Below are positions 1-47,486 of a stretch of 47,486 nucleotides of DNA, piece after piece. Origin of the DNA: Macrostomum lignano (Eukaryota); contig NIVC01004390.1 in the NCBI GenBank assembly GCA_002269645.1, positions 1-47,486 on the forward strand. The letters are read 5' to 3'. The position numbers and the translations under genes are program-made. Under the pieces are notes generated by a model. That model had not been told where the DNA came from. It saw only the letters and a list, made by a program, of their open reading frames with translations, and did not search any database. The first letter of the stretch is position 1; the number at the start of each line of letters is the position of its first letter.

Positions 1-110
1 CTGCTTCTGCTGCTTCTGCTTCTGCTTCTGATTCTGCTGCTTCTGCTTCTGCTTCTGCTTCTGCTGCTTGTGCTTCTGCTTCTGCTGCTTCTGCTTCTGC
101 TGCTGACAGT
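1..110. repeat. Low-complexity (CTGCTT/CTG)n repeat, truncated by window start
   Basis: Mixed CTGCTT and CTG units directly visible. Confidence 0.8.
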
Positions 111-512
111 TTCTGTTTTTACTACTGCTGCTGTTGCAGTTCATCTGCTAGCGCTGCTGTTACTGATGCTGCTTACCGAGTCGAGCCATGGCAAGAGTGG
201 CCAGGATCTGCTGTCTGACAGCATGCTGCTGCTGCAGTTTCGGCTGTAGCAGGCAGCCATGCCCGACTCAATCGCGCAGTTTCCATAATTTGTGTCTTCC
301 AGCTCATCAGCGCAGCCGATCGGCCACCGAACCAGCATCTGCTGTCAGTGAGGGTCATCGGCTGCAACGAAATTGTTGCTTTTTATTGACAAAGTTCTCT
401 TGAAACAGTTTATACGCTCTTTACATACTACTGAATAATTCTAATACTAAATGAGTAACCACACTGTACTCTTTCCGGGTAAAAGATCCCCGTCAAGTCA
501 TGTACAATAGGA

Positions 513-2137
513 ATCAGTCAGTCAGTCAGTCAGTCAGTCAGTCAGTCAGTCAGTCAGTCAGTCAGTCAGTCAGTCAGTCAGTCAGTCAGTCAGTCAGTCA
601 GTCAGTCAGTCAGTCAGTCAGTCAGTCAGTCAGTCAGTCAGTCAGTCAGTCAGTCAGTCAGTCAGTCAGTCAGTCAGTCAGTCAGTCAGTCAGTCAGTCA
701 GTCAGTCAGTCAGTCAGTCAGTCAGTCAGTCAGTCCAGTCAGTCAGTCAGTCAGTCAGTCAGTCAGTCAGTCAGTCAGTCAGTCAGTCAGTCAGTCAGTC
801 AGTCAGTCAGTCAGTCAGTCAGTCAGTCAGTCAGTCAGTCATCAGTCAGTCAGTCAGTCAGTCAGTCAGTCGTCAGTCAGTCAGTCAGTCAGTCAGTCAT
901 CAGTCAGTCAGTCAGCAGTCAGTCGTCAGTCAGTCAGTCAGTCAGTCAGTCAGTCAGTCAGTCAGTCAGTCAGTCAGTCAGTCAGTCAGTCAGTCAGTCA
1001 GTCAGTCAGTCAGTCAGTCAGTCAGTCAGTCAGTCAGTCAGTCAGTCAGTCAGTCAGTCAGTCAGCAGTCAGTCAGTCAGTCAGTCAGTCAGTCAGTCAG
1101 TCAGTCAGTCAGTCAGTCAGTCAGTCAGTCAGTCAGTCAGTCAGTCAGTCAGTCAGTCAGTCAGTCAGTCAGTCAGTCAGTCAGTCAGTCAGTCAGTCAG
1201 TCAGTCAGTCAGTCAGTCAGTCAGTCAGTCAGTCAGTCAGTCAGTCAGTCAGTCAGTCAGTCAGTCAGTCAGTCAGTCCAGTCAGTCAGTCAGTCAGTCA
1301 GTCAGTCAGTCAGTCAGTCAGTCAGTCAGTCAGTCAGTCAGTCAGTCAGTCAGTCAGTCAGTCAGTCAGTCAGTCAGTCAGTCAGTCAGTCAGTCAGTCA
1401 GTCAGTCAGTCAGTCAGTCAGTCAGTCAGTCAGTCAGTCAGTCAGTCAGTCAGTCAGTCAGTCAGTCAAGTCAGTCAGTCAGTCAGTCAGTCAGTCAGTC
1501 AGTCAGTCAGTCAGTCAGTCAGTCAGTCAGTCAGTCAGTCAGTCAGTCAGTCAGTCAGTCAGTCAGTCAGTCAGTCAGTCAGTCAGTCAGTCAGTCAGTC
1601 AGTCAGTCAGTCAGTCAGTCAGTCAGTCAGTCAGTCAGTCAGTCAGTCAGTCAGTCAGTCAGTCAGTCAGTCAGTCAGTCAGTCAGTCAGTCAGTCAGTC
1701 AGTCAGTCAGTCAGTCAGTCAGTCAGTCAGTCAGTCAGTCAGTCAGTCAGTCAGTCAGTCAGTCAGTCAGTCAGTCAGTCAGTCAGTCAGTCAGTCAGTC
1801 AGTCAGTCAGTCAGTCAGTCAGTCAGTCAGTCAGTCAGTCAGTCAGTCAGTCAGTCAGTCAGTCAGTCAGTCAGTCAGTCAGTCAGTCAGTCAGTCAGTC
1901 AGTCAGTCAGTCAGTCAGTCAGTCAGTCAGTCAGTCAGTCAGTCAGTCAGTCAGTCAGTCAGTCAGTCAGTCAGTCAGTCAGTCAGTCAGTCAGTCAGTC
2001 AGTCAGTCAGTCAGTCAGTCAGTCAGTCAGTCAGTCAGTCAGTCAGTCAGTCAGTCAGTCAGTCAGTCAGTCAGTCAGTCAGTCAGTCAGTCAGTCAGTC
2101 AGTCAGTCAGTCAGTCAGTCAGTCAGTCAGTCAGTCA
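513..2137. repeat. (CAGT)n tetranucleotide microsatellite, about 1.6 kb
   Basis: Near-perfect CAGT array with a few 1-nt slips; source of the spurious SQSV ORF 500..2143. Confidence 0.99.
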
Positions 2138-2967
2138 CGATAAAAGAGACACAAAAGAATGAAAAGCTGCAAGGCAAAGGTACCTGCAGCCACAGTTATC
2201 AGAAGCGGAGACTACATATGCCTGGAACTGATAAAGCAAGCCTATATAAAATGACAGTGTATAAAGAAAAGCGCTGAGCGAGCAGAAGGCTTGAAGGGGA
2301 AGAAGCTGGAGAGAGATGAGTAGGAACTACAGCCGGCAGGAAACTGCAACAGGCTGTTGACGGCAAATTACCTGGGAGGAGGGGTGATGGCGAGCGAGGC
2401 AAAGGAGGCAAAGCAAAAATAGCCGGGCGAGTGGAGTGCAGACCTGCAATTTAATGGGGCCCATGTTTTTGCGTGACGCGAGCTCCCGCCACCGGGCAGC
2501 AGAACACCAAAGACTGCACAGTTCGCATCGTCTTTAGATAAATACACAGGAAAATGTTGGAATACTTGAGTATTTCAAGATAATTAGCTAGCTAGTGTCA
2601 GCGTAAACAACTCCATTTTTGGCTATGACTCCGTATTGATACGACACTAATTAGTATTTTTAAAGCTGATTTTGGTTTATAGTAGCTATGTGTAACCACT
2701 GCGCTTAGCTGCAAATGCCAAAAACTGCAATTATTTGCTACAATATGACTTATATCTACTAAAAGTACATAAAAGTACATAAGCTCTCAATCTCGACCTC
2801 CAGTCCAAAGTAATATACAAGTAATATCTCATTTCAGAGCCCACTACAGTTCGACTGTGATGAAGATATGATGCTGTGTTTTCACTGCGTTTGAATGCGC
2901 CGTGCAGCTCCAACATTGAAGAAGAGATTTTAAGATTGGTTGGCAATGGTTGATATACAATCGTAAA

Positions 2968-4962
2968 AGAGGTACAGAGTGAGAGGCACAGAGTGAGAGG
3001 CACAGAGTGAGAGGCACAGAGTGAGAGGCACAGAGTGAGAGGCACAGTGAGAGGCACAGTGAGAGGCACAGTGAGAGGCACAGTGAGAGGCACAGTGAGA
3101 GGCACACAGTGAGAGGCACAGAGTGATTGAGAGGCCCAGAGTGAGAGGTAGAGAGTGAGAGGTAGAGAGTGAGGTAGAGAGTGAGAGTGGCAAAAAGTGA
3201 GAGGCACAAAGTGAGAGGCACAGAGTGAGAGGCACAGTGAGAGGCACAGAGTGAGAGGCACAGAGTGAGAGGCACAGTGAGAGGCACAGTGAGAGGCACA
3301 GTGAGAGGCACAGTGAGAGGCACAGTGAGAGGCACACAGTGAGAGGCACAGAGTGATTGAGAGGCCCAGAGTGAGAGGTAGAGAGTGAGAGGTAGAGAGT
3401 GAGGTAGAGAGTGAGAGTGGCAAAAAGTGAGAGGCACAAAGTGAGAGGCACAGAGTGAGAGGCACAGTGAGAGGCACAGAGTTAGAGGCACAGAGTGAGA
3501 GGCACAGTGAGAGGCACAGTGAGAGGCACAGTGAGAGGCACAGAGTGAGAGGCACAGAGTGATTGAGAGGCCCAGAGTGAGAGGTAGAGGGTGAGGTAGA
3601 GAGTGAGAGTGGCAAAAAGTGAGAGGCGCAAAGTGAGAGGCAGTGAGTGAGAGGTAGAGAGTGAGATCGGCACAAAGTGAGAGGTACACAGTGAGAGGCA
3701 CACAGTGAGAGGCACAGAGTGAGGCACAGAGTGAGGCACAGAGTGAGAGGCACAGAGTGAGAGGCAGTGAGTGAGAGGCAGTAAGTGAGAGGCACAGTGA
3801 GAGGCACAGAGTGAGAGGCACAGAGTGATTGAGAGGCCCAGAGTGAGAGGTAGAGAGTGAGGTAGAGAGTGAGAGTGGCAAAAAGTGAGAGGCACAAAGT
3901 GAGAGGCACAGAGTGAGAGGCACAGAGTGAGAGGCACAGTGAGAGGCACAGAGTTAGAGGCACAGAGTGAGAGGCACAGTGAGAGGCACAGTGAGAGGCA
4001 CAGTGAGAGGCACAGAGTGAGAGGCACAGAGTGATTGAGAGGCCCAGAGTGAGAGGTAGAGAGTGAGGTAGAGAGTGAGAGTGGCAAAAAGTGAGAGGCA
4101 CAAAGTGAGAGGCAGTGAGTGAGAGGTAGAGAGTGAGATCGGCACAAAGTGAGAGGTACACAGTGAGAGGCACACAGTGAGAGGTACACAGTGAGAGGCA
4201 CATAGTGAGAGGCACAGAGTGAGGCACAGAGTGAGGCACAGAGTGAGAGGCACAGAGTGAGAGGCAGTGAGTGAGAGGCAGTAAGTGAGAGGCACAGAGT
4301 GAGAGACACACAGTGAGAGGCAGTGAGTGAGAGGCACAGGGTGAGAGGCACATTGTGAGAGGCACAGGGTGAGAGGCACAGGGTGAGAGGCACAGGGTGA
4401 GAGGCACAGGGTGAGAGGCACACAGTGAGAGGCAGTGAGTGAGAGGCACAGGGTGAGAGGCACAGGGTGAGAGGCAGTGAGTGAAAGGCACAGAGTGATT
4501 GAGAGGCCCAGAGTGAGAGGTAGAGAGTGAGAGGTAGAGAGTGAGATAGAGAGTGAGAGTGGCAAAAAGTGAGAGGCACAGAGTGAGAGGCAGTGAGTGA
4601 GAGGCAGAGAGTGAAATCGGCACAAAGTGAGAGGCACACAGTGAGAGGCACAGAGTGAGAGGCACAGAGTGAGAGGCACACAGTGAGAGGCACACAGTGA
4701 GAGGCACACAGTGAGAGACACACAGTGAGAGACACACAGTGAGAGGCACACAGTGAGAGGCTCACAGTGAGAGGCACATAGTGAGAGGCACAGACTGAGG
4801 CACAGAGTGAGAGGCACAGAGTGAGAGGCACAGGGTGAGAGTCAGTAAGTGAGAGGCACAGAGTGAGAGACACACAGTGAGAGGCAGTGAGTGAGAGGCA
4901 CAGGGTGAGAGGCACAGGGTGAGAGGCACAGGGTGAGAGGCAGTGAGTGAGAGGCACACAGT
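2968..4962. repeat. Composite minisatellite of 12-14-bp CAC(AG)AGTGAGAGG units with higher-order blocks
   Basis: Units GGCACAGAGTGAGA, GGCACAGTGAGA and variants; a recurring block GATTGAGAGGCCCAGAG...GTGGCAAAAAGTG marks higher-order repeats. Confidence 0.97.
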
Positions 4963-5440
4963 GGGGTAGGCAGAGAAAGTGGCCTGTCTGTGTGCTTAAT
5001 AAGGCACCATAATTACAATCTGTCAGTCACGCGTCTTATTACAGACGCATGCTGCAGTTGCATCTATACAACTGTAATACAGACTGGATGTCAGCTGGAA
5101 TCGTAATGAGTTTGATTGCCACAGGTTTCGGTGCAGCAGGCAGGAATGCAGAACCCCCTCGCATATCATTTTTGGAAGACATATATTGCCTGTAACTCGC
5201 GAATTGCAATCCTCAGTGATCTGCACTATTAACTGTAGATCAAATCCCAGGAATGCTCGCAATTAATTATTTATGCCTAGGTGCATACGAGCTAAAGATC
5301 GTCATGACTATCCATTGCTGTATTAATGAGATGAGCTGTATTAATGAGTAATTATGAGATTAAATAAATCCTATTATCACGTGAGATTCGAAATTTTTGC
5401 TCTTTGCTAAATAAAGTACATGTGAAGATACATGAATACA

Positions 5441-5810
5441 CACTCACCGGAATCTCATCAATTTCACCGGTATCTCTATTTTGTCTCTCACCGGTATCTT
5501 CTTATCTCTTACCAGTATCTCCCTCTCTCACCGGCATCTCCTTATCTCTCCCCGGTATCTCCGTATGTCTCTCACCGGTATCTCCTTATCTCTTTCACCG
5601 GTGTCCCATATCTCTCTCACCGGTATCTATTTATGTCTCCCACAGGTATCTCATTGTCTCTCACCGGTATCTCATTATCTCTCACCGGTATCTCCTTATC
5701 TCTCTCACCTGTTTCTTTCATCTCTTAACCTCTCTCCGTGCCTCTCCCAGATCTACATGTACATACGTGCCTACCTCTCTCTACCCTGCTCTCTCACCGG
5801 TTTCTCCTTA
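5441..5810. repeat. Degenerate pyrimidine-rich tandem repeat (core TCTCTCACCGGTATCTC)
   Basis: CACCGGTATCT core recurs at roughly 20-25-bp spacing. Confidence 0.8.
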
Positions 5811-6952
5811 CCCAGCTCTGATCCCAGTCTCCTTCACCCCTCAGTTCTCAGCATTCTCCCCGGTGTCTTTAATATCTGGACTCTTAGCAGACTTATATCG
5901 ATTCCTCATTTTAGTCTCGTCTTCCCTCTTCTTTCCTGCCCGACTGGGAGCTCTCAATTTTCTTATTAATTATCCCTCTCCGATCGCGTGCCGCCTGTTC
6001 CCAGTCGCCAGAGCACAAAAAGTCCGTCGAAAAGTTACGCCTGAGATTGAAAAGCAGCTGGCCGGGCTGATCCAGCCTCTTCATCAAGTAATACTTTCAC
6101 AGGCAGATATAACCCCACCTCCAGTTTTTTCACTTAGAAACAAAATTCGATTCCCCAGATATACAAGACCTACCTGATCGAATCGAGCACTCGCTGTCTT
6201 CTACAGTCTTAGGAAGTGTATTAATTAATATAATCCAGTGGATCCTTAATCTTTAATATTACCGCCGATATTACCAAGCGAAGACAGCTCACAGAAGTAT
6301 TAAAGGAGATTCTTCGGGATTGCAGCTTGAGCAGCTGAGCAACAAGGAATAGGAGCTTGCACTCGGCGCTATTTAGTCTGAGAATCTTCTCTTCTCCCCC
6401 AGCCTTTCCCTCCTTCATCCCTACTCCCCTGCAGACTCTTCGCCCTCACTCTTCCTTCGCCTGTCTCCATCCCGCGCTTGCCCCTGGCCAATCTTGCTCC
6501 TTGCTCCAGTCTCCACCTTCAAACCACTCCTCTGCGCCGAGTCGCCCGCTTCAAAAGAAACTGGAGAAAAAGAATAAGAGAGACTAGCAAGGCGAAATTA
6601 TATGCAAAGCAAAAAAGACTGACGAGCTGCTGCTGCTGAGTGACAGTAAAAAACAGGGAGGCCTACAGAGAAGACAGACACAGTCGCGTGCTTAGGTCGA
6701 TTTTTTCACTTAGCGAGAAATCGGGGAGCCAACCGCACCTGCACTATGTACACACACCTGGGACTTAGTCTGTGTATCGAAATCCTCATGTAATCCACAC
6801 TGCAATTAATACTTGGAATTTAAACAAGCAGCTGTAATTTCTTATTATTTTTACGAGTGCCAATAAGCAGTGCATGTACAGATGGTTTTTGCCAAGAATT
6901 TTTTTAACCTAAAAAGTGCCCGCTTTCTTCGCAGACACGCCGTGAAGTTCCC

Positions 6953-7863
6953 CCAGCAACTGAGGATCTTGAAGGCTGGCTCAGCAACTGAGGATTTGGG
7001 AGGCTGGCCCAGCAACTGAGGATCTTGAAGGCTGGCACAGCAACTGAGGATCTGGGAGGCTGGCCTAGCAACTGAGGATTTGGAGGCTGGCCCAGCAACG
7101 AAGGATTTGAGAGGCTGATGGCCCAGCAACTGAGGATCTGAGAGGCTGGCCTAGCAACTGACACTCTCGGAGGCTGGCCTAGCAACTGACACTCTCGGAG
7201 GCTGGCCTAGCAACTAAGGATTTTGGAGGCTGACCCAGCAACGAAGGATTTGGGAGGCTGATGGCTCAGCAACTGAGGATTTGGGAGGCTGGCCCAGCAA
7301 CTGAGGATCTTGAAGGCTGGCACAGCAACTGAGGATCTGGGAGGCTGGCCTAGCAACTGAGGATTTGGGAGGCTGGCCCAGCAACGAAGGATTTGAGAGG
7401 CTGATGGCCCAGCAACTGAGGATCTGAGAGGCTGGCCTAGCAACTGACACTCTCGGAGGCTGGCCTAGCAACTGACACTCTCGGAGGCTGGCCTAGCAAC
7501 TAAGGATTTTGGAGGCTGACCCAGCAACGAAGGATTTGGGAGGCTGATGGCTCAGCAACTGAGGATTTGGGAGGCTGGCCCAGCAACTGAGGATCTTAAA
7601 GGCTGGCACAGCAACTGAGGATCTGGGAGGCTGGCCTAGCAACTGAGGATTTGGGAGGCTGGCCCAGCAACGAAGGATTTGAGAGGCTGATGGCCCAGCA
7701 ACTGAGGATCTGAGAGGCTGGCCTAGCAACTGACACTCTCGGAGGCTGGCCTAGCAACTGACACTCTCGGAGGCTGGCCTAGCAACTAAGGATTTTGGAG
7801 GCTGACCCAGCAACGAAGGATTTGGGAGGCTGATGGCCCAGCAACTGAGGATCTGGGAGGCTG
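6953..7863. repeat. About 30-bp minisatellite (GGAGGCTGGCCCAGCAACTGAGGAT..) with 286-bp higher-order period
   Basis: Unit visible; ORFs 7207..7443 and 7493..7729 translate identically at an offset of 286 bp. Confidence 0.95.
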
Positions 7864-9139
7864 GCGGTGGCCCAAAAGAAGGGTATTGAACCTGTTTCTT
7901 TCCCAGAAAAAAACAATAAACTAATAAATCAAAAGTGAATAAATTCATAAATCAGTATTAAAGTTGTTTTGGTTTTTAAACTGCAGCGAAAACAACCGAC
8001 ACAAACGAACACTAAACAGTAGGATTTGAATGCCTTTAATATACTTCCTTCAACAAGCAAACTGAACCATTGAAACACGAACAAAACGCCAAATTATAGG
8101 ATTAAACGAGAGAAAAACGCATTTAAAATTCGGGAGGGGGCTGCCGCACTGCACAAAAAACAGGTTTTGAGAAAAAGGGAAGAAAAGAATAAGATTACGG
8201 ACGCGAACGGAGAGGCTAAAATCGAAGTCAAGCATCGAGAGAAGGGAAACGTCTTGCAAGAGCGCGGATCGCACTGTTTAAAAATGAAATAAGTTGACAG
8301 TTTTTTATTTAAAAGTCATTAAAACCGCATGATAAAAGCACAGACCCGAAACCGGAGATAGTACTGCAGGTAACAAGAATCGGATATAGTTGAAGGCCTA
8401 CCTGGATAGTGTTCGAAACGCAGAAAAATGTCCAGATTAAATGAAATAAATGATTAAAAAAAAAAAATTTTGCATCAATAATGCGGCACGAACGCGGAGT
8501 TAATAAGTAGTCAAACTTAGTAGTGAAACAACAATTTAAAAACTATAATTTTCGGCGAAATTGTATCAGCATTTAGAAGTCACATATAAATAATAAACAA
8601 CAATGAAAATATTTATTTTATAATTATTATTCAGATTTTGTTAGTCTCAAAACTTTTGCACAAATTTAGCTAGATGATAATCATAACGGAAGCCGACCAG
8701 CAACGCAGGGGGGGGGCAATAATAAACACAGATGATAATCAACAGTTGAAAAATAAATGAAAATGTAAAATTTTCAAAATTCTCGCTACTACCAGACAGG
8801 TTTTCTCGTTACTCAGTAGTGTATGGCGAATATAGTTAGCATTTTTCAGACAGGTTTTTCTAATCAAAATAGTGGCGATAAAGTCAGTAAATAAATGGTA
8901 TTGGATAAAATTATTCAAGCCAGACGCAGACTGGGGTCCAATAGCGCTAGCAATAAATAGGGTTTGAATCGCCCAGTTGAAAGTGTTGCAACTAGGAACT
9001 GCAACAACAGCAACAACACACCGAGAAAAAGGAACCACAAAAAAGCAGTCAGAATTTGAAAAATTGCCAAAATAAATTTATGCTCAGATGCACAACTTAT
9101 CCAAGAAACATCCGGTAGTAAAACGCTTAATCCGATACT

Positions 9140-9506
9140 TCAATTGGTTGCCGCACTCTTATTACTATTAGTAGCTGATGCCGACGACACAGGCAGCTGG
9201 GGCGGCGACCTGGGCATTTGAAACCAGTGCATCAGGCCGGCCTGAACCAGATCTTCTTGAACAAATCGCCACTGAGACTGCTGCGGCTCCTTTGTGTACA
9301 GGTAAACGCACGGCTGGTTAACATCGTTAAAGTACACTACCTGGCATTTCACTCGCTTGTTGGTCAAGTAGCCTTGGTGAACGGATCGGCTGATGCTGTC
9401 TAGCTGGACATCCACGTCTGCGGAGCCCGCCGCGGTTGAAATGGCCGGACTGACGTAGGCCAGGTGCGCTTCCACCGCTTGGAATGGCAGGTGCATCATC
9501 TCTGTG
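9140..9506 (-). CDS. AKAP1: AKAP1-like coding exon 4 (C-terminal SN-like half of extended Tudor)
   Basis: ttccag|C ACA GAG: (R)TEMMHLPFQAVEAHLAYVSP...DLVQAGLMHW...stop. Confidence 0.85.
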
Positions 9507-12500
9507 CTGGAATCCAAAGGGGGCTGGATTCTTTAGGTGAGTTTAGGTTGGGGCTGGATTCTTTAGGTGAGTTTAGGTTAGGGCTGGATTCTTTAGGTGA
9601 GTTTAGGTTGGGGCTGGATTCTTTAGGTGAGTTTAGGTTGGGGCTGGATTCTTTAGGTGAGTTTAGGTTGGGGCTGGATTCTTTAGGTGAGTTTAGGTTG
9701 GGGCTGGATTCTTTAGGTGAGTTTAGGTTAGGGCTGGATTCTTTAGGTGAGTTTAGGTTGGGGCTGGATTATTTAGGTAAGTTTAGGTTAGGGCTGGATT
9801 CTTTAGGTGAGTTTAGGTTGGGGCTGGATTCTTTAGGTGAGTTTAGGTTGGGGCTGGATTCTTTAGGTGAGTTTAGGTTGGGGCTGGATTCTTTAGGTGA
9901 GTTTAGGTTGGGGCTGGATTCTTTAGGTGAGTTTAGGTTGGGGCTGGATTCTTTAGGTGAGTTTAGGTTGGGGCTGGATTCTTTAGGTGAGTTTAGGTTG
10001 GGGCTGGATTCTTTAGGTGAGTTTAGGTCGGGGCTGGATTCTTTAGGTGAGTTTAGGTTGGGGCTGGATTCTTTAGGTGAGTTTAGGTTGGGGCTGGATT
10101 CTTTAGGTGAGTTTAGGTTGGGGCTGGATTCTTTAGGTGAGTTTAGGTTGGGGCTGGATTCTTTAGGTGAGTTTAGGTTGGGGCTGGATTCTTTAGGTGA
10201 GTTTAGGTTGGGGCTGGATTCTTTAGGTGAGTTTAGGTTGGGGCTGGATTCTTTAGGTGAGTTTAGGTTGGGGCTGGATTCTTTAGGTAAGTTTAGGTTG
10301 GGGCTGGATTCTTTAGGTGAGTTTAGGTTGGGGTAGGTCATCAGAGTGGATTAAGAGGGTATTCCAAAGGTCGAATAAAAATTGATAATCAAGTCGGAGT
10401 TGAGAGTCGACTCCGGGGTAGATCAAGGTGAGATTTAAACAGTTGGATTGAAAGCCTTTTTTAGAATATGGTCTGAGCATATTCTCAGCCGTGAGCCTTG
10501 GTATCTCAGCAAAATCCCCCCATGAGCCTTGGCATCTCAGCAAAATTCTCCCCATGAGCCTTGGCATCTCAGCACAATTCCCCCATGAGCCTTGGCATCT
10601 CAGCACAATTCCCGCATGAGCCTTGGTATCTCAGCACAATTCCCCCCATGAGCCTTAGTATCTTAGCACAATTCCCCCATGAGCCTTGGTATCTCAGCAC
10701 AATTCCCACCCCCATGAGCCTTGGGATCTCAGCAAAATTCTCCCCGTGAGACTTGGCATCTCAGGTAAATCGCTCCACTAACCGAATCTGCTTCAGACAA
10801 CCAACTGGCATTTTCTCATAGCCGCCCCAGTCCAGGTATTTCATCAGCACCGCGTCCTCCTCGGGAAAGACGTCGGCAATGATGGCCCGATGCCAGCTGT
10901 TGCCGAAGGGGCAATGCAGACGGCTCCAGGATTGACTGGCCGTGGCAGGCAGGGCGGCGGCTGCTGCGGAATCGAACCCGGGCCCACGCCGCCGCCGTAA
11001 TGACGTTTAATAGTGGCGTCCATTTTTTCCAGATGATGAAAACTGGGATGCGTCGGCTGCTGCAGGAATACGGTTGTGCCGCGGGACATTGCGCAGACGG
11101 TTACGTCGATTGTAGCGCCCACCGGCAGGCTTAGCTGTTAGAGGATAAGGGAAATGGATTCTTGGAGGCGGTTCTTGACGGCGATTTTTGGGGAGTTAAG
11201 GGCGATTCTTGAGGGTGATTCTTGACAGCGATTTTTGGGGAGTTGAGGGCGATTCTTGAGGGTGATTTTTGACGGCGATTTTTGGGAAGTTGAGGGCGAT
11301 TCTTGAGGGTGATTCTTGACGGCGATTTTTGGGGAGTTGAGGGCGATTCTTGAGGGTGATTCTTGACGGCGATTTTTGGGGAGTTGAGGGCGATTCTTGA
11401 GGGTGATTCTTGACGGCGATTTTTGGGGAGTTGAGGGCGATTCTTGAGGGTGATTCTTGACGGCGATTTTTGGGGAGTTGAGGGCGATTCTTGAGGGTGA
11501 TTCTTGACGGCGATTTTGGGGAGCTGAGGGCGATTCTTGACGGCGATTTTTGGAGAGTTGACGGCGATTCTTGGGGAGTTAAGGGCGATTCTTGACGGCG
11601 ATTTTTGTAGAGTTGAGGGCGATTCTTGACGGCGATTTTTGTAGAGTTGAGGGCGATTCTTGACGGCGATTTTGGGGAGCTGAGGGCGATTCTTGACGGC
11701 GATTTTTGGAGAGTTGACGGCGATTCTTGGGGAGTTGAGGGCGATTCTTGACGGCGATTTTTGTAGAGTTGAGGGCGATTCTTGACGGCGATTTTTGTAG
11801 AGTTGAGGGCGATTCTTGACGGCGATTTTGGGGAGCTGAGGGCGATTCTTGACGGCGATTTTTGGAGAGTTGACGGCGATTCTTGGGGAGTTGAGGGCGA
11901 TTCTTGACGGCGATTTTTGTAGAGTTGAGGGCGATTCTTGACGGCGATTTTTGTAGAGTTGAGGGCGATTCTGGACGGCGATTTTTGAAGAGTTGAGGGC
12001 GATTATTTGGGAGTTAAGGGAGATTTTTGACGGCGATTTTTAGGGTAAGGGAGTTAAGGGCGATTCTATCAAACTACCGGTAATTTTTTTAAGCTAAAAA
12101 TATTAATTAGATCTTTGGCCCAATTAGGGTCATTCCAATTCTGGAGAATAATTCTTGAGGTCTTTTGACGATACGACGATAGGAATTTACCGAGATCAGT
12201 TTTCGAACAAAATTATCTTATAAAACCACAATTTCTTGGCAACAATGTTTAACTTGAGACTTGAAAACGTAAAACTTGATGAATTACTCATTAACTATAT
12301 ACCCAAATTGACCCTAATATGCGTTGGCTCTCTTTAGCGTTTAGTGTGTTTTAACAATGATTGCAACATCAATGCTAAATTCAAACACCTGGAGGCATGG
12401 GAACGGGTTGGTTGCGAGTAACTCAATGAGTTGCCGGGCAGTGATAGTCGCGCCGCATGCAAGTCTATAGGACTCTAGGTCAATAGAGGGCACACGCGCA

Positions 12501-15500
12501 GCACAAATTCTCTGCCGTATGGACCCAGGGCAAACAAAATGGACTGAAAGATAAACGAAAAACTTTTTTTTGAAACTTGGCTTTATCTAGACTAGCCCGC
12601 CTAGTCTGCGGGAAAGTTAACTTAGGATATTTTATCAAAACGGTGTCTGTAGCTACAATTATAAATATTAAAAGATAAGATTAAAAAAGAGCATTGCCTG
12701 CTTTTAAAAAGCTTAATTTATTCGAAAATTTATTCAAAACTGCAAAAACTTACAATAGACGATAATTGAAATATGACTTGCAACTTTGAGATTATGAAAT
12801 CTGATGATTATGAAATTCGATGATTATGAAATCTGATGATTATGAAATCTGATGATTATGAAATCTGATGATTATGAAATCTGATGATGATTATGAAATC
12901 TGATGATTATGAAATCTGATGATTATGAAATCTGATGATTATGAAATCTGATGATTATGAAATCTGATGATTATGAAATCTGATGATTATTATGAAATCT
13001 GATGATTATGAAATTCGATGATTATGAAATCTGATGACTATGAAATTCGATGATTATGAAATCTGATGATTATTATGAAAGCTGATGATTATGAAATCTG
13101 ATGATTATGAAATCTGATGATTATGAAATTCGATTATTATGAAATCTGATGATTATGAAATCTGACGATTATGAAATTCGATGATTATGAAATCTGATGA
13201 TTATTATGAAATCTGGGGAATGGGAAGTTTAGGCATTATGAAAATTTGCGATTCTTTAACCCCAAAAAATAAGCTAGTATGTAGTATGTTTAGACAAAAC
13301 TAGTTCAGCGGCCTCCGAACGAGTGAGTGGAATTTAGAATTAGAGGCGCAAATGTTAAAAGAAATTACTAGCTCAAATGCTTTCTGTTTCAAGCCAATTA
13401 GATTAGAACAAAAAACCTCTACAATTCATGGACATTATAAACTTAGTTGAAAAAAGGAAACTGGCAGTTAAAGACAGATGCAAGAATGGAAGAATAGTGA
13501 AGCTAAACTAGCTGAGATTCCTAGAGAGAAAGAATCACAAGCAGCAATAAAGAAGTCTAACTCGGACAGTGCTATCTAGCTTAGGTGTTCATGCCAACTC
13601 TCTGAATTGAACCGAACCGACTAAACTAAAGAAAAAGGCAAAAAAGGCACGGGCAGAGGGGGGGGGAGAGAAGAGATTCCAGTTTTACAGTTCAGCTAGT
13701 CTAACTTGCGAGTTGCACTTTAACCGATAGCAGACCAAAGAAGGACAAAGAGAACCGCCCTTTCCTTCCCTCCGAAAATAACCGGCCTCGTGTTCGTTGG
13801 TTTATTTCCTATCTCTCTCCTCCCATGGAATACAAGAGTGTATAGATATCTGGAAGGACATTCCATTGTAGTTATCTTGGTTTAGCAATTTTAGGTCAAG
13901 TTCATCAACTCCAGATACTCTATCAATAGTGGCAAAATGAAGAACCGGAAAAATAAACATATCCTTGCATCGTAATCGTAAAAAATACGACACAATTTCA
14001 AACTGCCTTTACCTGGCACATAGTCGGCTGCAGAGCGGGGTTCCGCTGTATTGGCACGGCCGTATTAATTGGTTTAACGTCCAGCTCTGGGAAACGTTTT
14101 TTAATCACCTGGAGAGCAATCTTTACGCACTCGACGGGACCTACAACAATTAGTTTATCAAGAATATACTGATAGAAATCAAAACAAAAAACTTTGCAAT
14201 CTACCTGTCTTAAGAGCTTCCTTATGATGATCTAATTAATCAATATAATGGCAAGCTCATTTCCAAGCCGCTGATCCTTCAGCACTGCTACTGCCGCCCT
14301 CTCCCATACCCGCTGCTCCTTCAGCACTGCTACTGCCGCCCTCTCCCATACCCGCTGCTCCTTCAGCACTGCTACTGCCGCCCTCTCCCATACCCGCTGA
14401 TCCTTCAGCACTGCTACTGCCGCCCTCTCCCATACCCGCTGCTCCTTCAGCACTGCTACTGCCGCCCTCTCCCATACCCGCTGATCCTTCAGCACTGCTA
14501 CTGCCGCCCTCTCCCATACCCGCTGATCCTTCAGCACTGCTACTGCCGCCCTCTCCCATACCCGCTGCTCCTTCAGCACTGCTACTGCCGCCCTCTCCCA
14601 TACCCGCTGATCCTTCAGCACTGCTACTGCCGCCCTCTCCCATACCCGCTGATCCTTCAGCACTGCTACTGCCGCCCTCTCCCATACCCGCTGCTCCTTC
14701 AGCACTGCTACTGCCGCCCTCTCCCATACCCGCTGATCCTTCAGCACTGCTACTGCCGCCCTCTCCCATACCCGCTGCTCCTTCAGCACTGCTACTGCCG
14801 CCCTCTCCCATACCCGCTGATCCTTCAGCACTGCTACTGCCGCCCTCTCCCATACCCGCTGCTCCTTCAGCACTGCTACTGCCGCCCTCTCCAATACCCG
14901 CTGCTCCTTCAGCACTGCTACTGCCGCCCTCTCCCATACCCGCTGCTCCTTCAGCACTGCAAGTTTTGAAATAAAAAATCCAAGACCATTACAAACCTCT
15001 GATATTAACAACTTGAGTCTTCTTATCAAAAAAGTTGCGACTGATCCAAACCGAGGCGCCGGACTTGCTGCGAATATAGCTAATATTACGGCCGCCAGTG
15101 CCCACCATTGAGCCGCCCAATCGATTAGGTATGAGGAACTGGTGCACAATGTCAGTTTCGTCGCCTGGCACGGGCGAAGCGCCCCGTACAATAGTACGAT
15201 TATTACGCTCGCTAACAGTTTTCGCGTTAGTATTTTTGTTAGCGCTGTTGCTACTAATCTGAGCATTGTTTGAGTCGGAATGCCGACCGCTGTCATTCTC
15301 GTCTATTTCATCGTCTTCTTCAGCTGGCTCTGCAGTCTGCTGCTGGTTCTGCTGGTATTGACAATTCTTGGCTAGCCAATTACTGACCCGATTGTCAATG
15401 GCTGGCTGCTGCGACTGAGTCTCTTTGACATCATCTGACAGATTGTTGTTGGTCAAATTGTTGTCATTATTGTTGTCGCCAGTGCCATTTACACTGGCAA

Positions 15501-15600
15501 GATTAGTATTACTGGCAGGTGTTGCATTATTGCTTTCAGTTGGCTTTTTTGCAGCTTCACTGGCGCCAGCTGTTTTGGCTTCATCAACAAGTTCAGTCAT
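9140..15600 (-). CDS. AKAP1: AKAP1/Spoonbill-like KH + extended Tudor protein, 4 coding exons, about 483 aa after a 1-nt correction
   Basis: Exons 15600-14997, 14140-14013, 11134-10783 and 9506-9140 have GT-AG ends and matching phases (1,0,2). KH: FLIPNRLGGSMVGTGGRNISYIRSKSGASVWIS. Tudor: VFLQQPTHPSFHHL, WHRAII, YLDWGGY, KQIR/TEMMHLPFQAVE. These parallel AKAP1 FVQQHTHPTFHAL, WWRAQV, YVDYGGY, RQIRSDFVTLPFQ (recalled). Total 1451 nt needs one extra base at 10908-10911. Confidence 0.88.
9521..10333. repeat. 30-bp minisatellite GGGCTGGATTCTTTAGGTGAGTTTAGGTTG, about 27 copies, intronic
   Basis: Highly homogeneous array starting 14 nt from the exon-4 acceptor. Confidence 0.98.
10490..10765. repeat. 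About 31-bp minisatellite CATGAGCCTTGGCATCTCAGCACAATTCCCC, intronic
   Basis: About 9 copies visible. Confidence 0.92.
10783..11134 (-). CDS. AKAP1: AKAP1-like coding exon 3 (Tudor core), 1-nt slip at 10908-10911
   Basis: taacag|LSLPVGATIDVTV...CIAP then shifted frame FGNSWHRAIIADVFPEEDAVLMKYLDWGGYEKMPVGCLKQIR|gttagt. Confidence 0.88.
11155..12063. repeat. Composite minisatellite with GGCGATTCTTGA / GGCGATTTTT cores, intronic
   Basis: Longer unit (about 55 bp) to about 11510, then shorter mixed units. Confidence 0.93.
12791..13215. repeat. 16-bp minisatellite GATTATGAAATCTGAT, intronic
   Basis: Directly visible, with occasional GAT/TAT insertions. Confidence 0.95.
14013..14140 (-). CDS. AKAP1: AKAP1-like coding exon 2 (end of KH, linker); missed by the ORF track
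   Basis: ttgtag|GT CCC...TGC CAG|gtaaag; 128 nt; GPVECVKIALQVIKKRFPELDVKPINTAVPIQRNPALQPTMCQ. Confidence 0.85.
14268..14960. repeat. 39-bp minisatellite CCGCTG(C/A)TCCTTCAGCACTGCTACTGCCGCCCTCTCCCATAC, about 18 copies, intronic
   Basis: Lies between the exon-1 donor (14996) and exon-2 acceptor (14141). Confidence 0.96.
14997..15600 (-). CDS. AKAP1: AKAP1-like coding exon 1 (low-complexity N-terminus + most of KH domain)
   Basis: GCCATG start with in-frame upstream TAA; ends ...NIR G|gtttgt. Confidence 0.82.
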
Positions 15601-16150
15601 GGCCGTCAGTTGAATAAGTTATAGTGAGCACTTTATCTGTTAATGAATTCAGTGTTTTTTGGTTTGTGACTGTTTTAGTTTCTTATTGCAACAGTTAAGC
15701 AATCAATAATGCATGCGAACATGCATTAGATTTCAATTTTGTTACAACATTTATTGATTGCATTTGTTATATGGAATATGAATCATATTTATTGTAATTT
15801 TATACTCAATAAAACTGAAGAAAAAATATTATAGCATAGAAAATGCCACAAATCAAGGTTAAGCAAACTAGGGTAGTTTTCTAATGTAATGCTACAAATA
15901 ACATTTTTATCACATGGCAAAGAAAAGAACATTAGCAAGTTGCAAGTAAAATAAGCAAACATAAAAAAGCAATAAGACAATTCCTTAAAAAGCATGCCAT
16001 ATAGAATGAAGATTTCATATTTAACATTTTTATTTTTTACCTGTGGCAATTAGCAATTTTAGGTATATTAATGTTACAAGTTTTATATTAAATAATCAAG
16101 CTCAAGCACTAGCAATATACATATTGCATACTACATATACTAGCCTGTAG

Positions 16151-16545
16151 TAGAGGTCGGACGGGATTGAAATCTTTGGGCGGGATCGGGATCGGGAATA
16201 ATTTTTTTCTCGGGATCAGGATCGGGATCGGGATTTTGGGAATCGGGATCAGGTCTTTTAGTGTATTGTCCATGTAAAGTTAAACAAAATTGAGAAAAGA
16301 TTGTCAAGATCAAGAAGTAAAACACAACAAAATTGATATAAAGTTTTGTAACCAACAAAGTAAATAATGTAATGAGTACAAGTTAAAGCAAAATACCTTC
16401 AAGTAATCACTAATTCTATAAATTATTTAATCAAAAGACCTGTTCCCGAATCTCGAGTTTTTTAGGGTCGGGATTCTCGTCCCGCGGGAATTCAATTTTC
16501 CTTGGGATCCCAAGATTTCGGGATCGGGATCCCGTCTGACCTCTA
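16151..16545. mobile_element. hAT-type MITE, 395 bp
   Basis: 17-bp TIR TAGAGGTCGGACGGGAT / ATCCCGTCTGACCTCTA (1 mismatch); perfect 8-bp TSD GCCTGTAG at 16143-16150 and 16546-16553; subterminal CGGGAT repeats. Confidence 0.9.
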
Positions 16546-17396
16546 GCCTGTAGCATAAGACAACCTATTTAGCATACACTAATAGGTAATAATCTACTTT
16601 GGTAATAGCCACTTTGGTAACAAATGAGAATAACAGTTGATTTATATGCTCCAAAAATGCACCAATAGACTTAAAAATAATAATAATTGGGATACATTTT
16701 TACTCACTTTAAAAGATTTAGATTGATGTAGAAAACTGCATACTTGCATATGCTTAACTTGTTTAAAAGTGTTTTTACCTATCTAGGCCTATTTTAATTT
16801 TTAGATACCTCAGATACATATACCAAGATATCTTGTAACTGATCAAATTTGATGTGCATTAGATTATCTAAGTTAACAACTTTAAACTATAGAGTCTACT
16901 ATGAGAGTCCCTTTATTAATTACTTCAAGTTTTCAATTCAACATGTCAAAGTAGTTCTTGTTCTCTCTATTTAAATCTCAAACACTGACACCAAAGTTGT
17001 CAAAGGCGTAATTGCTCTTACTGAAATTATCCCACTACTGCAACCAAGTTGTCAAAGGGCTGATTCTTCTGTCTCTTCAAATGATTCCACAGCTGTCACT
17101 AAAGTTGTCAAAGGGCTAAACTCCTGTTTATAAATGTTGGTAGCTGCTACCAAGACTATTCTATTAATAAATTATGAGTTTATTAATCTTAGAATAAGTC
17201 TGAGAATATTTCTTAGAATAGGTCTGAGTATTTAGTCTGAGTATTATTCTTAGAAAACTACTAGCAATCTTCGCCCCCCGTTGGGGGACATCTGTATAGA
17301 ATATCTGCTCTCTACAAGTAACAAAAAGATAGCCAAATAAAGCATTCACAAAGAAAACAGACAAAATACTTAAATGAAGTGCAATGCAAAAAGACA

Positions 17397-17890
17397 GCAA
17401 GCATCCCCCAGATAGCAAGCATCCCCCAGATAGCAAGCATCCCCCAGATAGCAAGCATCCCCCAGATAGCAAGCATCCCCAGATAGCAAGCATCCCCCAG
17501 ATAGCAAGCATCTCCCAGATAGCAAGCATCCCCCAGATAGCAAGCATCCCCCAGATAGCAAGCATCCCCCAGATAGCAAGCATCCCCCAGATAGCAAGCA
17601 TCCCCAGATAGATAGCATCCCCCAAATAGCAAGCATCCCCCAGATAGATAGCATCCCCCAAATAGCAAGCATCCCCCAGATAGCAAGCATCCCCAAGGTA
17701 GCAAGCACCCCCAGATAGCAAGCATCCCCCAGATAGCAAGCACCCCCCAGATAGCAAGGATCCCCCAGAAAGCAAGCATCCCCAAGATAGCAAGCTTCCC
17801 CAGATAGCAAGCATCCCCCAGATAGCAAGCATCTTCCAGAGAGCAAGCTCCCCCAGATAGATAGCATCCCCAAATAGCAAGCATCCACCA
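17397..17890. repeat. 18-bp satellite AGCAAGCATCCCCCAGAT inside Helitron copy 1
   Basis: Directly visible; source of LGDACY-type ORFs. Confidence 0.95.
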
Positions 17891-17984
17891 GACAATAAGT
17901 AGCTAGTGCGACAATTTCCTTAGCATTATAGTGGCTCCTTTAAAATTCGCTTACTTTTACGTTTGAAATTGTGTATCTTTTATG

Positions 17985-19930
17985 TTTGGCATGGTGGCTC
18001 TTTAATGTTTGACATGGTGGCTCTTTTATGTTGACATGGTGGCTCTTTTATACTTGACATGGTGGCTCTTTACTGTTCGAAATGGTGGCTCTTTTATGTT
18101 TGACATGGTGGCTCTTTTAGGTTTGACATGATGGCACTATTATGTTTTGACATAGTGGCTCTTTAATGTTTGACATGGTAGCTCTTAAATGTTTGACATG
18201 GTAGCTCTTTTATGTTTGACATGGTGGCTCTTTATTGTTTGACATGGTGGCTCTTTAATGTTTAACCTGGTGGCTCTTTTATGTTTGACACGGTGGCTTT
18301 TATTGTCTGACATGGTGGCTCTTTTATGTTTTACATGGTGGCTCTTTATTGTTTGACATGGTGGCTCTTTAATGTTTAACCTGGTGGCTCCTTATGTTTG
18401 ACACGGCGGCTCTCTAATGTTTGACATAGTGGCTATTTAATGTTCGAAATGGTGGCTCTTTAAAGTTTGACATAAAGTCACAAATATGTTTGAGATGGTG
18501 GCTCTTAAATGTTTGACATGGTGGCTCTTAAATGTTTGACATGGTGGCTCTTTAATGTTCTTCATGGTGGCTCTTCAATATTCTACATGGTGGCTCTTTT
18601 ATGTTCGACATGGTGGCTTTTTAATGTTTGACATGGTGGCTCTTTTATGTTTGACATGGTGGCTCTTTACTGTTTGAAATGGACAATGGTGGCTCTTTAA
18701 TGTTCTACATGGTAACTCTTTTATGTTTGATACGGTGGCTTTTTAATGTCTGACATGGTGGCTCTTAAATGTTAGACAAAGTGGCTTTTTAATGTTTGAC
18801 ATGGTGGCTCTTTTATGTTTGACATGGTGGCTCTTTACTGTTTGAAATGATGGCTCTTTAATGTTCGAAATGGTGGCTCTTTTATGTTTGACATGGTGGC
18901 TCTTTACTGTTTGAAATGATGGCTCTTTAATGTTCGAAATGGTGGCTCTTTTATGTTTGACATGATGGCACTTTTATGTTTTGACATAGTGGCTCTTTAA
19001 TGTTTGACATGGTAGCTCTTAAATGTTTGACATGGTAGCTCTTAAATGTTTGACATGGTAGCTCTTAAATGTTTGACATGGTAGCTCTTAAATGTTTGAC
19101 ATGGTAGCTCTTTTATGTTCAACATGGTGGCTCTTTATTTTTTGACATGGTGGCTCTTTAATGTTTAACCTGGTGGCTCTTTTATGTTTGACACGGTGGC
19201 TTTTAATGTCTGACATGATGGCATTTTTATGTTTTGACATAGTGGCTCTTTAATGTTTGACATGGTGGCTCTTAAATGTTTAACCTGGTGACTCTTTTAT
19301 GTTTGACATGGCGGCTCTCTAATGTTTGACAAAGTGGCTATTTAATGTTCGAAATGGTGGCTCTTGAAAGTTTGACATAAAGTCACATATATGTTTGAGA
19401 TGGTGGCTCCTAAATGTTTGACATGGTGGCTCTTTACTGTTTGAAATGGTGGCTCTTTAATGTTCTACATGGTAACTCTTTTATGTTCGACATGGTGGCT
19501 TTTTAATGTCTGACATGGTGGCTCCCAAATGTTTGACACGGTGGCTCTTTAATGTTCTTCATGGTGGCTCTTTAATATTCTACATGGTGGCTCTTTTATG
19601 TTTGATACGGTGGCTTTTTAATGTCTGACATGGTGGCTATTTTATGTTTGACATGGTGGCTCTTCTATGTTTAACATGGTGGCTCTTTTATGTTTGACAC
19701 GGTGGCTCTTTAATGTTCGACAAAGTGGCTATTTGATGTTTGATATGGTGACACTTAAATGTTTGACATAAAGTCACATAAATGTTAGACGTGGTGGCTC
19801 GTTTAGTTTTGACATGGTGGCTTTTTAATCGTTGACATGGAGTCACGTATATGTTTGACATAGTGCTTATTTTATGTTTGGCATGGTGGCTCTTTTATGT
19901 TTGACATGGTGGCTCTTCTATGTTTGACAT
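17985..19930. repeat. About 22-23-bp satellite TTTGACATGGTGGCTCTTT(T/A)ATG inside Helitron copy 1
   Basis: Directly visible, degenerate units. Confidence 0.95.
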
Positions 19931-19992
19931 TCCGCTTCTATTATGTTTAGCAGTTTTGTGTTTTTAAGGTGTTTTGATAAAAAAATCTTTTT

Positions 19993-20056
19993 GCACTACT
20001 AAGATTCGAACCCAGGTCGCTACATTAGCATTCCAGTCTGTTTGCATCTTGGCTAT
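19993..20056 (-). other. tRNA-derived / Pol III promoter-like segment inside Helitron copy 1
   Basis: Minus strand TAGCCAAGATG (A-box-like) ... GGTTCGAATC (B box), followed by a T7 run; cloverleaf stems pair poorly. Confidence 0.5.
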
Positions 20057-23000
20057 CTATTTTCAATTGGAGAACATGAATTGTGGCCCTTATAATTCAA
20101 TTCTTACAGCAAGTCAATTGGAGTAAAAAGTTATGACATAATCAATTTCTCAGTCAGCCAGTATCAGTCTCAATTTGAGTTAGCAATATGGTTACGCAAT
20201 TTCATTCAAGTCGTGTGTGCATTTCTTCGGCACTGTTTTCAACTTGTTGTGATGCAATCTTTATCAGAATTGAAATGCAGTCAGTCAGTTTTTTCTCTAG
20301 CATTTTTACAATGCATTTCAGGTCGAAAATTTTGCTTGACCTTTGCAAAAAAGCATGTTTTTCGAATAATTAATCCCTTTAAAATTGAGCAATTTCTTAG
20401 CCAAGATGCATGTACCGTCCCAGGAAAATTTCTGATCGAATGGTGCAAGTTTGAAGAAAATCGGTTGAGCCAATTTTTCTGAAATCTATCGCATACCCAC
20501 AGACAACTCATTTTTAGTATATAGGATTAACCCTGAAAGATTTTACTCCTCTGTTATTCTGGTAGCATTCTATTATTCTGGTAGCATTCTATTTAATAAT
20601 TGGGCCTGAGCGGTATTTTGGCTTACTGGTATGTGTATTTCATGTACTTTGCAAGTCCTTGGGCGTTACCAAGATCAGAGGGTCACAGCCTCCGGTTATT
20701 CTTACACTTATATGTATCATTTCAGATCTACTTCGTATTCTCCTACTACTCAATACTGCTGCTTCTCAATGTACTGTATATGCTTCAGTCTATTTCACTC
20801 TTATTTCGTAAAAGGAATTAACATAGAAAACACTTTTTCAATTCTTATTTTCTTGGAACTCTTACTATTTGCTAACAATCACTTATTGTGGAACCGCGAT
20901 GCGCGAGGTTGGTCTCTTTTCCGCCAAAAACGCTTCTATTTATACTAAAATTTACTGCTAGTTTAAACAAAATTAGTTCACATAAAATATTATGAAAAAT
21001 ATGAGTATTAAAACAAAATATGTTTCTTAGTTTTGGCGTGAATTCAAATTGACTAAACGGTGACTATTTTATAAAGAAATTGGGAGGGGCCCTGCACAAA
21101 CATATAGTCCTTCATTTACTTTTTCGCCTTCAATTTTTTTACAAAGTTAATGTGCATATTTAAACAAATTATAATATAATTAGAAAGCTTAAAAACTAGA
21201 AAGCTTAAAATTTATACTTGAAATTGAATCTTTCAATCTTTTTTCCACTTTATACTAATTATTTCATATGATTTAATGAAGTATACACTAGCATGACTAG
21301 GCCTAGGCCTATGGTTGCATGCATACACACTATTTTTAAGGAGTCAAGCATGCTAATTATGCACATCTAAATTTATTTAGGTGCACAAGGCCAATGCATA
21401 CCCTATTTTTTGGATAAATAGTATATGATCTAGAGTGTCACAGGAATATGGAAGCTACTAAAGCCAAGGGCTAGGCCTATCAAACTAATATAAAGAGACA
21501 AACTAGGCCCTAATATAATAAATTTGAATTTAAATTAAAAAAGAATAGCTAGGCCTAGGTGAAATAAAGTCTACAAGACTCAAGACAATAAGAGTCAAGA
21601 GACAGACAGGCTAAGCCTCTTAGCCTACTTATACTACGAGTAGCCTTAACTATTATATTAAAACAAGGAACAGACTAGCTTTTGTCTTTCAACAAAAGAT
21701 TAGGGGCCTAAATTGGTACAAAATAAAAAATTAACATTGATTGGCACATAGGCTAAAGCAACTTAGGCCTAATGTTGGATCTTAAAAGCAATAAATCTAA
21801 CCTAAGCTAGCCATGGACTAACGCCTTAACCAAAGTCTAAAGCAAAAATATTTTCAAAGACGTGTCAGTTTTTGCGAAATCTTTGGCGCTAGCCCCTAGC
21901 TACTTATTTGACATTTTTGTCCAATTCACATTGTATTCCTTAATTAATAAGTTAACAATGTAGATTAGTACTAGTAGGCCTAAGTAGGCCATGCCAAGGC
22001 TAAGGCCAAGTAGGTCTTAAGCTCACCAAATACTGTTCCAGAAGAATATAACTAAGTTAACTAACTATATAACTAGGCCAAATGAGACTGAGATTTGTCT
22101 TGAAATGCGATTGCGGGGTGTACAATGTGGATCTTGAACAAGAGGACGAATATGACAATGAATAATCCGGTAATCGCAAAATAGTAGCAAACTGGACCAA
22201 AATGAATCGTAAGTAAAACTAGTTGCATTTTATAAACATTTTCCAACGAGCTACGCTTCCTAAAAATAAGTTAACAAGCAAATTTTTACAACCAAAGGAC
22301 GTCGAGCCTAAGTAATCCGAGCAACATATTTGCAGGAAATTTAGGCATAGTGATTAGAGGATTACCGAATGGTCGGATAACACTAATTTTCAAAAATTTT
22401 AGAGTCCACACCAGAGGACCACTATATAACTTGTATGTAACTCCAAATTAGATTAAGTACCGCGCTAGTTTGCTGAAGTAGGCAGATTTTTCTAATCTTT
22501 CTTTCCTACTATACTGAGCGCATTTCACTTAGGTTTACTAAACACGAACATGCAAGGCCACATGATTCATATCCCATGAGATGAGATGATTATTCATCAA
22601 ATTCACGTCTCGGCCGATATAATTTACGGTGACATATGTACCTACATGTACAGTAGCTGCTGCGGAAGAATAGAGCTGAAATAACTCAAAGCTCAAGGAT
22701 TAGCATATCTGCGGTGCAAAATAGTCAGTAGCTAGTGTCTTCAGCATCAAAATGTCTTTCGATGCGCCACAGTGCTGAATTTCCACTGCAGCTAATTCGC
22801 TTTGGAAGGGCCGCGGTAGCAGCGTGACTATACTGTATGTATGTACACGTACAGTACATGGTTAATCAAAACCTGACCTGTGCCAGTTGTTTCTCAAATA
22901 CACTGTCCAAAAAGCGGCCGTCCTTCCTCGAATCCGCTGCGCGGCCCATCGGCTAAACACACGCTGTAGTCCTGTGAAGTTTTTCCCGACTCTATGCACC

Positions 23001-23221
23001 TAGCCTACTACGGCTTGAAACAGTGCAATTAAAGCTGATGACTTTGATCTGTCTCTTACAGCAGGGCGCCCTATAGCCCTGTCTCTTGGTGAGCGCCCCT
23101 GTCTCTTGGTGCAGAGCACCCGTCTCTTGGTGATCGCGCCCCTGGCTTTTGGTGGGCAGCTGCCCTGTCTCTCTTGGTGGGCGCCTTCTCTCTTGGCGGG
23201 CGCCCCTGTCTCTTACATGTA

Positions 23222-23832
23222 TACGAGAGTTTACACCCAGAAACAACATGCTTGCCAGTGAGCAATTTCTTTTGGGCTATTCTGAAATAAAAGATACGAG
23301 AAAACTGGGTAGCTTTAATCCGTCCAACTCTCGCAAACCGCGCTCCCCTACCACCATGGTGGGGTCGTCTAATGTCACTATCTAATCATTATCTATCACT
23401 ATCTTCTATCTATCACCTATCTCTATCTATCATCGATCATCTATCTATATCTATCATCTAACATCTATCTCTATCTATCATCTATCTATATCTATCGATG
23501 ATCTATCTCTATATATCATCTATCATCTATCTATCATCTATCATCTATCTATCATCTATCATCTATCTATCTATCATCTATCACTATCTATCTATCTATC
23601 ACTATATCACTATCAATGTCACTAGCTAATGTCACTATCTAATAATGTCACTATCCGTCCAACCCTCGCACACCAGTGATTTTCACCAGTTTTTCACCAG
23701 TGGTGGGGGAGCGCGGTGTGCGAGGGTTCGACGGATTAAAGCTACCCAGTTTTCTCGTATCTTTTATTTCAGAATAGCCCAAAAGAAATTGCTCACTGGC
23801 AAACATGTTGTTTCTGGGTGTAAACTTTCATA
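23222..23832. mobile_element. Fold-back MITE with TA target duplication (Tc1/mariner-type), internal (TATC)n
   Basis: Inverted arms of about 140 bp (23222-23360 and 23700-23832); empty site reconstructs as ACATG-TA-CATGT. Confidence 0.8.
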
Positions 23833-24509
23833 TACATGTTGACATGTAGATACATGTAAGTTAAGTCACTCGCAAAGATTGAGAGACTTTACCTGAACTC
23901 TCAAAAGTGGCGAACACAGATGAAATTGGAATTTTTGTAGACCGTGTCTACTGCGGAAGAAAGATAGAGGCTCCGAAAGAGCCCGTTGCTTCTATATTCT
24001 ATATTTAGCCAACAACAAAGACCCTCGAGGGTCTCAGATCATACATGTACGCAAAGAAAAAGGGGCAAAGGGAAAGGAAGGAACGAACAAGCAAGCACAG
24101 GGTGACGCATCGAGACAAAGAACATTCCTACCCCACTTCCCCTCAGCCCCTCTCACACAACACAACTACACTGTACGTCATCACAGGAATCTTCTGTGAT
24201 GGCGACATTTCGATGTTGCTTAGTATATATGTAAATGTCACGCGTTCATACTAAATTTTTAGTAGTATCATCACGAAAACAGTGAATGACTACTCCATTG
24301 TGCCAAAAAACGGGTTCTCACAACATCTAATTTTATTACTTCCAGATTAGTGATGAGGACGCACTTTTTCAAACTTCACGCTCGCACATGGGCTCCAAAC
24401 TTACTAGCCTACTGACAGCAGTCTATGGGTATTTTTTCTTCTCTTTATGCAATTTTCCTAGAATTCATACTAGTTATATGATTTTGCCATACTTGTAGTT
24501 ATAATAACA

Positions 24510-24891
24510 TAGGTGCGGCTTTTGGGTCATAAATCATTGCTTTCGAGCTGGTCTGACAGTCACCTGCGCCTCACTCAATTCTGAGACTGGCGCTAGATGG
24601 TCTGAGGGGATGCGAATGATAGCTTTTTTCTCATCATTTTGACAGGCCATCAAGATTTATGAGGTCAGGGCCTATTGTTCGTGTTTACTCAAGCGTGTGA
24701 CAGCTTTGACAGCTATGCGTTTTACCCCTAAAAGTACGTTGGGATTAGATATTAGCGATTTCTCTTCATTATTTTCACTTTCTACTTAATAAGAGCTTTC
24801 TAATGTATATTTTTTCATTAATTTTGTCATTCCTACACGAAAGGTCATAAATCATTATGTAGCGATTTTGAGTGATTTATGACCGCACCTG
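24510..24891. mobile_element. Degenerate Tc1-like MITE remnant
   Basis: AGGTGCGG..GTCATAAATCA at left is inverted to TGATTTATGACCGCACCTG at right; left arm has a 7-bp insertion; no clear TSD. Confidence 0.45.
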
Positions 24892-24959
24892 TCGTATTTT
24901 TATGGCCCCAAGGGAACTGATAGGATCTTCTGGTCACGTAAGTTTGGGTGGCAACAAGC

Positions 24960-25075
24960 TCAGCCAATCAGAAAATTCGACCGCGTTATAGCAAATCGGC
25001 TCAGCCAATCAGCGTCGAGGTGTTCTATTATAACAAATTGCGGTCCAGTTGGCGGCTATTTAAACCGGTGTTTTT
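24960..25075 (+). promoter_or_regulatory. Tandem AGCCAATCAG (CCAAT) boxes followed by TATTTAAA
   Basis: Two CCAAT boxes about 50 bp apart upstream of a TATA-like motif; target transcript unknown. Confidence 0.3.
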
Positions 25076-26571
25076 GGCCCACTCGGACTTTAAATTCCTG
25101 CTCCGCCTCCTGGGACTTTGGCCTAACTTAGACCTCCCGGAGCTCGACCGTCGTCTCTTGATTCCCGGATCGCGACCTTCCCCCATCATCATCAAGGACG
25201 ATCAAGGACCCCCCGGTCGTCAGCAGCGAACATCAAGATTAAGAACATCACCTGCTGCTAGCTATCTGCGAAGATTGTGACATCAGCATCATCCCGGGTG
25301 TACAGCTGCGAAGCACTAAGCCGATTCGGTCACTGTGGATTACCTGGTCCCCGGCTGTTGAGTTTCTGATTGGTTGGGTGAGAGGCCACCTAGACTTGCT
25401 TTATTGGGTGATCCCTTATCTGTCCCCTATTTCAGTAGCTGGATTAGGCGCACACTTTTGCTCATTTTGTTCAGTAGTGCTGTTGCTGAGGCAGAAATCA
25501 TTCAATAATACTGCTAGTAGTCTAAGACTCCAATTCAATCTGAAGTGTGAAGTGATCTGAGGAGAAGGTTAAATCTGACAGTTATTTTTATCGGTTTTAT
25601 TTCTTTGTTCGCCGATGGCTCAGATGAATAGCTATGCTAGTAGGCGCCGGTTACAGTGGACCAATGGCAAGGCAGTTCTCAGTCGATCAAATCTATCAAA
25701 TCAGTTAGCAAAATTGCCAATAGTGCAAAATCGGCGCTATAGAGATGTACTCTGTGCACTCTAGATTCGCCAAGAGGCTCGGGTAATGAATCATGCGGCC
25801 TCTGAAGTTCGAGTTAGCCTATCATCAGCGCTACGAGAGGCTGGTTGGCGCGTTGAATGAAGGCCAAAAGTACAATTCCTCGTATTTAGCAATGTAATAG
25901 TACATGTAGCTACCCCATAGTCTCGCCACTGCAAGAATCCCCTGCACAAGTCCCATCTGTACCTGCATGGCCAATGCGATCAAGTCCCAGCAGTGTCCCT
26001 TAAAATCGGCTATGATTTCGAGATTGACAGCAAAAAGACACTAGTTGGCAGGTAAGTGCAAAGCCCCCTCTAGTCGGAAGCCCGATTTCGAAAGTTCCGG
26101 TTTGGTGAGCCAGGACGTACGGGCTGGTGGCAGCGGGTTAGTTAATCTGTGGATTAGCTGATCTCTACCTTCAAAATTCTCCCTGCTTGTCTCTCGCTGT
26201 CCCTCTCTTAGCTAAGGACCTAGACTGCTTGCCACACGATCAAGCTACCATGGGGCTGACCATCTGACAGGAGTTGGGGGGCCAGGACTCTAATTGATTT
26301 ATTTCTGAGACCTGAGGCCCGAAGGCTTCCCGAAAGGGGCCGAAAAGGCCGAAACCCATCATTAGTAAAAATACTTAACTGAAAATTACCCAAGGTGCCA
26401 CCCTTTCTATTCAGTGATTCAGTGTGCTAAAGCGAACTCTTATTGTTAAACAGACCAACAAATGTTTTTTCCTGTCACAACAGGTCCAGCTTTTTCCTTT
26501 ATTGGTACTGTATTTCGATAGTCAGGGTGCCAAAAGTCGTACAGACCGCGGCAGACTTAAATTGAGGAATG

Positions 26572-26680
26572 AAGTGGGGGAGCGGTGTGCGAGGGTTGGA
26601 CGGATTAAAACTACCCCGATCAGTTTTCTCGTATCTTTTAGTTCAGAACAGTCCAAGAGGAATATTGCTCACTGGCGCAT
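26572..26680. mobile_element. Diverged solo arm of the 23222-23832 MITE family
   Basis: GGGGGAGCG..GTGTGCGAGGGTTGGACGGATTAAA..CAGTTTTCTCGTATCTTTTA..ATTGCTCACTGGC matches 23705-23800. Confidence 0.75.
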
Positions 26681-27251
26681 AGAGTGGCAACTTTTCAATG
26701 TTGCTGAGTATATGATAGAAAATAATAAAATGGTTCTTAACCTTGAGTGGTCAATTTTATCTCACTAGCTCAACCCCAATAGTGACTCAATTCGCAGCTA
26801 GGGTCCCCAAGGCTTGTGGGTGATGCTGATGCTTAAGCTGGAAAGCAGGGAGTGGAGAGTTGTGGCAAGAGTTGGGCCACATGCTGCTGAGTGTACACCA
26901 TTCTCTGTACCCAATTACGCACTTACTGTAGTGTTAAAGCTCGCTTCAGTTTTTTCACATTATCGATTTCTGTTTTGAATTCGTCATTTGCTAATAGCTA
27001 TATACTGTAGCTTCTTGACAATGACTTCTGCCAATTGCTCAAATATCTGGAAATCCTGCCCCCTCTCTTCGAGACCAATAAAAATTGAATTCATACAGAA
27101 AGCCAGCATAACTACATGTAAGCGCTTGTGCAGTATATGTTAGCTCGCATATTTGGTGTATGCAAACTGACTCTCAACATCGTGAATCGTTAGATCTACT
27201 AATAAGTATTTGCATTTCCTCTGAGTTTTATTAAAGCCACCGTAAGCCATA

Positions 27252-30200
27252 ATGGCAAATTTATTTCGTTTCATAGACATAGGTAAGTAAAAAAATCACA
27301 TGTTTTAGTACATACTATAGCCTATGGTTAACGTTTAGATTCATGTTTTCATATAGAGGAGTTCTTATTTGCCAGGGCCTAATTGCAAGTACAGTCACAT
27401 GCAAGGACGAATGTAGGAAGACTGTTAGGAAGAAAAAAGTAAGAATCTACGAATGAATTTCAGAAAAGCATATGACTGTAGGAATGACTGTCAGAGACGC
27501 ATCTGACACTGTAGGAATGAATGTCAGGGACGCATCTGACTGTAGGAATGAATGTCAGGGATGCATCTGACTGTAGGAATGACTGTCAGGGATGCATCTG
27601 ACTGTAGGAATGACTGTCAGGGACGCATCTGACTGTAGGAATGACTGTCAGGGACGCATCTGACTGTAGGAATGACTGTCAGGGACGCATCTTACTGTAG
27701 AAATGACTGTCAGGGACGCATCTTACTGTAGGAATGACTGTCAGGGACGCATCTGACTGTAAAAATGACTGTCAGGGACGCATCTGACTGTAGGAATGAC
27801 TCTCAGGGACGCATCTTACTGTAGGAATGACTGTCAGGGACGCATCTGACTGTAGGAATGAATGTCAGGGACGCATCTGACTGTAGGAATGACTGTCAGG
27901 GACGCATATTACTGTAGGAATGACATCTAGTAATGACTGTCAGGGACGCATCTGACTGTAGGAATGACTGTCAGGGACGCATCTGACTGTAGGAATGACT
28001 GTCAGGGACGCATCTGACTGTAGGAATGAATGTCAGGGACGCATCTGACTGTAGGAATGACTGTCAGGGACGCATCTGACTGTAGGAATGACATCTAGGA
28101 ATGACTGTCAGGGACGCATCTGACTGTAGGAATGACATCTAGGAATGACTGTCAGGGACGCATCTGACTGTAGGAATGAATGTCAGGGTCGCATCTTACT
28201 GTAGAAATGACATCTAGTAATGACTGTCAGGGACGCATCTGACTGTAGGAATGACTGTCAGGGACGCATCTGACTGTAGGAATGACTGTCAGGGTCGCAT
28301 CTTACTGTAGAAATGACTGTCAGGGACGCATCTGACTGTAGGAATGACTGTCAGGGAAGCATCTTACTGTAGGAATGACTGTCAGGGACGCATCTGACTG
28401 TAGGAATGACTGTCAGGGACGCATATTACTGTAGGAATGACATCTTGGAATGACTGTCAGGGACGCATCTGACTGTAGGAATGACATCTAGGAATGACTG
28501 TCAGGGACGCATCTGACTGTAGGAATGACTGTCAGGGACGCATCTGACTGTAGGAATGACTGTCAGGGACGCATATTACTGTAGGAATGACATCTAGGAA
28601 TGACTGTCAGGGATGCATCTGACTGTAGGAATGACTGTCAGGGACGCATCTGACTGTAGGAATGACTGTCAGGGACGCATCTGACTGTAGGAATGACTGT
28701 CAGGGACGCATCTGACTGTAGGAATGAATGTCAGGGACGCATCTGACTGTAGGAATGACTGTCAGGGACGCATCTGACTGTAGGAATGACATCTAGGAAT
28801 GACTGTCAGGGACGCATCTGACTGTAGGAATGACATCTAGTAATGACTGTCAGGGACGCATCTGACTGTAGGAATGACATCTAGGAATGACTGTCAGGGA
28901 CGCATCTGACTGTAGGAATGAATGTCAGGGACGCATCTGACTGTAGGAATGACTGTCAGGGACGCATATTACTGTAGGAATGACATCTAGGAATGACTGT
29001 CAGGGACGCATCTGACTGTAGGAATGACTGTCAGGGACGCATCTGACTGTAGGAATGACTGTCAGGGACGCATATTACTGTAGGAATGACATCTAGGAAT
29101 GACTGTCAGGGATGCATCTGACTGTAGGAATGACTGTCAGGGACGCATCTGACTGTAGGAATGACTGTCAGGGACGCATCTGACTGTAGGAATGACTGTC
29201 AGGGACGCATCTGACTGTAGGAATGAATGTCAGGGACGCATCTGACTGTAGGAATGACTGTCAGGGACGCATCTGACTGTAGGAATGACATCTAGGAATG
29301 ACTGTCAGGGACGCATCTGACTGTAGGAATGACATCTAGTAATGACTGTCAGGGACGCATCTGACTGTAGGAATGACATCTAGGAATGACTGTCAGGGAC
29401 GCATCTGACTGTAGGAATGAATGTCAGGGTCGCATCTTACTGTAGAAATGACTGTCAGGGACGCATCTGACTGTAGGAATGACTGTCAGGGAAGCATCTT
29501 ACTGTAGGAATGACTGTCAGGGACGCATCTGACTGTAGGAATGACTGTCAGGGACGCATATTACTGTAGGAATGACATCTAGGAATGACTGTCAGGGACG
29601 CATCTGACTGTAGGAATGACTGTCAGGGACGCATATTACTGTAGGAATTACATCTAGGAATGACTGTCAGGGACGCATCTGACTGTAGGAATGACATCTA
29701 GGAATGACTGTCAGGGACGCATCTGACTGTAGGAATGACATCTAGGAATGACTGTCAGGGACGCATCTGACTGTAGGAATGACATCTAGGAATGACTGTC
29801 AGGGACGCATCTGACTGTAGGAATGACTGTCAGGGACGCATATTACTGTAGGAATGACTGTCAGGGACGCATATTACTGTAGGAATGACATCTAGGAATG
29901 ACTGTCAGGGACGCATCTGACTGTAGGAATGACTGTCAGGGACGCATCTGACTGTAGGAATGACTGTCAGGGACGCATCTGACTGTAGGAATGACATCTA
30001 GGAATGACTGTCAGGGACGCATCTGACTGTAGGAATGACATCTAGGAATGACTGTCAGGGACGCATCTGACTGTAGGAATGACATCTAGGAATGACTGTC
30101 AGGGACGCATCTGACTGTAGGAATGACTGTCAGGGACGCATATTACTGTAGGAATGACATCTAGGAATGACTGTCAGGGACGCATCTGACACTGTAGGAA

Positions 30201-33200
30201 TGACTGTCAGGGATGCATCTGACTGTAGGAATGACTGTCAGGGATGCATCTGACTGTAGGAATGACTGTCAGGGATGCATCTGACTGTAGGAATGACTGT
30301 CAGGGACGCATCTGACTGTAGGAATGACTGTCAGGGACGCATCTGACTGTAGGAATGACTGTCAGGGACGCATCTGACTGTAGGAATGACTGTCAGGGAA
30401 GCATCTAAGAATGACAGTCTATTATTCTCTGATTTATGGCTGACTCATCGCGCAACCGTCTACTAAGAGTAAATATGGAATAGAATTTAACTCTTTTTTG
30501 TCTCAATATTTGAAAATTTTTAAATTAAAAAAAATTCCTGCATTTCCTACAGTTGCTCCCTTCCATAGTAAGAAGCGCTGCAAAGTTGCGCTGCTAAGTG
30601 CTATTCTGGTCCTGCTGTCGTTGGCACTGTTGCGCCAGCTGGTCCCGAGCAATCGGCGATTCGGCTACGCTCAAGAGGTGCATCACGAATCCTTGGTTCA
30701 CTCGCTTGAAGACGCTGATGTTGCCACGGAAACGAGGCGAGTACCGATCAGCCGTCAGGTGCACCAGAGCTGGAAGACCAGGAGGCTGCCTTCGGCGAGA
30801 GCGTCGCGTTGGTCAGAAAGCTGGCGCCGGTGCTTCCCAGACTGGCACTACCGGCTGTGGACTGACGCTGACAACCTGCGGCTGGTGCGCAGGCACTATC
30901 CCTGGCTACTGGACACCTACCTGGGACTCAGGAGGCCTGTGGAGAGAGCCGACTTAGCAAGGTAGTTCAATTGATCAATGACTGATGAGGCTAGGATGTG
31001 ATGTAGGTGTGCTGTTACTTGTTAGATTGTGTTGGTTTACCTGTTAGATTGTTTTGGTTTACCTGTTAGATTGTGTTGGTTTACCTGTTAGATTGTTTTG
31101 GTTTACCTGTTAGATTGTGTTGGTTTACCTGTTAGATTGTGTTGGTTTACCTGTTAGATTGTGTTGGTTTACCTGTTAGATTGTGTTGGTTTACCTGTTA
31201 GATTGTTTTGGTTTACCTGTTAGATTGTGTTGGTTTACCTGTTAGATTGTGTTGGTTTACCTGTTAGATTGTGTTGGTTTACCTGTTAGATTGTTTTGGT
31301 TTACCTGTTAGATTGTGTTGGTTTACCTGTTAGATTGTGTTGGTTTACCTGTTAGATTGTGTTGGTTTACCTGTTAGATTGTGTTGGTTTACCTATTAGA
31401 TTGTTTTGGTTTACCTGTTAGATTGTGTTGGTTTACCTGTTAGATTGTGTTGGTTTACCTGTTAGATTGTGTTGGTTTACCTGTTAGATTGTTTTGGTTT
31501 ACCTGTTAGATTGTGTTGGTTTACCTGTTAGATTGTGTTGGTTTACCTGTTAGATTGTTTTGGTTTACCTGTTAGATTGTGTTGGTTTACCTGTTAGATT
31601 GTGTTGGTTTACCTGTTAGATTGTGTTGGTTTACCTGTTAGATTGTGTTGGTTTACCTATTAGATTGTTTTGGTTTACCTGTTAGATTGTGTTGGTTTAC
31701 CTGTTAGATTGTGTTGGTTTACCTGTTAGATTGTAATGGTTTACCTGTTAGATTGTTTTGGTTTACCTGTTAGATTGTGTTGGTTTACCTGTTAGATTGT
31801 GTTGGTCACCTGTTAGATTGTGTTGGTCACCTGTTAGATTGTGCTGTCAAATATTAGATTTTCGGTGGGGAGTTGCAAAAGGAAGATTCTCATGGAGGGT
31901 GAAGGGGCGATTCTCATGGAGGGTGAGGGGACGATTCTCATGGAGAGTGAGGGGGGCGATTCTCATGGAGGGTGAGGGGCGATTCTCATGGAGGGTGAGG
32001 GGACGATTCTCATGGAGAGTGAGGGGGGCGATTCTCATGGAGGGTGAGGGGCGATTCTCATGGAGGGTGAGGGGGCGATTCTCATGGAGGGTGAGGGGCG
32101 ATTCTCATGGAGGGTGAGGGGGCGATTCTCATGGAGGGTGAGGGGCGATTCTCATGGAGGGTGAGGGGGGCGATTCTCATGGAGGGTGAGGGGCGATTCT
32201 CATGGATGGTGAGGGGGCGATTCTCATGGAGGGTGAGGGGGCGATTCTCATGGAGGGTGAGGGGGGCGATTCTCATGGAAGGTGAGGGCGATTCTCATGC
32301 AGGGTGAGGGGGGCGATTCTCATGGAGGGTGAGGGGCGATTCTCATGGAGGGTGAGGGGCGATTCTCATGGAGGGTGAGGGGCGATTCTCATGGAGGGTG
32401 AGGGGGCGATTCTCATGGAGGGTGAGGGGGGCGATTCTCATGGAGGGTGAGGGGCGATTCTCATGGAAGGTGAGGGGGGCGATTCTCATGGAGGGTGAGG
32501 GGCGATTCTCATGGAGGGCGAGGGGCGATTCTCATGGAAGGTGAGGGGCGATTCTCATGGAGGGCGAGGGGCGATTCTCATGGAAGGTGAGGGGGCGATT
32601 CTCATGGAGGGTGAGGGGCGATTCTCATGGAGGGTGAGAGGCGATTCTCATGGAAGGTGAGGGGGGCGATTCTCATGGAGGGTGAGGGGGGCGATTCTCA
32701 TGGAAGATGAGGGGCGATTCTCATGGAGGGTGAGGGGGCGATTCTCATGGAGGGTGAGGGCGATTCTTCTGCATGTTAATGCATGTACATGTAACTCCAT
32801 GGCTACTTATCGCTCTTCCAGATACCTGTACCTGCACAGACACGGCGGCATCTACGCAGACTTGGACAGCCTGTGCCTAAAGAATTTCACCGAGTTATTT
32901 AACACGGCCTCCATAGTGCTGGCGGGCATGGACCATGCACAGAACCGACCTTGGGAAACTGTGCAAGGCATCTACGTGCAGAACTCGCTGATGGCATCGC
33001 GGCCCGGGCACCCGTTCTGGCTCCAGCTGGCCTGGCGAGCTGCTCAGGAGCTTAAGAAATTCTCCGCATTGGAAAAGTTGGATAAGCGGAAATCCAGCCA
33101 GCTGAGGCCGGAGCACATCACGGGGCCGCTCATGCTGCTTCAGGAGCTGAGGAGCCACATCCGGAAACACGACAGCGTGAAACGGAAGGATGGCGCAGTT

Positions 33201-33392
33201 TTAAGCGGCGACCTGCTGATTTTGCCAGGCCGCTATTTGAATCCCTTCAGTTGGTCGGTGAACCGCAACCCGGCCAACTGTCGCGATCTGGGAAATATGA
33301 CGCTTCATCAGGAGAGGCTGTGCGCGGCCAGCTTCCCAGATGCCTACGCGGTGCAGTTTCACGCACAGAGCTGGCTTCATGGACACTTTTAA
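27252..33392 (+). CDS. GT32-family (Gly_transf_sug, DXD; SUR1/OCH1-like) type II membrane glycosyltransferase, 3 exons, 336 aa
   Basis: Exons 27252-27282 (MANLFRFIDI G|gtaagt), 30553-30961 and 32822-33392 join in phase (1011 nt, no stop). TM ALLSAILVLLSLALL; motifs VHQSWK, W..CFPDWHYRLWTD, ERADLARYLYLHRHGGIYADLD, NSLMASRPGHPFW, ITGPLML, HAQSW. Confidence 0.9.
27473..30413. repeat. 31-bp minisatellite GACTGTAGGAATGACTGTCAGGGACGCATCT with a 13-bp insertion variant, fills GT intron 1
   Basis: Directly visible, about 2.9 kb. Confidence 0.98.
31014..31846. repeat. 22-bp minisatellite GTTAGATTGTGTTGGTTTACCT, GT intron 2
   Basis: Directly visible. Confidence 0.97.
31880..32768. repeat. 23-25-bp G-rich minisatellite GAGGGTGAGGGG(G)CGATTCTCATG, GT intron 2
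   Basis: Directly visible; variable G-run length. Confidence 0.96.
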
Positions 33393-33444
33393 AGACGGAG
33401 ATTGTTTCCCCAATGGGAATTCTTACTTTGAGGTCCCAGATTCA

Positions 33445-33870
33445 AGATTCGGGTTTCGGGTTTTCGGATACGTGATTTGGGAATCGGGAATCGGGACTCA
33501 GGAATCGGGAATCGGGCACTGGGACTCGGGAATCGGGAATGGAATCGGGACTCGGGAATCGGGAATCGGGAATCGGGAATCGGGAATCGGGACTCGGGAT
33601 TCGGGATTCGGGATTTGGGATTTGGGATTCGGGATTCGGGATTCGGGACTCGGGACTCGGGACTCGGGAATCGGGACTCGGGAATCGGGATTCTGGAATC
33701 GGGAATCGGGAATCGGGAATCGAGAATCGGGAATCGGGAATCAGGAATCGAGAATCGGGAATCGGGAATCGGGAATCGAGAATCGGGAATCGGGAATCGG
33801 GAATCGGGACTCGGGAATCGGGAATCGGGAATCGGGATTCGGGATTTGGGATTCGGGATTCGGGATTCAT
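33445..33870. repeat. 7-bp repeat GGGA(A/T/C)TC just downstream of the GT stop codon
   Basis: Directly visible. Confidence 0.95.
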
Positions 33871-34423
33871 GAATCTGGTTGGAAATTTGGGGTACTTTGA
33901 AATGATTTTTCCTCCCGAATATTTGATTGAATGAATGCTTAGTACACTTCAGATTATTTGCCAATAAATTCAAGCAACAATTGCCACTTATCAATAAATC
34001 ATATCAATAAGCCATATCAATAGAAACTGTTGCATGCACTTTCAAATGACATTAATATGACACTCCTAATTACACTGACTTAATCGATTTTATAATATTG
34101 GCAAAAATACGCCGGGGCGAGTCAGAAAAGGACGTCAACTGTTAAAACTCAGTGGTTTATCGAATTCTGTTTGTTAATTGAAATTCTTGAGTTCAAACAT
34201 GTTTCTATATGTTTATAAAACTTTTCGAAAGCAGCATTGCGCCACATTGGCATTAGATAAGAATTTTCCTCTGGATCAACGTAGCCTGTCGTTAAGAGAA
34301 GAGTCTCCTTATCAACTGATAATATTTGTACCCCCCAAGGCTCAGATACAAAGTAAACTTCAAGACTTTCTCGGCTACCATGGAAAAAACATTTTTGACA
34401 AGCCTAGCTAAGTCCTTCTGAGA

Positions 34424-34935
34424 AGTCGAGCTCCTGCCCTGTACCGATTCGAGCTCATGCCCTGTACCGATTCGAGCTTATGCCCTGTACCGATTCGAGC
34501 TCATGCCCTGTACCGATTCGAGCTCATGCCCTGTACCGATTCGAGCTCATGCCCTGTACCGATTCGAGCTCATGCCCTGTACCGATTCGAGCTCATGCCC
34601 TGTACCGATTCGAGCTCATGCCCTGTACCGATTCGAGCTCCTGCCCTGTACCGATTCGAGCTCATGCCCTGTACCGATTCGAGCTCATGCCCTGTACCGA
34701 TTCGAGCTTATGCCCTGTACCGATTCGAGCTCATGCCCTGTACCGATTCGAGCTCATGCCCTGTACCGATTCGAGCTTATGCCCTGTACCGATTCGAGCT
34801 CATGCCCTGTACCGATTCGAGCTTATGCCCTGTACCGATTCGAGCTCCTGCCATGTACCGATTCGAGCTCATGACCTGTACCGATTCGAGCTCCTGCCCT
34901 GTACCGATTCGAGCTCATGCCCTGTACCGATTCAA
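34424..34935. repeat. 23-bp minisatellite CCCTGTACCGATTCGAGCTCATG
   Basis: Directly visible. Confidence 0.97.
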
Positions 34936-35579
34936 GCATATGACCGCGAGCGCCCACGTACCAGTTAATGAGATGCAAATTGCTTGTCAATGACTAGTCA
35001 ATAAATATTCAATTAGCACAAAATCAGGTAGTTACTTTGCCGCTTTCAGACACCGGCCTCATCAAATTAATTTATAAGCTAAGCGTGCATTTCTAATTTG
35101 GCACGTCGTTTGAAAACTCTGGCAAGAATTATAGTTTATTGACAAATTCTCTGTCCTTATCGACATCTTCAGCGCTACTGTACAGCACGTGATTTCTGCT
35201 TCTGCCCCCTGCCTCAATCTTTTATAACTCGTCTCCGCCTTTGGTTTCGCGTCGTGTGCCCCCCACCTCGCTCTGTGTCGCTCGCTCTCACTCTTGTGCC
35301 TCTTGCACTGCTAGCTCAACAGGTCTATAAGAAAGGCTCAATATTTGCAATCTTCAGTAGCGAAGTGAATATTATTACCACTTATTTGTGCGGTGAAAGG
35401 ATTGGAATTAAGACTTATTTGAGTAAGTCAGTTGTTATATATTGACTGCATTTGATACTCTTGTCAGTTGATAATATAATGTTTGTTACATGAAGCTTAT
35501 TAACTTGTCGACTTGACTTTGACAGCACATGAAATGATTTAATTTTAGACGGTTTGTCGTGCTTCACGGTAACTACTGC

Positions 35580-37002
35580 TGCTGTTAATGAAGTTGTTGT
35601 CTGTGGTGACTGTTGTTAATGAAGTTATTGTCTGTGGTGACTGTTGTTAATGAAGTTATTGTCTGTGGTGACTGTTGTTAATGAAGTTGTTGTCTGTGGT
35701 GACTGTTGTTAATGAAGTTATTGTCTGTGGTGACTGTTGTTAATGAAGTTGTTGTCTGTGGTGACTGTTGTTAATGAAGTTATTGTCTGTGGTGACTGTT
35801 GTTAATGAAGTTATTGTCTGTGGTGACTGTTGTTAATGAAGTTGTTGTCTGTGGTGACTGTTGTTAATGAAGTTATTGTCTGTGGTGACTGTTGTTAATG
35901 AAGTTGTTGTCTGTGGTGACTGTTGTTAATGAAGTTATTGTCTGTGGTGACTGTTGTTAATGAAGTTATTGTCTGTGGTGACTGTTGTTAATGAAGTTAT
36001 TGTCTGTGGTGACTGTTGTTAATGAAGTTATTGTCTGTGGTGACTGTTGTTAATGAAGTTATTGTCTGTGGTGACTGTTGTTAATGAAGTTATTGTCTGT
36101 GGTGACTGTTGTTAATGAAGTTATTGTCTGTGGTGACTGTTGTTAATGAAGTTATTGTCTGTGGTGACTGTTGTTAATGAAGTTATTGTCTGTGGTGACT
36201 GTTGTTAATGAAGTTGTTGTCTGTGGTGACTGTTGTTAATGAAGTTATTGTCTGTGGTGACTGTTGTTAATGAAGTTATTGTCTGTGGTGACTGTTGTTA
36301 ATGAAGTTATTGTCTGTGGTGACTGTTGTTAATGAAGTTATTGTCTGTGGTGACTGTTGTTAATGAAGTTGTTGTCTGTGGTGACTGTTGTTAATGAAGT
36401 TATTGTCTGTGGTGACTGTTGTTAATGAAGTTGTTGTCTGTGGTGACTGTTGTTAATGAAGTTATTGTCTGTGGTGACTGTTGTTAATGAAGTTATTGTC
36501 TGTGGTGACTGTTGTTAATGAAGTTATTGTCTGTGGTGACTGTTGTTAATGAAGTTATTGTCTGTGGTGACTGTTGTTAATGAAGTTATTGTCTGTGGTG
36601 ACTGTTGTTAATGAAGTTATTGTCTGTGGTGACTGTTGTTAATGAAGTTATTGTCTGTGGTGACTGTTGTTAATGAAGTTATTGTCTGTGGTGACTGTTG
36701 TTAATGAAGTTATTGTCTGTGGTGACTGTTGTTAATGAAGTTATTGTCTGTGGTGACTGTTGTTAATGAAGCTATTGTCTGTGGTGACTGTTGTTAATGA
36801 AGCTATTGTCTGTGGTGACTGTTGTTAATGAAGTTGTTGTCTGTGGTGACTGTTGTTAATGAAGTTATTGTCTGTGGTGACTGTTGTTAATGAAGTTATT
36901 GTCTGTGGTGACTGTTGTTAATGAAGCTATTGTCTGTGGTGACTGTTGTTAATGAAGCTATTGTCTGTGGTGACTGTTGTTAATGAAGTTGTTGTCTGTG
37001 GT
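35580..37002. repeat. 31-bp minisatellite GTCTGTGGTGACTGTTGTTAATGAAGTTATT
   Basis: Directly visible; ends abruptly at CACAG (37003). Confidence 0.98.
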
Positions 37003-37918
37003 CACAGCGCGCAGGAGCTGCGTGTAAGGGTTAAAAAAATCTAGTACAAAGCGACCTGCTTTATTGTGTTCACCATTACTTGGTAAGTATTTTTCTAGAG
37101 TTTTTAAAAAATCTGCCGATGTCAAGCTCCACAATCAGTAAATTATTCAATTAGCATTAATTGCATGGCGAAAGGTCTAAACAAGTCATGATTTTTAACC
37201 AAGGACCATTGATTTTTTAAATTAAAGGCAAAATACACACCCATGAGTGCGTACCCCCAAGCCCCAAGGCACAGTGTACATGCATGACGAATTGCGAAAG
37301 CTGAGGCGCCATACACCCCTAAGTGCGCATGATCAACCTCTATCAGTGTAGGGTCAGTTGCGTCACCGAAAAAATGAAGTGCATTTAGCGTCACTCTCTG
37401 ACAGGCAGATTTTTTGTTTTTGAGCTATATAAATGATTAATTTAGCATAAATCAGCTCATCTCAGCATTTAGGAATTGAAAAGCCTTGAACTGAACACCA
37501 CCATGCCAAACTACTCAAAATCTCACGAAGAGAACCAGCTGAAGGTCTGCCTTGTGTGCTTTAAGCGCGGGTCAGGCATGCAGCGCATTGACAAAGCAGC
37601 TCTACCTCGCATCCAGCGGTACTTTTATGCAAACTACGATTTGAAGAACGAGTTTCTCCCAGCTGCTCTGTGTGCTCGATGCCAGGGTCTGCTGCTGGAT
37701 ATTGAACGGGGGAATCGAACTTCTGAAGCTCTTCCTGCCCCTTTTGATTTTTCAAAAGTCGTACCGACAAAGGAAACAAGGGGCCACCCGAAGTGCAGCT
37801 GCTGTCTCTGTGAGATTGCCAGAGAAAGTCCAATCGGCAAAGGACTCGGCACCTGGAAGCCGGAGCCGCATCGCCTTGGCAGACCGAAAACCGATTCGCC
37901 AAACAAGGAGGTGCCACC
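37003..37918 (+). mobile_element. 5' part of a Chapaev/CMC-like DNA transposon
   Basis: Sharp junction with CACAG at 37003 (CAC termini typify CMC/Transib elements), followed by a Cys/His-rich transposase-like N-terminus. Confidence 0.55.
37503..37918 (+). pseudogene. Interrupted transposase N-terminus with Chapa-type zinc finger
   Basis: MPNYSKSHEENQLKVCLVC (H-x7-C-x2-C) ... YDLKNEFLPAALCARC ... CSCCLCEIAR; cut at an AGTAGT junction. Confidence 0.6.
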
Positions 37919-38081
37919 AGTAGTATATAAAACTAGCAATCTTCGCCCCCCGATGGGGGACATCTGGATAGAATCTCTGTTCTCTACAAGTAACAAAAAG
38001 ACAGCCAGAAAATCCTTCACAAAGACAACAGACAAACTGCTCAAATGAAGTGAATTGCAATAAGAAATCTTCCCAAGACCA

Positions 38082-38706
38082 CAAGCATCCCCCAGATAGC
38101 AAGCATTCCCCAGATAGCAAGCATCCCTCAAATAGCAAGCATCCCCCAGATAGCAAGCATCCCCCAGATAGCAAGCATCCCCCAGATAGCAAGCATCCCC
38201 CAGATAGCAAACATCCCCCAGATAGCAAGCATCCCCCAGATAGCAAGCATTCCCCAGATAGCAAACATTCCCAGATAGCAAGCATTCCCCAGATAGCAAG
38301 CATCCCTCAGATAGCAAGCATACCCCAAATAGCAAGCATCCCTCAGATAGCAAGCATCCCTCAGATAGCAAGCATCCCCCAGATAGCAAGCATCACTCAG
38401 ATAGCAAGCATCCCTCAGATAGCAAGCATCCACCAGATAGCAAGCATCCCTCAGATAGCAAGCATCCCCCAAATTGCAAGCATCGCCCAGATAGCAAGCA
38501 TCCCCCAGAAAGCAAGCATCCTCCAAATAGCAAGCATCCCCCAGATAGCAAGCATCACTCAGATAGCAAGCATCCCTCAGATAGCAAGCATCCACCAGAT
38601 AGCAAGCATCCCTCAGATAGCAAGCATCCCCCAAATTGCAAGCATCGCCCAGATAGCAAGCATCCCCCAGAAGGCAAGCATCCCCCAAATAGCAACCATC
38701 CACCAG
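38082..38706. repeat. 18-bp satellite inside Helitron copy 2
   Basis: Same unit as 17397-17890. Confidence 0.95.
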
Positions 38707-38804
38707 ACAAAAAGTAGCTAGAGCGACAATTTCCTTAGCTTTATAGTGGCTCCTTTAAATTGGCATGGCGCTTTATACCTTTACATTTGAAATTGTATAT
38801 CTTG

Positions 38805-40865
38805 AATGTTTGACATGGTGGCTCTTTTATGTTTGACATGGTGGCTCTTTATTGTTCGACATGGTGGCTTTTTTATGTTTGACATGGTGGCTCTTGTATG
38901 TTCGACATGGTGGCTCTTTTAATGGTCGACATGGTGGCTCTTTAATGTTCTTCATGTTGGCTCTTTTATGTTTGACATGCTGGCTTTTTTATGTTTGACA
39001 TGGTGGCTCTTTTATGTTCGACATGGTGGCTCTTTTATGTTCTACATGGCTGCTCTTTTATGTTCGACATGGTGGCTCTTGTATGTTCGACATGGTCGCT
39101 CTTTTGGGTTTGAAATGGTGGCTCTTTAATATTTGACAAGGTGGCCCTTTAATGTTTAACATGGTGGCTCTTTAAATTTCGAAATGGTGGCTCCTTAATT
39201 TTCGAAATGGTGGCTGTTTTATGTTTGACATGGTGGCTCTTTAATGTTCGACATGGTGGCTCTTTAATGTTCTTAATGGTGTCTGTTTTATGTTTGACAT
39301 GGTGGCTCTTTATTGTTCGACATGGTGGCTCTTTAATTTTCGAAATGGTGGCTGTTTTATGTTTGACATGGTGGCTCTTTAATATTTGACAAGGTGGCCC
39401 TTTAATGTTTAACATGGTGGCTCTTTAATTTTCGAAATGGTGGCTCCTTAATTTTCGAAATGGTGGCTCTTTTATGTTTGACATGGTGGCTCTTTAATGT
39501 TTGACATGGTGGCTCTTTAATGTTCGACATGGTGGCTCTTTAATGTTCTTAATGGTGTCTGTTTTATGTTCGACATGGTGGCTCTTTTATGTTCGACATG
39601 GTGGCTCTTTAATGTTCGACATGGTGGCTCATTTAGGTTTGAAATGGTGGCTCTTTAATGTTTGACATTGTGGCTCTTTAATATTTGACAAGGTGGCTCT
39701 TTAATGTTCGACATGGTGGCTTCTTAATTTTCGAAATGGTGGCTCCTTAATTTTCGAAATGGTGGCTGCTTTATGTTTGACATGGTGGCTCTTTAATGTT
39801 TGACATGGTAACTCTTTTATGTTTGATATGGTGGCTCTTTTATGTTCGACATGGTGGCTCTTTAATGTTCGACATGGTGGCTCCTTTAGGTTTGAAATGG
39901 TGGCTCTTTAATGTTTGACATTGTGGCTCTTTTATGTTCGACATGGTGGCTCTTTTAGGTTTGACATGGTGACTCTTAAATGTTTGACATGGTGGCTCTT
40001 TAATGTTTCACATGGTGGCTCTTTAATATTTGACATAAAGTCACATATATGTTTGACATGGTGGCTCCTAAATGTTTGACATGGTGGCTCTTTAATGTTC
40101 GACATGGTGGCTCCTTAATTTTCGAAATGGTGGCTCATTAATTTTCGAAATGGTGGCTGCTTTATGTTTGACATGGTGGCTCTTTAATGTTTGACATGGT
40201 AACTCTTTTATGTTTGATATGGTGGCTCTTTTATGTTCGACATGGTGGCTCTTTAATGTTCGACATGGTGGCTCCTTTAGGTTTGAAATGGTGGCTCTTT
40301 AATGTTTGACATTGTGGCTCTTTTATGTTCGACATGGTGGCTCTTTTAGGTTTGACATGGTGACTCTTAAATGTTTGACATGGTGGCTCTTTAATGTTTC
40401 ACATGGTGGCTCTTTAATATTTGACATAAAGTCACATATATGTTTGACATGGTGGCTTCTAAATGTTTGACATGGTGGCTCTTTATGTTTGACATGGTGG
40501 CTCTTTTATGTTCGACATGGTGGATCTTTTTTGTTCTACATGGTAACTCTTTTATGTTTGATACGGTGGCTTTTGAATGTCTGACATGTTGGCTCTTTTA
40601 TGTTTGACATGGTGGCTCTTAATTGTTTGACATAGTGGCTCTTTAATGTTCAAAATGGTGGCTCTTTAATGTTCGAAATGGTGGCTCTTTAATGTTCGAA
40701 ATGGTGGCTGTTTTATGTTTGACATGGTGGCTCTTTTATGTTTGACATGGTGGCTCTTTAATGTTCGACATGGTAGCTCTTTAATGTTCGACATGGTAGC
40801 TCTTTTATGTTTGACATGGTAACTCTTTTATGTTCGATATGTTGGCTCTTCTATGTTTGACATTG
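38805..40865. repeat. About 22-23-bp satellite inside Helitron copy 2
   Basis: Same unit as 17985-19930, with different variant blocks. Confidence 0.95.
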
Positions 40866-40928
40866 CGCTTCTTTGATGTTTAGCAGTTTTGTTGTGTTTT
40901 TAAGGTGTTTTAATAAAAAAATCTTTTT

Positions 40929-40992
40929 GCACTACTATGATTCGAACCCAGGTCGCTACATTAGCATTCCAGTCTGTTCGCATCAGGGCTAT
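40929..40992 (-). other. tRNA-derived / Pol III promoter-like segment inside Helitron copy 2
   Basis: GGTTCGAATC B box retained, followed by an oligo-T run on the minus strand. Confidence 0.5.
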
Positions 40993-42145
40993 CTCTTTTC
41001 AATTGGAGAACATGAATTGTGGCCCTTATAATTCAATTCTTACAGCAAGTCAATTGGAGTAAAAAGTTATGACATAATCAATTTCTCAGTCAGCCAGTAT
41101 CAGTCTCAATTTAAGTTAGCAATATGGTTACGCAATTTAAATCAAGTCGTGTGTGCATTTCTTCGGTACTGTTTTCAACTTGTTGTGATGCAATCTTTAT
41201 CACAATCGGAATTCAGTCAGTCAGTTTTTTCTCTAGCATTCTTACAATGCATTTCAGGTCGAAAGAGCTGCTTGACCTTTGCAAAAAAGCATGTTTTTCG
41301 AATATTTAATCCCTTTAAAATTGAGCAATTTCTTAGCCAAGATGCATGTACCGTCCCAGGAAAATTTCTGATCGAATAATGCAAGTTTGAAGAAAATCGG
41401 TTGAGCCATTTTTTCTGAAATCTATCGCATACCTACCTACCTACCTACCCACAGACAACTCATTTTTAGTATATAGGAAGACGCTTCTAGACCCAGAGCA
41501 CTTTTTTAATGACCGTTTTAAGGGTCTAGAGGGGGGACACGGGGGGTAAATAAAAAAACACATCTAAACACCATTAATACATCTAATCACCCATAATCAC
41601 CCCTAACAATAAAAATCATTCCCAACACTTCCAAACACTCCCCAACACCCCCCTCGCGTCCCCCCTCTTAAGACCTTAAAAACGGCCATTAAAATAAGGT
41701 CTGATCTGTAAGCGTCTTTTTCTATACTACTACTCTATAACCCCTTGCCCGCGCCGCAGGCGCGAAGGGTCACAAAAGAGTTTAAACTGAGTCATGGTAA
41801 TAGTAACACTCAACAAAAAATTACTCTCATAGCCACTATTGGCTAGCTTGCAAAATCTTGCCGTAGCAGGAATTGAACGCCCACTCAGCCATCCAACTCT
41901 ATAAAAACCACAGCCATCAACCCAGTTCTAGCTCATCTCTCAGGAAGAAGAAGACAGGCTCCGCGCGTCACAAGTAAAATGGGGTGCCCACCATCAATGA
42001 ATAAGTTTTTAACAAATCGTCCAGAAAAATTCTGGACGTCCAGAAAAAAATGACTCAATGCAGTATATACACCATCTTGGGTTGAAAAATATTCTTTTGT
42101 GTGTTCTCGTATTCTTTTTTTCTGTTACTAAAAATAGAACAAAAA

Positions 42146-42544
42146 ATGACACACGTTACACATGTGCAAAATATAAATGAGTATCAGGTAGGAGATCCAA
42201 TTGAATACCGAGGTGAGGGACTTTTTGATTTGGTTGGAACAGCAGCAAATTTTGTTAAAGACAATATGGGGCTTATAGGGCAAGCTGGCTCTGCAGCAGG
42301 CTCTATAACAAATGCTGTAAAAGGAGGAATTGAAGCAGCTAGAGCGGCAGAAGAACTAAAGAAATTGAGAGATTTTAACGACACCCTCTCACAAATAAAT
42401 GCAATAAAAGATTTAAAGCTGGCACAAGCCGCACAACCAACAGAAACCCCCACGAAAACCACGCCAATAAGTAATAAAGATATTCAGGATTTTAATAAAA
42501 TGTTAAATACTATTAAAGGTGGAAAAGGATTAAAGAAATTTTAA
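42146..42544 (+). CDS. Polinton ORF A, 132 aa, putative virion core / protein-VI-like amphipathic precursor
   Basis: YRGEG-LFDLVGTAANFVKDNMGLIGQAGSAAGSITNAVKGG amphipathic segment; C-terminal IKGGKGLKKF. Confidence 0.65.
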   Translation: MTHVTHVQNINEYQVGDPIEYRGEGLFDLVGTAANFVKDNMGLIGQAGSAAGSITNAVKGGIEAARAAEELKKLRDFNDTLSQINAIKDLKLAQAAQPTETPTKTTPISNKDIQDFNKMLNTIKGGKGLKKF

Positions 42545-42554
42545 CAATATAAAA

Positions 42555-43549
42555 ATGGACTCAGTTAATGATGATGAAAACCGGTTATATTTTATAGGAG
42601 AAATTGTAGATACCTTAAATCTTGATGATAATAAGCAAACCCACACAATGTTAAAAAGATTGGATCGATTAGGTAAAAAGTTTGACTACGACATCGATAC
42701 ATTTAAACTCGCAGCAAAATATGCACAAGAAGGAAGGCCAATATCCTTTAAGAATCGCGGCAGAAATTATAGGTTGACAGACTCCGATGTGAAATTTTTA
42801 ATGGAGACTCACACTAAAAAGGACGGCGGATTACTACCCATTCTACCGCTTCTTTTAGGACTTGGCGCAGCTGGAGCAGTCGGTTTAGCCGGAAAAAGAA
42901 TTCATGATAATGTAAAACAGCTAGGAGAGTTAAGAGCGAAACAGGGGGGAATCTTACCCTTGCAGCTTTGCTCCCAATAATTTTTGCAGGAATTGGAGCA
43001 GCTGGAGGAGTTGCTGGCGGAGCAGCTGGAATTGCAAAAGCAGTAAATGACAAAAAAGCTGCGGACGAAAAAGCTAAAAGAGAGGCCGAATTTCAAAGAC
43101 AGCAAATAACGCAGGACGCACAATTTAAACAAAAACTTATCGATACAATTAATAGTAGTTCAGCAACAGCCGAGCAAAAAAGAAATGCAGAAGCTAGGTT
43201 ATCAGCTGGAAAAGGTTTACTCTTGCAAGGAACAAATCACGGGAATGGTTTGGTACTAAAAGGAACAACCCAAGGAAGCGGAGTTGTCGCAGATAAACTA
43301 CATGAATTTGGCCAAACTTTAGAAAAAACGGGTGAGAAAGCTAAAGGATTTTTTGACAATATTGGATCCAATTTTAGACCGGCTGTTCAGAAGATTTTTA
43401 CTAAGTTAGGAAAAGATTTTAATATCATTGAAAAACACGACGGAAGCGGATTATATCTCGAAATGCGACCAAAAGCAGGTTCAGGAATTTTCTTAAATTC
43501 AAACGTTATGGGCAATGGATTGCTATTACCAAAAGCAGATCTCGAATAG
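42555..43549 (+). CDS. Polinton ORF B, about 331 aa after a 1-nt correction, pX-like core polyprotein
   Basis: ORFs 42555..42980 and 42968..43549 fuse with one base added at 42957-42961 (GGILPLAALLPIIFAGIGAAGGVAGGAAGIAKAV); repeated GxG(L/I/V) motifs. Confidence 0.7.
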
Positions 43550-43632
43550 GCTCCTGGGGGAGGGTCTGGACACCAAAAACGCAAAATTAAAAAATCAATA
43601 ATTCAAACATTATATAAATTTTATTCTATAAA

Positions 43633-46600
43633 ATGGAAGCAATTTTAGCTCAAATCGACAACCCTGAACTTAGAGCACAATTAATAGCTCAAATCGAAGC
43701 ACAACGAATTGCCGATAGGGCTGAAATAGAAGCAAGAATTAGGGCAGAAAATGAGATACGTTTAGAAAGACAATTAAATGATATTGATAACCTCCAACCA
43801 CAAGGACAAAATGGAGCTGAAGTAATATATATAGATATAGATATAAATACAAATTATAAAGAATATTTTAAACAAATGAAAGATAAATTAAAGACCATAT
43901 TAATCAATTATACTATAAGGCCAAATAACAAACGACAGCCAATTAAGTATAAAATAGAAGTTGAAACAGAATTTTAAAAACCAAATATTCTTAATGCAAA
44001 TTCAGAAATTGAAGTAATAAATAACTTTTCACAAGAATCATATAAAACATTATTATCAATGGGAAATTACAACAATCAATTCGATCAAATAGAAGCTGAG
44101 TTTGATGAATGGATAGATAAGATGACAGAAAACGGATCTGGGTTTATATTTGTATCCTGTAATTCAGCAATAGTAAAGATTGTTCCTATTGAAATTCTTA
44201 AAGGACGATCACATATGAAGCTCAAATTTAAATCACCTATGATTATAAATCCAGACAATAAAGATAATAAATGTTTATTATGGTGTTTATTAATTCATAA
44301 ATATCACAATCAAGTAGAATCACACATTAATAAAATATATAATTATAGACAATATGAGGATGAAATAATAATGAAAAACATATCATACCCAGTAGCAATA
44401 GATGATATATATAAGATTGAAAAAATGAATGGTTTAAATATTAATGTGTTTACAATTGAAGAACCAAAAGATCTAGAAGAAATTTTAACCGATCCAGAAT
44501 GGTATAAGAAAAGGTGTTATCTTGTTAAGCCAGCAACTGATATAACAGCACCAGATCAAATCGATCTTTTGTACATGCAGCGCGAAAATGAAACACATTA
44601 TATATACATAAAAGATATTAGTTCTTTTTTAAGAGAAAATAGAAATAGATATCCACTATGTAGAAATTGTTTTACATTTAAAAAGGATGAAACAGCTCTT
44701 AAAAACCACCAACGATTTTGTTTAGATCACAAATTTACTAATGCTATAATGCCAGCATCTGAAGATGCAACCCTAAAGTTCCAACAACATTATATGGCAG
44801 TTAAAAAACCAATAGTAATATATGCTGATTTTGAAGCAACAAATGTTCCCTTAAAAGAATCACAGACGGCATCTGATGATGGGGATCGTGCAAAGCACGC
44901 GACCTACGGGACGAATGCACAAAAAAATTGGCACAACAGTTTCCGAATAGTTATTGTATATATGTACACTCTGTAGCTGATCATATATTTAAATCAAGGA
45001 TGATTACTTACCACGGTAATGATGCAGCTAAGCACATGGCAGAATCATTAGTAAATGTATTTGAATATATTCAAAATCAATATGATAAATTATCAAAAAA
45101 TATTAATATGACAAATAAGGATAGAGACAATTATAAAAATGCAACAAATTGTTTTATGTGCAAAAGACATTTAAGTAAGAATAATAAGATACGAGAACAT
45201 TGTCATCTAACAGGAAATTATCGAGGGGCAGCATGTAGATCATGTAATGCAAAAGAAGGAAAAGGATGTAAGGAAATACCAGTATTTTTTCATAATGGTT
45301 CCGGATATGATTTTCATTTCTTAGTTCGAGAATTGCTTCATTTAGGAAAGGATGAATATGAAATAAATATATTACCTAAAACATCAGAAAATTACATATC
45401 AATAACATATGGTAAGAAATACTCCCATCTAGTTTTTCTAGATTCCTTGAGATTCTTATCAACATCTTTAGCAAATGTTGTTTCATCATTAGTTCCAAAA
45501 CCATGGGATTTAGAAATAGTAAAGAAAAACTTTCCAATACTATTGAATCGTTTCAAAAAAGAAAAACTATCCGAGGAAGAACTAATGCTATTAACTCGTA
45601 AGGGCATCTATCCATATGAATATGTAACATCTGAAGACGTATTTTTTCATACCGAATTACCGCCCATAGAAAAGTTTTATTCACATTATCACAATCAAAT
45701 ATAAGTGAATCGGATTATGAACACGCTCAAAAAGTATGGAAATACTTTAATTGTAAAACATTTAAAGATTATCATAATCTATATCTTAAAGCAGATGTTC
45801 TCCTATTAGCTGATGCATTTGAAAACTTTAGGAATCATACATATGAGAATTTTAAAATTGATCCCGCATATTGTTTCAGTGCACCGGGATTAACATGGGC
45901 TTGTGGTTTGAAACATACAGATGTTAAGATTGATTTACTAACTGATCATGATATGTTGTTAATGATTGAGAGAGGAATTCGCGGCGGATTCTCGGGTGTA
46001 CTAGGAGATAGATATACTAAAGTAAATAATAAATATCTACCAAATTATAATAAAAAAGAAAAATCATCATATGTATTATATCTAGATGCAAACAATTTAT
46101 ACGGTGGTTGTATGAAACAAAAATTACCAATAGCTGATTTCCAATGGGAAGATGACCCGATTATTACAAAAATATTCCCGAAGGAAGGGGCTGTATTGTA
46201 GAGGTGGATTTGCAATATACTCGGGAAGCAAAAGCAAAAACATATAAATATCCTTTAGCTCCAGAGCATTGTTCAGTTAATGAAGATGATTTATCACAAA
46301 CACAAAAAGATTATCTTAAAGTAGATAATGCAAAACATCTAGCAACAAAAAAATTAATATTAAATTTACATGATAAGAAAAACTATGTAGTGCATTATAA
46401 GCTTCTACAATTTTATGAAAAGCAGGGATTAAAAGTGTCTAAAGTACATCGAACAATATCGTTTATTGAGGAAGATTGGTTAGCTAAATATTTGATTTAA
46501 ATTCAAATCAGAGACAGATGTCAAAAACAAATTTTGAGAAAGATTATTGGAAATTAATGAATAATGCTTTTTATGGAAAAACGGTTGAAAATATTAGAGA

Positions 46601-47391
46601 TAGAACCCAATTCCATTTAGAAAAGGATATTGATAAAGCAAAGAAATATTTTCTCAAACCTAACTTTAAAGACTTTATAAAATTTGATGATAACTTTATG
46701 GGTATTCATATGAGAAATAAAACAACAAAATTTCTTAACCAATATTTATTGGAATGGTTGTTTTAGATTATGCAAAGCTGGTAATGTATGAATATTATTA
46801 TGATGTTATATAATAAAACATGGCCAGATAACTATCCAATATATGCAGACACCGACAGTTTGGTATTTAAGGTTGAAACAGAGGATCGGAAAGTCCGCGA
46901 ACCAAAGGTTCGATGTCTATAAAAGATATGGAAAAAATTAAGGATACATTGGATACCTCGACTATCCGGATAACCATCCTTTAAAATCAGATCAAAATAA
47001 AAAAGTTGTACTTAAAATGAAAGATGAATTAAATAGCAAAATCATAACCGAGTTTATAGCAATAAGATCAAAAATGCTATGCATTTAAAGTTTAGGACAG
47101 GAGGAGAGGTAAAAAAAATAAAAGGGGTATCAAGGCAGCAGTAAAAGATAACATTTGATGATTATAAAAACGTACTTTTAGATTACCTTAATACAATTGA
47201 AAATTTCATGCTCCACAATATCGATTAAATTCAGATAAGCATCAGATGTTTGTCATCGAGACAATAAAAAAACATTAAGTCCATTTGATGATAAAGATAT
47301 TTAGATGATAAATTAAACATATCCATATGGTTTAAAAGAAGAGATAAAAAATATGATAAAGATAAAAACAAAAAGAAGATATAATAAGTAA
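43633..47391 (+). CDS. polB: Protein-primed family B DNA polymerase (pPolB), Polinton type, with at least seven apparent indels/stops
   Basis: NGSGF, INPDNKDNKCLLW, IYADFEA (ExoI), CFMC..REHCHLTGNYRGAACRSCN, FHNGSGYDFHF (ExoII), RKGIYPYEY, YLKADVLLLADAFENFR (ExoIII), GIRGG, YLDANNLYG (46079-46105), KLMNNAFYGKT, YADTDS (46842-46859), KMKDE, PFDDK. 3' end approximate. Confidence 0.95.
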
Positions 47392-47486
47392 ATATAATGA
47401 ATACAAAGCGGCAATAAATAATTATTATTACGATTGTGATTGTGAATCCGAATGTGATTGTGAATATAATACATTTCTAGAATATT

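Follow-up and report, generated by a model that had tools for sequence, protein, structure and literature searches.

Nested insertions are ordinary, and a nest by itself would matter little. The locus described here raises a more specific question, namely why a Helitron lies exactly 14 bp inside the end of a Polinton and what this position means for both elements. We analyzed a 47,486-bp contig of Macrostomum lignano (NIVC01004390.1, assembly GCA_002269645.1), the whole of which is called the window below.

Architecture of the nested insertions

The first-pass annotation of this stretch had proposed three levels, with a Helitron in a Polinton that itself interrupts a Chapaev-like transposon. 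This nest is real, since the empty site and the far end of the locus both agree with it, and the positions given there were all correct when the window was re-read. Contig C1767 of the same assembly is a second copy of the locus, either an allele or a subgenome copy, which is collinear with the unique stretches of the window from 106 to 47485 (mostly 98-100% identity). It contains the Polinton end in unbroken form and neither of the two Helitron copies of the window, and filled and empty Helitron sites are thus both present at one locus in one assembly. Both the empty site and the order of insertion can be read directly at this locus: the Chapaev-like transposon came first, followed by the ∼18-kb Polinton, which entered the transposase gene, and then by the Helitron, which arrived 14 bp inside the Polinton end in only one of the two locus copies. 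All three elements appear to be young. A fourth, outer level is a 31-bp satellite array (35583..37002), into which the Chapaev-like transposon inserted and which picks up again past the right end of this element in contig C1766.

The Chapaev-like DNA transposon is 3.37 kb long and starts with a 218-bp left terminal inverted repeat (TIR; 37003..37220, plus strand) that begins with CACAG. Only the 3 bp GGT (37000-37002) were duplicated at its insertion site. The 5' part of the transposase gene (37503..37918, plus strand) comprises about 139 codons of a 702-aa protein and encodes a Cys/His zinc-finger N terminus. The full transposase sequence gave no match in Pfam or PDB, and the 18 homologues found are all unnamed or hypothetical. 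Its predicted model (pLDDT 79) adopts a RAG1/Transib-like fold with RAG1 (E 1.2e-13), RAGL, and HzTransib as the best Foldseek matches, suggesting a RAG1/Transib-related DDE core. Residues H8, C16, C19, C57, C60, H95, and C98-C103 fit an expected spacing of the Chapa finger in 2 of 19 proteins. Chapaev elements generate target site duplications (TSDs) of 4 bp, and Chapaev3 elements those of 3 bp. The TSD of the present element measures 4 bp in three of seven copies and 5 bp in one, and is ambiguous in the other three. According to the accessible text of two sources (PMC4411706; 10.64898/2026.01.24.700457), Chapaev transposons likewise have a Cys/His zinc finger at the N terminus, followed by a core of RAG1/Transib fold, and the same CAC...GTG TIR ends, and the 4-bp TSD of several copies agrees as well; unlike in Chapaev transposons, the TSD length is not uniform here, and the element is termed Chapaev-like on the basis of this description.

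The true left end of the Polinton had been placed at 37919, far from where the element seems to start, and it does lie there. AGTAGTATATAAAA (37919..37932, plus strand) forms the outer 14 bp of a 307-bp TIR, of which the remaining 293 bp (41479..41771, plus strand) begin with AGACGCTT at 41479, directly past the Helitron. In all 28 other readable TIR copies (30 loci examined, including the window), AGTAGTATA(G/T)AAAA directly precedes the AGACGCTT stretch. A search for uninterrupted ends returned 239 exact genome-wide matches to the terminus motif and none for the reversed control. A reading of the 14-mer as belonging to the transposase or to the Helitron was rejected. The proposed 6-bp TSD, GCCACC (37913..37918, plus strand), is borne out by contigs C1766 and C4812, both of which carry the other TIR, then a second GCCACC, and then the remaining transposon; six of six readable uninterrupted Chapaev-like copies (eight examined) continue after GCCACC as in this far flank. 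Each check suggested in the first-pass annotation thus turned out as it had foreseen. A 6-bp TSD was found in all six Polinton end pairs, and both TIR and TSD lie within the ranges that define Polintons/Mavericks (TIR 100-1500 bp, TSD 5-8 bp).

The gene content agrees with this classification. Three small open reading frames (42086..43549, plus strand), the last of which has a weak match to adenovirus protein X below the cut-off, are followed by a further annotated stretch of the Polinton (43978..47300, plus strand). PF03175 (protein-primed PolB) scored over the cut-off in two frames of the window; the Pox_A32 packaging ATPase of the Polinton also exceeded the cut-off, and the rve integrase match on the far-end contig (E 1.8e-7) remained just under it; the element thus combines the protein-primed PolB with the retrovirus-like integrase that Polintons/Mavericks are defined by. 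A 490-aa open reading frame resembles viral clusters in which a minority of the members carry jelly-roll capsid families, which we treat as a lead. A protease and a minor capsid gave no Pfam match. The size of ∼18 kb, the 307-bp TIRs, and the 6-bp TSD, as well as pPolB, rve integrase, A32-type ATPase, and a candidate capsid-like gene, are shared with Polintons/Mavericks as described in the accessible parts of 10.1101/2023.08.22.554363 and PMC6431247.

The Helitron family and its target sites

The inserted Helitron (37933..41478, minus strand) is a canonical, non-autonomous element of 3,546 bp that is absent from C1767. Its 5' TC is located at 41478 and its 3' GC hairpin and CTAG at 37933-37959, and it contains 18- and 23-bp tandem arrays. 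The 5' TC, the 3' hairpin with CTRR, and the lack of terminal inverted repeats identify it as HLE1. A second member of the family is located at 17261..20526 (minus strand); its empty site in C1767 reads A^T, with a CTA at +8. Judged from both empty sites, no TSD was made at either copy, and the junction in the Polinton is T^T, as opposed to the canonical A^T. The family comprises at least 525 exact 3' ends and 1,672-2,312 candidates in the genome. Intron-containing elements of 9-10 kb with the same ends (C296, C853) carry PF14214 over the cut-off and form a RepHel-coding family, which is, on the basis of these shared ends, the putative autonomous partner, while an intronless RepHel family looks HLE2-like.

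In the accessible text on Helraiser/HLE1 (PMC4778049; PMC5876387), the same 5' TC, 3' hairpin with CTAG, lack of a TSD, and invariable 3' T are described, together with a preference for AT-rich sequence that is strongest on the 3' flank and with TT as a known minor target. The present family differs from Helraiser in its relaxed 5' flanking base (A in 12, T in 9, and C in 2 of 23 non-tandem flanks) and in a specific CTA triplet that mirrors the element's own start, a motif not reported in that text.

This triplet is part of a two-part target, which consists of a T at +1 and a CTA starting at +6 to +11, mostly at 7-9 and most commonly at +8. The target statistics derive from 90 copies of the at least 525 exact 3' ends and describe fixed genomic copies, not de novo insertions. 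The T came first in 59 of 59 unique non-tandem 3' flanks, and 49 of these had the CTA at +6 to +11, compared to 11.9% of 1,945 control T sites (binomial p ∼1e-35; 2,000 shuffles reached 18 at most). Under a stricter filter, by which all flanks starting with TC were removed, the CTA was still found in 32 of 41 flanks (controls 11.8%), and sister Helitron families had it in 8 of 10 (controls 6.3%). CTA tops the enrichment among all 64 trinucleotides in the target flanks, and the base following it is A or T in 59 of 63 cases. The rule is one-sided, with only 2 of 23 5' flanks containing a CTA. The Helitron's own 5' start has the same layout, T...CTA at +10, and 29 of the 90 copies sit directly before the 5' end of another Helitron. 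In the tandem arrays inspected, the neighbors belong to different Helitron subfamilies.

The Polinton end fits this rule. On the minus strand, its outer 14 bp form the 3' target flank of the Helitron, in which T occupies +1 and CTA lies at +10, and 10 of 12 positions match the first 12 nt of the Helitron, which is above all 59 flanks and is reached by 0.1% of the controls. Polinton ends supply T...CTA by their structure: on the bottom strand, their terminal AGT repeats contain CTA, preceded by a run of T. The Helitron family inserts 5' of a T with CTA about 8 bases further on, which is the likely reason for this landing site. Under the CTA rule alone, a single Polinton-end hit would have a chance of perhaps a few percent by a rough, after-the-fact estimate. 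Only one Helitron insertion in a Polinton end was found: a junction pattern limited to the motif of one TIR subfamily gave three matches, the other two of which are an unrelated duplicated site. We do not claim a hotspot, because only one of the three is a Polinton end.

The first-pass annotation had overlooked the family's T...CTA rule as a cause of the landing site.

Basis of target choice

We consider it likely, with a probability of roughly 0.6, that this site was chosen because the Helitron transposase reads targets like its own 5' end. RepHel from the 9-10-kb intron-containing partner family would have nicked the target by means of the surface that binds its 5' end. In line with this proposal, the other Helitron of the window, whose empty site is proven, also obeys the rule. 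Several observations speak against it. Across 12 nt, non-tandem targets resemble the 5' end hardly more than controls do (4.5 versus 4.0 matches), and the commonest target spacing of +8 differs from the +10 of the element's own start; therefore, the signal common to targets and 5' end is only T plus CTA(A/T). The T^T junction of the locus, with 9 of 23 non-tandem 5' flanks ending in T, also counts against end reading, and read-through could have spread the mixed tandem arrays as composites.

The scant likeness to the 5' end beyond T and CTA would also be expected if the choice were made by base pairing, in which the 3' TAG of the Helitron pairs with the target CTA across a loop of ∼6-10 nt, in a guide-like manner similar to that of IS200/IS605 HUH transposases. 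The resemblance to the 5' end would in that case reflect only this pairing within the circle junction. CTA and the terminal TAG are perfectly complementary, and the spacing is flexible (+7 to +11, with its peak at +8). But such a pairing comprises three base pairs only, the A or T that follows CTA fits the 5' end yet cannot pair with the element's C, and insertions before full 5' ends are in marked excess. We regard pairing as rather improbable. All canonical Helitron families examined have CTA in the 5' end and a terminal CTAG, so reading by a protein cannot be separated from TAG-CTA pairing through them; no control family with a 5' end lacking CTA was found, and ends were definable in only two of the five other RepHel families.

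Chance is the least probable explanation. A very abundant family would have struck an AT-rich spot, by coincidence a Polinton end, with the CTA bias stemming from AT-richness or from decayed Helitron ends at the targets. The copy number given above and the single event found are compatible with this, and several of the "non-tandem" flanks indeed resemble 5' ends of other families. The bias, however, persists after composition-keeping shuffles and after loss of all TC-starting flanks, it is one-sided, and both Helitrons of the window, whose empty sites are proven, obey the rule.

End reading has parallels elsewhere. The target motif of IS91 is related to its own end, and a short target motif of this kind is shared by IS91 and IS200/IS605 HUH transposons with the present family. 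The res-site hunters of the Tn5053 family likewise insert into the working end of another element, as described in the accessible text of PMC11296320. All of these are prokaryotic and site-specific, by contiguous tetranucleotides or resolvase, whereas the motif described here is split and common in the genome. For a barley Helitron, an asymmetric target was published by Wicker in 2017 (PMC5738225). That target is AAA instead of CTA(A/T), and the accessible part of the work draws no connection between it and the 5' end of the element itself, mixed tandem stacks, or the termini of other elements. For Helitron target choice beyond "A^T", T...CTA gives a testable rule; its sharp, one-sided form, in a family that is very young and has a coding partner, lends itself to a direct assay. 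Target-directed insertion is offered as a source of Helitron tandem arrays beside rolling-circle multimers.

Consequences for the Polinton

It had also been suggested that the Helitron immobilized an otherwise intact Polinton, which we consider doubtful. The Helitron adds 3.5 kb and severs the TIR from its outer 14 bp, which probably weakened this end as an origin or integrase site. The two TIRs at the locus are identical except for one gap. The polymerase is broken by 38 indels of one or two bases, none of which is shared between any two of the three contigs compared. Four public runs, each from a separate study, disagree with the window at 12 of 12 polymerase indel rows among those listed. 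These frameshifts are probably assembly errors, so the Polinton may have been intact, and their reading as decay is unsupported. By pairwise BLAST, the three contigs differ by 0-2 mismatches per 1.5 kb; the substitution counts of a three-way contig alignment conflict with this result and were left out. On the other hand, the element has retained its terminal AGT repeats and the TSD, and the Helitron-free Polinton copy in C1767 is likewise still at the locus. A 1.85-kb hAT-like insertion interrupts the final codons of the integrase frame in one of the two far-end contigs, which may or may not be in phase with the window; C4812 offered too few substitutions to be phased with the window. Moreover, the other TIR could act as a repair template, as in adenovirus panhandle repair.

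An inverted copy of the terminus within the Polinton TIR

The stretch 41710-41734, which nearly equals the reverse complement of the rejoined terminus, had been located correctly, but it is not the opposite Polinton end. It belongs to an internal repeat (41650..41734, minus strand) of the 307-bp TIR, in which the first ∼82 bp of this TIR recur in inverted orientation, and which the first-pass annotation had not recognized as such. Its reading as the opposite terminus is excluded by other TIR copies, which carry the same internal stretch. A 270-bp MITE (37919-41734 without the Helitron) was also rejected: no TSD follows 41734, and 48 of 48 TIRs examined have the same layout.

Across Polinton subfamilies, the first 27 nt of the internal copy co-vary with the terminus. 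We give about even credence to a fold-back mechanism, by which the displaced single strand lets the terminus pair with the internal copy, a local duplex origin is rebuilt, and template switching homogenizes both; otherwise, the copy would be a second, inverted polymerase or integrase box kept alike by selection alone. Among 24 distinct terminus/internal pairs, 25.3 of 27 nt match, versus 22.2 after shuffling (0/5,000), although the pairs are related and the shuffle therefore overstates the significance. In locus L338, 76 of 77 nt of the internal arm are copied from the terminus, whereas the sisters of this locus diverge after position 34; in L029, the terminus has an extension of 19 nt that is complementary to the inner flank. 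The TIR is predicted to fold with -68.8 kcal/mol (z -11.7). Against fold-back, the AGT repeat is missing from the internal copy in a second TIR clade, where 11 of 13 TIRs contain this copy from position 9-11 onward, so the internal copy is no general template for the tip. Within the window's own Polinton family, terminus and copy differ at up to 3 of 27 positions. A parvovirus-like flip-flop of the TIR spacer was seen in none of 48 TIRs, which also speaks against fold-back; 88 candidate matches for such isomers represent, with the exception of L029, a variant in which the internal copy is commonly found.

No report of a co-evolving inverted terminus copy in Polinton TIRs was found in the accessible literature searched, with the original Polinton papers and Repbase entries outside its reach, and parts of the target rule or of the TIR findings may already be stated in earlier Helitron or Polinton literature. 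The co-varying copy offers a specific starting point for studying how Polinton ends replicate, a process so far understood mostly by analogy with adenovirus. Only tentatively do we combine the two sets of results: canonical Helitron transposases might recognize targets as copies of their own origin (a T and, about one helical turn further, CTA), as origin hunters that build mixed Helitron stacks and for which AGT-repeat Polinton ends are landing pads, while Polinton TIRs might carry a co-evolving, inverted spare origin allowing fold-back re-initiation or repair. On its inner side, the TIR is closed by a GC-rich hairpin (41735..41771, plus strand), the 19-nt core of which has 292 genome matches at up to one mismatch.

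Organization of the nest and of a second locus copy

The first-pass annotation had proposed a nest in which a Helitron (37933-41478) sits in a Polinton terminus (37919), which in turn lies in a Chapaev-like transposon (left end 37003). These coordinates were exact on re-inspection of the window, which makes up contig C4390 in full, and the nest was borne out by contig C1767, a second copy of the locus in which the Polinton end is intact. This contig is collinear with the unique stretches of the window; identity is mostly 98-100% and complete across 37003-37932 (930/930 bases). Neither of the window's two Helitron copies is present in it. It may represent the other allele or a subgenome copy; Macrostomum lignano is described in an excerpt of PMC10733133 as a recent polyploid with three subgenomes. 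As had been predicted for the far end, contigs C1766 and C4812 carry the other TIR, followed by GCCACC and the remainder of the Chapaev-like transposon, and six uninterrupted copies of this transposon run on past GCCACC with the same bases. The insertion order and the youth of the elements are based on the second locus copy, the far end, the intact copies and the shared Helitron ends. The nest itself is ordinary.

A MITE-like insertion of ∼300 bp, which has inverted ends and is accompanied by a duplication of 8 bp, is present in C1767 (∼25870-26200, corresponding to window 20560) and absent from the window, indicating that each locus copy acquired its own insertions. Window 1-37002 consists largely of short tandem arrays with periods of 4 to 47 bp, several of which vary in length or presence between the locus copies. 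Inverted repeats of 147 bp (94%) flank a simple-repeat core at 23215-23839, and a related shorter copy lies at 26574-26676; both probably belong to a MITE family.

The outer transposon measures 3.33-3.38 kb, has TIRs of 218 bp and a single frame of 702 aa, and is itself hosted by a 31-bp satellite, which constitutes a fourth nest level. The transposase has a relative of 98% identity that its source assigns to M. lignano. The protein starts with a Cys/His finger, and the best structural matches of its model (pLDDT 79) are RAG1, RAGL and Transib. We consider the element putatively Chapaev-like. On C4812, the Chapaev-like right terminus lacks its outer ∼10 bp.

The Polinton and its polymerase frame

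Searching with 41479-41980 resulted in two classes among 40 scored of 252 candidate copies: 20 match over ∼500 bases and 20 only over bases 1-293. Since one class stops at base 293, the TIR comprises 14 + 293 = 307 bp. Uninterrupted ends, which the annotation had expected elsewhere in the genome, were recovered: AGTAGTATA(G/T)AAAA directly precedes the 41479-type stretch in all 28 other copies displayed. There are 239 occurrences of the unbroken terminus motif, or roughly two for each TIR. The Polinton TSD is 6 bp in all six end pairs tested, and TIR pairs on other contigs are spaced 17.7-18.3 kb apart.

The gene content includes PolB, an rve integrase and an A32 ATPase. One ORF looks capsid-like, which we regard as a lead only. 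Another ORF of 682 aa (L061:7184-9229), which combines internal repeats with an F5/8 type C (discoidin) domain, is possibly a fibre-like gene. In C4812, a non-coding hAT-like insertion of 1.85 kb (G000:C4812:18783-20636, loci L060/L061) with an 8-bp TSD (TCTGGTTC) interrupts the last codons of the integrase frame; it is absent from C1766.

The polymerase frame is broken in all three contigs spanning it. An alignment of 2,834 columns contains 38 indel events, all of them 1-2 nt long and each private to one contig. Gap openings per 1.5 kb climb towards the contig end (3, 6, 6, 25) and number 0 in three flanking stretches tested. Four runs from four studies, which pool many family copies, differ from the window at all 12 indel rows listed, out of 33. 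We therefore regard these breaks as probable assembly errors, which give no evidence of decay. Immobilisation of this Polinton copy by the Helitron, as suggested in the first-pass annotation, is a possibility.

A target rule for Helitron insertion

The inserted Helitron, which lies on the minus strand, is non-coding, and its ends are identical in many other copies; 525 exact 3' ends of the family were found in the genome, and both ends are common to RepHel-coding elements of 9-10 kb. Definitions of HLE1 and HLE2 follow an excerpt of PMC11417382. Three RepHel-coding Helitrons of 9-10 kb stand in direct tandem at G000:C853:12272-41097, with CTA at +9 of the outer target (positions are counted 3' of the insertion point on the Helitron strand). 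Arrays at loci L349-L353 mix Helitron subfamilies, and some insertions there lie within existing Helitron ends or at most ∼15 nt from them.

We examined 3' flanks for 90 of these 3' ends, all taken from the first 100 of the 525. A Helitron 5' end directly follows in 29 of the 90; the other 61 flanks, 59 once duplicates were removed, all start with T (59/59). CTA starts at +6 to +11 in 49 of these 59, compared to 11.9% of 1,945 control T sites farther along the same flanks (p ∼1e-35); in 2,000 shuffles the number of such flanks averaged 8.1 and never exceeded 18. Among all loci covered, a set that contains the first 59, CTA was found in 63 of 75 flanks (at +7 to +9 in 54), followed by A or T in 59 of the 63. 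Because some flanks may be 5' ends of other families, we removed all those starting with TC, which left CTA in 32 of 41 (controls, 11.8%). Sister families with other 3' hairpins gave 22/26 unfiltered and 8/10 after this filter (controls, 6.3%). In 5' flanks CTA occurs in only 2 of 23. For this genome, the rule has firm statistical support.

On the Helitron strand, the Polinton terminus shows T at +1 and CTA at +10, as does the start of the Helitron itself; 10 of their first 12 bases are alike, more than for any of the 59 flanks. Targets could be strict mimics of the 5' end, but the mean 12-nt likeness (4.5 vs 4.0 in controls) and the modal CTA spacing of +8 oppose this. A rival explanation is that the terminal TAG of the Helitron pairs with the CTA of the target. 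The window's second Helitron has CTA at +8 and a proven empty site. A genome search found one case of this terminus motif holding a Helitron, so no hotspot is evident. Tandem arrays are usually attributed to rolling-circle replication (excerpts of PMC5876387, PMC12001565). In the arrays inspected here, adjoining Helitrons belong to different subfamilies, a composition more consistent with serial insertion in front of resident 5' ends than with simple multimers.

The CTA rule extends the published asymmetry of Helitron targets. In the portions of these papers available, Helraiser inserts preferentially at A^T sites that are AT-rich on the 3' side (PMC4778049), AT is the sole description given for wheat Xuan-Feng insertions (PMC13286980), and barley Helitrons favour AAA 8 bp downstream, presented as the first asymmetric TE target (PMC5738225). 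As far as it was covered, the literature on Helitron targets yielded no CTA rule linked to an element's 5' end.

An internal inverted copy of the Polinton terminus

Positions 41650-41734 repeat the first ∼82 bp of the TIR in inverted orientation (68/82 identical), and the fold of the TIR strand has an energy of -68.8 kcal/mol (z -11.7). The spacer has the same orientation in all 48 TIRs examined. This internal copy is a real and little-described feature; the Polinton literature, as far as covered, mentions no co-evolving internal copy of the terminus. In several subfamilies, identical multi-base changes are found in the terminus and in the internal copy. Across 24 distinct pairs, drawn from 79 partly overlapping loci, terminus and internal copy agree at 25.3 of 27 nt versus 22.2 with shuffled partners (0/5,000), a test inflated by kinship.

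At L338 (G000:C925) the two arms, internal and terminal, are identical at 76 of 77 nt, whereas those of its sisters L339, L340, L344 and L348 diverge after position 34; L338 likely reflects a conversion event with a long tract. At L029 (G000:C2245, ∼9253-9578) the terminus has gained 19 nt that are complementary to the inner flank of the internal copy, as fold-back of a 3' end followed by its extension would produce. The internal copy may be explained either by the displaced strand folding back and pairing or by a second binding box in inverted orientation.

In a second TIR clade (L312, L329, L332, L335, L337-L344, L348), which has the inner GC hairpin of the first clade and another terminal box, the internal copy corresponds to the terminus from position 9-11 onwards, without the AGT repeat (11/13). 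Adenovirus origins begin with a doubled triplet, and their polymerase-binding box starts at about position 9. Irregular Polinton ends were seen on G000:C87 (L297-L300), C904 (L356) and C23 (L354), including four TIRs sharing one inner flank in a single contig, tandem partial TIR duplications, and a TIR without its outer 7 bp.

What the first reader, a model, noticed from the sequence alone, without database searches (positions are those of the whole stretch)
42555..43549. Polyprotein with two tandem GG-hydrophobic peptide modules and six GxG motifs: candidate protease-matured virion core with non-standard P4
The corrected ORF B has KKDGG/LLPILPLLLGLGAAGAVG and AKQGG/ILPLAALLPIIFAGIGAAGGVAGG. 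Both resemble the adenovirus pX C-terminal GG/FLPALIPIIAAAIG pattern. These are followed by GKGLLL, GNGLVL, GSGVVA, GSGLYL, GSGIFL and GNGLLL. Adenain cuts (M/I/L)xGG/x and (M/I/L)xGx/G (established), but here P4 is Lys at both GG sites. That would imply a protease with different specificity, and a duplicated membrane-active module.
Basis: partly seen in the sequence, partly recalled or inferred. Interest (0 to 1): 0.7.

Follow-up and report, generated by a model that had tools for sequence, protein, structure and literature searches.

The report
Maverick virus core protein, doubled module
This is a capsid-interior protein of a Maverick-type virus lodged in a eukaryote genome, carrying two copies of a known adenovirus-like cut-and-release peptide; the lysine thought unusual at its cut sites turns out to be normal for its whole family.

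Summary
The motifs are real, but the second GG module straddles a frame break in the window. Eight intact relatives are single ORFs with both K-x-G-G sites, and most contig depth in four studies of the same species differs from the window at the break, so this is one gene of about 330 codons. It sits at the left end of an endogenous Maverick/adintovirus-like element, before a broken pPolB. It belongs to a large family of adenovirus-pX-like core proteins, a class already described in adintoviruses and polinton-like viruses. Lys at P4 is the family norm: 224 of 266 modules, and 39 of 42 in a search blind to P4. In 36 of 56 related loci an adenain-like protease is present, nearly always as the next gene. 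None lies in the window, which ends inside the element. Other conserved sites in those elements have Val/Ile/Leu at P4, so the protease is more likely P4-tolerant than Lys-specific. Two or more modules occur in 19 of 258 relatives. The modules are hydrophobic but barely amphipathic, so membrane lysis is unsupported. Cleavage is inferred, not shown. Verdict: a variant of a known kind, moderate interest.

The parts
41467..41729 (.). Left end of the element: long imperfect hairpin
   Evidence: Inverted arms 41467-41491/41705-41729 and 41528-41546/41650-41668; -46.6 kcal/mol, z -9.1. One contig matches from 41467 but has 83 other letters before it, consistent with another insertion site.
42146..42544 (+). 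ORF A, 132 aa, possible pVI-like/cupiennin-like core protein (GxG then amphipathic helix; C-terminal K-G-G-K-G-L-K-K-F)
   Evidence: Motif-level likeness to the gene between penton and hexon in related loci; profile test weak, 94 of 2000 shuffles score as well; helix moment 0.33.
42555..42815 (+). ORF B N-terminal alpha/beta domain, net charge 0
   Evidence: HHalign probability 92%, E 6e-7, over 36 columns to the N-terminal part of single-module relatives; pLDDT 74-83 in this part of a relative's model; charge.
42816..42884 (+). GG site 1 (Lys at P4) and hydrophobic module 1
   Evidence: K, G, G and the two Pro invariant in 8 of 8 two-module relatives.
42936..43021 (+). GG site 2 (Lys at P4) and pX-like module 2; the frame break falls inside it
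   Evidence: Pfam Adeno_PX E 0.0024, 18.2 bits, below the cut-off of 25; family profile's best PDB match is chain 9lr9_E, named PX, E 0.079.
42951..42967 (+). Frame break in the window's copy
   Evidence: not the dominant form in contigs of four studies.
43022..43549 (+). Charged helix and C-terminal tail with six GxG-hydrophobic motifs in two groups of three, 11-12 residues apart
   Evidence: 3 to 5 such motifs in each of the 8 two-module relatives.
43633..47330 (+). Protein-primed DNA polymerase B in at least seven pieces, with an endonuclease VII insert and a possible vOTU Cys (44272) and His (44596)
   Evidence: Pfam DNA_pol_B_2 and Endonuclease_7 above cut-off; 35 relatives at E<=1e-20; Cys in 21 of 21 and His in 27 of 28 aligned stretches. 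The 3' end coordinate is approximate.

Best explanation
ORF B is the pX-like (L2 mu-like, 'Macc') virion core precursor of an endogenous Maverick/adintovirus-like element. SHOWN: one gene in relatives, family membership, conserved K-x-G-G before each module, and tight linkage of the family to an adenain-like protease gene. INFERRED: the precursor is co-packaged in immature particles. The element's clan CE protease cuts after each Gly-Gly and probably at some Gly-x|Gly sites. This frees the N-terminal domain, a 40-residue peptide, module 2 with its charged helix, and short tail peptides. The cuts detach the core from the capsid wall, as adenain does for pVII, pX and pVI and the mavirus protease does for the capsid tail. 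The protease accepts Lys as well as Val/Ile/Leu at P4. The doubled module is a lineage-level tandem duplication that has happened several times in the family. The window's frame break is a consensus error near a contig end or a decayed copy of a multi-copy family.
For: Intact two-module relatives. 257 family clusters at E<=1e-3. Adeno_PX at E<=0.01 in 58 of 150 relatives scanned, 5 above the curated cut-off. Best PDB match is PX. Protease in 36 of 56 loci, 34 directly downstream on the same strand by my distance rule; its profile matches adenain 1avp at E 5e-5 and ASFV S273R at 1e-3. The same loci hold rve integrase, double jelly-roll capsid, A32 ATPase and PLA2 genes. P4 Lys in 39 of 42 distinct contexts from a pattern that did not specify P4. 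Lys also enriched at P4 of tail GxG motifs, 50 of 174 against 12% background. P4 Val/Ile in 9 of 9 N-terminal and Ile/Leu in 7 of 7 internal sites of the neighbouring small core gene. Published analogues: adomavirus LO6 found as small fragments in virions (10.1101/341131); mavirus GG|X and GX|G cuts (PMC6048507).
Against: No cleavage was observed; every site is a sequence inference. No adenain-like gene in the window, and here the next gene is pPolB, not the protease. The 56 loci are distant relatives, mostly single-module and partly redundant (42 distinct contexts); no locus of the two-module subfamily was recovered. The pX match is below the Pfam cut-off and weak in PDB. Mavirus leaves two GXG sites uncut (PMC6048507), and an adenovirus consensus site can stay uncut (PMC12517501), so motif does not equal cut. 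The tail GxG motifs are conserved mostly on the prime side (Leu/Ile, Tyr/Phe, Leu, then Pro in 97 of 174), which suits a binding motif as well.
Confidence: 0.62

Rival explanations
1. One reading: the protease has an adenain-unlike, Lys-directed S4 pocket, and only K-x-G sites are cut.
For: P4 Lys or His in 244 of 266 modules, none Met/Ile/Leu. Lys or Arg in 12 of 15 C-terminal GxG sites of the gene beside the ATPase, and Lys in 6 of 9 C-terminal sites of the small core gene. Met/Ile/Leu depleted at P4 of tail GxG motifs, 13 of 174.
Against: Conserved Val/Ile/Leu-P4 GxG sites in the same elements, including the one that precedes the amphipathic helix. Only 2 of the window's six GxG motifs have Lys or His at P4. 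The S4 pocket could not be examined.
Confidence: 0.15
2. The GG modules and GxG repeats are mainly capsid-binding motifs: each docks in a hexon-like cavity, repeats raise avidity, and most GxG motifs are never cut.
For: Strong prime-side conservation and 11-12 residue spacing; copy number varies freely (0 to 4 strict motifs per protein). In adenovirus, cleaved pVI and pVII peptides bind hexon cavities (PMC7998265), and a PX chain is in a solved structure.
Against: Does not explain the conserved Lys two residues before GG or the linkage to the protease gene. It is compatible with the best explanation for the GG sites.
Confidence: 0.12
3. The released modules are membrane-lytic peptides for endosome escape, and duplication doubles the dose.
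For: Mean hydrophobicity 0.77-0.85; a basic patch follows module 1. Starrett 2021 notes pX-melittin likeness by HHpred, and Buck 2024 lists pVI and pX as hypothetical membrane-active core proteins.
Against: Hydrophobic moment only 0.10 and 0.18 against 0.33 for the ORF A helix, the better lytic candidate (scale values recalled). The review passages read give pX roles in condensation and E2 accumulation, not lysis.
Confidence: 0.2
4. The sites are cut by the vOTU-like domain of the element's own pPolB or by a host deubiquitinase/SUMO protease, not by an adenain.
For: The window's pPolB keeps an invariant Cys and His in the region where polinton vOTU lies (PMC11161782; assignment by position, not by profile). 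Such enzymes cut after Gly-Gly (established knowledge).
Against: vOTU is proposed to release the terminal protein (PMC11161782). The family gene is linked to the adenain-like gene. Ubiquitin-type enzymes need a folded ubiquitin-like domain before GG (established knowledge).
Confidence: 0.05

Closest known systems
Adintovirus PLA2X and GasderminX (Starrett 2021, PMC8502044) and 'Macc' core proteins (Buck 2024, 10.1101/2024.03.25.586562)
   Same: pX-like domain in a core protein of an animal polinton-type element; proposed membrane activity.
   Different: No PLA2 or gasdermin domain detected here; two modules in the middle of the protein plus a GxG tail. Their sequence files could not be read, so P4 in the named proteins is unchecked.
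L2 mu core-like protein of entomopoxvirus-associated polinton-like viruses (Barth 2024, PMC11296320)
   Same: Stand-alone pX-like gene in elements with an adenovirus-type protease and A32 ATPase.
   Different: The passages read do not discuss cleavage sites, P4 or duplicated modules.
Adenovirus pX / pre-mu (Pfam PF05829)
   Same: Conserved hydrophobic segment directly after a Gly-Gly site.
   Different: About 80 aa in mastadenoviruses with an Arg-rich mu peptide and (M/I/L)xGG sites; ORF B is about 330 aa, has no Arg-rich peptide and has Lys at P4.
Mavirus capsid tail and protease MVP (Born 2018, PMC6048507)
   Same: Arrays of GG|X and GX|G sites cut by a clan CE protease; at least four motifs in 10 of 12 virophage capsid tails.
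   Different: The sites are on the major capsid protein. In the related loci here capsid and penton show no conserved GG/GxG column.
Adomavirus LO6 (Welch 2020, 10.1101/341131)
   Same: pX-like hydrophobic segment in a core protein found as small fragments in virions.
   Different: Reported motifs are adenain-like, (M/I/L)xGxG or L(L/R)GG; circular-genome virus.

Membership tests
Maverick/Polinton (adintovirus-type) element | Protein-primed DNA polymerase B | tested here: met
   DNA_pol_B_2 above cut-off in two pieces; broken into pieces in the window.
Maverick/Polinton (adintovirus-type) element | rve integrase | tested here: inconclusive
   Not among the 13 window ORFs scanned; the element runs off the window; present in related loci.
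Maverick/Polinton (adintovirus-type) element | Major and minor capsid proteins and packaging ATPase | tested here: inconclusive
   Not among the window ORFs scanned; capsid and ATPase present beside family genes in related loci.
Maverick/Polinton (adintovirus-type) element | Adenain-like maturation protease | tested here: inconclusive
   No hit in six frames of the window; 36 of 56 related loci have it.
Maverick/Polinton (adintovirus-type) element | Terminal inverted repeats and target-site duplication | not testable with these tools
   Only the left end is in the window; no genome is held.
Adenovirus pX (PF05829) | Conserved hydrophobic segment after Gly-Gly | tested here: inconclusive
   18.2 bits against a cut-off of 25; 5 of 150 relatives pass the cut-off.
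Adenovirus pX (PF05829) | Arg-rich mu peptide between two cuts | tested here: not met
   N-terminal 92 residues net charge 0; the 40-residue inter-GG peptide +3.
Adenain substrates | Met/Ile/Leu at P4 | tested here: not met
   Lys at both GG sites; Ser, Asn, Thr, His, Lys, Val at the six GxG sites; none of 266 family modules has Met/Ile/Leu.
Adintovirus PLA2X | Parvovirus-type PLA2 domain fused to the pX-like domain | tested here: not met
   No PF08398 hit in either piece or in 150 relatives; PLA2 sits in other genes of L043 and L046.
Adintovirus GasderminX | Gasdermin C-terminal-like domain before the pX-like domain | tested here: inconclusive
   No Pfam hit; low-confidence model without a clear fold match; the published sequences could not be read.
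Polinton pX-like / L2 mu-like core proteins | GG-hydrophobic pX-like module in a gene of a polinton morphogenesis module | tested here: met
   Profile links ORF B relatives to 257 clusters; family genes lie among capsid, ATPase and protease genes.
Polinton pX-like / L2 mu-like core proteins | Presence and cleavage in virions | not testable with these tools
   Needs particles or an in vitro assay.

The most novel reading that the evidence does not exclude
Animal Mavericks run a full adenovirus-style maturation programme with their own recognition code, K-x-G-G and K-x-G-x|G, shared by at least three core genes: the pX-like gene, the gene beside the ATPase, and a pVI-like gene whose last few residues would be released as a short basic peptide like the adenain cofactor pVIc. 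If so the programme predates adenoviruses, adenain's aliphatic P4 rule is derived, and the predicted neo-N-termini give a direct mass-spectrometric marker for mature Maverick virions.
Probability: 0.3. Interest if true: 0.62.

Novelty: new variant of a known kind. Interest (0 to 1): 0.36.

Why it matters
Whether animal Mavericks make mature virions is still open in the papers read (PMC8097293, 10.1101/2023.08.22.554363). A defined substrate family with a conserved K-x-G-G site, next to its protease in most loci, makes maturation testable with short peptides and a natural enzyme. The family-wide Lys at P4 and the repeated module duplications were not found in the papers returned by eight searches. 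The library lacks most subscription journals and I read passages only, so this is a weak claim of novelty. The window's own gene adds little beyond being one more two-module member.

Tried and rejected
No genome is held for the window, so the rest of the element and its protease could not be sought. Protein-seeded scans of viral and metagenome contigs found no relative of ORF B or its two-module subfamily. A broad alignment had no stretch conserved enough to scan with. Degenerate DNA patterns in viral contigs gave 6 chance matches in phages and 0 matches; these six loci were left out of all counts. AlphaFold model of the two-module alignment: mean pLDDT 49; no match at E<=0.001 in BFVD; best VIA Z 8.0 at rmsd 6.2 to an unrelated helical chain. 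ESM Atlas for the N-terminal 90 residues: best 0.86, unnamed, lead only. No named adintovirus protein among the hits. The Starrett supplement was cut before its sequence files, and bioRxiv supplements were not available; both may bear on whether Lys at P4 is already visible in print. No RNA holder listed. ORF A as a pVI-like family member: profile test weak, no PDB match to pVI. No paper on adenain's S4 pocket was found, so pocket residues were not compared. No complex prediction was run. Four look-ups of earlier findings were empty. Rejected: two separate genes; programmed frameshift (relatives are unbroken and contigs differ at the break); a peculiarity of this one element.

Full report
Setting. 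Bases 1 to about 41460 are repeat-rich eukaryotic DNA. From about 41467 to the window's end lies an AT-rich element: a hairpin end, ORF A (42146-42544), ORF B (42555-43549) and a protein-primed DNA polymerase B in pieces with an endonuclease VII insert. The element continues beyond the window (loose end at 47485). No genome is held. All 20 runs that hold the stretch carry one species label, from 7 studies. The host is probably an animal. This is inference: the only named relatives are from Lottia gigantea and Oculina patagonica, and Starrett 2021 reports adintovirus virion genes as restricted to animals.

Observation. Module 2 is split between two frames at about 42951-42967. Six GxG motifs in the tail exceed all 100,000 shuffles (maximum 2), with the caveat that the pattern was fitted afterwards.

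One gene. A search with the first piece returned three intact proteins of 265-319 aa that cover both pieces. A profile search and a cluster look-up added five more. All 8 have two modules with Lys at P4. Contigs from four runs of four studies show a length difference at the break in 77, 76, 96 and 100% of depth. They also differ at several polymerase breaks. The family is multi-copy, and contigs drop rare variants, so I cannot tell a consensus error from a decayed copy. One of the four runs may be the window's source.

The family. The three-sequence profile found 257 clusters at E<=1e-3, of which 150 were listed. Over all 258 family proteins fetched, 242 have at least one module by my rule, 19 have two to four, and 16 have none. 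The multi-module proteins fall by eye into four N-terminal types, which suggests repeated duplication; no tree was built. Adeno_PX hits 58 of the 150 proteins scanned at E<=0.01 and 5 pass the curated cut-off; none has a PLA2 or gasdermin hit. The best PDB match of a 57-sequence profile is chain 9lr9_E, named PX, E 0.079.

P4. Of 266 modules, 224 have Lys, 20 His and none Met/Ile/Leu (122 of 161 in the first set). That set was seeded with Lys, so I scanned metagenome contigs with a DNA pattern that starts at Gly-Gly. All 56 loci encode the module; 42 distinct contexts give Lys 39, Ser 2, Ile 1. Lys at P4 is therefore the family norm. Tail GxG motifs (174 in 154 proteins) are also Lys-enriched at P4 (50, background 12%) and poor in Met/Ile/Leu (13), but their strongest conservation is on the prime side. 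Related sequences are not independent, so the binomial p-values of that call are not quoted.

The protease. In 36 of the 56 loci a profile built from ten of them finds a Cys protease; 34 lie directly downstream on the same strand by my distance rule, one falls just outside the rule, and one is 1.6 kb away. Only 39 loci have 400 bases or more downstream. The profile matches adenain (E 5e-5) and ASFV S273R (E 1e-3). The loci also hold integrase, capsid, ATPase and PLA2 genes (35 ORFs scanned). The window has no such gene. These loci are distant, mostly single-module relatives; the context of the two-module subfamily was not seen.

Specificity. Across gene families of these loci, the gene beside the ATPase ends in GxG in 15 of 15 (P4 Lys 9, Arg 3). 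The small gene between penton and capsid has three conserved GxG sites: N-terminal with Val/Ile in 9 of 9, internal with Ile/Leu in 7 of 7, C-terminal with Lys in 6 of 9. Inside the module itself a second Gly-Gly or GxG has Ile at P4 in 30 of 30, though the window's copy lacks that Gly-Gly. Capsid and penton show no conserved site. If these sites are cut by one enzyme, its S4 pocket takes both Lys and aliphatic residues. Born 2018 shows the mavirus protease cutting GG|X and GX|G and states that most clan CE proteases recognise GG|X. The departure from adenain's rule is therefore expected in kind.

Membrane activity. Module 1 and a relative's module 2 are hydrophobic (0.77, 0.85) with low helical moment (0.10, 0.18); the ORF A helix has 0.33 (scale recalled). 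ORF A resembles the small pVI-like gene in its end motifs only. Lysis by the modules is possible but unsupported.

Mechanism, most likely. Precursor packaged with the genome; cut after each K-x-G-G and at some GxG sites by the element's adenain-like enzyme; core released from the capsid wall; hydrophobic peptides retained inside the particle. Packaging, cleavage and function are all inferred. Confidence 0.62. Rivals: Lys-only protease 0.15, mainly capsid-binding repeats 0.12, lytic modules 0.2 (not exclusive of the best reading), vOTU or host enzyme 0.05.

What is known. Papers seen as search passages only: PMC8502044 (pX-like domains in PLA2X and GasderminX; also the first part of its supplement, cut before the sequence files), 10.1101/341131, PMC6048507, PMC11296320, PMC8097293, PMC11161782, PMC7998265, PMC12517501, 10.1101/2024.03.25.586562. 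Passages of 10.1101/2023.08.22.554363, PMC11131425 and 10.64898/2026.10.13.758929 held nothing on this protein. The class of protein, its likeness to pX, and proposed membrane activity are in print. Lys at P4 across the family and tandem modules were not found in eight searches. The labels 'cupiennin-like' and 'pVI-like' for ORF A rest on gene position and recalled pVI layout, not on a profile match.

Verdict. Real feature, works like adenovirus pX, not a member of PF05829 by cut-off or by the mu peptide, member of the polinton pX-like core family. New variant of a known kind; interest 0.36.

Noticed in passing
window 41467-41729: The element's left end is a 263-base imperfect hairpin (z -9.1) with a 99-base A/C-rich loop; whether it is part of a terminal inverted repeat cannot be seen.
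   Followed up: partly
window 41771-42117: Contigs show joints and loose ends at both edges, and lower depth inside: other copies of the family carry different sequence here.
   Followed up: no
window 42146-42544: ORF A has a pVI-like layout: GxG before an amphipathic helix and a short basic C-terminal peptide after a Lys-P4 GxG. Family assignment is weak.
   Followed up: partly
window 44272 and 44596: Invariant Cys and His in the pPolB N-terminal region, probably the vOTU dyad; a second protease candidate inside the window.
   Followed up: partly
window 43633-47330: pPolB carries an endonuclease VII insert. Listed indel differences from contigs cluster in the last 1.4 kb, as expected of a thin consensus near a contig end (12 of 38 rows shown).
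   Followed up: partly
L043:4916-5779 and relatives: The uncharacterised gene beside the ATPase ends in a conserved GxG-Leu motif in 15 of 15 relatives that reach it, Lys or Arg at P4 in 12: a likely third substrate.
   Followed up: partly
L046:296-1609: PLA2-like domain fused in front of the rve integrase; L052:2434-3750 looks similar by eye.
   Followed up: no
P0126 and P0077: P0126 appears to fuse a protease-like N-terminus to the pX-like protein (by eye). P0077 is a Lottia gigantea gene model joining a neurexophilin-like domain to this family, perhaps a mis-prediction.
   Followed up: no
window 30444-33392: Host glycosyltransferase (DXD, PF04488) fragments separated by tandem repeats.
   Followed up: no
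window 14989-15618 (-) and 37476-38048 (+): A KH-like exon and a Cys-rich ORF of possible transposon origin, by eye; most of 1-41460 is tandem repeat.
   Followed up: no
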